From: Eledone cirrhosa
Taxonomy: Eukaryota
Reading direction: 5' to 3'
DNA: 64,000 bases
Assembly (NCBI GenBank): GCA_964016885.1
Contig: OZ024743.1
Location: 235,228,001 to 235,292,000 of the forward strand
Positions 1 to 64,000 of this stretch are shown here, in pieces. The notes beneath the pieces were generated by a model. That model saw only the letters and a program-made list of their open reading frames with translations. It was not told the origin of the DNA and searched no databases. Both the position numbers and the translations under genes were made by a program. Each line of letters begins with the position of its first letter. Positions within the stretch are counted from its first letter, which is position 1.

Positions 1-12
1 CCTTTCTTTCTC

Positions 13-345
13 AGAAAGAAATCGTAGAAGGATCAGCTCCACCAGGTTTTAAATGCCCAAGATACGCACGCAGTATATTATAACGTCACCCCCTACGACT
101 CTATCAAGAGATAACGGCGTTTTACTGTTTCATGCTGTGGTTTGGAGGAGATATTACAGTTATTTCTAGTAGCTTAAGCAACTACAAAGGCTCCAACTGG
201 ATGGAAAGGCAGTGTATAATGTTGTCATTATCCACGTAACACCTAAATGGAGTCATAGGGGTGTCACATACAGTGAGTCTTGAGCATTTAAATCCTAGTG
301 GAACCTATTTCTCTCCGGGTTTGACCACAATTGATTTCTTCCAGA
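13..345. mobile_element. Old MITE-like element with degenerate terminal inverted repeats
   Basis: ctccaccaggttttaaatgcccaaga (37-62) is an imperfect reverse complement of tcttgagcatttaaatcctagtggaac (278-304). The same left end recurs at ~7649-7712. Confidence 0.45.
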
Positions 346-921
346 GGCACTACCATGCTATTAGCTGTCAGAAGTGAGAGTTTCGTCAACCTTCTCAATC
401 GTAAACATCGTTTATTTCCGTATTACCACGACTTCTGACAGCTAATACCATGAACTTAAATGAATTTTCGCCAACAGTGGAGTTACTTCTGACAGCTAAT
501 ACCATGAACTATATTTTCATAGTCATGGTTATCAATGTAGAAAACAAGTCATTTTCACCAACAGTGGAGTTAACTTAAATGAAAATATAGGTGGTCCTTA
601 AAAGGGCCAAATTAGAAAACAAATATATGGATATCAAATTTTTTTCACCAACCCTATACATGAAATTGATAACCATGACTATGAAAATATAAATGATTAA
701 ATCCAATTTATTTGATAACCATGACTTGTTTTCTAATTAACTTAAATTTGTTTTCTAATTTTGCCCTTTTAAGGGCCACCTATATTTTCATTTAAGTAAC
801 ACCACTTACATCGATATGCTTTTTATTAAAATAACGCGTGGTAATACGGAAATAAACGATGTTTACGATTGAGAAGGTTGACGAAACTTTCACTTCTGAC
901 AGCTAATAGCATGGTAGTGCC
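346..921. mobile_element. Merlin (IS1016/IS1595-like) non-autonomous DNA transposon / MITE
   Basis: ~85-bp TIRs starting GGCACTACCATGC and ending GCATGGTAGTGCC. 8-bp TSD CTTCCAGA / TTTCCAGA (7/8). Same termini as the longer copy at 54964-56188, which retains a transposase N-terminus. Confidence 0.8.
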
Positions 922-959
922 TTTCCAGAAAAGAGAGAGTGAAAAAGAGATATAGAAGA

Positions 960-1070
960 AGAACGAAAGGCAAAATTGGCCCTGGCGGTATTTGAACTCA
1001 GAACGCAGAAAGCCGGAACGAATACCACGAAGCGTTCTTTCCGACGCCTTAACAGCTCTGTCAATTCGCT
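960..1070 (-). mobile_element. tRNA-derived SINE fragment (octopus-type)
   Basis: Reverse complement reads tctgagttcaaataccgccagggccaattttgcctttc (B-box-like). Related copies at ~3150-3250, 7100-7300, 7465-7590, 49650-49770 and 51899-52074. Confidence 0.65.
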
Positions 1071-1928
1071 TTAAGGGCCGTATTACTTGCTGAGTTTTCT
1101 CGGAAGACATTATGCTGCCCATCACCCCTGAGAGTTTCTTACAACTCTAATTTCTTACAGAGCTAACTGTTGATTGTTGACAGTATTGCTATTACTTAGT
1201 TTAGCCATGTGCTAATAATTATTATTATCGCTTACTTTAGTCTTTACTTCCGGCAGTTATAACATGCATTTTTACGTTTTGGTTGTTGTTAACTTATATG
1301 TATAAATAATTATTCATGGGTATTATATATAATGTGTGTTATTCTTATTTTTGTTTCGACACATTCTTCTTTGATTCAGCAAACTTATGACCAAAAGGCA
1401 TTCCATTTTCTCTTGACAGTTTAGCTATTTTCGGAAATACAAGCTGATATCTTATTGTCAGGGTTAACCAATGATTTCTTCCTGTTTTTAAAAGCAATAG
1501 GGTGCGATTTGTGGGAGAAATGACTGCTATTACTAACAGGTCGATTAACTATATAGCTGCTTTCTCGTTGGCCCGTTGAGTCATAAGTTGACATTTAAGG
1601 AGATTTGGAAGATAAGACTTCGGCGAATCAGAAATATTGAGGTAAGATCTATTATCTGATGTATTTAACAGAGAGAGAGTTGCTCTGTTTAGTAATTTAA
1701 CTAGAGTTAATTGTTTCAATGATGTGTTGTGTGTAGAGACGTTAATTATTGTTAAGTCAGTTTACGTTAGGGAATGCAGTGTCATTGATGATGAAATGTA
1801 AATGATGTGTAGGCATGAAATACCTGAAAAAGCTTTATTTGGAGATTTGTTTCTGCCGCCATTTCTGTTGTTATTTTTTAGTCAACTGACGCATGCGCAT
1901 CGTGGCAGATATTCCCTCGTTTTCAAAT

Positions 1929-2275
1929 GGAGACGCAGTTGGTTGAATGGTGAAAGAGTTCGCTTAGTAATCATTTGGTCTCGAATTCGATCCACAGCAT
2001 AACATCTTGGGCATGTGTCATTTAACATAGCTTCGGTTTGACCCATGCCTTATGAATGAAATTGGGTAGACGGAAACTGTTTGGAAACCCGTCTGATGGA
2101 CTGTACCTTATAATTCAAAGGATCAGCCTTGTCACTCAGTGTCATTCTGAATCTCCCTGAGAATTACTTTATGGGTACACCTGTCTGTGGAATACTCAGC
2201 TACTTACACATCATTTTCATGAACAGACTGTTCTGTTGATGAAACAACTAGAACACTGATCGTCAAAACTGACGG
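1929..2275 (+). mobile_element. Degraded tRNA-headed SINE
   Basis: A-box/B-box-like head (tggttgaatggt...ttcgatcc) followed by a tcttgggcatgtgtc core. Confidence 0.45.
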
Positions 2276-3703
2276 AGGTACATCGATTCGATTAGTTGAT
2301 GTTTCTATTTTTCATGACTATCTTCTGATCCACAAATTGACATTGAAATTGAGGAAATCGTCCCTGTCTCAAAATTGATTAGCGAATTTTTCATTTTATT
2401 TAGTTAGTTTCTATTGTGTGTTGGATGTGGAGTGACTTGTCTAAGAGCAAAGTTTCAATTATCCACCTCTTTTTGATAGAATTATGAAAGTGTTTCTTAA
2501 GTACATTACTGGGTTCAGAATATCATTGATTTTATTCTTGCTAGTCCATTGTTTGCGACATACTCATCTTATTGATATTCAGTTTTGATAACAATTTTGC
2601 TTGATGAACGCTATCAAATCGACATATTTGATTCTGATATTCTATCTATAGTCTCGCAACGCGCACACAAACTGTCTATATATATATGCATATATATTCA
2701 GTTTTCCTCTCACCTCACCTATACATCGTTGTCGATGCACACGGTTATTACACATCCGAACCTTCTCATATCCCCTGCAAATAGTGTTCATATTTCACTA
2801 CCATGCAACATCATATTTGATGCACAGACATAGTACAAGCCTACCAAATGAGGTACTTTTTTCACCCAGTTTTTATTTTAGGCACTAACCTTTCAGAGTA
2901 CTTTCTTCCACTGCTAATTAAATCGAAGTAACAAAAGATATCAATTACTTATATGGAACTTTCTTTGTATTGGGAAGAATTTATTTCACTGGTGAGATTG
3001 ATGCAGTTGATATCCAGCATGAGCATGTTATGTTCAACAACATAAGCCGGAAGGGAACTGGAGTTCTGGTCAGAATATTTACCATAAGATAAGGTGTTAA
3101 GACTTACCTTAGATATGTTCTTGTGTATTTGCTGTCACTCAGAGTTACGTCACTTTACATTCTGAGTTCAAATCCCACTGAACTTAGTTTTGCTTTTCAT
3201 CCTTACTGGGTTGATAAAGTACCAGTAACGCACTGGGGTCAATTTAATCAGAAACCATATTTGCTCTCACTAGAATAAACTGATTTGGAAGGTTTGATCT
3301 GTTGGCTTAACCGAGGCAAATGAACATAGGCAACACCTGTGTCAGTATGGACAAATGTTTCACCCCTGTATAATTCATGCATCAAACATTTTGTATAGTA
3401 AACCTATCTACATATATTGTGTACAATAAATACAGCTAGAAATATTGTATATTTTAGTACAGCATAATCCCATCTATATTTTTTTAGCTCCCAGCTGCTC
3501 CTTGAATGATATAGTGTTAGCTTTTTAAACTTATATTCGAAAGATGCAGATCTGCTATAAATATTTAGTTTTATGTTTCTTAAATTCCATGTTAATGTTG
3601 GTTTTCCTGTATTTCAGGAGATATTTCCATCTTGAAAACTATATTTCTAAATGAAGCCGTTATCATTGAACAGTTAGCCATAATCTGCATTACTGTGACT
3701 ATT

Positions 3704-5251
3704 ATGAGTTCTGTGGTACAGAAACATACTAGCATAATGGAAAACAGCATAGTTAATGCAGTAAAGGGAAAATACTCATGTAAACGTACTGGACTGAAAT
3801 CATATAACTGTGATATATGCGGTAAGGTATTTTTGTACAATAGCTATTTAAAAACACATAAACTTGTTCATGCAGCAGAGAAACCATACAGCTGTGATGT
3901 CTGTGATAGAGCTTTCAGACAGGATTCTCACCTAAAGATGCACAAAAGGATACATACAGGAGAGAAACCATTCCAATGTAAAATCTGTGGTAAATCTTTC
4001 TCACGAAATGGTACCTTGAGATACCATATATCAGTTCATTCGGGAGTGAAACGATTCTGTTGTGAGATTTGTGGCAAGTCTTTCTCAACTAATGTTGTAT
4101 TAAAGCAACATATGGTGCTTCATACTGGAGATAAACCATACAAATGCAACATCTGCGATGAAGCATTCTCAAGAAAAAATCAGTTATCCAGGCATAAAAT
4201 GGTTCATACTGGTCAGAAACCATTTCACTGTGAAATTTGTGGTAAAACATTTTTCAATAGAAGTCTCTTAATGAAGCATGGTATGATTCACACAGGAGAA
4301 AGCCCATATCATTGTGATATTTGTGGTAAAATATTTGCATACAACAGTATTTTAAAGGACCACCAACTTGCTCATACTGTAGAAAAGCCATACAGTTGTA
4401 GTGTTTGTAGTAAAGCTTTCAACAGAAATTCTTCACTAAAGAGGCATATAATGATTCACACAGGAGAGAAACCATTCCACTGTGAAATTTGTGGTAAAAC
4501 CTTTATAATTAATAGTTTATTAAAGCAGCATATGTTAGTTCATACTGGAGATAAATTGTACAAATGTGAAATTTGTGATGAATCATTCTCTAGAAAAGGT
4601 GAATTTACTAAGCATAAAATGGTTCATAATGGAGTGAAACCTTACTACTGCAACTTTTGTGGTAATACTTTCTGGAGTAATGCTGACTTAATGAAACATA
4701 AGATGGTCCATGCAGCAGAATCTTATGCTTCTAATCCACAAGGGTGTAATATATGTGGTAAAATATTTGCAAGACGTCAAAATTTAAAGAGACATAAACT
4801 CCTTCATACAGGAGAGAAACCCTACTGTTGTGAAATCTGTGGTAAATCATTCTCATGCAAGGATTACTTAAAGAACCATAAACTAATTCATACTGGAGTG
4901 AAGCCATACAGCTGTGATATTTGTGGGAGAGCATTTTTATTGAAAGCTAACAGAGATAGACATAAAAAAGTTCACACAGGAGAGAAACCATACCACTGTG
5001 AAATTTGTGGTAAAACTTTCTCAGAAAATTCTACTTTGAAAGGCCATAAATTAGTTCATTCAGGAGAAAGGCCCTATGAGTGTGAGATTTGTCATAAGAC
5101 TTACTTATGTATTAGAGATTTGAATAAACATTATGTAATTCATACAAACAAGACACATAAATGCGAAATCTGTGGTAAAACCTTCTGGTATAAAAGTAAC
5201 TTAAATCAGCATAGCATGGTTCACACTGAAAAGAAATCACCATCATCATGA
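3704..5251 (+). CDS. Tandem C2H2 zinc-finger protein, 17 fingers, no effector domain visible
   Basis: Uninterrupted ORF with 17 CxxC-x12-HxxxH motifs and TGEKPY-type linkers. First ATG at 3704. Good splice acceptor tttcctgtatttcag at 3603-3617; a possible upstream donor GAG|GTAAGA at 1641/1642 is inferred. Confidence 0.93.
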   Translation: MSSVVQKHTSIMENSIVNAVKGKYSCKRTGLKSYNCDICGKVFLYNSYLKTHKLVHAAEKPYSCDVCDRAFRQDSHLKMHKRIHTGEKPFQCKICGKSFSRNGTLRYHISVHSGVKRFCCEICGKSFSTNVVLKQHMVLHTGDKPYKCNICDEAFSRKNQLSRHKMVHTGQKPFHCEICGKTFFNRSLLMKHGMIHTGESPYHCDICGKIFAYNSILKDHQLAHTVEKPYSCSVCSKAFNRNSSLKRHIMIHTGEKPFHCEICGKTFIINSLLKQHMLVHTGDKLYKCEICDESFSRKGEFTKHKMVHNGVKPYYCNFCGNTFWSNADLMKHKMVHAAESYASNPQGCNICGKIFARRQNLKRHKLLHTGEKPYCCEICGKSFSCKDYLKNHKLIHTGVKPYSCDICGRAFLLKANRDRHKKVHTGEKPYHCEICGKTFSENSTLKGHKLVHSGERPYECEICHKTYLCIRDLNKHYVIHTNKTHKCEICGKTFWYKSNLNQHSMVHTEKKSPSS

Positions 5252-5364
5252 GCAGCAGCACTGTTTTAACATTCTTTCATGTTATACTACAGTATCTGGT
5301 ATTATCACTTCATCCAAGTGATACTTCACAATCTATTAGCAATGAAGCAATGATCATGAAGATC

Positions 5365-5690
5365 ATTCTCTGCTGGACTGGACACATAATCCACATAGAT
5401 AAGTCCTGATTGCCAAGGATAGTGCTTTATGATGAACTAACTGGTTTCTCATCAATATAGTGGTCCTAAGAAGCATTGGAAAGACCAGTTGAAGTACATG
5501 CTCACAGCCCGTGCAATTCCTGCTGAGGATTTTGAAGGACTCGCTGCATATCAGAAAAGGTAGAAGAGAGTTGTATATAATGGTGTGCAACAATTTGAAG
5601 CTGAACACACGAGGCAATGGGATGTTCAAAGGGCAACCTGGCACCATTGTCAAATTTGGTCATTCAACAGTAACAATGTGGTTTTACATT
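5365..5690 (+). mobile_element. Highly degraded RTE LINE ORF 3' remnant
   Basis: Translates in pieces as L-W-TGHI...LYDEL...HWKDQLK, resembling the RTE C-terminus at 28890-29100. Confidence 0.5.
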
Positions 5691-8021
5691 CATGTCCAGT
5701 TTGTTCCTTGGATCTGTCTTTCATATATTAGATGTACATCACAACTGCATGCTCATGAAAAGTATGGTTAAGATATCTGATCAAAAGAAGCAACATTATC
5801 ATCAAATCTATTGACAGCCAGCAATAGCAGCATTGATACTCATCTTCATCTGTTATATTGTTGACACGTGGAATTTTATCATTCATCACATCCCATTTGA
5901 TTAGCATCATCATAGTGAAAGTGCCTTCTTCATACACTGGTTGATAACCAGCTTCTCTGTTAGTTCAATTTGTACTCAATATTTTATGCAAGTTAGCATT
6001 AAGCATTCAACATACTCTCGATATTTCTCTTCTACATTCAAGATTCCTGACTCATTATACTATACATCATACTCCTGTGCCTTAGTCATTAACAGGAACG
6101 CCAGCTATTTGATCTTCTCTCACCTCTTCCACAGCACTAATTAGATCACCTTGGTAACAATCTACAAACTACATCTAGCAAAGCATCTAAGACATACACC
6201 AACTGTTAGCTATTCCTTTACTTTTAAAGTGTTGCAGCGTTTGATAATAGTTCTACTTATTTAAAATGTCTTACAGGTGTGTGGGGCAAAGGCCTGTGAA
6301 ATTTGTAAAAAGACATTTGAAAGGCGAAATAAACTGAATTATAGTAATTCATTGCTGTACAATTTATAGTAAAGAATATTTCATGTAAGGAGAATAATAT
6401 GGATTTAAACTTAAACTTATGCTGCTTTACAATTTGTGGATTTACAACCACCTTACAAGGTGAACTGGGTGCTTCTTGTAATGTCACCAGCACAACCATC
6501 ATTCAGGGTTAGATTGGGTGATTTATTTTTCTTTTGTCGCCAACATGACCATGCTAAATGGTGGGCAGAGAGCCCCTTGTCACCAGCATGACCAGCTTAC
6601 AGGGTGGACTGGGTGCTTTTGTTGTGGCACCAGATCACCATACATGGTGGACTAACATGTAATTACTTTTTCTGGGAGAAGTGCATCTCTCCATTTTTTT
6701 AAGTAGGGTACGGTTCTTTGTATGTCTAACCACTGAGCAGTGAGGTCACTGTTAACATAAAGCACAAATATCACTGCCTGCATTGTCGAATGCAAAGGGA
6801 AGAGACAAATACAGACATACGTGTACACATATACATCAATCCACACACACACACACACATCATCATATATATATAATGTGAGTGTGGATATATAAGGCAA
6901 AAAGGGACAATGATAGTAAACCAAAATTCCAGACATGGAGGAAGAATTTGGAATCGAGGTATTGGTATGTTTTGGGAATTTCAAGTTGAAGGCAATGTGG
7001 GTTTTGGTATGGAGATGAACGTTGTTAATCTTATTGAAAGATATTATGGGGCTATTTCTGACAAAAAAAATGTTGAGTTTTTAGCAGTCAAAAGTTAATG
7101 GTTTCTAACATAGGCACGGGCAGTTATTTTTGGAGAGGGGAAATCAATTATATCGATTCTGGTACTTGACTGGTTCTTTATTTTATCGACCTAAGAAAGA
7201 TGAAAGGCAAAATTGGCTTTAGTGGATTTGAACTCAGAATGTAAAGGGCTTTAACTAAATACCACAAAGCTTGTCTGGCACTAATGATTCTGCCAATCCA
7301 TCATCCTCTGCTATCTTGCTGGAAATTCTGAAATATGATACTACACATTCAAAGGAAAAGGAATCAACTCTCAAGGAGTTCAACGGTATATATACCACTG
7401 ATGGAAACATTTGAAAACAATCTTATTTAGCCCATCATGTTGCTTAATTTCATTAAAAATGCAGTAAATTAGCAGAGTTGATAGAATCCTTTGCAGCATT
7501 AGTTCCGACTCTCTGAATTCATAAGCCACTGAGATTAATTTTACCCATCATCCTTTTGAGGTTGGTATAAAAGTGCAGTCCAATATTGGGTGAATTCTTC
7601 TTCCATATCTATTTCTCACTCCCCCTCCCTCTCTCTCTCTCCTTCTCTAGAAGAAATCAGCCGTGTTTAGACCTGGAGAGAGATTGGGCTCCACCAGGTT
7701 TAAAATGTCCAATACATGCCGTATGTCACTGCATTTCCCCCAATGGTTCCTTTGGGAGATACAGGTCCATATAATACAATACATGAGGTAAAAAGTGAAT
7801 AATGTCCCATAAAATAATAAAAAATTCAACTGAATATGATCTATAAAATTTAATATTTTTTACTTTAAAATATTCCAAAGGATTATCTGATCAGCTCTTA
7901 ACTAATAAATTTGTTTTTGAGATTCAAATTTCTTTCATTTTGATTTTATATTTTAATGTGAAATATTTATGTAATTAAGTATTATATATATTTGTGTGCA
8001 TAAATTTCATTCTGTAAATAT

Positions 8022-9215
8022 TATGAAATCACTGCCAAATGCCATTGCTTAGATGCTTTTCCAGAGATCCAGGTTACTTGGCACACATGAGTCAGCCAGA
8101 CAATACTTTCTCTATTTAAGGCTTTTAACATCTCAGGCGGAATTTCATCCTCCACAGTGAACTTGCCACATTTGAACTCTTTAATTGCTCTTCTGACCTC
8201 AGCCTCTGAGAGATTAGTCATTGCTCCTAGATGCATCTCATGTACATCAGAAGATACTGTATGACCAGTTTTAGGAGATCAGAAAAGTATTCTCTCCACC
8301 TTGCGAGGATACAGTTCTCAAAAGAAAAAAGAACCCAGACACATTCCTGATAGTAGGTGTGGAGGAGGACTTTTATTATGAAGTCAACAGATGGTTTGCC
8401 AGAACACTTTATTTGCTGATCTGAAGTTGGATTCCAGCTTACTGCCAAAGTCCTTCCATATGTTAATTTAGGACACCTTTACTGACTCTGCTGCGACTTT
8501 TTGTACCTTCTTGTACTGCAAATGTAAGGAGGACGTATTTCCAAGCCAAGCTTTGAGGGCCTACTTTTCCGGCACCACACCAAGTCACTTTTAACCACAG
8601 TGTTTAATAGCTGAAGGGAGACAAGAATGGTTACTCCAATTACAGAGGGATCTCCATGTTAAGCCTCCCAGGTAAAGTCTGCTAAGCGTCTGGCAAAGAG
8701 ATCTAGGCAAATTGTCAAGTCCAAGGTAGCTGATGAACAGTGTTTTCGCACTGGACACAGCACAGTTGACCAAATCACATTGTAGCAGGTGAATAGTTGC
8801 TTTGTAGACCTTGAAAAGGCATATGACTGCATTCCATGGAACATACTGTGTAAGGATTTGCAGTTCTTGTTGCCCTGATGCCTCTATACCGACACACTAG
8901 TATTTTTGTTTGGATAGATGTCACATCTGTTCATTATCTTCATGGATAGAATTGACATGGGCAGCCTGGTTAGAAGTAGTAGAAACTGGCGAGTTAGGAT
9001 CAATCAGCTGGAATTTGCAAGCGGCAAGGTATTACTTGTCAGGTGATCTCCAAATTGCACTCCATAGGTTTGAGCCTACACAGTGCACTCTGCATGAGAG
9101 TGGAAAAGTTCAAGTATCTCGGGGCTGTGTTCACGAGTGATAGAAGGCAGGAGGCTGAATGAAGTGCAAGAATTGCAGGAGCTGGTGCAGTAATGCACCA
9201 GCTTCAGTATTCATG
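8022..9215. mobile_element. Degraded RTE LINE fragments in opposite orientations (minus ~8022-8590, plus ~8590-9215)
   Basis: Minus: RWREYFSDLL, SEAEVRRAIK..K.GK...DEIPPEMLK. Plus: CFVDLEKAYD at ~8798-8827 and an EKFKYLG remnant. Confidence 0.65.
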
Positions 9216-9564
9216 AGCAATTTCAATAATTTGTTAATTAACCTCACAAAAATAAATAATCTTATTTTACACAAGAAAAAAATAAAATAGAAAATATTCA
9301 TATTTTACCTAAAAAATATTTCAGTATTTGATCTTAAAAAGAAAAAGTGAACAAAAATGTTTCTTATTTATATTTACTAATGAAGTGAAAGTAAAAGGAG
9401 ATCTCTTTATTGGCAGGTTTCATAACACCAATTCATACTTCATTGAAACGCTAGTAGACATACTGTTTATGGGTAACCTAGATAAGTGTCACTATAGACA
9501 TTAGAGCTGTGTTGATATAATTTTCACTGTAACTGGCACGCACACACACCATCACCATCACCAT

Positions 9565-10450
9565 TTTACGTGTTTTCCATGTTTTCAAAGGATAGCTGGT
9601 TTGTCACATTCTGAGACTGAGAGGTCAGATCACTTAGTCTTGCTTACCTGCTCCATTTTGACATGGTTTCTACAGCTGAATGTCCTTCTTGATGCCAGTC
9701 ACTTTACAGGATACACTAGGTGAATTTCATTGTAGCAACCGCATTACCCTCTTACACAGTGCTGTGGGTGCATTTTATCATGGGATTAGCACTGTCACTT
9801 TAAACTGTATTAGGTGTATTTTCTTCAGCACCAGCACTACCCCTTTACAATGTACTGGGTGCATTTTATCATGCCACTAGCACTACCATTTTACAGTGCA
9901 CTGGATGTATTTTATGTCACCAGCATCACCACATTAAAGGTTGTACTGAGTGCATTTTATTCTATCACCAGCACAACTACTTTAGAGAGTGGGCTTTAGA
10001 CAATGGGCTTCCCACAGATTCTGTGTACCAAATTCACACTCAAAGCATTGGTTGACCCACTACTGTATATATATATATATATAAGTTAGTCATGTTGATG
10101 GCAAGACAGAAGGCACCCCACCTGCCTGTGGAGTGGTCGGGTTAGTAGTACATGACAATAAACGCCCAGCCCACCCTGTAAAGTGGCCGTGACAGTGACA
10201 CGAGAAAAGCACCCAACCCAACCTGTGAAGGGGTCGTGTTGGAGACATCATAAAAAAGTGTCCAATCCACACTGTAAAGTGGTCGTTATGGTGATGCGAC
10301 AAAAGTGCCCAGTCCACACTATAAAGTGGTAATTTTGGTGCCACGACTAAAAGCACCCAGTCCACTCTGTAAAGTGATTTTGTTGGTGGCATTACAAAAA
10401 GCACCCAGTCCACAATGTAAAGTAGTTGTGCTGGTGTCATGACAAAAAGC
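9565..10450. repeat. Two arrays of a ~48-bp RTE/SINE-tail unit in opposite orientation (minus 9565-9990, plus 10095-10450)
   Basis: Unit aaaagcacccagtccacactgtaaagtggtcg... is repeated ~6-7 times on plus, and its complement ctttacagtgtactgggtgcatttt is repeated on the left. Confidence 0.7.
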
Positions 10451-10454
10451 GTCT

Positions 10455-10880
10455 CCTGGCTCTGGTAAATATCCCCTCAGTTCTGGAGCTGGTTGGATTA
10501 TCCAGAAGTAATGGGAAGAGACCAGACAACCTTACCCTTTGTCCCTGGATAAGAGGTAGGTGTCTCTTCTGGGACGCCACAGTCAGCGACTCCTTTGCTC
10601 ATGGATACCGTGGTAAATGTGGAGGTCACTGCTGCCGTTGCTGAACTGAATATAATTTGTAAATACCTGGATTTATCCAGTAATTATTTTTTCCAGCCTG
10701 TGTCCATTCGAGACGTTTGGTGGAGTTGGGCTGCTGACAGCAAAGTTGTTCTTATCCCTGGCGACCTACCTTATGAAGTGTCAGGTGATGCTTGTGAGTA
10801 TGCCTGGTTGATTCAGCGCCTTAGCTTTGCCATCACCAGTGTGGATGTATTGCAGATTGTCACACTTGGTGGTGAATTCC
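10455..10880 (+). mobile_element. CRE-like non-LTR retrotransposon fragment (restriction-like endonuclease domain)
   Basis: RSNGKRPDNLTLCPWIRGRCLFWDATVSD, then FFQPV.. and AWLIQRLSFAI motifs across frameshifts. Confidence 0.75.
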
Positions 10881-12029
10881 TCCCCCCTCCCCTTTTTCCT
10901 TCTTTTATCACTTTTGTTCATGAATTTATATTATTGTGTTATTATACACGGTTTAGACATATTTGTCCTTCATTACACAACCTTAATAAAATGAATATAT
11001 TTGGAGCTAACAATGAAAACAACGACACTTAACACATAATGCTCGGTTAGCATTAAAATATTGAAACTTCATGAATATATTTTATACTCATGAGAATTTC
11101 AAAACCACACCATCTGAACATAATGTGTTGATTAGTTGTCTCGGCTTATAAACGGGATTTTGTTTTATTGCCCATTTCTCAGACACAAAATAGGGTCAAC
11201 ATATATTCGAGTATATACGGTACATAAATGTTCAGCATATATGTACAAATGATATACAAACTTATATGTACAAATGACATACAAGCTTATATGTACAAAT
11301 AAAGGACAAATGTACGATTAGAAGCCAAGACTTGTTATTGGAAAACAAAATTATTGTAGCAACATGACTGAAATTTACATTATGTATGTAAATTTCTAAG
11401 AATCACAGACTGAGTTATATATAAATATACAAACACACCTAACGTATTATAAGTTTCATGAAAATTTACTGATGACGAGACATACATGACGCATTTGTAG
11501 AATCGAGTTTATCGGTGCTTCTACTTTATTATAATACACCAACTCGTAAACTTGTTTCAGTTTTGAAGACAGAATTGAATACAGGCAGACTTGAAGTCAA
11601 AGATACTAGAAACAAGCTTTTTTGAAATGAATGTCGGCATCTCATTAATTGGTAATTTTGATTTAGTTAATATTGTGTCTACAGTGTTTGCATGTTGATT
11701 TTTTTAAAGAAACTTTTTTATTCAAGCATAATATTTAAACAGGTCTTCACTTCCCAGTTATGTATTTTACATCCACTTGGCAACACATAAAACATCTACA
11801 ATAGTTTCTTATAAAGAAACCACAGCATTTCTTTACAAAAATAAAACAAAAAAGAAAACGTTTATAAAGTAAGAAAGGATAAAAATTAAGAAACGATTTT
11901 AGTAACACATTGAAACAATCAAGAAGTAAAACGAAAGTCAGACGAAACTAACTTGGTTTCCGTTTGTATTCTCCTACGTGTATTTATTAATATTCGACGA
12001 CTACATGTGTGTATGTATATAAGCTGCCA

Positions 12030-15000
12030 TCTAAAACAACTTATAGAAAAATCGGACTCATTTATAAGAAGACTCAGATGGCATGCTTTTCATTTTGATA
12101 ATAAATCTGATGCGAAAGAAAATAAATCCAATCTTGATAGAATCTTCAAATCCAAAAAGAATCCACCTTCCAACAAACTATTAATGGAATTTGAAAATGA
12201 GATTATCTCTATCATACAAAGCATTAAATTTAAGAAAAACCACTTTGTAGGCCAGGATTACCTAAAAAGCCTCAAAAATAATATAGAAAACTTTGAAAAA
12301 ACGGAAAAAATTCTTGTTAAATCAGATAAAACCAACAATCTTTACGGAATGCAAAAGGATAATTACAATGATCTTATATTGAAGGAATTAAGGAAGAATT
12401 ACAAAAGAGCAACCATTGATGACCTTGAAAAACTAAATACTGAAGCTTCTTATATAATGCAGGAATTAGGCATCGAAAATAGGACTCAACCCTTCATACC
12501 TAGGAAACCAAAAATTAATTTGAAGGACCATAAAAGAAATTTTGAAATTGAATTACCAGTTAGATTGATTGCACCATCTAAATCGGACCTTGGCATACTT
12601 AGCAAGAATATTTTAGATAGAATCATACCACAACTTAAGGAAATATCTTATTTAAAATTATGGAATGGGACTAATGAAGTTATTGACTGGTTTAAGGACA
12701 TTAAATATAAACATAACAATAAATTCATTCAATTGAATATTGCTAATTATTACTCATCTATCACTCCTAATCTACTTAATAAAGCCCTTACATATGCATT
12801 TAAATATACAGATTTAACTAGCAATAAAATGCACATTATCTTAACTGCACGTAAAACATTAATTAAATTTAGCAACCACCTTTGGAATAGAGCAGATAAG
12901 GATAACAATTTCGATATCACTATAGGGTCATCGAACTCGGTGCAATTAACGGATCTTGTGGGGATTTTTATTAACAATACTTTACATAGGAAAATACCGG
13001 AGTTTACCGGTGGTTTATATCGTGATGATATGCTATTACTTATTGAAAATAATAATTGTGAAATAAATAGGAAAAGAAAAGAAATTATACAATTTTTTAA
13101 TAACGTTAATCTTAAAGTAGAAGTAGAGAATAATTATAAAATAGATAATCTTTTAGATGTAAATTTAAACCTTAATACTGGTCTTTATTATCCATTTCAT
13201 AAAATAAATGAGAATTTAAACTATGTTAACTTTAATTTCAATCACCCCAGATCCGTTAAAAACACTATTGTAAATTCTGTGCAGCAACGCATTTCTAGAA
13301 TTTCAGAGAATAAAAATATATTTGAAGATAAGGCACAATATTATAACGAAGCGTTAGGTAGAGCAGGCTATAGTAATGAAATTAAATACATTGACAATAA
13401 GGATGTGCCAATTAACCATAACTATAAATATAATTATAATAGGAAACCTTGCACTAACTCGAAAACCAAAAGAAAAAAATAGAACTAGAAATATATTCCC
13501 CTTTCTCATTAAGTATTAAAACTCCTATAGCTAAATTATTCTTTAAAGCTCTAGATAAGTGCTTTCCTAAGACACACAGGTATTACTCAATTTTTAACCG
13601 ACATACTATTAAACTCTCATATTCCACCACTATGAATTTAGCACAGAATATTAATAGAATTAATAATAGAAACTTAAAACCTAACCAGAATAGCATTAAT
13701 ACCCCTAGCAATATCCAATATAATGTTACGGCTCCTAATAATATAAATTCAGATAAATGTAATTGTAAAAATAAATCTAACTGTCCTCTAAATAATAATT
13801 GTTTAGTTAAAAATATACTATACAATTGTAATGTCAAAACAAATGAAAACTCCTTTAACTATGTAGGCTCTACTTCCACAGACTTCAAATCTCGTTTTAA
13901 TAACCATAAATGTTCCTTTACGAATATTGGTAAACAATCTTCAACTTCTCTATCTAACTTATTATGGGACTTTAAATCCAAGAATATTAACTATTCTTTA
14001 CTTTGGAAAATTATTTCCAAAGCTCCCTCATACACTGCTTTATCCAAAAATTGCTCACTTTAACTTGAAGAAATATTCTTTATACTAAAAAGTAAGAACT
14101 CTATTAATTTGCGAAATAATTTATTTAGTTCCTGTAAACATCGTTTAAACTCAACTTTTAAATATATATATAAAATGTAATATATGATTTATCTCCTTTA
14201 CATAATCTTTTCTATATCTATATATGATTCATATATATTTAATTTACTTTCTATTATCTCTACCTCATATATATACTATATACTTTATATTATTACACCT
14301 ATCGATAGATTATAAAATATAAAATTTTTTTATATGACTGCTTGAAACTCCCTTAAGAAAAATATTTCTTGAAAAACTTACGGAAGGTTTTAGGAAAAAT
14401 CTTTTGAAAATTCCTTTGAAAGATATAGAAAAAACATTATTTTCATACCTTCCAATATTTTTATATTTTTATATCTTCAAACGTTTTTAATCCAAATGTT
14501 TATATTTATGTGGAAAAACATGATTTTTATATATAGGTTTTTTATATATATGTGGAATAACCTATGGTTTATGCTTTAAATATATTCTTAAGATACATTT
14601 TTTATTTTTTTATTTTTTAACTTTATAGCAAGTAAATTTATGACTTTGTATAAAATAACATATGGTTCATGTTTTAATTATATTCTTAAGATAAAAAATG
14701 TTTAACTTTTTAACTTTTTAACACTTAATCCTTGGAATCATCTGAGATCTTAAAAAAATCACTTCTAACTTCCTTTACACTTCCTTACTGTTTTTATAAT
14801 ATAATTAAGTGGTTATTCCTTTGTAAACTCTCGTAAATTTTTCATAAATTTAGAATTATTTGGATGTTTAAATTTTGACTTACAACTTTTAATAAAATAA
14901 ACTATACTAGATTTTCTCTAATGTAAAGTACTATATATTTATTTAAATAATTTATAATCCTTAACATACACATTTAAACTAATTATTAATATTAAATTAT

Positions 15001-15595
15001 TAAATTAAATCTTTAATATTAAGGCAAATTTTAATCTTTAAATTTGATTTCTAATTTTTAATTTTAATCTAATTTTTCAACCTATCATTATAAGTATTAT
15101 AATCAAAACGTAATAAACCCTGCATTATAAATATTATTCTTCCACATTAATCTTATTTCTTCTTTCACTTAGATATATTACGCTGTGTATATTTATCCTT
15201 TGAAACTTATTTCTTCATTCACTCTATCTTCACTATCAATATATATAATCGTTCTTTCTTTCCTCTTCTATCTTTCTCCTTTTTTTCTCTCTCCCTTACA
15301 TATCATCTTCTTCCAACAGTTTAATTTAAATAAACCGTTATCTTTTCAACCTTTCGGACACTCATTTGTATACTCACTCATAACTTTGTATTACCCTCAA
15401 TAAATGTATTATCTCCACTATCCAGGAAGCTCCAACCGTTAAGGTTGTCTTTTTTTCGGGTATGTCAATATTTATTTATAAAACAAATCTGTATTTTATC
15501 TGATGAAAGCGCACCATAATTTGCCTTGGATGCCCTTGAAATATGTATAATAAAATAAATATGGTTTTATAAATATAGTTTCCATTTATTAATAT

Positions 15596-15600
<5 letters not shown>
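12030..15600 (+). mobile_element. Penelope-like element 1 (Naiad-like), 5'-truncated and disrupted; RT + GIY-YIG + 1.4-kb 3' UTR with HHR
   Basis: FIRRLRW, SDKT, LKDHK, YYSSI, ITIGS and GLYRDD motifs. Frameshifts near 13480-13500. GIY-YIG region NILYNC..YVGSTS..FKSRFNNH with a stop at 14061-14063; frame ends 14180. Element ends in (TA)n. Confidence 0.9.
15492..15557 (+). ncRNA. Type I hammerhead ribozyme in PLE1 pseudo-LTR
   Basis: tattttat-CTGATGA-aagcgcacc...ggatgccctt-GAAA-tatgta-TA-ataaaata. Stem I is 8 bp; stem III is minimal. Confidence 0.85.
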
Positions 15601-15658
<58 letters not shown>

Positions 15659-16119
15659 ACGTGGCAGCTTATATACATTATTTTATTATGAGTTAAGACT
15701 ATTGATTTTTTTCCCTGGATTTCACAAAATCTGTGGATAAAATTTCTGTCTTGACTTTTTTTGAATTGAGTTTGAATTATTTTCCCATATCTTACGTTAA
15801 ATATTTTCCATCTTGACGTTATAGTCACTTATATATTATGAAATACTGTTGGCTTCTTGCTCACATTAATTTTTCTATTTTCATTTTTATATATATATAT
15901 ATATATATCATCACCATCATCATCATCATCATTTTAAGTACGCTTCTCCCTGCTTGCATCAACATTATAAACAACGAGATTGTTTCTATGATAGAGTAGT
16001 CTAAAAATTGCTAAACACTGAAGATAGTACCGTACGCTTAAACTATCCATCATAAGTGGTTTTCACAAACTCTTATCGGATTACCTTTAACGATATATTG
16101 TTACCCCCCCCCCCCCCCA

Positions 16120-16150
<31 letters not shown>

Positions 16151-16260
16151 TTAGTTATGTAATAAACAACATAAGATAATTATTTCATTTACCGGTGGTT
16201 TCTTGAAGGCAGATATTTATATCTGTCGTCAGAATGAATATATATATATATATATATAAT

Positions 16261-16590
16261 GGAGGCACATGGCTTACTGGTTAGAGCATTGGCCTTGTAA
16301 TCGAAAGGTTGTGAGTTCAATTCTCAGACCGGGCGATGTGTTGTTTCCTTGAGCAAGACACTTTATTTCACATTGCTCCAGTTTACTCAGCTGTAGAAAT
16401 GAGATGATAGGGACCACTGCAAAGTGGTCGTGGAGGTGCCACGGCAAAAAAGCACCCAGCACTCACTGTAAATGAGGTTGGTGTTAGGAAGGGCATCCAG
16501 CTGTAGAAATCAAGCCAGAATCAGTTCCCGTCCCACCCTTGCAAGCAGCGAAAAGTGGACGTGAAATGAAATGATGATGATGAATGATGA
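16261..16590 (+). mobile_element. tRNA-derived SINE with CORE/V-like centre and RTE-derived tail
   Basis: A/B boxes (tggcttactggttagagc...gagttcaattc), ccttgagcaagacact core, tail ggttggtgttaggaagggcatccagc shared with RTE 3' UTRs, and (ATG)n end. Confidence 0.85.
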
Positions 16591-16671
16591 TATATAATAT
16601 ATATATGTAATTATAAATAAAATACTGGAGAGAAAAACAATAATGATTTATGAATACATATATTTTTAATG

Positions 16672-16761
16672 GCTGACAATTTGTTTCAAACACTAAATCC
16701 TTGATATGCAAAATCAGTATTAGTACGAGATAAATGTAGTATTTAGTGTTCTCATCAGAGC
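16672..16761 (-). ncRNA. Hammerhead ribozyme with long stem II (PLE pLTR remnant)
   Basis: Minus strand: gct-CTGATGA-gaacactaaat...atttagtgttt-GAAA-caaattg-TC-agc. Confidence 0.75.
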
Positions 16762-17054
16762 GGAAAGAAAACAATTTATAACATATTAATTCAAAAATCA
16801 AAACAGATCACCAAAGTGATAGACCTACAGTAAAGGTGGAATCTTGATATTAAAAAGGTACAAGTTATAAACCGTTAGAACCGCCACTTTTTGCTCTGCT
16901 TATAATAATTTTGCTACACTTCTTTCCATTTTCTCGCTTGGTTTGCTAGCCTAGCAATCTATACGCATCGAGCACACTAACCTTTTCTCTACTGGCTCGT
17001 AATCTGCATAAATAATCACCTTTCCTCCTCTTGATTGGTTTGCTAGCTTTTTAT

Positions 17055-17220
17055 TCGGGGGAGTCGGGCCGCTGATTGCGAGGTTCCTCTCTTCTCTGGC
17101 GGCTCGCCTAATAGAGGTAATGGCGAATCTCGTGAGGATGCCTGGTTGTTCCAGCGCATTAGCCTCGCCATCACCCGAGGCAACTCTGCGAGTGTGCTGG
17201 CTTGCCTCAAAAATCATTAG
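17055..17220 (+). mobile_element. CRE-like element C-terminal fragment
   Basis: FGGVGPLIARFLSSLAARL / GESREDAWLFQRISLAITRGNSASVL, homologous to 10710-10860. Confidence 0.7.
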
Positions 17221-17520
17221 AGAGGTTGTCCAGTACTCCTCGCTACGTTGCTGTCTTTTGCTTTGGTGTTGGCTTGGTTGTTCACCCCTTCCTTTACATT
17301 TTCTTTAATATTGTAACATTAGGAATATATCCTTCTGAAAGAATCGTGAGCAATTTATAATGTTTTCTAAGCATTTGTAATGTTATTTATGTATATATTT
17401 AAAACATATTTGTTATGTTATTCTACTGTAAAATTATTTATATATATACTGCATATACATATATATATAATGTAAATCAATGATATTAATAAATGGAAAC
17501 TATATTTATAAAACCATATT

Positions 17521-17582
17521 TATTCTGTTATATATATTTCAAGGGTACCAAAACTTTGGTACGCTGTCATCAGATAAAATAC
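17521..17582 (-). ncRNA. Hammerhead ribozyme (left arm of palindrome)
   Basis: Minus strand: gtattttat-CTGATGA-cagcgtaccaaagttttggtaccctt-GAAA-tatata-TA-acagaata. Confidence 0.75.
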
Positions 17583-17716
17583 AAAGCTTGTTTTATAAAT
17601 ATTGACATATCCAGGAATGAGACCTTAACGGTTCAAGTTTTACCTTGATAGTCAAGTAAAACTTGAACCGTTAAGGTCTCATTCCTGGTTATGTCAATAT
17701 TTATAAAACAAGCTTT

Positions 17717-17778
17717 GTATTTTATCTGATGAGAGCGTACCAAAGTTTTGGTACCCTTGAAATATATATAATAGAATA
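17717..17778 (+). ncRNA. Hammerhead ribozyme (right arm of palindrome)
   Basis: gtattttat-CTGATGA-gagcgtaccaaagttttggtaccctt-GAAA-tatata-TA-atagaata. Confidence 0.85.
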
Positions 17779-17926
17779 AATATGGTTTTATAAATATAGT
17801 TTTCATTTATTAATATCATTGATATTATACTCCAGAAAACTTGTCGAGTGCTTTGAATCTGTTATAAATATATATATTTGTTGAATTACCAACAAATTAA
17901 ATATTCCTTTGCTTATATATATATAA

Positions 17927-17959
<33 letters not shown>

Positions 17960-18109
17960 AATTGAAAAAGTGGAGAATAACATGGTCAACAGTACAAAAA
18001 AAGGGGATTTATTTGCAGTCTAACAATTGTTTCACTGATAGAGTTGTCTAAAAATTGCTGCACACTAAAAGCAGTGCCACTCAATTACCTATAACAATAT
18101 TTTGTTATC

Positions 18110-18217
<108 letters not shown>

Positions 18218-18727
18218 AATTAGAAAGTGAACAACACAAAATATAACTACTCCATTATAAAAGGTTTCTGGATCACAGACAATAATAATATACCTCTGGA
18301 TCGGTTGTCAAACAGAGATGTTATAGATAAAAGATATGAAATGAGATTTAAAATCAGTTAAAAATTGGAAGGGTAAGAAAAATAATATATAAAAAATAAA
18401 AATATAGAGCAATATAGAAAAAGACATATGTGTACATACATATACACATACACACATTCAGATAAAAGTAAAATATATATGTACATATGTATATCTGTAT
18501 CACATTTAAAAAAATGCAATTTCCTTTATTTCTTGCTTTGGCGATGTTTTAATCACAGCATATGTTAATAAGGTCAGGCAAATGATCCCAAATAGCAATG
18601 GGTAGGTTGTACTCAACAATAGATCCACGCAGAACATCCCAAGCAGAACATTGAGCAGGTTTTATGAAATCTGTCTCTTCATGCCTTACTATTTGACAAG
18701 CTTCCAGCTATCTCACAATAGTCCTAA

Positions 18728-18982
18728 ATAAATGAGGTCGTGTAGGTGTCACGACAAAAAAAACACACAGTCCACGCTGTAATGTGGCTGTGTAGGTAAC
18801 ACGGTAAAAACCTCCCAGTCCACACTGTAAATGTGGTTGGTGTTAGGAAGGGCATCCAGCCGTAGAAAACCTGCCAGACAGTCCTGAGCAAGACAACCAA
18901 TCTTGCCTCACATGGGACAATTCACATCTGAACCCATGCTAGCGTGGAAGATAGACGTTAAACGATGATGATGATGATGATG
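18728..18982 (+). mobile_element. RTE family A 3' UTR (5'-truncated copy)
   Basis: Matches 20655-20900; (GAT)n tail. Confidence 0.85.
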
Positions 18983-19019
18983 TATATGTGTATATACATG
19001 GGTGCATGTGTATGTATAT

Positions 19020-19370
19020 GCGCGGGGACATAGAAATAGTCAGGCTGGCACCCAATCGCGCGGTTAAATCACTGGGAGTGAAGGACCCCTAGCCTTTGTC
19101 AGGTCATTCTTCTAGGAGAAGGCAACTCAGGAAACTGGGATAACTCCGATATAAAACCTGCGGCTCAGTAGTTACCAATGATGTTGATCTTTTCTTCTTT
19201 TCGGGTTACAGCTACTGTCGCTAGGAAGTAGGATTGGCTCAGTGCACAGTCTTTTCTCACTTTAAAAAATATTTTTACACACAGGCATTGCACGATAGAA
19301 TTAATTAATAATTATTAATAATGTTATATCGTGCAATGGCCATACTCGATAACGAGGGAGCAGCCATCAT
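19020..19370 (+). mobile_element. Bipartite non-autonomous RTE-B derivative (SINE-like)
   Basis: RTE 5'UTR motif ttctaggagaaggcaactc. The 3' tail tcgtgcaatggccatactcgataacgagggagcagccatcat is nearly identical to the autonomous tail at 29764-29804. Confidence 0.75.
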
Positions 19371-19419
19371 GTATATATATATATGTGTATGTATATATAT
19401 ATATATATTTGTATATATA

Positions 19420-20899
19420 TGTATAAAGAAACAGTCAGCAAGGTTAGAATTAACAACGAATATAGTGAAGAGTTTAGCGTAAAAGTTGGTGTTCATCAAG
19501 GCTCCGTCCTTAGCCCCCTACTATTTATTATTGCCCTTCAGGCTATAACAGAGGAGTTCAAGACCGGCTGCCCATGGGAACTCCTATATGCAGATGATCT
19601 AACGCTCATAGCTGAATCAATGGCTGAACTAGAGAAGAAATTTCAAACATGGAAGCATGGCCTAGAATCAAAAGGCCTTAAAGTTAACTTGTCTAAGACT
19701 AAAGTTCTAGTTTGTAGGAAGGAAAATAGGGCACCGGTCCCATCTGGGAAATGGCCATGCTTAGTGTGTAGGAAAGGAGTAAGCAGAAACTCCATTTTAT
19801 GTCCCAAATGCAAAGTATGGGTGCATAAAAGATGTAGTGGGATCACAGGTAAGCTAACTAAGAATATAGATTTTATATGTGGCTGGTGCTCTGGTGCAAT
19901 AAGTAGCAGCAAGTGCCCACAGAATACTAGCTCATTCCATTGCACAGATGGTTCTATAGAAATAGTGGACAGCTTCCGTTACCTGGGTGACAAAATCAGC
20001 AGTGGGGAGGGTGCTCTGAAAGTACAGTAGCTAGAGTCAGAACGGGATGGAAAAAGTTCAGAGAGCTTATGCCACTATTGGTCGCTAAAGGGTTCTCTCT
20101 AAAAATGAAAGGCAGGCTGTATGATGCCTGCATACGAACAGCAATGTTACATGGCAGTGAGACCTGGGCATTGTGTGCAGAGGATATACGCAGACTGGAG
20201 AGAAATGAAGCTTGCATGCTCCGCTGGATGTGTAATAGTAATATACGTGAACGGCAAAGCATAAACGAACTAAGGGAGAAATTAGGAATAAGAGGGATCA
20301 GATGTTGTTTACTCGAGAGAAGACTACGTTGGTACGGTCACATGATGCGCATGAAAGACGACAGCTGTATAAAAAAGTGCAGGGCGATAAAAATAGATGG
20401 CAGGCCCAGAAAAACCTGGGACGACTTGATAAATTCTGACCTCACACACTTACACCTCTCCAAGACAATGTCACTGGACCGAGATCTTTGGCGCTACACA
20501 GTTATACAGAAGACCTGCCTTGCCTAAGTACAAAGCGAAACCTACAGTCAGTAGGCACCTCTAACAAAATACACCCCCATCCCACTACCCCCACCCCATC
20601 CACACCACCCCCTTAAATGTGAAGTTATGTTGGTACCACAACATCCAGTCCGAAACAAATGAGATCGTGTAGGTGTCACGACAATAAAACACACAGTCCA
20701 TGCTGTAATGTGACCGTGTAGGTAACACGGTAAAAACCTCCCAGTCCACACTGTAAACGTGGTTGGTGTTAGGAAGGGCATCCAGCCGTAGAAAACCCGC
20801 CAGACAGTCCTGAGCAAGACAACCAATCTTGCCTCAAGTGGGACAATTCCCGTCCAGACCCATGCTAACGTGGAAAATGGACGTTAAACGATGATGATG

Positions 20900-20901
<2 letters not shown>
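19420..20901 (+). mobile_element. RTE LINE family A, 5'-truncated, frameshift at ~20000
   Basis: GVHQGSVLSP and YADD motifs, a PHD-like insertion, FRYLG and RRLRWYGH motifs, 3' UTR and (GAT)n tail. Confidence 0.92.
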
Positions 20902-20930
<29 letters not shown>

Positions 20931-20949
20931 TGTATGTATATATATATAT

Positions 20950-21588
20950 GTCAGGTCACCAGTTGGTGCTACTGGTAACATGTATCCCAGTACAACCTGT
21001 CTCATGGTCGGGTCGTTGGCGACTAAACTGGCAACCCCACCAAGGTTTCTTGGTGAGGAGGGTGACTTTGGACATCCTGCAGGACTAAAAACAAAACCTG
21101 TCAAAGGGCAAAGGAGCTCTTAAGAGTCAATGGCCATCCAAAATCACCGGGAGAGATGACCCCTTTAGCCTTAGTCAAGGCAGAATTCTAGGAGAAGGAA
21201 AACTCTGATATAACACCTGCAACCCTGATGGTATCCAATGATGTTGACTTGTTCTTCTTTTTGGTAAATAGCATCTTGGTTAAGAGAGTGGGACTGGCTT
21301 TGTGCAGTGCCTTTGCTCACTATAAAAGCTTCACGGCACAGGCATTGCTTTATATCTGGAGATCTCTCTGCACTTGTCCTCACATGGGCCCAGCACTATG
21401 TGTCAATGATTGTCCTACCATGGGCCTAGCACTATGTGTCAATGGTTGTCACAGGTGTTGTGTTTGTACCAGAGGTTTCAAGTCGCTGGCTGGACTAAAA
21501 AGTCACACTCGTTCAGCGCTTCGGTAGGGGTTATCCTACATGGATGTAAAGTAGTGGCCGTACTCGAAAACGAGTTGGCAGCCACCAT
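20950..21588 (+). mobile_element. Bipartite non-autonomous RTE-B SINE, copy 1
   Basis: 5' RTE-UTR-like half (aattctaggagaaggaaaactctga). The 3' half encodes CCVCTRGFKSLAGLKSHTRS, matching the autonomous RTE-B C-terminus, followed by tail tggccgtactcgaaaacgag..gcagccaccat. Confidence 0.85.
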
Positions 21589-21984
21589 ATATATATGTAT
21601 GTATATATATATGTATGTATATATATATATATATATATATGTGTATGTACGTTATTCCGGGTTGAATCGGAGGTGACCACAGTAAGTAAGGTACTCAATA
21701 CATTGCAGAGTATAAAAGTTTTAATATAGATGAGATTCTACAGGACTAGAACTGTTTCATTCTTTAGAAATCATCATGTATGTGTATATATATATATATA
21801 TATGTATGTATATATATATTTGTATATATATGTATGTATATATATATATATATATATGTATGTATATATATATGCATGTATATATATATATGTATGTATA
21901 TATATATATGTATGTATATATATATATATGTATGTATATATATATATATATTTGTATATATATGTATGTATATATATATATATA

Positions 21985-24066
21985 TCATCATCATCATCAT
22001 CATCATCAACGTTTAACGTCCGTGTTCCACGCTTGCATGGGTTTGGACGGGGGTAGTCCCACTTGAGGCAAGAGTGATTGTCTTGCTCGCATAGGACTGT
22101 CTGGCAGGTTTTCTACAGTTGGATGCCCTTCCTAACACCAACCACATTTACAGTGTGGGTCTGGGAGGTTTTTACCGTGTTGCCTACACGGCCACATTAC
22201 AGCGTGGACTGTGTGTTTTTTTGTCGTGACACCTACACGATCTCATTTGTTTCGGCCTGGATGGCGCGGCACCAACATAACTTTACATAGAACGGGGTGG
22301 TGTGGATGGGGTGGGGGTGGTGGCGGGACGGGGTGTATTTTGTTAGAGATGCCTACTGGCAAGGCGGGTCTTCTCTGTTACTGAGTACCGCCAAAGGTCA
22401 CGGTCCAGTGACATTGTCTTGGAGAGGTGTAAGTGTGTGAGGTCGGAGTTTATCAGCTCATCCCATGTTTTTCTAGGTCTGCCTATTCCGTGGCTACCGT
22501 CTATCTTTATTGCCCTGCACTTTGTAATACAGCTATCGACTTTCATGCGCATCACGTGTCCATACCAACGCAGCCTTCTCTCGAGTAAACAACATCTGAT
22601 CCCTCTTATCTCTAATTTTTTCCTTAGTTCGTTTATGCTTTGCCGTTCACGTATATTACTGTTACACATCCAGCGGAGCATGCAAGCTTCGTTCCTCTCT
22701 AGTCTGCGTATATCCTTTGCACACAATGCCCAGGTCTCACTGCCATGCAACATTGCTGTTCGTATGCAGGCATCGTACAACCTGCCTTTCATTTTTAGGG
22801 AGAACCCTTTAGCAGCTAATAGTGGTATAAGCTCTCTGAACTTTTTCCAACCAGTTCTGACTCTAGCTACAGTACTTTCAGAGCACCCTCCCCCACTGCT
22901 GATTTTATCGCCCAGGTAACGGAAGCTGTCCACTATTTCTATAGAACCCTCTGCGCAATTGAAAGAGCTAGTATTTTGTGGGCACTTGCTGCTACTTATT
23001 GCACCAGAACACCGGCCACATGTAAAGTCTATGTTCTTAGTTAGCTTACCTGTGATCCCACTACATCTTTTATGCACCCATACTTTGCATTTAGGACATA
23101 AGATGGAGTTTCTACCTACGCCTTTCCTACATACCGAGCACGACCATTTCCCAGAAGGGACCGCCGCCTTGTTTTCTTTCCTACAAACTAGAACTTTGGT
23201 CTTAGCCAGGTTAATTTTAAGTCCTTTTGACTCTAGGCTGTGCTTCCATGTTTGGAATTTCTTCTCTAGCTCGGCCATTGATTCCGCTATGAGTGTCAGG
23301 TCGTCTGCGTATAGGAGTTCCCATGGGCAGCCGGTCTTGAACTCCTCTGTTATAGCCTGAAGGGCAATAATTAATAGTAGGGGGCTGAGAACAGAGCCCT
23401 GATGGACGCCAACTTTTACGCTAAACTCTTCACTATATTCGTTGTTAATTCTAACCTTGCTGACTGTTTCTTTATACATGGCTTGTATAGCCCTCACAAG
23501 CCATTCGTCAACGCCTAGTTTTCTAAGAGCCCACCAGATAATGGAGCGGGGGACTCTGTCGAAGGCTTTCTCCAGGTCGACAAAAGCTAAGTAGAGGGGT
23601 TTACCTTTAGCTAGGTACTTCTCCTGTAGTTGTCGTACTATGAAAAGAGCGTCTGTGGTGCTTTTGCCTGACACAAACCCGAACTGCATTTCATCTAGAT
23701 CAATTCTCTCTCTGATTAGTTGCGCTATTACTTTTTCCGTGACCTTCATGACCTGGTCGATTAATTTAATGCCTCTATAGTTACTCCTATCTAGGGCGTC
23801 TCCTTTACCCTTATAACAGTTAACGATGATGCTGCTATGCCAGTCCTTCGGAACAACCCCATTCTGTACGACTTGGTTAACTATGCGGGTGACCATGGTG
23901 TGTCCCACTGTGCCAGATGCCTTCAGCATCTCAGCAACTATTTCCGAAGGCCCAGCCGCCTTACCAGTCTTCATATCCTTGATTGCCTTACTTATTATAC
24001 TCCCCTCGACTAACACTGCTGGTCCCTCTATCAGGTCGATATGGGGGAGACTGTCTTTCTCCCATT
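21985..24066 (-). mobile_element. RTE LINE family A, 5'-truncated; 557-aa RT ORF at 22343-24016
   Basis: GKAAGP, NYRGI, QFGF, FVDLEKAFD, GVHQGS and YADD motifs, PHD-like insertion, 3' UTR and (GAT)n tail. Confidence 0.95.
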
Positions 24067-24098
<32 letters not shown>

Positions 24099-24136
24099 TG
24101 TATATATATGTATATATATATATATATATTTGTATA

Positions 24137-24175
<39 letters not shown>

Positions 24176-24184
24176 ATATATATA

Positions 24185-24702
24185 TCATCAATATCATCAT
24201 CATCATCATCATCGTTTAACGTCCATATTCCACGTTTCCATGGGTTTGGACGGGAGTTTTCCCACTTGAGGCAAGAGTGGTTGTCTTGCTCGCATAGGAC
24301 TGTCTGGCGGGTTTTCTACGGCTGGATGCCCTTCCTAACGCCAACCACATTTACAGTGTGGAACTGGAAGGTTTTTACCGTGTTACTTACACGGCCACAT
24401 TACAGCATGGACTGTGTGTTTTTTTTGTCGTGACACCTACACGACCTCATTTGTTTCGGACTGGGTGTTGCGGTACCAACATAACTTTACATTGAAAGTG
24501 GTGGTGTGGATGGGGTGGGGGTAGTGGGACGGGGTGTATTTTGTTAGAGGTGCCTACTGACTGTTGTAGGTTTCACTTTGTACTTAGGTAAGGCGGGTCT
24601 TCTCTATTACTGTGTAGCGCCAAAGATCTCGGTCCAGTGACATTGTCTTGGAGAGGTGTAAGTGTGTGAGGTCGGAATTTATCAAGTCGTCCCAGGTTTT
24701 TC
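24185..24702 (-). mobile_element. RTE family A 3' end fragment
   Basis: [12 protein letters not shown]...DRDLWR plus 3' UTR matching the other copies. Confidence 0.9.
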
Positions 24703-24824
24703 TATATATATATATGTATGTATATATATATATATGTATGTATATATATATATATTTGTATGTATGTATATATATGTATATATATATATATATGTATGTA
24801 TATATATATATATTTGTATGTATG

Positions 24825-24857
<33 letters not shown>

Positions 24858-25290
24858 ATATATATATATATGTATATATATGTATGTATATATATATATA
24901 TATATGTATGTATATATATATATATATATGTATATATATGTATGTATATATATATATATATATGTATATATATGTATGTATAATGTATATATATGTATGT
25001 ATGTATATATGTATATGTATGTATGTATATATGTATATATATGTATGTATATATGTATATATATGTATGTATATATGTATATATATGTATGTATATATGT
25101 ATATATAGTATGCTAGGGAAAGGATCAGGGGTGTATAACACTCCACACTGCATATGCTATAAGCGTTCTTTGTTATTTATTTATTATATTTATTATATAT
25201 GTATATATATGTATGTATATATGTATATATATGTATGTATATATGTATATGTATGTATATATGTATATACATGTATATATATGTATGTAT

Positions 25291-25879
25291 CTGGTAACAT
25301 GTATCCCAGTACAACCTGTCTCATGGTCGGGTCATTGACGACTAAATTGGCAACCCCACCAAGGTTTCTTGGTGAGGAGGGTGACTTTGGACATCCTGCA
25401 TGACTAAAAACAAAACCTGTAAAAGGGCAAAAGAGCTCTTAAGAGTCAAATGCCATCCAAAATCACCGGGAGAGATGACCCCTTAGCCTTTGTCAAGGCA
25501 GAATTCTAGGAGAAGGAAAACTCTGATATAACACCTGCAACCCTGATGGTATCCAATGATGTTGACTTGTTCTTCTTTTTTGGTAAATATCATCTTGGTT
25601 AAGAGAGTGGGACTGGCTTTGTGCAGTGCCTTTGCTCACTATAAAAGCTTCACGGCACAGGCATTGCTTTATATCTGGAGATCTCTCTGCACTTGTCATC
25701 ACATGGTACCATGGGCCCAGCACTATGTGTCAATAATTGTCACAAGTGTAGTGTTTGTACCAGAGTTTTCAAGTCGCTGGCTGGACTAAAAAGTCACACT
25801 CGTTCAGCGCATCGGTAGGGGTTCTCCTACATGGATATAAAGTAGTGGCCGTACTCGAAAACGAGTTGGCAACCACCAT
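25291..25879 (+). mobile_element. Bipartite non-autonomous RTE-B SINE, copy 2
   Basis: Near-identical to 20950-21588 and 29850-30446. Confidence 0.85.
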
Positions 25880-25909
25880 ATGTATGTATATATGTATGTA
25901 TATATATTT

Positions 25910-26489
25910 AGCAGTATTGGTTATTGAGTAGTCGCCACTTTAGCAGGGTGGTAGAATCAGTGGTCGTTACTTTAACAGGGTAGATGATTGAAGGTCGTTA
26001 GTTGCCAGTGTGGTAAGTGATAGTATCCTCGTTGGATTATCTTGTTGACATAGACGTGAAGGAAGGTCCCTCGATCTATTTACCATCTATTTACAATATT
26101 CCTTTCGTCAGGTCGCCAATTCCAGCAGCATGGATTATAGATGTTATTGAGACACGAGTAACATAACAATGATTTCAACAGCACTAATTAGAGATGAAAT
26201 GTATGTTTATTTATATGGTTGAAGTTACAGATAAAAAGAGGTTACAAAAGGGAATGTGCCATTGCGCCGTTAAGCCGGCGAGGCTAGGGGGTGCAATATC
26301 TCACTGTTACATTATGCGTGTTGCTGGCTCGAAGTTTCTGGTACAAGAGAGAGATTCTTCAAATCTTCGCGGGGAATTTCTTCCTCAGGGCGCGTAGGGA
26401 TACATCCTCTTCTACTGGCGCTGATTGGCTGAACTGAGCCAAATCACGCACAGAGAATGTATGTGAGCCCGCGGAATGTAGGTCACTAC

Positions 26490-26490
<1 letters not shown>
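25910..26490 (-). mobile_element. LTR (~26120-26490) plus PBS-like site and truncated internal sequence
   Basis: Minus strand starts TGTAGTGACCTACATT, sharing ~140 bp with 50395-50535. TGGCGACC PBS-like motif at 26111-26118. Confidence 0.55.
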
Positions 26491-26526
<36 letters not shown>

Positions 26527-26529
26527 TGT

Positions 26530-27420
26530 ATCATCATCACCGTTTTACGTCCGTTCTTCCACGCTAGCATGGGTTAGACGGGTTGTCCTGTTGTGGGCAG
26601 TGTCTGGTCGGCTGACCATGCCTTGCTCATACAGGAACTGATCTGGCTTGATTTCTACAGCTGGATGCCCTTCCTAACACCAACCTCATTTACAGTGAGT
26701 GCTGGGTGCTTTTTCGTGGCGCCTACACGTCCACTTTACAGTGTGGGCTGGGTGCTTTTTTGCCGTGGCACCTCCACGACCACCTTGCGGTGGGGGGGGG
26801 GGGGGCATATTGTCTATATGCTTCAGCATGTACCCATGGGAGGTCGGGTACCCTGTATTACTGCGTGACGCCAGAAGTCACGGTCGTGTGTCATTGACTT
26901 TGAGAGGTGTAGTTGGGTAAGGTCGGCTTTTATCACCTCATCCCAAGTCATCTTGGGTCTCCCCACTCCGCGGTTTCCATCAACTTCTAGTGCTCTGCAC
27001 CTTTTTATGCAGCTGTCATCCTTCATACGCATCACATGTCCATACCAGCGTAACCGCCTCTCCTGCACGCAGCATTTGATTCCTCTTATGCTCAGTCTCT
27101 CTCTCAATTCATTTATGCTTTGTCGTTCACGTATATTACTGTTACACATCCATCGGAGCATGCAGGCTTCGTTTCTCTCTAATCTACGTAAGTCTTCCAC
27201 CTTCAGCGCCCAGGTCTCACTACCATGCAACATCGCTGTTCGGATACACGCATCATACAGTCTGCCTTTCATTCTGAGGGAGAAGCCTTTTGCAGCTAGC
27301 AGTGGTAGTAGTTCCCTAAACTTCTTCCATCCCGTTCTTACCCTAGTTATTGTACTTTCTGAGCACCCACCTCCGTTGCTAATTCGGTCACCTAGGTAGC
27401 AGAAGCTGTCTGCTAATTCG
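26530..27420 (-). mobile_element. RTE family A-related LINE 3' fragment (distinct subfamily)
   Basis: SFCYLGD...RRLRWYGH...GRPKMTW plus a related 3' UTR. Confidence 0.88.
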
Positions 27421-27431
27421 GTCACCTATGT

Positions 27432-27469
<38 letters not shown>

Positions 27470-27487
27470 GTATATATGTATGTATAT

Positions 27488-29804
27488 ATGAAGATTTTCT
27501 CAATCTCATTCCAGAAAGTCCTGTGAAAGTAGCTCTCTCAGAACCTCCGATGCTTGTGGAGGTTGCAGTGGCTATCTCGAAGCTGAACAGTGGAAGGTCT
27601 CCAGGTATGGATGGCATGCATGCTGAGCTCCTACAATATGGTGGTGAGAGACTCCTGCAACATCTTCACTCTTTGTTTGGCAGGATATGGGCTAATGAAT
27701 CCGTACCTGAGGACTGGAGAGATGCAGTAATGGTGGTCTTGTACAAGGGAAAGGGTAACAGGAATGATTGTGGGAACTACAGAGGTATATCATTGCTTTC
27801 TGTCGTAGGGAAAGTTTTATGTAGGGTGCTTCTGGACCGTCTGCTGACACACATTGCAGATTGTGTCCTTACTGAAAGTCAATCTGGTTTTCGTGCTGGA
27901 CGCGGCACTATTGAGATGATCTTCTCAGCTAGACAGCTCCAGGAGAAGTGGATGGAACAAGGTTTGGATCTGTATCAGGTTTTTGTCGATCTGACAAAGG
28001 CTTTCGATACTGTCAACAGAGATGCATTATGGAAGGTTCTCCAGAAACTTGGTTGCCCTGATAAGTTCCTTGCTTTAGTTAGGTCTTTCCATGATGACAT
28101 GAAGGCTTGGGTTAATGTCGGAGGTAACATGTCGGAGCCTATCTCAGTAAAAAATGGAGTGAAACGGGGATATTGCAGCACTGACCCTGTTTGCCATATA
28201 CTTTGCAATGGTTTTCTGTATTGCATTCAGGAATTGCGAGCATGCTGTTTACATCCGATATCGAACCTCAGGCAGCATATTTAACATCAGGCGCTTTGCT
28301 GCAAAGACAAAAGTATTTACATCAATCATAAGAGACCTCTTGTATGCAGATGATTGCGATCTTGTAGCGCACACAGAGAGTGATATGCAGCACATTTTGA
28401 ATGCATTTTCTGACGCTTGCACTGCCCTAGGATTGACTGTCAGTCTCAAGAAAACCGTCATCATGTACCAACCTGCCCCTGGTAAGCAGTACACTGAACC
28501 AAATATCTATGTGTATGGTAAACGACTTGGAGTGGTTGATCAGTTTGTCTACCTGGGAAGCACTGTCAATCGATACAGCAACCTTGACAGTGAAATCTCA
28601 CTTAGGATTAGGAAAGCAAGTGATGCTTTCGGAAAGCTAGAAAGGCGACTCTAGGGTCGTCGAGACATATGCAGGAGGACAAAGGTAAAGGTGTACAAGG
28701 CATGTGTGCTCTCTTGTAGTCTTTATGCCTGCGAGACCTGGGTCACATATCGACACCACCTTAAGCAATTGGAGCGTTTCCATCAGATGTGTCTCAGACG
28801 GATCCATGGCGTTCACTGGAGGGACCACATCAGTGATGTCGAGATTTTGGAAAGCTCTATGTGTGACAGTATAGAAGCTCTTGTGCTTAAGCAACGACTC
28901 CATTGGAGTGGTCACCTTGCCAGGATGAAGGATTCTAGAATACCAAAACAACTCTTTTATGGAGAGTTGGTTAAAGGAAAACGACCGCCACATAAACCAA
29001 AAAAGAGGTATAAGGATTCCTTGAAAGCCTCTTTGAATGACGCTAACATCTCTGCTGATACATGGAAAAATATTGCTGCTGATCGTAATAAATGGAGAAA
29101 GACTGTATATGAGGGAAAAGTTGCCTTTGAGGCATCTCGAATCGCATACGAGAAAGTAAAGCGGGATGTGAGGAAGGGCATTGCTGATGCACTTACAGGC
29201 AGTGAGGGTCCTCCTATGGTGCTGACATGCAGCGTCTGTGCGAGACTCTGCCTAAGCAAAGCTGGACTCGAAAGTCATCTTCGCAGTCATAAAGTAAGAC
29301 CAGTGGTTGACTACCAGGCTGCTGTTGGAGATGCTACTCATCATGCTTGCCAAACATGTGGTAGAGAATGTAAATCAGCAGGAGGGCTCAAGCGACATGC
29401 AAAAGTACATGAACTCCAACGACAGCCGGCTATTCCCAGTGAATGTTTTGGTTGCCGACTCTGTGCAAGACATTTTAGATCATTGGCTGGGCTAAAAAGC
29501 CACATTCGATCGCAGCGCTGTTAGTTGCTATCGTGTGTGTGGGTGTGTATAGGTATGTTTATGTGTGTGCGTGTGTGTGTATATATATATGTATATGTAT
29601 ATTATTATTGTTGTTGTTGTCGTTATTATTATTGTTGTTATTATTATTATTATTGTTATTAATGTATATGTGTGTATGTATATATATATATGTGTGTATA
29701 TATGTATGTGTGTATATATATTTCTTTTTTTTAAATTTATTTATTAATATTTTTTTTTTCTCCTCGTGCAATGGCCATACTCGATAACGAGGGGGCAGCC
29801 ATCA
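27488..29804 (+). mobile_element. RTE LINE family B (BovB-like), 5'-truncated and disrupted, with C-terminal C2H2 fingers
   Basis: GRSPGMDG, GNYRGISLL, QSGFR, FVDLTKAFD and YADD motifs. Frameshift at ~28170 and stop at 28652-28654. Three C2H2-type fingers at 29228-29515. Confidence 0.92.
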
Positions 29805-29849
29805 TGTATATATGTATATATATGTATGGTCATATATATGTATATATAT

Positions 29850-30446
29850 GTCAGGTCACCAGTTAGTGCTACTGGTAACATGTATCCCAGTACAACCTGT
29901 CCCGTGGTTGGGTCGTTGGCGACTAAACTGGCAACCCTACCAAGGTTTCTTGGTGAGGAGGGTGACTTTGGACATCCTGCAGGACTAAAAACAAAACCTG
30001 TCAAAGGGCAAAGGAGCTCTTAAGTGTCAATGGCCATCCAAAATCACCGGGAGAGATGACCCCTTAGCCTTTGTCAAGGCAGAATTCTAGGAGAAGGAAA
30101 ACTCTGATATAACACCTGCAACCCTGATGGTATCCAATGATGTTGACTTGTTCTTCTTTTTGGTAAATATCATCTTGGTTAAGAGAGTGGGACTGGCTTT
30201 GTGCAGTGCCTTTGCTCACTATAAAAGCTTCACGGCATAGGCATTGCTTTATATCTGGAGATCTCTCTGCACTTGTCGTTACATGGTACTATGGGCTCAG
30301 CACTATGTGTTAATAATTGTCACAAGTGTAGTGTTTGTACCAGAGTTTTCAAGTCGCTGGCTGGACTAAAAAGTCACACTCGTTCAGTGCATCGGTAGGA
30401 GTTCTCCTACATGGATATAAAGTAGTGGCCGTACTCGAAAATGAGT
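29850..30446 (+). mobile_element. Bipartite non-autonomous RTE-B SINE, copy 3 (tail truncated by adjacent insertion)
   Basis: Near-identical to copies 1 and 2. Confidence 0.85.
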
Positions 30447-30861
30447 GAGTTCAGTCGGCCAGGCGTACCGAAAACGATAAGTTGTAATAGAATGAAACGT
30501 TGTAATAGTTGATTTATGCCGTACGGTGTTAAGGCAACCACGTCACCTGTAATAGTTGTAATAGAATGAAATGAAACTTGTGTACCTGTATCTATATATG
30601 TATATATATATATATATATATATGCATGCTACTGTACGTCTGTATACATATATGTATGTACGTATACATACATACTTACATTTAAGTAAGTGCCGTACTA
30701 AGAGTGAGAAATGAAATTTCGTTTCATTCTATTACAACTTATCGTTTTCGGTACGCCTGGCCGACTGAACTCACTCGATATGCAAATTAGGCTGCTCAGC
30801 CGTTAATTTTCATAAGGAAAGTATATACTTTCGAACGTTCAACCATCTGGCAGAAGGGTAT

Positions 30862-30904
30862 ACGGTGCTGATGATAGCTAAGAAGCTTGAAACTAGTACA
30901 TCGT
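30862..30904 (+). ncRNA. Minimal hammerhead ribozyme in a short non-coding unit (30685-31043)
   Basis: acggtg-CTGATGA-tagctaagaagctt-GAAA-ctag-TA-catcgt. Palindromic stem III ACTAGT. Confidence 0.88.
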
Positions 30905-31209
30905 TCCTGTGTCAGTGTTGAACAAAAAGGTGACGTGGTTGCCTTAACACCGTACGGCATAAATCAGGCTGTCCGTTTGTTTACAAACGGACAAAGCGGG
31001 CGTTATAATAAACGTCCGCTAAACTGATACGTACATATATATATGTGTACCTGTATGTATATATGTATATATATATATATATACATATATGCATGCTACT
31101 GTACGTCTGTATACATATATGTATGTACGTATACATACATACTTACATTTATATATATGTGTATATATGTATATGTATGTATATGTATGTATATATATAT
31201 ATTTATATG

Positions 31210-31241
<32 letters not shown>

Positions 31242-31635
31242 TATTTATATGTATATATATGTATGTATATGTATTTATATATATATATATATGTATATAT
31301 ATGTATGTATATGTATATATATGTATATGTATGTATATGTATATATATATATAAGTATGTATATGTATATATATGTATATGTATATATATGTATATATAT
31401 GTATATGTATATATATGTATATATATGTATATGTATATATATGTATATATATGTATATGTATATATATGTATATGTATATATATATGTATATACATGTAT
31501 ATGTATATATATGTATGTGTATATATATGTATATATATGTGTGTATATATATATGTATATATATGTATGTATATATATATGTATATATATATGTATATAT
31601 ATATAAGATCAAAAGATGGTTAAAAGAGTTCCATG

Positions 31636-31706
31636 TATTTTATTATGCGCATTTTAAAAACAAATATCATCATGCAATAATATTTGTGTTTTCATCAGAT
31701 AAAATA
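31636..31706 (-). ncRNA. Hammerhead motif with G12A (GAAA>AAAA), probably inactive
   Basis: Minus strand: tattttat-CTGATGA-aaacacaaata...tatttgttttt-AAAA-tgcgca-TA-ataaaata. Paralog of 36434-36504. Confidence 0.7.
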
Positions 31707-31863
31707 GGAAGACATGATATGAAGGTTAAAAACACTTGTGGATAGTGCAGTTTTAAATCAACATATGTTGATTTATACTCCAGTCCTACAAACTCTAGAG
31801 TGCTTCTTATCCGATATCTGCATTGCTTTATTGTACTACAATAAAACTCACCTCCTACATATG

Positions 31864-31894
<31 letters not shown>

Positions 31895-31990
31895 GTATAT
31901 GTATATATATGTATGTATATATATATATATGTATATATATGTATGTATATATATGTATATATATGTATATGTATATATATGTATATGTAT

Positions 31991-32342
31991 GGAGGCACAT
32001 GGCTTAGTGGTTAGAGCATTGGCCTTGCAATCGAAAGGTTGTGTGTTCAATTCTCAGACTGGGTGATGTGTTGTTTCCTTGAGCAAGACACTTTATTTCA
32101 CATTGCTCCAGTTTACTCAGCTGTAGAAATGAGATGATAGGACTGGGGTCCCTGTCATTCCACTGCAAAGTGGTCATGAAGGTGCCACGGCAAAAAAGCA
32201 CCCAGCACTCACTGTAAATGAGGTTGGTGTTAGGAACCAACCTCATTTAGAAAGCTGTAGAAATCAAGCCAGAATCAGTTCCCGTCCCACCCTTGCAAGC
32301 AGGGAAAAGCGGACGTAAAATGAAATTAAATGAATGAAATGA
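31991..32342 (+). mobile_element. tRNA-derived SINE with RTE tail (same family as 16261)
   Basis: Near-identical head, core and tail. Confidence 0.88.
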
Positions 32343-32903
<561 letters not shown>

Positions 32904-33148
32904 AAAGCAACAATATACGCACACACATATACAACACACATCCCAACAACAGACACACAGACACAAACAACAATAACAACAACACACACATCAACAACAA
33001 CAATAGCAACATACCCAGAAACAACAACAACAGACACGCAGACACAAACAACAATAACAACACACACAACAACGATAACACACACGGAGACAACAACAAC
33101 ACACATCAACAACAGCACACATCAACAACAACAACACACACGCATTCA

Positions 33149-35851
33149 ATGCCTCTCACCACCACCACAATCCTAACAAACACACAGACACAGAAAACAA
33201 GTAATGGCAGTAGCACAGAAATCAGAGAAATAAGGGAAAGTAATAAGATTAAAAGGAAAAGGAGATGGGAGACTAAGGACAGAGAGAATAACCAAGACGA
33301 ACACACAGACACACAAAATAGGGTAGATAACAACATTGAGCCAGTGGAAAGAGACAGGAGTAATTATGAGAGACATAGAAACAACCATGAGGCTGTTGGT
33401 GGAAATAGAAATAGAAACAACACAACTAACAATAACAATAGCACTAGTACACATAAAGCAGCAGCCTGGAACTCTCCGTTTTATAATCCCTCCGATAAAT
33501 CATTCGACCTGCGACGAGTCCACGCCACGACTTTACCATTTAACAAACGCACGCAGTTGCCGTCGCAGGTCGATGAACAAACAGAAGCACAATTTAGTAT
33601 AGCTAAATCCGAACTTAGAAATATTATAGAACAGTATAGCAAGAAGCATAATAGAATAGAGGCCCAGCAACTGGGAGAAAAATCTGCAAATGGCTTGCGT
33701 AAGCTCATGCAGCGCTCACGTAATGGAGAGATAGCATGCTTTCCAACAGACAAGTCTGGCAGAATGTCGGTTGACAGCCTGCCAAACTACATCCAGGCAA
33801 TGCAACCCCACATCACTAACACAAGAGAGGTAACACCACAGGAGCATGAGGATAGAGAAAAAGCCCTCAATGCCCATATGGTGATGTGGACGAATATAAT
33901 GCAGCCCAACAAAAGGACTGCCAACAACTTCCAGGCCTGGAACAATGACGTGCCGGCGTTGTATGGGCTTCGAAAAGACCATAAAACGGGCTGTGACCCT
34001 GTCGCGGGACCACCAACACGGCCAGTCTGTGGAGCTAACATTGCTAGTAACTACAGACTGTCCTACTTCCTCTCCCTGATCATACGCCCCATCATTGAGA
34101 TGTCCCCAGATGTATGTGACAGCACGGAGGACCTCCTCAGCAGAATCGGCGTGAGTAACCGATCTGGGGACCTAACAAACTGCATAATAGGCAGTATGGA
34201 TGTTGTGTCCCTGTATCCATCTATTGACGTGGATTTTGCTGTGGAGAAATGCGTAGAAATGATCAGCGAGAAAAAGGTTGAGTTCCGTGGGATTGATACC
34301 AGTGAGCTGGGACTTCTACTTAAGCTTACCCATAGTAATAGTTACCTAGACACTTATGACCTTAGCAACCTGTGCCCTACAAGACCAGCAAGAGGCAGAC
34401 CACCTACCATTACCTCTATGGCCAAGAAAACCCACACAGATAGATGGAACGGGTGGACCAGAGCAATACGGACACCCGAAAACCACGATGAACTGAAGAA
34501 AATGATTGCACATGCGGTAGGGGCCAGCATAAAATTAACCCTTAAGGAACATATGTTCAAATTTAATGGAAAAACATATGCCCAAGAGGAAGGAGCAGCC
34601 ATTGGTGTTAGCATTGCAGGCGACATAGCTAACTTATTCATGGTATGGTTGGACAGTAGACTTAAACTTAAACTTAAAGAACAATTAGAAGACAGCTTAA
34701 CCCTGATAATGTACTCCCGCTACGTAGATGATATAAACATCGTAGTTAAGACACCCCCACTAGAGAACAGTCAGGAACTAGAGAAAAACACAATGGAAAG
34801 CATCCAGCAAATAGCAAACTCCATCCACCAGAGCATTAGAGTTACTACAGACTACCCAAGTAGACACCCCAACCATCGATTACCTGTACTAGACACAGAG
34901 CTCTGGTTAGATACCATTAACAACCAAAAACAAATCCTCCATCCCCATTATGCCAAACCCATGACTTCCAAACATCTGATCCACCGAAACTCGGCTATTT
35001 CGGACCATACCAAAATCAACATACTGATTGCGGATTTGGTACGGGTGATGAGAAATGTGTCCCGCATGTGCAACCCCGAAGAACTAGAGAGACACATACA
35101 ACACTTCATCCACCGTATGCAGTTCTCTGGCTACAATCAGAGAGATAGAATCAGAGTGTATAGAGGAGCCAGAACCAAATGGGAAAAAATGGTAAATAAT
35201 GACATAAATGGGACCTGCCCCTTGTATAGGAGCAAATTTTGGAATAGAATAGAAAGAATTAGGAACAAGGCCAATAGAATAAACTCATGGTATGATAGCA
35301 ATAAATACCAGAGTGTAATGTTCATCAATACAACCCCTAGAGGCGAACTAGCCTACAAATTTAGAAGGGCCCTAAATAAACATAAACTCAATATTAAGAT
35401 AGTAGAAAGACCAGGTACCTCCATAAAAACACTTATTAGCAAGACATACCCGTTCCAAAGACCCTCATGTATAGATAAGAAATGTATAACCTGTAAAATA
35501 AGCCCCCATATTAACTGTAAAACTAGAAATGTAGTGTATAGCATAAGATGTACTGAAGGACAATGTAGAAACAAAAATATAGTGTACATAGGTGAGACAG
35601 CTCGTAGTATAGGGGAACGGATAAATGAACACTGGCGAGACCTTCAAGATAATAAAGAATCATCTGTACTCTACCAACATGCTAAGATAGAACACAAGGG
35701 TAAATTAGAGAACATAGAAATAAAAATAGAATCCACACACAGAAAAGATGCAATGTTTAGGCAAATTACAGAGGCAGTAAGCATAAAAGAATTACAACCA
35801 AAATTAAATAGAAAATATGAGTGGAACAGCAACATCACAACTTACAATTAA
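33149..35851 (+). CDS. Penelope-like element 2 (Neptune/Poseidon-like) RT + GIY-YIG, uninterrupted ORF
   Basis: [32 protein letters not shown] and RYVDD motifs, a Cys-rich linker, and [18 protein letters not shown]. The ATG at 33149 is a guess; the ORF-track start lies in (TA)n. Confidence 0.9.
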
Positions 35852-36052
35852 GGACAAAATGAAAACACACACACATAGAACAAACAACCAACCAACAACA
35901 TGTAAATAAATAAACAAATAGATAAATGAACACAAACACACACAGACACCCGGATGTGGCGCATGCGCAAACTGAGCACATAACACACACACAGAAACAA
36001 AATGGCGTAGGACAGAAGAAAGGAAAGGCACAGAAACAAAGAAGGAATCCCC

Positions 36053-36097
36053 AGTCTCTGAAGAGGTCACAGAGTGTGTGACGAAAGGACTATGACT
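36053..36097 (+). ncRNA. Hammerhead ribozyme in PLE2 3' pLTR
   Basis: agtct-CTGAAGA-ggtcacagagtgtgtgac-GAAA-ggac-TA-tgact. Confidence 0.75.
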
Positions 36098-36433
36098 ATA
36101 TATAAACAACTATCTGGTTGTGGAACCAACCAACCAACCAGAAATTTATAAGTTTGTAGATTTGTAAATTTATAAATTTATAAATATATAATAAATTGAA
36201 GTGAAAGCAACTGGTGCGTGTGTTTCTTATTGGCAACATGACCCTCCCAAAGTATAACAATATCGGTTTCAACACACGATTTCAGATAAAGAATCTTGCT
36301 AAACAAATTCAGAAACGATATATATATATGTATATATGTATATGTGTATGTGTATATATATGTATATATATATATATGTATATATATATATGTATAATAT
36401 ATAAGATCAAAAGATGGTTAAAGGAGTTCCATG

Positions 36434-36504
36434 TATTTAATTATGCGCATTTCAAAAACAAACATCATCATGCAATAATATTTGTGTTTTCATCAGATAA
36501 AACA
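36434..36504 (-). ncRNA. Hammerhead ribozyme in a minus-strand PLE 3' UTR fragment (~36400-37099)
   Basis: Minus strand: gttttat-CTGATGA-aaacacaaata...tgtttgttttt-GAAA-tgcgca-TA-attaaat. The fragment also holds a ~220-bp tandem duplication (36601-37032). Confidence 0.8.
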
Positions 36505-37251
36505 GGACAACATGATATGAAGGCTAAAAAACACTTGTGGATAGTGCAGTTTTAAATCAACATATGAAAAGTAGTTTTAGATTGATGTGTGATATTGGGA
36601 AAAAATATTTTATTTAGAGAGGGGTGGGGTGGGGTGGAAAGGATGAAAAAAGGGGAGGAGATGAGAGTGAAGGTGGAGAGGGAGAGATGGGTGATAGAGA
36701 GAAAGAGATAGTTTTTCTAACTGAGAGAAGATATATTGTTTTACATAGAGAGGTTGAAAACCGTTGGAAGATAATGTATAAATTAAAAGAATTTGAAAAT
36801 TAACGAAGGGAAAAATATGTACGAGGAAAAAATATTTTATTTAGAGAGGGGGGGTGGAAAGGATGAAAAAAGGGGAGGAGATGAGAGTGAAGGTGGAGAG
36901 GGAGAGATGGGTGATAGAGAGAAAGAGATAGTTTTTATAACTGAGAAAAGATATATTGTTTTACATAGAGAGGTTGAGAACCGTTGGAAGATAATGTATA
37001 AATTAAAAGAATTTGAAAATTAACGAAGGGAAAGAGAGGGAGTTGATATGTATTGAGATTAAAAAGTTTGAAGATAGAGAGAAAAAATAATAATTGCGGA
37101 TGAATATGACCGCAGCTAGTAAACAAGGACCAACACCCCACCCTCCCGCACCAAAATTAGACTTATCGTCCCCTACGTTTGCTCTTTACTCTCTTTACTC
37201 TTTGTTCTTGGGTGTTTGGTTGGTAGAGTCCATAACACCAATCAAACCCCT

Positions 37252-37311
37252 TTTATAGCTCTGATGAACCCTACGGTTACACGTAAGGAAGAAACATTGT
37301 TAGCCAATAAA
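37252..37311 (+). ncRNA. Hammerhead motif, PLE3 5' pLTR
   Basis: tttatagct-CTGATGA-accctacggttacacgtaaggaa-GAAA-cattg-TT-agccaataaa. GUU cleavage triplet. Confidence 0.65.
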
Positions 37312-37527
37312 AATCTTTTGATGTTGTAGACGCTCTTGTGTTCTTTTTTATATATACGGCTCTGCTCCAAAGCATAGAGCTAATTATTATGCTGCCAATA
37401 CCTTAACGGGACACGGGTAGATAATACCTAACTCCTATTAACCTAAGTATTTCTACGGCTCCCCCCGGTTGAGCTAAATCCTTATAACCTGTCCACCTTG
37501 TGTGTATGATTATAATTGATTGGCAGC

Positions 37528-40065
37528 ATGCTAACTAAAGACTACCTACCTATATCACTCAAGAACATCCCAACCCCATCTAGGACTACTTATGAGAAAT
37601 TACTGATAGCTAGTGTCAACTCCTTCGTTAAGCGTATTAGATGGCGCACTTTCCACTTCGATAGGAGAAATAAAAAATCAACGACAGTGTCCCCCAATAA
37701 CAAATTCGGTTTTAAAACCTATAGGAGCCCGCCCCATAACTCCATGCTAGATGGATTTGAGAATGACCTATCGCTAGTAAGGAATATTAAGTTTAAAAAC
37801 CCCCATGGGAATAGCAACAAATTCCGGATGAAACTGGAAACCTTAGTTAAGGACTTTAACGATAAAAGAGATATCCTGGTCACCTCGGACAAAACCAGAA
37901 ATATTTATAGCTTAAATTATGATATGTATCGTAGGTTTATATACAATGAATTAAATAGAAACTATAAAAAGACAACAAGCGCAAACTTAGATGAAATTAA
38001 TAAGGAAGCATGCGCAATAGTGGATAAACTAGGTCTGGAAAAGTATACCCAACCATATACCCCTAGGCAACCCAGGTTCACCCTTAAAGACCATAAGGCT
38101 GACTTCATTAGTAAACCCTCTGTTAGATTAATTAGCCCATCGAAGTCAGATATAGGAATTATCAGTAAGAAAATTTTAGACGGCATTATACCCACCACCA
38201 GGAGGAAAATATATCTAGAGCTATGGGAGAATACGGAAGAGGTTTTGAAATGGTTCTCAAGCCTTAGCAACCATAAATCCCTTAAATTTATACAATTCGA
38301 CATCGATGCGTACTACACCTCAATCTCCCCCATACTCCTTAATAAGGCCCTAATCATGGCCATGCAGAAAAGTGACCTCACTAGATATCAAATTGATGTT
38401 ATTCTTGCGGCCCGGAAAACGATAATCACATTTGAGGATGAATTGTGGACCCGAAAGAATACGCCCAGCGACTTCGACATCACAATGGGATCTAGTGACT
38501 CTACACAAGTAACGGACCTGGTAGGATTGTACCTCTTAAAGGAGTTACATGAGACATTACCACACTTGAAGGGCGGCTTATACCGTGATGACGCCCTCCT
38601 CACTCTCGAGTATAAAAAGTGCAATATAGAAAGAACTAGGAAGCAATTACGTAGGTTCTTTAAAAACTTTAATCTAAGTATTACCATAGATGCAAATGAT
38701 AAAACAGTAAACTTCCTAGACGCCACCCTTGACCTAGAAAGTAAAACATTTGCACCCTACCATAAACCTAACGATATACTAACATATGTAAACGCCAGCT
38801 CTAACCACCCCAAATCAGTCCTAAACGCTATTCCCAGGGGGGTCTCTAACAGAATTAGCAGACTGTCCTATAATGAGAGTATCTTCAACTCCAATGCAGA
38901 GTATTATGACAGGGCTCTAGCAGAATCTGGTTACGGGAGTAGATTATTATATATACATAAGGACTCTCAAACCATGAGTGTGAAACCTACCAACATAATC
39001 ACACATAGTATGGCCACAAAGCCTAACCAAATTAGAGGCAAGAATAATAGTAAGAACCCTAATGGCGGTAACCTAGCTAAATGTAAACCACGTAAAGACA
39101 ATACTAGAGTCCCCCACCACAACTCTAAAACAGTAAATGATCACGCCATGAATATAAACCATCCGGGCTTAAGCAAAACAGACAACGCCACTAACGTTAA
39201 TAACGGAACCCTACAAAATAGTACGCACAGTAGCGAGACTCACCCCACAGATAAGAAAAATAGAAGAAGGAAAAACATGTGTTTTAACCCACCTTTTAAC
39301 TCTGAGGTCCTCACTAACCTCCCCAGAGTATTCTTCTCATTATTGGTAAAAACCTCCCCACCAGGCAATAGATACCGCAACATAATTAACAAAAACGTAA
39401 TTAAATTATCCTATTCGACCACACCTAACCTCGCATCACACCTAGCACGTACGAACATTAGGAAAACTAAGGAGGGATTCGAAGCAATTAAAATGGCAGT
39501 TAACCACCAGCAACCGACTACACTGGAAAATGGGCAACATAATAGCATCAATGAGCCATCTAATGATATAGAGGCACCTAGTGATAATGCTAGTAACCAA
39601 ACTTCGGGAGGTAAACTAACTAATCGAACCCGCAGTTGCAATTGTAGGCGGAGTAGTAACTGTCCCCTAAGGGGGGATTGCCTCATGAAAAACATAGTAT
39701 ATGCATGTGACGTAACCACACACAACTCTACCAAAACATATATAGGAGCAACGTCCAATACATTTAAAACTAGATTTAACGCGCATATATACACATTTAG
39801 ACACGACAGACATAAGAATGCCACCTCACTGGCGGGATACATCTCCTTCTTAAAAAATAATAGTACCCCATACAAACTTTTTTGGAGGAAGCTTACTAGA
39901 TCCACGCCATACCGACCGCAGAGCGGAAGTTGTGACCTGTGTTTACTGGAATGCCATGCCATAATACACTCTAAACTGAACCTGCTTAACAGGAAATCGG
40001 AAATTTTCTCCTCATGCCAACACAAAATCCTGAGTTCCTTCTTCTATTTTAAACCCAGCACATAG
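37528..40065 (+). CDS. PLE3 reverse transcriptase + GIY-YIG endonuclease
   Basis: SLKNIP N-terminus, then FVKRIRW, SDKT, LKDHK, FDIDAYYTSI, ITMGS, GLYRDD, FNPPF, NIVYAC..YIGATS..FKTRFNAH, CDLC and SSCQH motifs. Confidence 0.93.
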   Translation: MLTKDYLPISLKNIPTPSRTTYEKLLIASVNSFVKRIRWRTFHFDRRNKKSTTVSPNNKFGFKTYRSPPHNSMLDGFENDLSLVRNIKFKNPHGNSNKFRMKLETLVKDFNDKRDILVTSDKTRNIYSLNYDMYRRFIYNELNRNYKKTTSANLDEINKEACAIVDKLGLEKYTQPYTPRQPRFTLKDHKADFISKPSVRLISPSKSDIGIISKKILDGIIPTTRRKIYLELWENTEEVLKWFSSLSNHKSLKFIQFDIDAYYTSISPILLNKALIMAMQKSDLTRYQIDVILAARKTIITFEDELWTRKNTPSDFDITMGSSDSTQVTDLVGLYLLKELHETLPHLKGGLYRDDALLTLEYKKCNIERTRKQLRRFFKNFNLSITIDANDKTVNFLDATLDLESKTFAPYHKPNDILTYVNASSNHPKSVLNAIPRGVSNRISRLSYNESIFNSNAEYYDRALAESGYGSRLLYIHKDSQTMSVKPTNIITHSMATKPNQIRGKNNSKNPNGGNLAKCKPRKDNTRVPHHNSKTVNDHAMNINHPGLSKTDNATNVNNGTLQNSTHSSETHPTDKKNRRRKNMCFNPPFNSEVLTNLPRVFFSLLVKTSPPGNRYRNIINKNVIKLSYSTTPNLASHLARTNIRKTKEGFEAIKMAVNHQQPTTLENGQHNSINEPSNDIEAPSDNASNQTSGGKLTNRTRSCNCRRSSNCPLRGDCLMKNIVYACDVTTHNSTKTYIGATSNTFKTRFNAHIYTFRHDRHKNATSLAGYISFLKNNSTPYKLFWRKLTRSTPYRPQSGSCDLCLLECHAIIHSKLNLLNRKSEIFSSCQHKILSSFFYFKPST

Positions 40066-42338
40066 ACGTAACATATATCACGCAACCCCCACCTAGACTA
40101 TAGCCCCCCCCCTTTCCCCCCAAACCCGTAACCTAGATAGATAGGTACCCTAAGGGTGGTACAGTCCCCTACAAGGTTGGTGCTCTTGCGTGTGTGTGTG
40201 TGTATTCTCCTTTTATCTCTCACACGCACGCACACGCAGACATATGTGTGGGTGTGCGTGCGTGTGTGCATGCACGCATGTGTGCGTGCATTGTATGTAT
40301 GTATATTGTGTGTATATGTATGTATATATACGTATGTGTATATATATGTATATACATGTGTGTGTGTGTATATGTATATTGTATGCATGCGTATTATATT
40401 GTGTGTATGTGTATGTGTGACATGTATGTGAATATATGTATGTATGCGTATGAGTGTGTATGTGTAAGTGTATAATGTGTGTATGTATGTGTATATGTAT
40501 GTATACTCTTCTGTAGAAATTCTCTCTATGTGTGCTGTGTGGCACGAATTCCTCCTATAGTACTCTTCTCTGAGAGGAGTACGATATGCAGAGTAACACA
40601 TATGTATTGTCGAAGTTGAAACTGAGAACCACCACCCCTCCTGCTGACCTGGATGTTTACTGAGGACCAGAACACCATTCTCCGCAATATAAGAGCGAAA
40701 TGCGCTTGCCGGACTATTGATGACTATAACATCACATTCCAATGTAGTGGCAAAATACAGTGAATGATATGCACGACCAGAACACCACAGCATGCATATC
40801 CAAACAGCACAGATATGATATCAATGGGGGAATCAACTGAATTTTTTGAGTTGAAATACATGTGGATATGTGTCTGTGTGTATCGAACACACGTACACAT
40901 GGGAGGCTCTTGACCTAAATATACCTGTCATGCCTGTCTGAATTCCTAAGGGAACTGTCGGCCAGTTACTGTCTTGACCGATTGTAGTACCACTAGGTGA
41001 ATCATTTGAGTTTTTCGAGTTGAAATACATATAGATATGTGTCTGTGTGTGTCGGACACACGCACACACATAAAAAAGCTGCCGACCTAAATGTGCCTGT
41101 CATGCCTGCCTGAATTTTCGGTCAGTTGCTGACTTGACCGATTAACCCCACAATTACTACGTAGCGGTTCTTGCACGTGACTACTGAACCCGGATGAAAC
41201 GAAGACGAAGAATTTCCTTGCGTACCGTTTTGTACCACAGATGCGATCTCACCCTGCTTCGTTAATGTCCTATCGACACCAAAGTTCAACGTTCGGGCGA
41301 ATAGATTTGAATCCAACCACCAACAACATAGCTGGATGACCGATAATCACACCAAACCGGAGTACTGTGATCCTTGTGACTTCCAAATATACAACCACTG
41401 ACACTGTTACGAAGACCAGAAAACCATACTCCATATATTGAACAAATTGATTGATTTGTGCGACCAAAATAACACCAAACACATATTGAACTAGGAATAT
41501 TGGATCCTCAGTCAATGTCCGGGTGAGCAAAAATTGATTTCTATCTGCATTGGAATTTACAAACTTGTGCATCTGCTGTGGTGTCAAAAACAAACGCACA
41601 TGACCGCACAGATAAACAATGGACCATGCCACGTGGCTTGAACCCGTAAGTGAATTGAAGGTTCTGCAACTCCGATACACATATTGTTTATTATTTATTA
41701 TTAAGATGTATAAACTGGACATAACTATTATCATCTTATATTCTCTCAACTAATCACACTTGATCATATTTCTCTATCCCGTTTTCTCCCCCCATAATTA
41801 TTATATTTTTATTATTGTTTGAAAAAATCGGTTTTTTTACATTGTGTTTTCCCCTCCAAATATTCGCTTATATTTCCTTATATATTCTCTATATATATAT
41901 TTTTATCTTTATTATTTCCACTTTTATCCTCCTTTATATTTTACCTTATTCTTACCTTTATACCTTATTATAGTGTAATCTTCCTCATGCCTTATTATAC
42001 ACTATTAATTATAGATTATTATTATTACTCTTTTTCGATTTCTAATTACCTCATGTACCTTCTCCTCCGCTATAAGTATATATGTATTCTACGCCCTTTG
42101 TGTTTGTGTAGCCTCTGCGCACCCTCTGCACCATACTATCGACGCCACCCCATCTATGGTTCAGCTAACCACCCGACTCCCGGGAATGAATATGACCGCA
42201 GCTAGTAAACAAGGACCAACACCCGACCCTCCCGCACCAAAATTAGACTTATCGTCCCCCTACTTTTGCTCTTTACTCTCTTTACTCTCTGTTCTTGGGT
42301 GTTTGGTTGGTAGAGTCCATAACACCAATCAAACCCCT

Positions 42339-42398
42339 TTTATAGCTCTGATGAACCCTACGGTTACACGTAAGGAAGAAACATTGTTAGCCAATAAA
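42339..42398 (+). ncRNA. Hammerhead motif, PLE3 3' pLTR
   Basis: Identical to 37252-37311. Confidence 0.65.
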
Positions 42399-42536
42399 AA
42401 TCTTTTGATGTTGTAGACGCTCTTGTGTTCTTTTTCATATATACGGCTCTGCTCCAAAGCATAGAGCTAATTATTATGCTGCCAATACCTTAACGGGACA
42501 CGGGTATATAATACCTAACTCCTATTAACCTAAGTA

Positions 42537-42633
<97 letters not shown>

Positions 42634-42634
42634 G

Positions 42635-42783
<149 letters not shown>

Positions 42784-42834
42784 GTATATATATATATAGA
42801 AATTACATGAATCAAAGTTCTGTTTAAATCATTT

Positions 42835-42887
42835 ATTTGCTTACAATTGTTTCTTCCAAACCGAGGTTTGGTGTCTTCGGAGCAATT
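42835..42887 (-). ncRNA. Hammerhead with variant core CCGAAGA (PLE4 3' pLTR)
   Basis: Reverse complement of 45604-45656. Confidence 0.75.
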
Positions 42888-43168
42888 ATTCAGTGATTTT
42901 TTACATACTTGACCTCCTTTTCAACACAAGAGACATATAGAAACATATGTATATATTGACCCACAGTGGGTTGACATCCATTATACAGCATGGCAATTTA
43001 CATACAAAGATTACAGTCATATTAAAGGACAAAATTAAAGTTAAAATAAAAATAAAAATAAAACATTGGCAGTTTACGAAGATAAAGCAAGAGGAAAGTT
43101 TGGAGTAGCCAGTGTATGCAACAGTCACACGTGAGGCATGCACGCGTGTCCTATTTATCCAAGATTAT

Positions 43169-43576
43169 GTAAAGTTATGTTGGTGCCACAACATCCAGGC
43201 CGAAACAAATGAGATCGTGTAGGTGTCACGACAAAAAACCACACAGTCCACGCTGTAATGTGGCCGTGTAGGCAACACGGTAAAAACCTCCCAGCCCCAC
43301 ACTGTAAATGTGGTTGGTGTTAGGAAGGGCATCCAGCTGTAGAAAACTTGCCAGACAGTCAACGCTGTAATGTGGCCGTGTAGGCAACACGGTAAAAACC
43401 TCCCAGCCCCACACTGTAAATGTGGTTGGTGTTAGGAAGGGCATCCAGCTGTAGAAAACCCGCCAGACAGTCCTATGCGAGCAAGACAATCACTCTTGCC
43501 TCAAGTGGGAAAACCCCCGTCCAAACCCATGCAAGCGTGGAACACGGACGTTAAACGTTGATGATGATGATGATGA
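43169..43576 (+). mobile_element. RTE family A 3' UTR inserted into PLE4 pLTR, with an internal ~110-bp duplication
   Basis: Empty site caagattatagtgcgg is seen in the inverted copy at ~45316-45331. Short TAT duplication; (GAT)n tail. Confidence 0.88.
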
Positions 43577-45603
43577 TATAGTGCGGCAGATTGTTACATG
43601 TAAAAGAAGCAGTCAAACCAGGCAATCAAGAGCATCATGGGGGCTGTACTGGTAAAGCATTTTTCACACACACCTGTACGATATAGAAGCCCGTGTGTAG
43701 AGAAACACCAGAAATATCAAAAATATTACAAATGAGAAGCAAAACAGCACCCCTGTCCTCGCACACACCACCACTCTCACAATCCAGGAAACGCAATTTA
43801 TAGACTACATGTCCATCACACGATCCACGATGATTCAACATTGGGTGCCTGGTGAACATCACAGCTTGTCGTTCTCTAATTCGATTCTATAGAGCAGGTT
43901 GTTTTTGTTGTGAGAGTTGACATCGTATTATATTCCGTGTCTCAAATGAGTCCCTATCATATAAGGTTATAAACAATTTCTAAATTTAAGTATCTTATCT
44001 ATAAATTACAGTGTAGTCTATCAAGAAGTACTAAAGGTGTTCATATTAGGATGATTACCTTCTATCATAGAGTGCCACAACCGAAAATTCTACATGAAGA
44101 GTTAGATCTCCAAATCAATGATCTTTGTAAGTGTAGTTCACCCGCAGAACCTGGCAGGGTCTTATTAGAATCACTTCTATATATGACTCCTGGTAAGCTC
44201 TGGATCATTGCATGTCTGATTGCATGGCAAAGTTAAATATCACTAGGGTAGTCCAGAGATCAATTCTCACTCACAAAGACACTAATCTGACCATCAAGTC
44301 ATACATGTATTTATAACTCATACATCACCTGTACATAATTCATTGCACTCAGCATATAGATTATATAGCTCTTTTATGTTAATAAATTAATTACTTAATC
44401 TTCCATTTATCCAATGATGGCACTCTATACACAGGACAATGTTAGCACAACCAATTCCGTGCTTAAAGTTTACATTAATTATATATTGGTGTAATGTAGT
44501 CTAAGTAATTGAAGGCCAATATACCAAAAGTAGAAGTACATGGGGATATCTCTAGGGTAAAAGGTACTAGGAGGATGTCACTATTTGCGTTAAAGTGGAT
44601 TAATGGGTGTGGAGGTGAGGTGTAAGGTGTGCCCCTGATGTTTGTTGCTAGAGGTGGTGACAGGTTCAAGTCTGACATTGTTATATATTGGGTTTAAAGT
44701 TTTGGAAGGAGTGTGGGAAGCGGTGTTGGCAAGACGCGAACACTTCTGATTTTTTATTAAGGAGGTTATGGTTTGAGAAGATGATAGTATGGGTCTCTAG
44801 TAGACAGAGGTTACAAAATTTATTAGGTGGTTTGTACGATGTCGCATTACCTATCACTTCCCATTTAAGTGTATATGGTTTATTTTTAGTTTTTAGATAG
44901 TGTATGTAGCTAGATAGTGAAGTGGAGTTGGCTAGACTGTGTTTTTTGAAAGAGTGGAGGTGCGAATTGTATCTGGTTTTGAAGCAGTTTGAAGTAGAGC
45001 CTATATAGGTTTCAGAAGAGTTGCTAGTTGTGAATGTGCATGAGTATATGATATCCTTGATTAAGCATTTTTTATCTAAAGGGCAGGTTCTATTTGATCT
45101 ACAGTTACAATTATTCTGGGTGTTAATCTGCCGGTTATTATGTTGTGTAGAAGTCTGGATGGTAGCTATAGGGTTATGGTTATGTAGGTTGTCGTTCCCA
45201 GCGTTATTGTTTACACTTGTGCTATTACTATTATTTCTATTGATATTAGGGTTAGTTGCCCCCATGATGCTCTTGATTGCCTGCTTTGACTGCTTGTTTT
45301 ACATGTAACAATCTGCCGCACTATAATCTTGTATAAATAGGACACGCGTGCATGCCTCACGTGTGACTGTTGCATATACTGACTACTCCAAACTTTCCTC
45401 TTGCTTTATCTTCGTAAACTGCCAATGTTTTATTTAAATTTTAATTTTAACTTTAATTTTGTCCTTTAATATGACTGTAATCTTTGTATGTAAATTGCCA
45501 TGCTGTATAATGGATGTCAACCCACTGTGGGTCAATATATACATATGTTTCTATATGTCTCTTGTGTTGAAAAGGAGGTCAAGTATGTAAAAAATCACTG
45601 AAT

Positions 45604-45656
45604 AATTGCTCCGAAGACACCAAACCTCGGTTTGGAAGAAACAATTGTAAGCAAAT
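45604..45656 (+). ncRNA. Hammerhead with variant core CCGAAGA (PLE4 inverted pLTR)
   Basis: ttgct-CCGAAGA-caccaaacctcggtttggaa-GAAA-caattg-TA-agcaa. Palindromic stem III ACAATTGT. Confidence 0.75.
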
Positions 45657-45858
45657 AAATGATTTAAACAGAACTTTGATTCATGTAATCTCTATATAAC
45701 TGCTCTGTAAAACAACTGATGTTGTTACATTGAGCTATTTATCTTACGGGTAATAACATAGTAATAAATTACTGTCTTTCACTATTTAGGGTTTAAAATA
45801 TATATAACTATAAAAGGTTTTAGGATATACATAACCATAAATAGTATCCTTAATACTG

Positions 45859-45889
<31 letters not shown>

Positions 45890-45918
45890 GTATATATATA
45901 TATGTGTATATATATATG

Positions 45919-45992
<74 letters not shown>

Positions 45993-46012
45993 TATATATA
46001 TATGTATATATG

Positions 46013-46061
<49 letters not shown>

Positions 46062-46148
46062 GTATATATAGATATATATGTATATGTATATATATGTATA
46101 TGTATATATGTATATATATGTATATGTATATGTATATATGTATATATG

Positions 46149-46203
<55 letters not shown>

Positions 46204-46223
46204 ATGTATATGTATATATATGT

Positions 46224-46264
<41 letters not shown>

Positions 46265-46272
46265 TATGTATG

Positions 46273-46305
<33 letters not shown>

Positions 46306-46508
46306 GTATATATATGTATATGTATATATATGTATATGTATATATATATGTATATATATGTATATGTATATATATGTATATGTATATATATGTATATGTA
46401 TATATATATATGTATATATATATATATGTATATATATATATGTATATATATATATATGTATATATATATATGTATATGTATATATATATGTATATATATA
46501 TATATATG

Positions 46509-46592
<84 letters not shown>

Positions 46593-46598
46593 TACATA

Positions 46599-46632
<34 letters not shown>

Positions 46633-47539
46633 AAATTTCAGGTTATCAATAATGTAGTGATAATATATCGTTACGTTAGAGATGAACAGCGTACGTGCAG
46701 GTTTGCTCAACGAGTATAAATTATATTCCGGAGAAATGTAGAATGGATGAATATAAAATGAAAGTGCTTTTGTTAAAAAAGGAATTTATTAGGTATTGAC
46801 ATATGTTTCTGTAACAGACCGAATACCTATGTATCGCTGCTTGCGTAATCATATAATGTTAGCAAGTATTCGATAGCAAATGTATAATCAGTTGTCACTT
46901 CTTCAGAGATTTTGGATAAACTGGATAAAATCAGAAAAATTGAAGTATTTATATTAGTAAAAGAGGAAGGAACAGAGGGGATAGTATATGACAGATGGTA
47001 AAATAATTTACTGCTAAACAAGTATATAATGGCTTTTTAATGAGAATACCATGAGTAAATCTAAATAAGAATTTTGGGAGTGCCAATTTTAATCTCTACT
47101 TGACCAACTGGACAGTGGACAGGGCTGGTCATTTGGTGCAGTAGTATTAATTATAAAGTGTCAATTGAGGAAGGAGGAGATTTCGATTGCTACTAAATAA
47201 CATCAATGCTAGTAGCCAGCTGGTATATGCATTAGGGAATTGAATCAAGAAATCAGAAATCTCATTTTATCTATAGCAGTTTGTATTAAAAGGTAAATAA
47301 TAGAAGAGTTGATAGAATTAAGACTAATAAAGAATGTTCATATCTATTTTGACAATCAAACGGGGATAGAGACAGGCGTTCAATCCTGGTAGTATTTATA
47401 ATATGAAAATGTAGATTTTAAGCGATGGTTACAGTATAACGATCGCTCTATTCTGTTATTTAATAAAATGTTTTTGGATTTCATAATACAAAATAATTCT
47501 ACATTACATAATTTACAAAATTCCTGTCCATGGGTATAT

Positions 47540-47576
<37 letters not shown>

Positions 47577-48108
47577 CCGCTATTATATCCCATTTTAGGT
47601 GAAATTGTTGGTTATTTTCACGCAGCTGCCAAGCCTTGTCTGCGAGTGTTGTTACATAACGCTGGTTTTCATGTTTTATCGAATAACGATGTCTATAAAG
47701 GCGTGATTTGAAGGAGGTGGCTGTAGATCCCACATAGTACCACTTCTGTCTATCCGATTCGATAGTACATTTGTATACGATGTTGCGTTCAAGACACTGA
47801 TTGTTCAACGGACACATTCCTGGTTGGACACAGTTGCAATTATAATTTTGCGTTGTTGTATTGCCATGGATGGGTTGATGAGGTTGCTTATGTAGGACAG
47901 GATGTTGTTTATTGTTTTGTGATGTTATAGCTAATGTTTTACGTGTATTGTTATGTGTTGGAAGGCGTTTATACAACCGTATTGCGTTAAGCTTTTTTAT
48001 ATGTTGTTCAATATTAGGGGCGGTTGAATATGAAAGTCGAATAGTGTTGAACAATCAGTGTCTTGAACGCAACATCGTATACAAATGTACTATCGAATCG
48101 GATAGACA
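46633..48108 (-). mobile_element. Penelope-like element 5 (Naiad-like), 5'-truncated GIY-YIG fragment + 3' UTR
   Basis: ORF 47380-48054: IRLSYST, CNC..CPL..C..NIVYKC..YVGSTA..FKSRL..H, CKLC. Degenerate HHR at 46792-46827. Confidence 0.85.
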
Positions 48109-48865
48109 AAAATTAAAAAATTAAAAATTAAAATTAAAACAGAAGTATTTATATTATATTAAGATGTATTAGTAATAATATATTGGTTTAGATGAGTATG
48201 TTATGGATTATAAATCATTTAAATAAATATATAGTATTTTACATTAGAGAAAATCTAGTATAGTTTATTTTATTAAAGTAAGTTTGGCAAAATTATATTT
48301 ATTAATAGTTGTAAGTCAAAACTTAAACATCCAAATAATTCTAAATTTATGAAAATTTACGAGAGTTTACAAAGGAATAACTACTTAATTATATTATAAA
48401 AACAGTAAGGAAGTATAAAGGAAGTTAGAAGTGATTTTTTAAGAACTCAAATGACTCCAGGGATACATAAAAAAACTTTTCTAAAAAAATTTTTTAATTT
48501 TTTATGAGAAGTCATAGATGTTATAAAGTAAACAAATTTTATCTTAAGAATATAATTAAAACATAAACCATATGTTATTTTATAAGAAGTCATACATTTA
48601 TCTTAAGAATATAATTAAAACATAAACCATAGGTTATTTTATAAGAAGTCATACTTGTTATAAAGTTAGAAAAATTTATCTTAAGAATATAGTTAAAACA
48701 TAAACCATAGGTTATTCCACATATATATAAAAAACCTATATATAAAAACCATATGTTATTCCACATATATATAAATATTTGGATACATATATTAAAAATG
48801 TTTGAAGATATAAAATATTGGAAGATATGAAAATAATGGTTTTTCTATATCTTTCAAAGGAACTT
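48109..48865 (-). mobile_element. PLE1-family 3' UTR fragment with internal ~60-bp tandem repeats
   Basis: Reverse complement of ~14410-15070, e.g. acattagagaaaatctagtatagtttattttattaaag. Confidence 0.8.
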
Positions 48866-48869
48866 CCCC

Positions 48870-49001
48870 TGTGCTATTAACTAATTTGACTTCCAAGATG
48901 CTCACAATCGACTTTTTTCCCCGGAAAACGGAAACCCTAACTCTAATCAGGAGAAAAGGTCGATTGCGAGCATCTTGAAAGTCAGATTAGTTAACAGCTC
49001 A
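48870..49001. mobile_element. Small MITE-like hairpin
   Basis: ~50-bp imperfect inverted repeats tgtgctattaactaatttgacttccaagatgctcacaatcgac / gtcgattgcgagcatcttgaaagtcagattagttaacagctca. Confidence 0.65.
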
Positions 49002-49922
49002 TGAAAAAAACAAGAAAAAAAAATGATTTCCCACTTAACTCCGATGGTCTTTTTCTACAAAGCTAGTGTTTCCGAGAGGTTTGAACATGTGAAAAGACAA
49101 ATGGTAGAGAAAACTCCGAGGAGGGAATTGATCCCGGTGTGGTGTGCGGTGGCAGGTGCACACCTATTTAATTTTATTTAAACGTATTTTAAAATAAAAA
49201 TACGTTTAAAATAACACAATCTAGCAAAAACTTCAACATTTAAAAGAAACGTGCAAATGATTCACCTTAAATGGTAATAGTCGTGAGAAATTGAATTGAG
49301 TCTAGCAATATTCATACTATGTTCATCCCACACCCTTCTCATTGTGAAAAAGAGGTGTGAATACATGTTAATGAATAGGAGTGCTGGTTAGTTTGGTCTG
49401 GACTTCCTCGCAGTACATGACACTTTTGCCGAGATTGATTTTCGAAGTTATAGGTAGGTATAATTATATATGTATATACATAGGTATTTGTCAGTAGGTA
49501 AGCAAATTTTTAAGTAGTAAATAGAAGGTTTTGTGTTAAACTGTATAGGGTGTTTAAAAAGCGGTGTGTTGAGGTAAGATAGCTTTGGACTGTTAATGTT
49601 TACATATGCAATACTTTTCTGTTTATAGTAGGCAGCGAATTGGCAGTTGTTGGAGTGCCAGATAGAATACTATTCGGTATTTATTCCAGTTCTCTGTGCT
49701 CCAAGTTCAAAACTCACTATGGTCAATTTTACCTTTCATCCTTTCGAAGTTGTTTAAAAAAAGTACCTCTCGAGCCATTGTCACTCCTTCCCTATCACTT
49801 TCTTTTTCTTTCTCTGGAAGAAATCGGCTGTGTTCAGACCAGTTGAGATAAAAGGATCTGCCGGCTGTTTTAGAATGTCACTACCGCCTCCCTACGACTC
49901 CTTACATACATAGATATATACG

Positions 49923-50535
49923 TGTAGTGACCTACATTCTGCGGGCTCACATACATTCTCTGTGCGTGATTTGACTCAGCTCAGCCAATCAGCGCCAGTA
50001 GAAGAGAATGTATCTCTACGCGCCCTGAGGGAAAAGTTCCTGTGTTGATTTGAAGAATCAGCCTCTCGCTTCCTGACTGTGAAAAGGTAAACAACTAACT
50101 TTCTTTTTTTCATATTCACACAACACTAGATCCTATTATTTTTTTCTCGGGGTCACCAATTATAACAGGACACTGGGTTGTATGTACAATATTTATTTAC
50201 GAAGATTGAGCTGAGTAGAGCTGAATAGCTGACATGCCAAGAGAGATGAAACAACGAATTAAGGAATTCAGGAGGCACGGTCTACTGACGGAAATGTTGC
50301 CAGGCCGTGGTTAAGTTGTTGTGTTACATGTTGGCTAGTGATTTTACGATGAAAGAAAGTTAGTTGTTTACCTTTTCACAGTCAGGAAGCGAGAAGCTGA
50401 CTCTTCAAATCAACGCGGGAACTTTTCCCTCAGGGCGCGTAGAGATACATTCTCTTCTACTGGCGCTGATTGGCTGAGCTGAGCCAAATCACGCACAGAG
50501 AATGTATGTGAGCCCGCGGAATGTAGGTCACTACA
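49923..50535 (-). mobile_element. LTR + tRNA-Trp PBS + inverted partial LTR forming a TIR-like unit with 4-bp TSD
   Basis: ~184-bp inverted arms (49923-50106 / 50352-50535), termini TGT..ACA, TSD TACG. PBS TGGTGACCCCGA on minus at 50147-50158. Confidence 0.8.
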
Positions 50536-51299
50536 TACGTGTCCACACATATGTACAACTGGTTATATATCACTGATGTATTGGTCGATTTAGATTTTAC
50601 TGTATTTTGTTGATGGTGTGTTAGGCGAAGAAATAAACTAAAGCAATTAGTGTTTGGCGATATTAAAAATGTTTCATTTTTTGAACTACCACAGTTTCAC
50701 CGCGCCACTCGAATTCATAAATTGTTCAATTTTATGAGACCACCTTTTACCATGTCATTCAGTGACTTCTTTTGCAAAATGATTTATTCGCCTTTCTGTA
50801 CACACTTCGGTTTTTACCTTTTGACACAGTCCACCACTAGTTTCCTCGAGGGGTTTACTGTTTTTACATATATCATACCCCTGGGTCACATTTAGCGAAA
50901 TGTTTTGTGTGCACTCTTTTTGATCGTTCAGATCAATTTTCTATGTGCAGCTTACTTTTTGCAAGCAAAAAGTTCTCGGGGGACTGATTGCTGGTCTTCT
51001 CAGTCTGGACAAGCTCCGCATTTCCATTTGCACTCCGAGTGGGAGCTGATGTCTGAGATGTCGCTGTAGTAGGTCCCTCAACTCCACATACCTCCATGGT
51101 TTGTCCTGCTGCCTGAATGCGATTACTAATTGGATTACTAATGAAAAATGTTATCACCAAATTGTATAAAATACCAATGTGGTGAACTTCAACTAATTAT
51201 TTACGGAAGATGTAAATTTTGTTTTCTTACTTTTCAAACACAGAATAAAAATGCTGTACCATTCCGTGGTCAATTATTATGAATATATTGCAGCCTGAT

Positions 51300-52260
51300 G
51301 GAAGTGAAAATGGTTCAAAGAGAGAAATCATTTTATTGTGAAATTTGTGATAAAAGAAGCTGGCAATTAAGTGAACATTTACGAACTCATACAGGAGAGA
51401 AACCACTGTGGAATTTGTGGAAAAGCATTTTCCTGTAATAGTAGTTTAAGGAGACATAGTTCATACAAGAGAAAGGCCATAGTTCATACAGGAGAAAGGC
51501 CATATGAATGTAAAATTTGTGGCAAATCATTTTCATTTGGCAGTAACTTAAGGAACCATATAATGACTCATGCAGGTACGAGCCCATATCAGTGTGAAAT
51601 TTGTGGCAAAACTTGTACATCTAATAGTAACTTAACAAAGCATGTAATGGTTCATACAGGAGAAAGGCCATTTAACTGTGAAATCTGTGGTAAATCATTT
51701 ATGTCCAGTAGTAACTTCAGAATGCACAAAATGCTTCATTCTGGGGACAGTCCATTTCAGTGTGAAATTTGTAGTAAATAATTTTCATCTAATTATAACT
51801 TAAACAAGCATATGACTGTTCATACAGGAGAGCAGCCATTTAACTGTGAAATCTGTGGTAAAGCATTCTCAAGAAAGTGTCATGTAACAAGACATAATTG
51901 TTTCTACTTTTGGCACAAGGCCAGCAATTACCCAGTACATTGCTGGTACTTTATTTTATCGACCTCTATGGATGAAAGGCAAAGTTAACCTCGGCGGGAT
52001 TTGAACTCAGATCGTAAAGGGACGTAACTATGCTGGAAAGCATATCAGACCCTCTACCGATACTGCCAATTCACAACAAGACATAATGTTGTTCACACAA
52101 CATTATGTGATAAGGCATTTTCAATCTGTGATAAGGCATTTTCATCCAATTATAATTTAAGCATCCATGTAATGGTTCATACAGGAGAGAAATCATTTAA
52201 CTGTGAAATCTGTGGTAAATCATTCTCAAGGAAAAGTCATGTGACTCGACATAATAAGTC
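51300..52260 (+). pseudogene. C2H2 zinc-finger pseudogene
   Basis: About 9 finger remnants with HTGERP linkers, frameshifts, a stop at 51779-51781, and a SINE inserted at 51899-52074 with 13-bp TSD aacaagacataat. Confidence 0.88.
51899..52074 (-). mobile_element. tRNA-derived SINE inserted in ZNF pseudogene
   Basis: TSD at 51886-51898 / 52075-52087. gatttgaactcaga B-box complement. Confidence 0.85.
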
Positions 52261-54719
52261 ATGTAACTAACTTGGAGTGAGTAATAACAGTGTAATATTT
52301 AAGGAACTACATTTTTCTGAGGATATTTATGGAAAAACCATATTCACCAAACAAAAAATAAACTATGAAATTTGTGATGAATATGTTGGAGAAATGGCCT
52401 CTTTGTTCTTTTCAAACAGTAATTTGGGGCGATTTTCTGTCGAATAAAGAATTATTTATAATTGTTATAAAATCAACTGTTTGATTTAAGAAGTATTGAG
52501 AAATTTGAGGTGTAGTCATCCCAACGCAAATGACCATAATAGTAGTTAATCACAGTCTTGAAATCTCCTAAATAGATGGAATTAGTCATCAACAGCTCTT
52601 TAGTATAGAGGCATCTGAGAGATGTGGGGTTTGATTCCTTGCAGGTGCCTCTGTCCATTTTTTCTTTTTTCAGGGGTACTTAACCCAAATTTCTCAACTA
52701 TTATTTATAGTGATTGACTATTATTATGGTCATTTGCATAAGGACACTTGCTGTTTTCCATGGCAATGCTTCTGCCATTTTGACAGCTGGGATATACCTC
52801 CTAGACAGGAGTGTAGAGTTTGCCTGTTCCCTTCCTTTTCCTTCATTATTTAACTGTGAAATGTAAATTTGTTTGCCTTGCCAGTCCTGTCCTAATCGTC
52901 ACTTTTATCAAGTGACATAAATCTATGATATTCTACCTACTCACACTCTGATCAAAAATCATTGGGTCAACCTATAGCTCACCCACAGATGCATCTACAC
53001 TCTACACTGGAGGATGAGAGAGAGGCTTCATGCTGTTGAACAAACTTGACCTGTTGCTAACCCCCTTCTGCTCATGTGATTTCATTCCCTCATTCTTCTG
53101 GCAAGGCCCCTATAACCCCATATGCCCTCCTCTCTCTTCCTTGATCTCAATATCATCTCATGCACCCTCACTCCATGTTGAAATCTCATCCACCTGAGCA
53201 GACATCACTCCCACTGTGATCTCAGCGCCAGAGTGCTGCTTGCATCCTCTCGTTTTCATCTGATGAGCCAATGAACCTACAGACGTCCAGGACATGACAC
53301 AGCATTCCATCCATGGAAATGTTATTTCGGGAATTCACAGTTGTTGCTGTTACCTTTTCCCAATGAGATGTGCTATGCACATTTGGAGGCTTGACCCTGA
53401 CCTGCATGGAGGCAGGCCTTCCTTCTTCCTCATATCACTGTGATACCATACATAAATGTCGCCATTCATACCTGAGTATCGCTGTCTGTGGTACTGACTC
53501 CTCAACTTATTCTGACTGGGATGACATATTTTATCAAAACACTGCCTTGATTGAGGCCTACTTGACCTATATGCCACACTGAAGAAGTGGTTCACATTTC
53601 ACTTATTACGCATCCGAGCAAACTGCAGTGCCATTGTTCATCAACGTGTCCACAGGGCACCACTCCAGGAATATTTCATGCAACACTCATGCTATTTCAT
53701 CTGCAATCTCCATCTTTATTTCCTTCCATATTGCCATCCACCCCTGGCTGCAGTGGACCATTGAGAGATACATTCCCTGCTGGTAGTGCATAACATCCTC
53801 TGTCAATCTTTTCCAGTTGTGTTCAACTGACACCTGTCGCAGCACCTGAATACTTTCTGAATGCTAGCATCACATCATAAGGTCCTGTTCTCCAATTTGG
53901 GCATGTACCAGCTTCCTTTTATTGGGTCCTCTAAACTTACTCTCTCCAGGATTTCCTGCATCATTGCCACCATCCTCTGCCTCCCTCTCCAAACTCACTG
54001 TCTGCTTATCCCTTGGAGTGGCTACATGTTGTTCAGACCCCCCCCCTCCTCACATTTGAGTGTTGGTCCACTCATCTCCCACTAAATTCCGCGGTCTCAT
54101 TCCCTCTCCAAAATATTAACGCACTCGCTTTGACTTTTTGCAGCTTGAGCCCCAGTGCAGTTCCCCCTTTATTATTTTATTCCTTGTGTAGTGAAATTAT
54201 CCCAAGTAAATCTGCAAATATGAAATGTAAACCCCCAAAATAGCTTAGCATCATAACTGAAATAGCTATGATGAAACCCATGTGCAAATCAAGCTGGCTT
54301 CGCTACCTTCTTAGGTTGCTAGTCTCTGGCTCCGTTGACAGTCAAACACCTGGCTGGAGCAACCACTGCTCATTAAGGCACTGCTGCAGCCAGGCCAGTA
54401 AATGTGTCATGTTCAAGGCAACATCTCTCAACCAACGTCTATGCATTCATACATTCTGTGGGGCTCGGGTGCCGTAAGTGCAGAGAAGGTCTTGCCAGAA
54501 TTTAGGGGCCAGTGATGTGACATTAGAGTTTATTGGCCTTTCACACTCTCTTTGGTCAGGACGCAGTACTGTGTGGATGTGCATGTTCATGAGGGCTATG
54601 ATTGTGGGTGAGAGACTGTATTTTTTTGGCTGGACAAGATATTACTACCCTCAATGATACAGGGCTGTTCTCTAGCATGCAGAGGCCCAGGCGTTACATC
54701 GAAGGGGAGCAAGGGAGAC

Positions 54720-54935
54720 ATGATGGATAACAGCACTATGTTTCACTCGGAGATACTGAAGGAGATGCTCAATAGGTGGAATGTGAGCCACTTCTTCAGA
54801 GCAGCGTACAGGCCGAATGGAAATAGGATCATGGAGAGACATCATCACATGATGAAGGCCATGGTGGAGAGGGAATACATTTCACCAATGGAGGCAGTGT
54901 TCTGGCACAACATGTCGCCTCAGGTGAAGCAGGCT
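54720..54935 (+). mobile_element. Gypsy-type integrase core fragment
   Basis: DNSTMFHS...WNVSHFFRAAYRPNGNRIMERHH resembles the rve D..(35)E region. Confidence 0.65.
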
Positions 54936-54963
54936 GTGGGTTGGTGTCACTTAATCAACAGGA

Positions 54964-56188
54964 GGCACTACCATGCTATTAGCTCTCAGAAGTGAAAGTT
55001 TCGTCAACCTTCTCAATCGTAAACATCGTTTATTTCCGTATTACCACGACTTCTGACAGCTAATACCATGAACTTAAATGAATTTTCGCCAACAGTGGAG
55101 TTACTTCTGACAGCTAATACAATGAACTATATTTTCATAGTCATGGTTATCAATGTAGAAAACAAGTCATTTTCACCAACAGTGGAGTTAACTTAAATGA
55201 AAATATAGGTGGCCCTTAAAAGGGCCAAATTAGAAAACAAATATATGGTTATCAAATTTTTTTCACCAACCCTATACATTTATGAAGAAATGTTTAGAAA
55301 ACAAATTTTTTTCACCAACCTTATTCAAAAGCATGGATACAGTTCACATGGAGACAAGAGACAGTCCCATGGAGACAATCCCCACCAATCAGCAACAATC
55401 ATCACCAACACCACCAACACCACGTGTAAATAAATAAACTTTAATCTTCACTTTGTGATAATACACGCATTTGCAAGTTGAAAAATATGAATTCTACAAT
55501 ATACCCAAGTGTTAATGGAATTAACTATCGCGATCTTTCCATCGCTACTGCTACTACAGCAGATACCATCAATTGGTTGAAAAATCATGGACTTCTGAAT
55601 ACACAAAAGGTCTGCCCTTTATGTGGTGAATGCATGTTGGAAGTAGCGAAAAAAATGGGACTGTCTCCATGGGGACTGTCTCCATGTGGACTGTATCCAT
55701 GCTTTTGAATAAGGTTGGTGAAAAAAATTTGATAACCATATATTTGTTTTCTAATTTGGCCCTTTTAAGAGCCACCTATATTTTCACTTAAGTTAACTCC
55801 ACTGTTGGTGAAAATGACTTGTTTTCTACATTGATAACCATGACTATGAAAATATAGTTCATGCTATTAGCTCAGAAGTAACTCCACTGCTGGTGAAAAT
55901 TCATTTAAGTTCATGGTATTAGCTGTCAGAAGTAACTCCACTGTTGGGAAAATGATTAAATCCAATTTATTTGATAACCATGACTTGTTTTCTAATTAAC
56001 TTAAATTTGTTTTCTAATTTGGCCCTTTTAAGGACCACCTATATTTTCATTTAAGTAACTCCACTTACATCGATCTGCTTTATTAAAATAACGCGTGGTA
56101 ATACGGAAATAAACGATGTTTACGATTGAGAAGGTTGACGAATGACGTCACCTTCGCCTACTTTCACTTCTGACAGCATGGTAGTGTC
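54964..56188 (+). mobile_element. Merlin-like DNA transposon, internally deleted, with long compound TIRs and transposase N-terminus
   Basis: Same GGCACTACCATGC termini as 346-921. Inverted arms of ~400 bp. Residual ORF MNSTIYP...WLKNHGLL...CPLCGECM at 55487-55655. Confidence 0.75.
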
Positions 56189-56419
56189 CTCTTATTTAAC
56201 CACTCTAAAATTCAAATTCTCCGTTTTCCTCTCTGATTTAAAATTATTATTTTACATGTTTTTAATATGTCTCAATCCGTTGAACCCTTCCTAAAAACTA
56301 AACTTCTCTTAAAGTCACCCATAAAGTCGTCTCAGTGTTTTAAACTTCTATTTATATCAGTTTAGAAGTCAAATTCTCCGTTTTCCTCTCGGATCTTCAA
56401 TTAATATTTTATATATTTT

Positions 56420-56807
56420 TAATATAGCAGCTAGATGTCCCTCAAATCACACTTTACTATCTTATATATCATGACATGCTAGAAATAGCAGCCAGATCCC
56501 CCTCAAATCACACCTTCTTGTCTTATATACCTTGACATGCTAGAAATGGCAGCCAGATCTCCTTCAAATCACCCTTTACTGTCTTATATGTCTTGACATG
56601 CTAAATATAGCAGCTAGATCTCCCTCAAATCCAATTTACTGTCTAATATATCTTGACATGCTAGAAAAAGCAGCCAGATCTCCCTCAAATCACACTTTAC
56701 TCTCTTATATATCTTGACATGTTAGCAATAGCATCTAGATCTCCCTCAAATCACACTTTACTATCTTATATATCTTGACATGCTAGAAATAGCAGCTAGA
56801 TCTCCCT
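56420..56807. repeat. 61-bp tandem satellite (~6.5 units), resuming at 63878-64000
   Basis: Unit atatcttgacatgctagaaatagcagctagatctccctcaaatcacactttactgtcttat; gacatg recurs at 56473, 56534, 56595, 56655, 56716 and 56777. Confidence 0.92.
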
Positions 56808-57082
56808 AGCCGGCCAAAATGGCGACAAGGAAGGTCGCTTGACCACGTCTTGACGAAACAAAATATAATATTTTCACCAAAAACTGCCCTTTAAACACAT
56901 GTCAGATGGATTACAATATTCATTATTACAATTACTTTCACTGTTCCCTGACAACTAGTACCAGTTTCAAGATAGAATTATCTTAACGAAGTATATATAA
57001 TTTGACTTGATTTTCGCCAACAAACCACGTGTGGACATGGACGGGGAAAAAAGGAAAAAAAACAAAACAAATCACTACATCC

Positions 57083-59210
57083 TGTAGCGGTTGTCTCCCT
57101 TGTTTTGATTAGGATCTAGACGGGAAGTGGAACCCTTTCTGCAACTTCCGGTCAGAGCCCTATAAAACTAACAACTTTAAGCTTCCTTTCTCTCTTTGCC
57201 TTTTCGGCACCAGGTCAAGAGCCTCTCATTTGGCTCTGCCATTAATTTGGCCAACAGGCGCCTGGCCTTAGCCAGGCGTCCTCTGCCAGCCGCGTTTGCC
57301 TGGCAATCAAAACGGTAACTACTAACTTTGCTTCATTCTAACATCATCCTCATCTTTGACATGTCAACTATACTATCTACCATTGTTAATTAAATATTAT
57401 ACACCAAACCATGTATTCCTTGTTACATTCATACAACCCAGTATTCTCGCTATATTGGTAACCCTAACGTGATACGAACACGCAGCCGTTCATCGCTATA
57501 AGTGGTCACCCCAAAAAAAGAAAAAAATAGCACATCTGGTTTCGTGTGAGTAACATTACGAATACACAGTAAATTTATCGACAAACTATGAAAATACTCA
57601 GTAAAAGAAACACACGCACACACGCACATGTGGAATTCGCACAGACAAACTTTTTCTCTCACGCATCAACTAACTGTCGCATTTCACCAATATATATATA
57701 TATATATATGTTTCTCGTTTCTTACAACGAACACTTTCAAAACAAAAAAAACAAAAAAACATTTCACGATATATATACATGTTTCTCGTTTCTTACAACG
57801 AACTCTTTCAAAAAAAAAAAAAAAAAAAAAAGAAATTTGATATTCTTCAAAAAACATTTCAACAGGAACATTTATTTTCGATGAACCATTGCATTTTTGT
57901 TCATCGTTTTGTTCATCGTTCAAGTTTTTTTTTTTTTCCCAAAGTTCACACCAATAATTATGCTGAGTGAAGCCTTTCTTTTTCATCATTGTCACTTTCA
58001 AAATTGCACTATCATTTTCTCGCGCGTTAGAAATATTATTTTTTTCAACCTTGTATTGGCACGTGTAGGCAGCACAAATTCTCGATTCACAGAGATGTCT
58101 CTACTCACAGACAGCCGCACGCTAGAGATAACATTTCTCACCAGGGATTCTTCAGCCTTAAGCTATATTCTTCTATTTGCCGGTTTATAAATTTACAATG
58201 TAAATTTACCGTTGATAACCGCGCATTTATTAAGAATGCTTATTTCTCTGGTCGCTGGCCTCTTGACCCTTCCAGGTCAACGCATTCTCAACATCGACCA
58301 TCAACTTCGGCTGCTATTTCTAGCACTTTGCGCAACTCATTTTTTCTAAAAAAATTTTTTTTACTGTGAATTTAAACACCGAATACGCTCACTCAGCGAG
58401 ACAACAGCAGCAGCAACAGCAATACATCAATACAGCTTCACCAAAGCCAGATAATTCATATTTGCAGCACTCTTCCTGTGAGAAAATCCATTCGGAGGTT
58501 GGAAATTTCACGATATACCACAGAACAGAAACCACCTGCATTCATTCTCTGGAACACACTTTCTTTCCTGCTGTCATGTGATTGCACACCTGTGAACTAT
58601 ATTTTGAACTTTGAGCTCTTCTATTACTTTTACTTTATTACATTGTATCTTTGGGTGATGGATAGATGGATGTCCAGTCGTTCTCTGGCCAAGAGCGGTT
58701 GGCTACCTTGATATCTATCATTGATTTTTCCAAACATTCTTTTGTCGTAATTTTCATGCCTGTTACAACATTCTCGCCAACTTGCTACATATTTTCATTT
58801 CGATTTTTATACACTAAAATTCTGGCGGGAGGTTATGTAGCGGTTGTCTCCCTTGTTTTGATTAGGATCTAGACGGGAAGTGGAACCCTTTCTGCAACTT
58901 CCGGTCAGAGCCCTATAAAACTAACAACTTTAAGCTTCCTTTCTCTCTTTGCCTTTACGGCACCAGGTCAAGAGCCTCTCATTGGGCTCCGCCATTAATT
59001 TGGCCAACAGGCGCCTGGCCTTAGCCAGGCGTCCTCTGCCAGCCGCGTTTGCCTGGCAATCAAAACGGTAACTACTAACTTTGCTTCATTCTAACATCAT
59101 CCTCATCTTTGACATGTCAAGTATACTATCTACCATTGTTAATTAAATATTATACACACAAACCATGTCTCGTTTTGTTACATTCATACAACCTCAGTAA
59201 TCTCGCTATA
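57083..59210 (+). mobile_element. Non-autonomous Gypsy-type LTR retrotransposon (TRIM/LARD-like)
   Basis: LTRs at 57083-57454 and 58836-59210 (TGTAGCG...CGCTATA), TSD ATCC. PBS TGGTAACCCTAACGTGAT matches tRNA-Trp 15/18. Purine tract ggcgggagg precedes the 3' LTR. No gag/pol seen. Confidence 0.9.
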
Positions 59211-59726
59211 ATCCCTTAAGGATCGCAGTAAGTACTCCACAAAACATATAAACAATAATATACACAGATTTATATACAGATACATACCATATGCATATAC
59301 ACACACGTGAAAAGAAACCACACTATTGCGTGTGAGACACTATACCGGCCAATTTTACCAATTTACATTGGTAAAATATTTCTTAACATTGACTTCGCTT
59401 CTAACCCACATACACCTTTTAATTATATATATATACTAGCAGCTGAAAGTTAATAATTTGAAAAAAATATGATTGAAAGTTTACTATAAAGAAGCAGTAT
59501 CAGGGGAAAAAAAAAACGTTATTTCGCTGTTAATAAACAACTGCCTTCTACAGTACGTTTCATTTAACTTACGCAGCATATTTATTTGTTTACATGCACA
59601 GACTCTTCTACACACACACAACATTTAGGAAAACGGAAACAAAATACACAAAAAAACAGACATTTTATTTCTATCGTAATCAAGTGCGCTAAACCTATAT
59701 TGTTTACATTCTGTGTTTTTCTACGG

Positions 59727-60953
59727 ATGGGTAGAAATAACAAAATTGCCATGGTGATATCTATCGATGAAATTTGCGACAAAACTGGTCGATGTCCAAA
59801 AATAGAACATTGCCCGGAAGATCACACCTGCCATATCTGTACGGAACCCGAAAACTCGTTCCGTAATCGTTGGGTCGAATGTGGAACCTGTCGCATCTCT
59901 GTCTGCCTTCAATGCGCCACAGGCTTCCGGAAGATCCCAGGCCAAAATAAGAAACATCATATTGCTACGATGGATAGACTCTGGGAGATGGTCCAGATAA
60001 CAAACTGATCCTTTCAGTGCCTGGACTGTATGCCTGCTTCTCCCATTGCTGCGGAACAACAAAGACCGAAGATCGTGTCTTCTACCATTGTTCCTGAACA
60101 ACAACAACAAAAACCGAGGATCGTGTCTTCCTCTACCATTGTCCCTGAACAACAGCAAAAACCAACGACCGTAGCTTCTGCTACTACCCCCGTTGAAGGA
60201 CTTCATCAACAACAGCAACCCATGTCTTCCTCACCCGTTACTTTTCAACAACAACAACCGACGACTGTGTCTTCTACCATGCCTGTTGAAGGAGAAGAAC
60301 AACAACAAAAACCGACCGTCAATACGGAGTTTGAGGAAATACGGCAAATGATTTCCGCTTTAAGTCAAGAAATAGCGGAAATAAAATCAAGCGTTCGTGT
60401 AGAACCCCACAATGAGGGATCTTACCGGAGTGCCTTGTTAAAAAATCTCCGCGTACCTCATGTTGAACCTAGACGCATTGAGAATGCCACTGAATCTGCA
60501 AACCACGAAGTGATTGCCATTGGTGTGCCGGAAGACATAGTTGATCTTCAGGCATTTGCTGCCAGTTCATCCAAAGACCTGGGCTGTGCTCCTGCAAAGG
60601 GTGCTCTACGCCTTGGCCGACCAGGCCCGAAACCCAGGTTAATTAGACTGTCGTTTTCAAACTCAGCTGAGGCACGTTCATACCTTGTAGCCTCTGATAA
60701 AGCTAGGCGCGAAAGTCGGATTGCTTTCCGAACACGTCCTGGTCTTCCACCTGATGTCCGCCCAAAGTTGCGTGCTGCAACTTCCCTAAACCGCAGCTCG
60801 GCAGAACATGAAAGCTTCAGCCTACGAGATGATGGGCAGATATGGAAGTTTGTTAAGGCTGGCGAATCATGGAAAAGAGACACCAGCTGGTCTGAAAACA
60901 CTGTACCCACAACAACTGACAATAAAGAAACTGAAAAAACTCTGGGAAACTAA
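59727..60953 (+). CDS. LINE ORF1 (PHD-like finger, Q-rich repeats, coiled coil, RRM-like region) with one in-frame TGA at 60006-60008
   Basis: CHIC...WVECGTCRISVCLQC...N*SFQCLDC; the two track ORFs are in the same frame. GVPE and RLGR..PRLIRL motifs are typical of CR1/L2-group ORF1. Confidence 0.75.
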
Positions 60954-61012
60954 ATCAGAACAACCTGCCATCCCCTGCACATAATCATAGACTGGAATCA
61001 AAGTACAAACTG

Positions 61013-63772
61013 TTGTCCTTGAATGCACGTAGTCTATGCAATAAGATTCATCTTTTTGACTCCTACGTCAAAAGTATCAACCCGGACTTCATTACAGTCA
61101 CGGAAACTTGGGCACATCCCTTACTCTGTGATGGGGTTTTCAGCATGACTGGCTACAACCTGTTTCGTAAAGACCGTATTAATCGTCGTGGTGGTGGTGT
61201 AATGGTCTACGTTCGGTCAAATCTGTTGGCAATTCCTTGTGCTGATTTGAACCAATCACAGCAGGAAGTTTTTTTCTGCGATATACGTATGACCATGTCA
61301 ACACTGCTACTTGGAGTCGTTTACCGTCCCCCAAATTACCATCAGGACACTCAACTTTGTGATATCCTCAGAGCTGCTGCCAGGAAGACAGCCACTTATG
61401 TTTTCATTGCAGGTGACTTCAATCACCCTGAGATTGACTGGGAGACCTTTCGTTGGCCGCCAAGTGCAAATGACTTCCTTGAGCTGGTGCTGGACTCGAG
61501 TTGGTCCCAGGTGGTCACCTCCGCAACGAGAGGTGACAACACTCTGGACCTACTCTTCACCACTACTCCTGAAACGGTCATTAGTGTTACTGCTGAGGAA
61601 CCTTTAGGTGACTCTGATCATGCTATGATCATTGCCAATCTATCCCTCATGGGCAGTAACAAGAACCACAACCATCTCCAAACTGCTCACTTTGACTGGA
61701 ATAAAGCAGACTGGAACTGTTACTGCACCGAGTTGCAACGGCCAAACTGGCTTGAGTTCTATGACTCTGGAGATGTCAACACTGCACTCCAGAACATCCT
61801 GAGCTCAATATGGACAGCATGTGCAGCATCGGTGCCACGTAAGCGGAAAAAACATCCCAAAAGCGCAATTTGGGAGACTGCAGCAGTCCGTCTTGCCAGA
61901 AAAGAACGGTGCAATGCTGAACGTGAGTACAAACTTCACAAATCAGACATTAATAGGAAGAGGCGAAATAGATCGTCCAACCACCTCAAACAGGTGACAA
62001 AAAAGGCAGTGCTTCAATTTGAGCAGCGCATAGCAACCAGCCCTGACAGTAAGGTGTTCTGGAAGTATGTTCACTCAAAGCAGAGGCCTCACTCTCCAGT
62101 TGGTCCTCTTCGCAATCCCCACACAAGCCAGGTTACTGATGACCCCAAGGAATGCGCAGAGCTCATTGCTGAATGCTATGCAGGCATTTTCACCATTGAA
62201 GACCAGAGTGTACCATCTCCACCACCTATGACACCGGACTCTATTACAACCATGGAATTTACACCTGCAATGCTGCGACGTAACCTAAAAAATAAACGCA
62301 ACCATGCCTCTCCTGGTCTTGATGGTGTTACGTACCTGCTTCTTAAACGTGGTGGGTACTTCCTTCTACACCAGTTATCACGCTTCTTCCAATTCTGTCT
62401 GAACAACAGTGCTACTCCAGAACAGTGGAAAACTGCCAGTGTCATTCCTCTGTTCAAAAAGGGTGACCGCACATCACCTGTGAACTATCGTCCAGTCAGT
62501 CTTACTAGTTGCATCGCCAAACTGATGGAATCCTGTGTCAGAGAAACACTTTGGAACTTCTGGAGCTCTCACAGTCTTATCCGGCCCTCGCAATTTGGAT
62601 TTATCCCCAACTCCAGCTGCTGTGATCAACTTATAGAGTTTCTTGAGGACATCACCCGGATCACTGATGGCGGCTTATGGGTGGATGTTGTTTACCTTGA
62701 CTTTGCGAAGGCCTTCAATTCTGTGCCACACAAAAGGCTTATGGCAAAACTCTCTGCAATGGGTGTGAAGGATGATCTTTTTAACTGGTTGAAGTCCTTC
62801 ATACTCAGTCGAAGAGAGGTAGTCACGGTTCTGGGACAGCATTCCTCACCATATGAGATGTCATCTGGTGTACCTCAGGGATCTGTTCTTGGCCCCCTTT
62901 TGTTTGTGGCATATATTAATGACATAGATGCCAACTTAAGGAATGCCACAGTACTAAAGTACGCAGACGACATCAAGCTGTACCTTGAGATAAAAAGGAC
63001 AGATCCTGAACACTATAGTTCTTGCTTGCAGTCTGACCTGGACACAATGCAACAGTGGATCTCAGACTGGCAACTCAAGCTAACTGTGGACAAGTGCACC
63101 ACCATGCATTTTGGGAGTAAAAACCCAGCGTCCACATACTCCCTCCACAGCACTAATATCAAGAAGTCTTCCTGTGAACGTGACCTGGGCATTACGGTCA
63201 GCAGCGATTTGCGTTGGACGAGGCGCGTCTCTAAAATTGTCAAGAGGGCCGAGGGTGTCTTAGCATCACTCAGCAAGACCTTTGTCAGCCGCTCTCCAGA
63301 TATCTATTTAAGGCTGTATACAGCTATGGTGCGACCACACTTAGAATTTGCATCACCAGTCTGGAACCCCTATCTTGCTCAGGACATTGACCGCCTGGAA
63401 ACTGTTCAGAGACGTGCAACCAAGCGAATACCCTCCATCAGGCATCTACCATACTCTGAGCGCCTTGCTTCCCTGGGCATGGATTCATTGAAGCTCCGAC
63501 GCCTGGCAACTGACTTGGTAAACACCCACAAAATTGTTAACCATGTTGCCAACAACAACCCTGAGTACCTTTTCGATTTCCATGTGTCTAACACACGTGG
63601 ACAGGCCCACAAAGTAAGAAAAAAGCACAGTTCCCATGACTTTTGGAAACATTTTTTCACGCTCAGAGTTGCTGAAGCATGGAACAAACTACCTGCATCA
63701 GTTGTTAGCTGTCGAGACACTGCATCCTTTAAGGCCTCCATGCTTCCCGAGATCCGCCAACACTACAGCTAA
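61013..63772 (+). CDS. CR1/L2-group LINE ORF2: AP endonuclease + reverse transcriptase, intact
   Basis: NARS, TETW, RKDR..GGGV, YRPP, GDFN, LDL and SDH endonuclease motifs; NYRPVSLTS, QFGF, YLDFAKAF, GVPQGSVLGP, YADD and ERDLG RT motifs. 3' UTR ends in (ATT)n at ~63875. Confidence 0.95.
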   Translation: MSLNARSLCNKIHLFDSYVKSINPDFITVTETWAHPLLCDGVFSMTGYNLFRKDRINRRGGGVMVYVRSNLLAIPCADLNQSQQEVFFCDIRMTMSTLLLGVVYRPPNYHQDTQLCDILRAAARKTATYVFIAGDFNHPEIDWETFRWPPSANDFLELVLDSSWSQVVTSATRGDNTLDLLFTTTPETVISVTAEEPLGDSDHAMIIANLSLMGSNKNHNHLQTAHFDWNKADWNCYCTELQRPNWLEFYDSGDVNTALQNILSSIWTACAASVPRKRKKHPKSAIWETAAVRLARKERCNAEREYKLHKSDINRKRRNRSSNHLKQVTKKAVLQFEQRIATSPDSKVFWKYVHSKQRPHSPVGPLRNPHTSQVTDDPKECAELIAECYAGIFTIEDQSVPSPPPMTPDSITTMEFTPAMLRRNLKNKRNHASPGLDGVTYLLLKRGGYFLLHQLSRFFQFCLNNSATPEQWKTASVIPLFKKGDRTSPVNYRPVSLTSCIAKLMESCVRETLWNFWSSHSLIRPSQFGFIPNSSCCDQLIEFLEDITRITDGGLWVDVVYLDFAKAFNSVPHKRLMAKLSAMGVKDDLFNWLKSFILSRREVVTVLGQHSSPYEMSSGVPQGSVLGPLLFVAYINDIDANLRNATVLKYADDIKLYLEIKRTDPEHYSSCLQSDLDTMQQWISDWQLKLTVDKCTTMHFGSKNPASTYSLHSTNIKKSSCERDLGITVSSDLRWTRRVSKIVKRAEGVLASLSKTFVSRSPDIYLRLYTAMVRPHLEFASPVWNPYLAQDIDRLETVQRRATKRIPSIRHLPYSERLASLGMDSLKLRRLATDLVNTHKIVNHVANNNPEYLFDFHVSNTRGQAHKVRKKHSSHDFWKHFFTLRVAEAWNKLPASVVSCRDTASFKASMLPEIRQHYS

Positions 63773-63877
63773 CACATACAAACATGTACTTCCCTGACAT
63801 TTGTGTATTATTCTATGTACTATATTGACGAGTTGTAGTGCACCTGAGCACTTTACACAATAATTTCATTATTATAG

Positions 63878-64000
63878 AATCACATCTTATTGTCTTATAT
63901 ATCTTCACATACTAGAAATAGCAGCTAGATCTTCCACAAATCATACTTTACTGTCTTATATATCTTGACATGCTAGAAATAGCAGCTAGATCTCCCTCAA
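63878..64000. repeat. Continuation of the 61-bp satellite
   Basis: Same unit as 56420-56807. Confidence 0.9.

What the first reader, a model, noticed from the sequence alone, without database searches (positions are those of the whole stretch)
49919..50539. An LTR folded into a MITE: LTR + tRNA-Trp PBS + inverted U3 copy, inserted with a 4-bp TSD
Seen: at first sight this is a TGT..ACA TIR element with TSD TACG. On minus it reads as a complete 375-bp LTR (50535-50161) followed by a perfect 12-nt tRNA-Trp PBS (TGGTGACCCCGA). The LTR end (taaatattgtacatacaacccagtgtcctgttata) is homologous to the LTR end at 57390-57454. The other terminus is an inverted ~184-bp copy of the LTR's own 5' end, so both ends are U3 ends. 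Known: Gypsy integrases and Ginger DNA transposases share ancestry and make 4-bp TSDs at TG..CA ends. Inference: a retrotransposon-derived unit with two identical att ends was integrated as such, possibly a family bridging LTR elements and Ginger-like MITEs.
Basis: partly seen in the sequence, partly recalled or inferred. Interest (0 to 1): 0.75.

Follow-up and report, generated by a model that had tools for sequence, protein, structure and literature searches.

The report
Retrotransposon misfire with two left ends
This 613-base insert is a one-off, folded-back copy of a Gypsy-type jumping gene that has the element's left end at both termini and a 4-base target duplication; it likely arose when reverse transcription primed on the wrong spot and the integrase pasted the product in anyway, and other mirror-ended copies in the genome show this recurs, but none of those tested has multiplied as a DNA transposon.

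Summary
The anatomy is real: a 375-bp LTR, a 12-nt tRNA-Trp PBS, a short leader and an inverted copy of LTR bases 1-184, with TSD TACG confirmed by an empty site. It is not a MITE or Ginger family. Its junction occurs twice in 3.0 Gb, and the second case is an independent internal inversion in a normal two-LTR element. The parents are non-autonomous Gypsy elements with CsRn1-clade features. The junction uses the best leader/U3 complementarity (12 of 14 nt), and the inverted arm ends exactly at the PPT-defined LTR end, which points to a mis-primed plus-strand cDNA integrated by two U3 ends. Nine of 307 sampled clusters of this LTR group, this one included, have inverted LTR parts (six two-U3, three with an outer U5 end inverted). 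Four have exact 4-bp TSDs, one 3 of 4, four are unresolved; three junctions sit at the PBS or the tRNA copy. The two further junctions tested are single-copy. Verdict: a recurrent reverse-transcription by-product, inert so far, but a concrete one-step route to LTR-derived TIRs, a step the Ginger paper left open.

The parts
49919..49922 (.). Left target-site duplication TACG
   Evidence: empty paralogous site has one TACG
49923..50106 (+). Inverted copy of LTR bases 1-184 (U3 end outward), the second att end
   Evidence: 178 of 184 identical to the other arm; nearest relative among 31 other U3 segments compared is the own LTR
50100..50106 (-). Junction microhomology: 7 nt exact (AAAGAAA on minus) inside a 12-of-14 match between leader and reverse-complemented U3
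   Evidence: best 14-mer match between the first 163 nt after the LTR and the LTR reverse complement
50107..50146 (-). Leader of the parent family (A-rich), cut 54 nt after the LTR end
   Evidence: matches the normal leader of L003, L005, L006, L007, L009, L030 up to the junction
50147..50158 (-). tRNA-Trp primer-binding site TGGTGACCCCGA (12 nt)
   Evidence: fits the CsRn1-clade PBS in PMC2582038 section 6
50161..50535 (-). Complete 375-bp LTR, TGT...ATA ends
   Evidence: in 3' LTRs of relatives a polypurine tract abuts the TGTAG end
50536..50539 (.). Right target-site duplication TACG

Best explanation
The insert is a dead-end cDNA of a non-autonomous Gypsy element with CsRn1-clade features that likely formed when a plus strand stalled 54 nt past the LTR, in an A-rich leader, and primed on U3 in the opposite direction, giving a duplex with the U3 end at both termini that the helper's integrase likely inserted as one piece. 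Shown: the parts, the 4-bp TSD with an empty site, the microhomology, the exact end of the arm at the LTR terminus, single copy, and analogous inverted-end insertions. Inferred: that the switch happened during reverse transcription; that the duplex was completed either by fold-back plus a second plus strand, or by mutual priming of two stalled plus strands from co-packaged genomes; that integration was by the family's integrase in trans. After insertion it behaves as an inert 184-bp inverted repeat: a segmental duplicate nearby likely recombined between the arms.
For: Family-typical 4-bp TSD and empty site. Inverted arm runs exactly to base 1 of the LTR, the physical end of a cDNA. The junction is the best leader/U3 complement and is reused independently at C28:39853897 (L002/L037), where the inverted piece shares variants with its own LTRs rather than with this insert. 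Analogues have junctions at reverse-transcription landmarks: PBS nt 16 of 18 (L076, TSD CATA/CATA), PBS start with two U5 ends (L078, CTTA/CTTA), 3' LTR end plus 4 PBS-like nt (L084, CTTT/CTTC), PBS plus about 20 nt of leader (L096); L077 has two U5 ends and ATCA/ATCA. 3 inverted pairs among 75 clusters in the first 100 of 1971 listed ends, against 0.11 expected by uniform placement, P 0.0002. A sister-LTR copy encodes RT, RNase H, integrase and the CHCC motif.
Against: Sequence cannot show when the switch happened. Four of the nine inverted clusters have no clean TSD: L096 has two intact ends but ACAT/ACTA, L097 lies in a TA run with a one-base offset, L087 and L098 have an eroded end. L076's TSD lies in a CATA-rich run, so chance is higher there. 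The duplicate L049 has the same left arm but continues as LTR 185-195 rather than into the junction, which a longer original arm could also explain. No listed read-derived contig bridges the window's own junction (table cut). The chance model ignores clustering of insertions.
Confidence: 0.72

Rival explanations
1. Two cDNAs or two elements entered this site in opposite orientation (an inverted dimer), and the unstable centre was later deleted between microhomologies, leaving the present junction.
For: L049 shows the left arm joined to LTR 185-195 (also a 151-nt record in another study). Double insertion at one site is documented in Drosophila (10.1101/158386, passages). Arms of L077 and L078 carry different family haplotypes.
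Against: The 11 extra bases in L049 carry 186A and 191A, found in 1 and 0 of 28 other LTR records, while the two arms share no private variant over 184 nt, so they were more likely taken from the right LTR later. The same microhomology is used in L037, which is not a dimer. TSDs of the family show no target preference (PMC2582038).
Confidence: 0.12
2. A normal element inserted first; a later chromosomal double template switch replaced its internal region and 3' LTR with an inverted U3 copy.
For: The region is rearrangement-prone (inverted segmental duplicates). L037 shows that an inverted patch can return to the element.
Against: The second switch would have to fall exactly on both LTR termini, where the two ends share only TA-A; flank is duplicated directly (TACG...TACG), not inverted. 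Several analogues end just as exactly.
Confidence: 0.1
3. It is a member of a mobile TIR (MITE or Ginger-like) family derived from this LTR.
For: 184-bp TIRs, TGTAG ends and a 4-bp TSD fit the general Ginger description (PMC2836005 passages).
Against: Junction found twice, once with two U3 ends; two other junctions once each; target does not fit Ginger1 or Ginger2; no coding capacity.
Confidence: 0.03
4. Assembly or read fold-back artefact.
For: No listed contig bridges the window's junction.
Against: Arms differ at 6 sites, 3 of them CpG-type; direct TSD with empty site; the left arm with its private variants occurs in a second place in the assembly and in a record of another study; the same junction exists on another chromosome with other variants.
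Confidence: 0.03

Closest known systems
Complex LTR-retrotransposon insertions made by template switching (Sabot and Schulman 2007, PMC1950507; passages read; also 10.1101/452573, first 10,000 of 16,032 characters)
   Same: Aberrant cDNA made before integration and inserted as one piece with a normal TSD.
   Different: Those are direct-orientation, three-LTR fusions with ordinary U3 and U5 ends ('inverted' occurs 0 times in PMC1950507). Here the switch reverses direction and yields two like ends.
CsRn1 clade of Ty3/Gypsy (CsRn1, PwRn1, AgCR; PMC2582038, passages and section 6 read)
   Same: tRNA-Trp PBS, 4-bp unspecific TSD, TGT...ATA/AAA LTR ends; CHCC Gag motif in the sister-LTR copy L081.
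   Different: The insert has no coding region and no U5 terminus; its direct parents are non-coding 2.6-2.9 kb elements.
Self-priming of strong-stop DNA in HIV-1 (PMC1919501, one passage and two reference titles)
   Same: A stalled strong-stop 3' end primes on a nearby complement instead of transferring.
   Different: Described there for minus-strand DNA as a competing side reaction; here a plus-strand product is inferred and it reached the germ line with a TSD.
Ginger1 and Ginger2 DNA transposons (PMC2836005, passages)
   Same: TGTNR ends, 4-bp TSD, TIR length within 40-270 bp.
   Different: No transposase, no CCGG/CCGT or RTATAY target, no amplification.
HIV-1 proviruses with inversions (PMC8264403, passages)
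   Same: Inversions are a recognised defect class, and template switching is named among the causes of defects.
   Different: The passages seen treat inversions as a defect category of amplified proviral sequences and say nothing of two like ends or TSDs; L037 is the closer match.
DIRS-1 (PMC3950715, search listing and start of abstract only)
   Same: Inverted LTRs.
   Different: DIRS uses a tyrosine recombinase; this family uses a DDE integrase and normally has direct LTRs.

Membership tests
CsRn1-clade Gypsy (parent family) | PBS complementary to tRNA-Trp | tested here: met
   18-nt match in sister copies L082, L096
CsRn1-clade Gypsy (parent family) | 4-bp TSD without target preference | tested here: met
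   solo LTRs and two-LTR elements
CsRn1-clade Gypsy (parent family) | LTR ends TGT...ATA or TGT...AAA | tested here: met
CsRn1-clade Gypsy (parent family) | CHCC Gag signature and PR-RT-RH-IN order | tested here: met
   Only in L081, a copy whose LTR shares the first 146 bp at 86-89%; the insert and its direct parents are non-coding. The protease motif was read from the translation, it gave no Pfam hit
CsRn1-clade Gypsy (parent family) | Placement by RT or IN phylogeny | not tested
   no tree built
MITE | Short, non-coding, TIRs and TSD | tested here: met
MITE | Many homogeneous copies at different sites | tested here: not met
   2 junction hits, 1 with two U3 ends; 44 hits for the LTR subfamily motif
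MITE | Autonomous DNA transposon with the same ends | not tested
   no Ginger transposase search was run; the ends are explained by the LTR family
Ginger1 | TIR 40-270 bp, TGTNR end, 4-bp TSD | tested here: met
Ginger1 | TSD CCGG or CCGT/ACGG | tested here: not met
   TACG
Ginger2/Tdd | Preferred 6-bp target RTATAY | tested here: not met
   empty-site target ATACGT
Ginger1/Ginger2 | Integrase-like transposase between the TIRs | tested here: not met
   245 bp between the arms are LTR, PBS and leader
Autointegration product (definition recalled) | Intact LTR end at the inner junction | tested here: not met
   inner junction is at LTR base 184
Template-switch cDNA integrated as a unit | One TSD around the whole unit, empty site | tested here: met
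Template-switch cDNA integrated as a unit | Formed before integration | not testable with these tools
   inferred from exact ends and junction positions

The most novel reading that the evidence does not exclude
Direction-reversing priming errors at the PBS, leader and LTR ends turn a few percent of this clade's insertions into units with two like att ends, including near-full-length elements with 195-bp inverted U3 termini (L084). The same error on an integrase-coding copy would create a Ginger-like TIR element in one step, making this the general mutational route from LTR retrotransposons to integrase-based DNA transposons.
Probability: 0.2. Interest if true: 0.75.

Novelty: new variant of a known kind. 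Interest (0 to 1): 0.5.

Why it matters
It records in the germ line which reverse-transcription intermediates mis-prime and shows that an integrase likely accepts U3+U3 and U5+U5 end pairs with normal spacing. The Ginger paper says the chain of events from an LTR element to a TIR element is unclear and suggests two chance insertions; these copies give a one-step alternative whose rate can be counted. Practically, such copies look like MITEs to annotation tools and leave long inverted repeats that can recombine. The insert itself has no sign of function.

Tried and rejected
MITE/Ginger family: rejected on copy number and target. Chance TSD: rejected by the empty site. Common descent of this insert and L037: rejected, each inverted piece follows its own LTR variants and flanking leader. 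Two independent insertions at one base in the two duplicates: rejected, L049's arm is identical to the left arm at 184 of 184. A direct genome-wide pattern for convergent LTR ends could not be run, so pairs were taken from capped lists: 100 of 1971, 44 of 44, 100 of 183, 100 of 418 and 100 of 123 hits; the list gave no new inverted pair, and the patterns were modelled on arms already found, so 9 of 307 is not an unbiased rate. ARAGORN found no tRNA in L102-L105 and L108. Folding gives the expected hairpin (-241 kcal/mol), which says nothing beyond the arms' identity. Literature: searches showed no title or abstract start describing two-U3 insertions with TSD; subscription papers and supplements were not searched, so earlier reports may exist.

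Full report
Observation. The stretch reads as described. On minus: TSD, a 375-bp LTR (50535-50161, TGTAG...GTTATA), AT, the PBS TGGTGACCCCGA (50158-50147), leader to 50107, then LTR bases 184 to 1 inverted (50106-49923), and the TSD. The arms match at 178 of 184. The PBS complements the last 12 nt of this genome's tRNA-Trp(CCA) with CCA added. 'U3' here means the PPT-proximal end; the transcription start was not mapped.

The TSD is real. A paralogous copy of the flank 69 kb away (L050) has one TACG and no insert. A 688-nt contig from another run also shows the empty site and follows the window's right flank to 51120; it carries L050's variants, so it may be an allele of either copy.

The parent family. 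A DNA search of the genome gave 86 matches from 40 scored of 2624 candidates. They include solo LTRs and seven two-LTR elements of about 2.6-2.9 kb without long ORFs. Six of these seven have exact 4-bp TSDs and one lies in microsatellite; a polypurine tract abuts the TGTAG end of the 3' LTRs. Sister subfamilies share the first 136-146 bp of the LTR; together they give 1971 hits for the LTR end. One sister-LTR copy (L081) encodes RT, RNase H and integrase in Gypsy order and a CX2HX9CX3C motif in a frame different from the upstream gag ORF. PMC2582038 (passages and section 6) lists tRNA-Trp PBS, 4-bp TSD, TGT...ATA/AAA ends and CHCC as CsRn1-clade traits. No tree was built. The host looks like an octopod (3.0 Gb, C2H2 clusters, AT microsatellites), which is my inference.

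Not a MITE family. The junction pattern, with up to 2 mismatches, has 2 hits. The second (L002/L037) is an ordinary two-LTR element with TSD GCAC in which LTR bases about 20-184, inverted, replace about 50 nt of leader. Its inverted piece shares variants with its own LTRs, not with this insert, so it is a separate event at the same microhomology. That microhomology (7 nt exact, 12 of 14) is the best match between the leader and the inverted LTR.

The error recurs. Pairing 390 distinct LTR positions from five capped hit lists gave 307 clusters, 9 with both orientations, this one included. The least biased list holds 3 among 75 clusters, against 0.11 expected under uniform placement. Two-U3 type: L076, LTR plus 16 of 18 PBS bases joined to inverted U3, CATA/CATA; L084, a full element plus 4 PBS-like bases plus inverted U3 1-195, CTTT/CTTC; L096, LTR, PBS, about 20 nt of leader, 6-nt microhomology, flanks ACAT/ACTA, so no TSD; L097, switch inside the 3' LTR, TA run, unresolved; L087, one end eroded. 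Outer U5 inverted: L078, junction at the PBS start, CTTA/CTTA; L077, ATCA/ATCA; L098, junction at the PBS, other end eroded. So 4 of 9 have exact TSDs, 1 has 3 of 4, and 4 are unresolved. The junctions of L076 and L096 have one hit each; the other six were not counted.

Mechanism. From standard LTR reverse transcription (established knowledge): plus-strand DNA starts at the PPT, so its 5' end is LTR base 1, and both strands have a free 3' end at the PBS before the second strand transfer. A plus-strand 3' end that primes backwards on U3 copies to base 1 and stops, giving two U3 ends. A minus-strand 3' end that primes on its own strand copies to the U5 end, giving two U5 ends. L076 and L078 are these mirror cases, with junctions in or at the PBS. 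In this insert the plus strand would have gone 54 nt into an A-rich leader first; pausing at A-tracts is recalled, not tested. The duplex could be completed by fold-back plus a second plus strand, or by two stalled strands priming each other. Different haplotypes in the arms of L077 and L078 and a SINE in only one arm of L076 hint at two templates there. This insert's arms share both subfamily markers (154A, 172A) and do not decide. Integration by the family's integrase is inferred from the 4-bp TSD. The arms differ by 3.3%, within the 1-10% seen between LTR pairs of normal copies, consistent with identity at insertion.

A complication. An inverted segmental duplicate (L049, 98.8% over 1987 bp) has the same left flank and an arm identical to the left arm, but it continues as LTR 185-195 and then joins the inside of another repeat. 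A record from another study shows the same join. The 11 bases carry 186A and 191A, seen in 1 and 0 of 28 other LTR records, while the arms share no private variant (some of the 28 loci overlap the same elements). The simplest reading is recombination between the arms after insertion, then truncation. A longer original arm is not excluded; either way the unit had two U3 ends.

Comparison. It works like the template-switch insertions of PMC1950507 (passages) but with reversed direction, and like strong-stop self-priming in HIV-1 (one passage). It resembles Ginger elements in ends and TSD length but fails target and transposase tests. That paper calls the path from LTR element to DNA transposon unclear and proposes two LTRs lying by chance in opposite orientation (passages); L084 has that geometry around a whole, non-coding element from one insertion. 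Eight literature searches showed no report of two-U3 insertions with TSD, within the library's limits. Unchecked notes of this scan describe the same architecture in other genomes; I take them as leads only, and they pointed me to PMC1950507.

Verdict. Real, single-copy, most likely a mis-primed cDNA integrated by two U3 ends (0.72). New variant of a known kind. Interest 0.5: the insert is inert, but the class is recurrent, countable and bears on a stated open question.

Noticed in passing
L076:1141-1325, L084, L086, L096, L097 (LTR position about 290-320): A SINE-like piece sits at one fixed LTR site with the same 3' join but different 5' truncations, in the 5' LTR of L084, L086, L097, the single LTR of L096 and only the inverted arm of L076; partner LTRs of L076, L084 and L086 lack it. 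Normal reverse transcription should copy it to both LTRs or neither.
   Followed up: partly
L077, L078, L098: Insertions with an inverted U5 outer end; L077 and L078 have two non-canonical ...TAAA ends and exact 4-bp TSDs.
   Followed up: yes
L102:1502-1527 (G000:C1:94753291): An LTR-like end followed by about 25 nt complementary to tRNA-Trp, longer than the usual 18-nt PBS; many dispersed hits of that motif may be the same.
   Followed up: no
window 57083-59210: Related non-autonomous two-LTR element, TSD ATCC, LTRs 96.8% identical, internal part 77% like the family's.
   Followed up: partly
window about 25940-26490 (-): Solo LTR of a sister subfamily, about 553 bp, in a TA microsatellite.
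   Followed up: partly
L080, L081, window 25940-26490: The longer sister LTRs contain a PBS-like TGGCGACC motif and leader-like sequence inside the LTR, as if the LTR grew by capturing another element's PBS and leader.
   Followed up: no
G000:C4:235206400-235210000 (L049, L050, L069): Empty and filled copies of the insertion site lie in tandem, inverted relative to the window, in a C2H2 zinc-finger cluster.
   Followed up: yes
G000:C4:353394904-353486314 and C4:277407662-277440858: Arrays of tRNA-Trp-like 3' ends; three copies checked are tRNA-Trp(CCA) genes.
   Followed up: partly
window 3596-5251 and about 51470-52260; 11914-14063, 32510-35851, 37516-40065; 19353-29524; 60935-63772: C2H2 zinc-finger ORFs, several reverse-transcriptase ORFs that look Penelope-like or LINE-like on reading; not searched against libraries.
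   Followed up: no
L039-L045: A subfamily whose LTRs begin at base 142 of this LTR (234 bp) forms 1.8-2.1 kb two-LTR elements.
   Followed up: no
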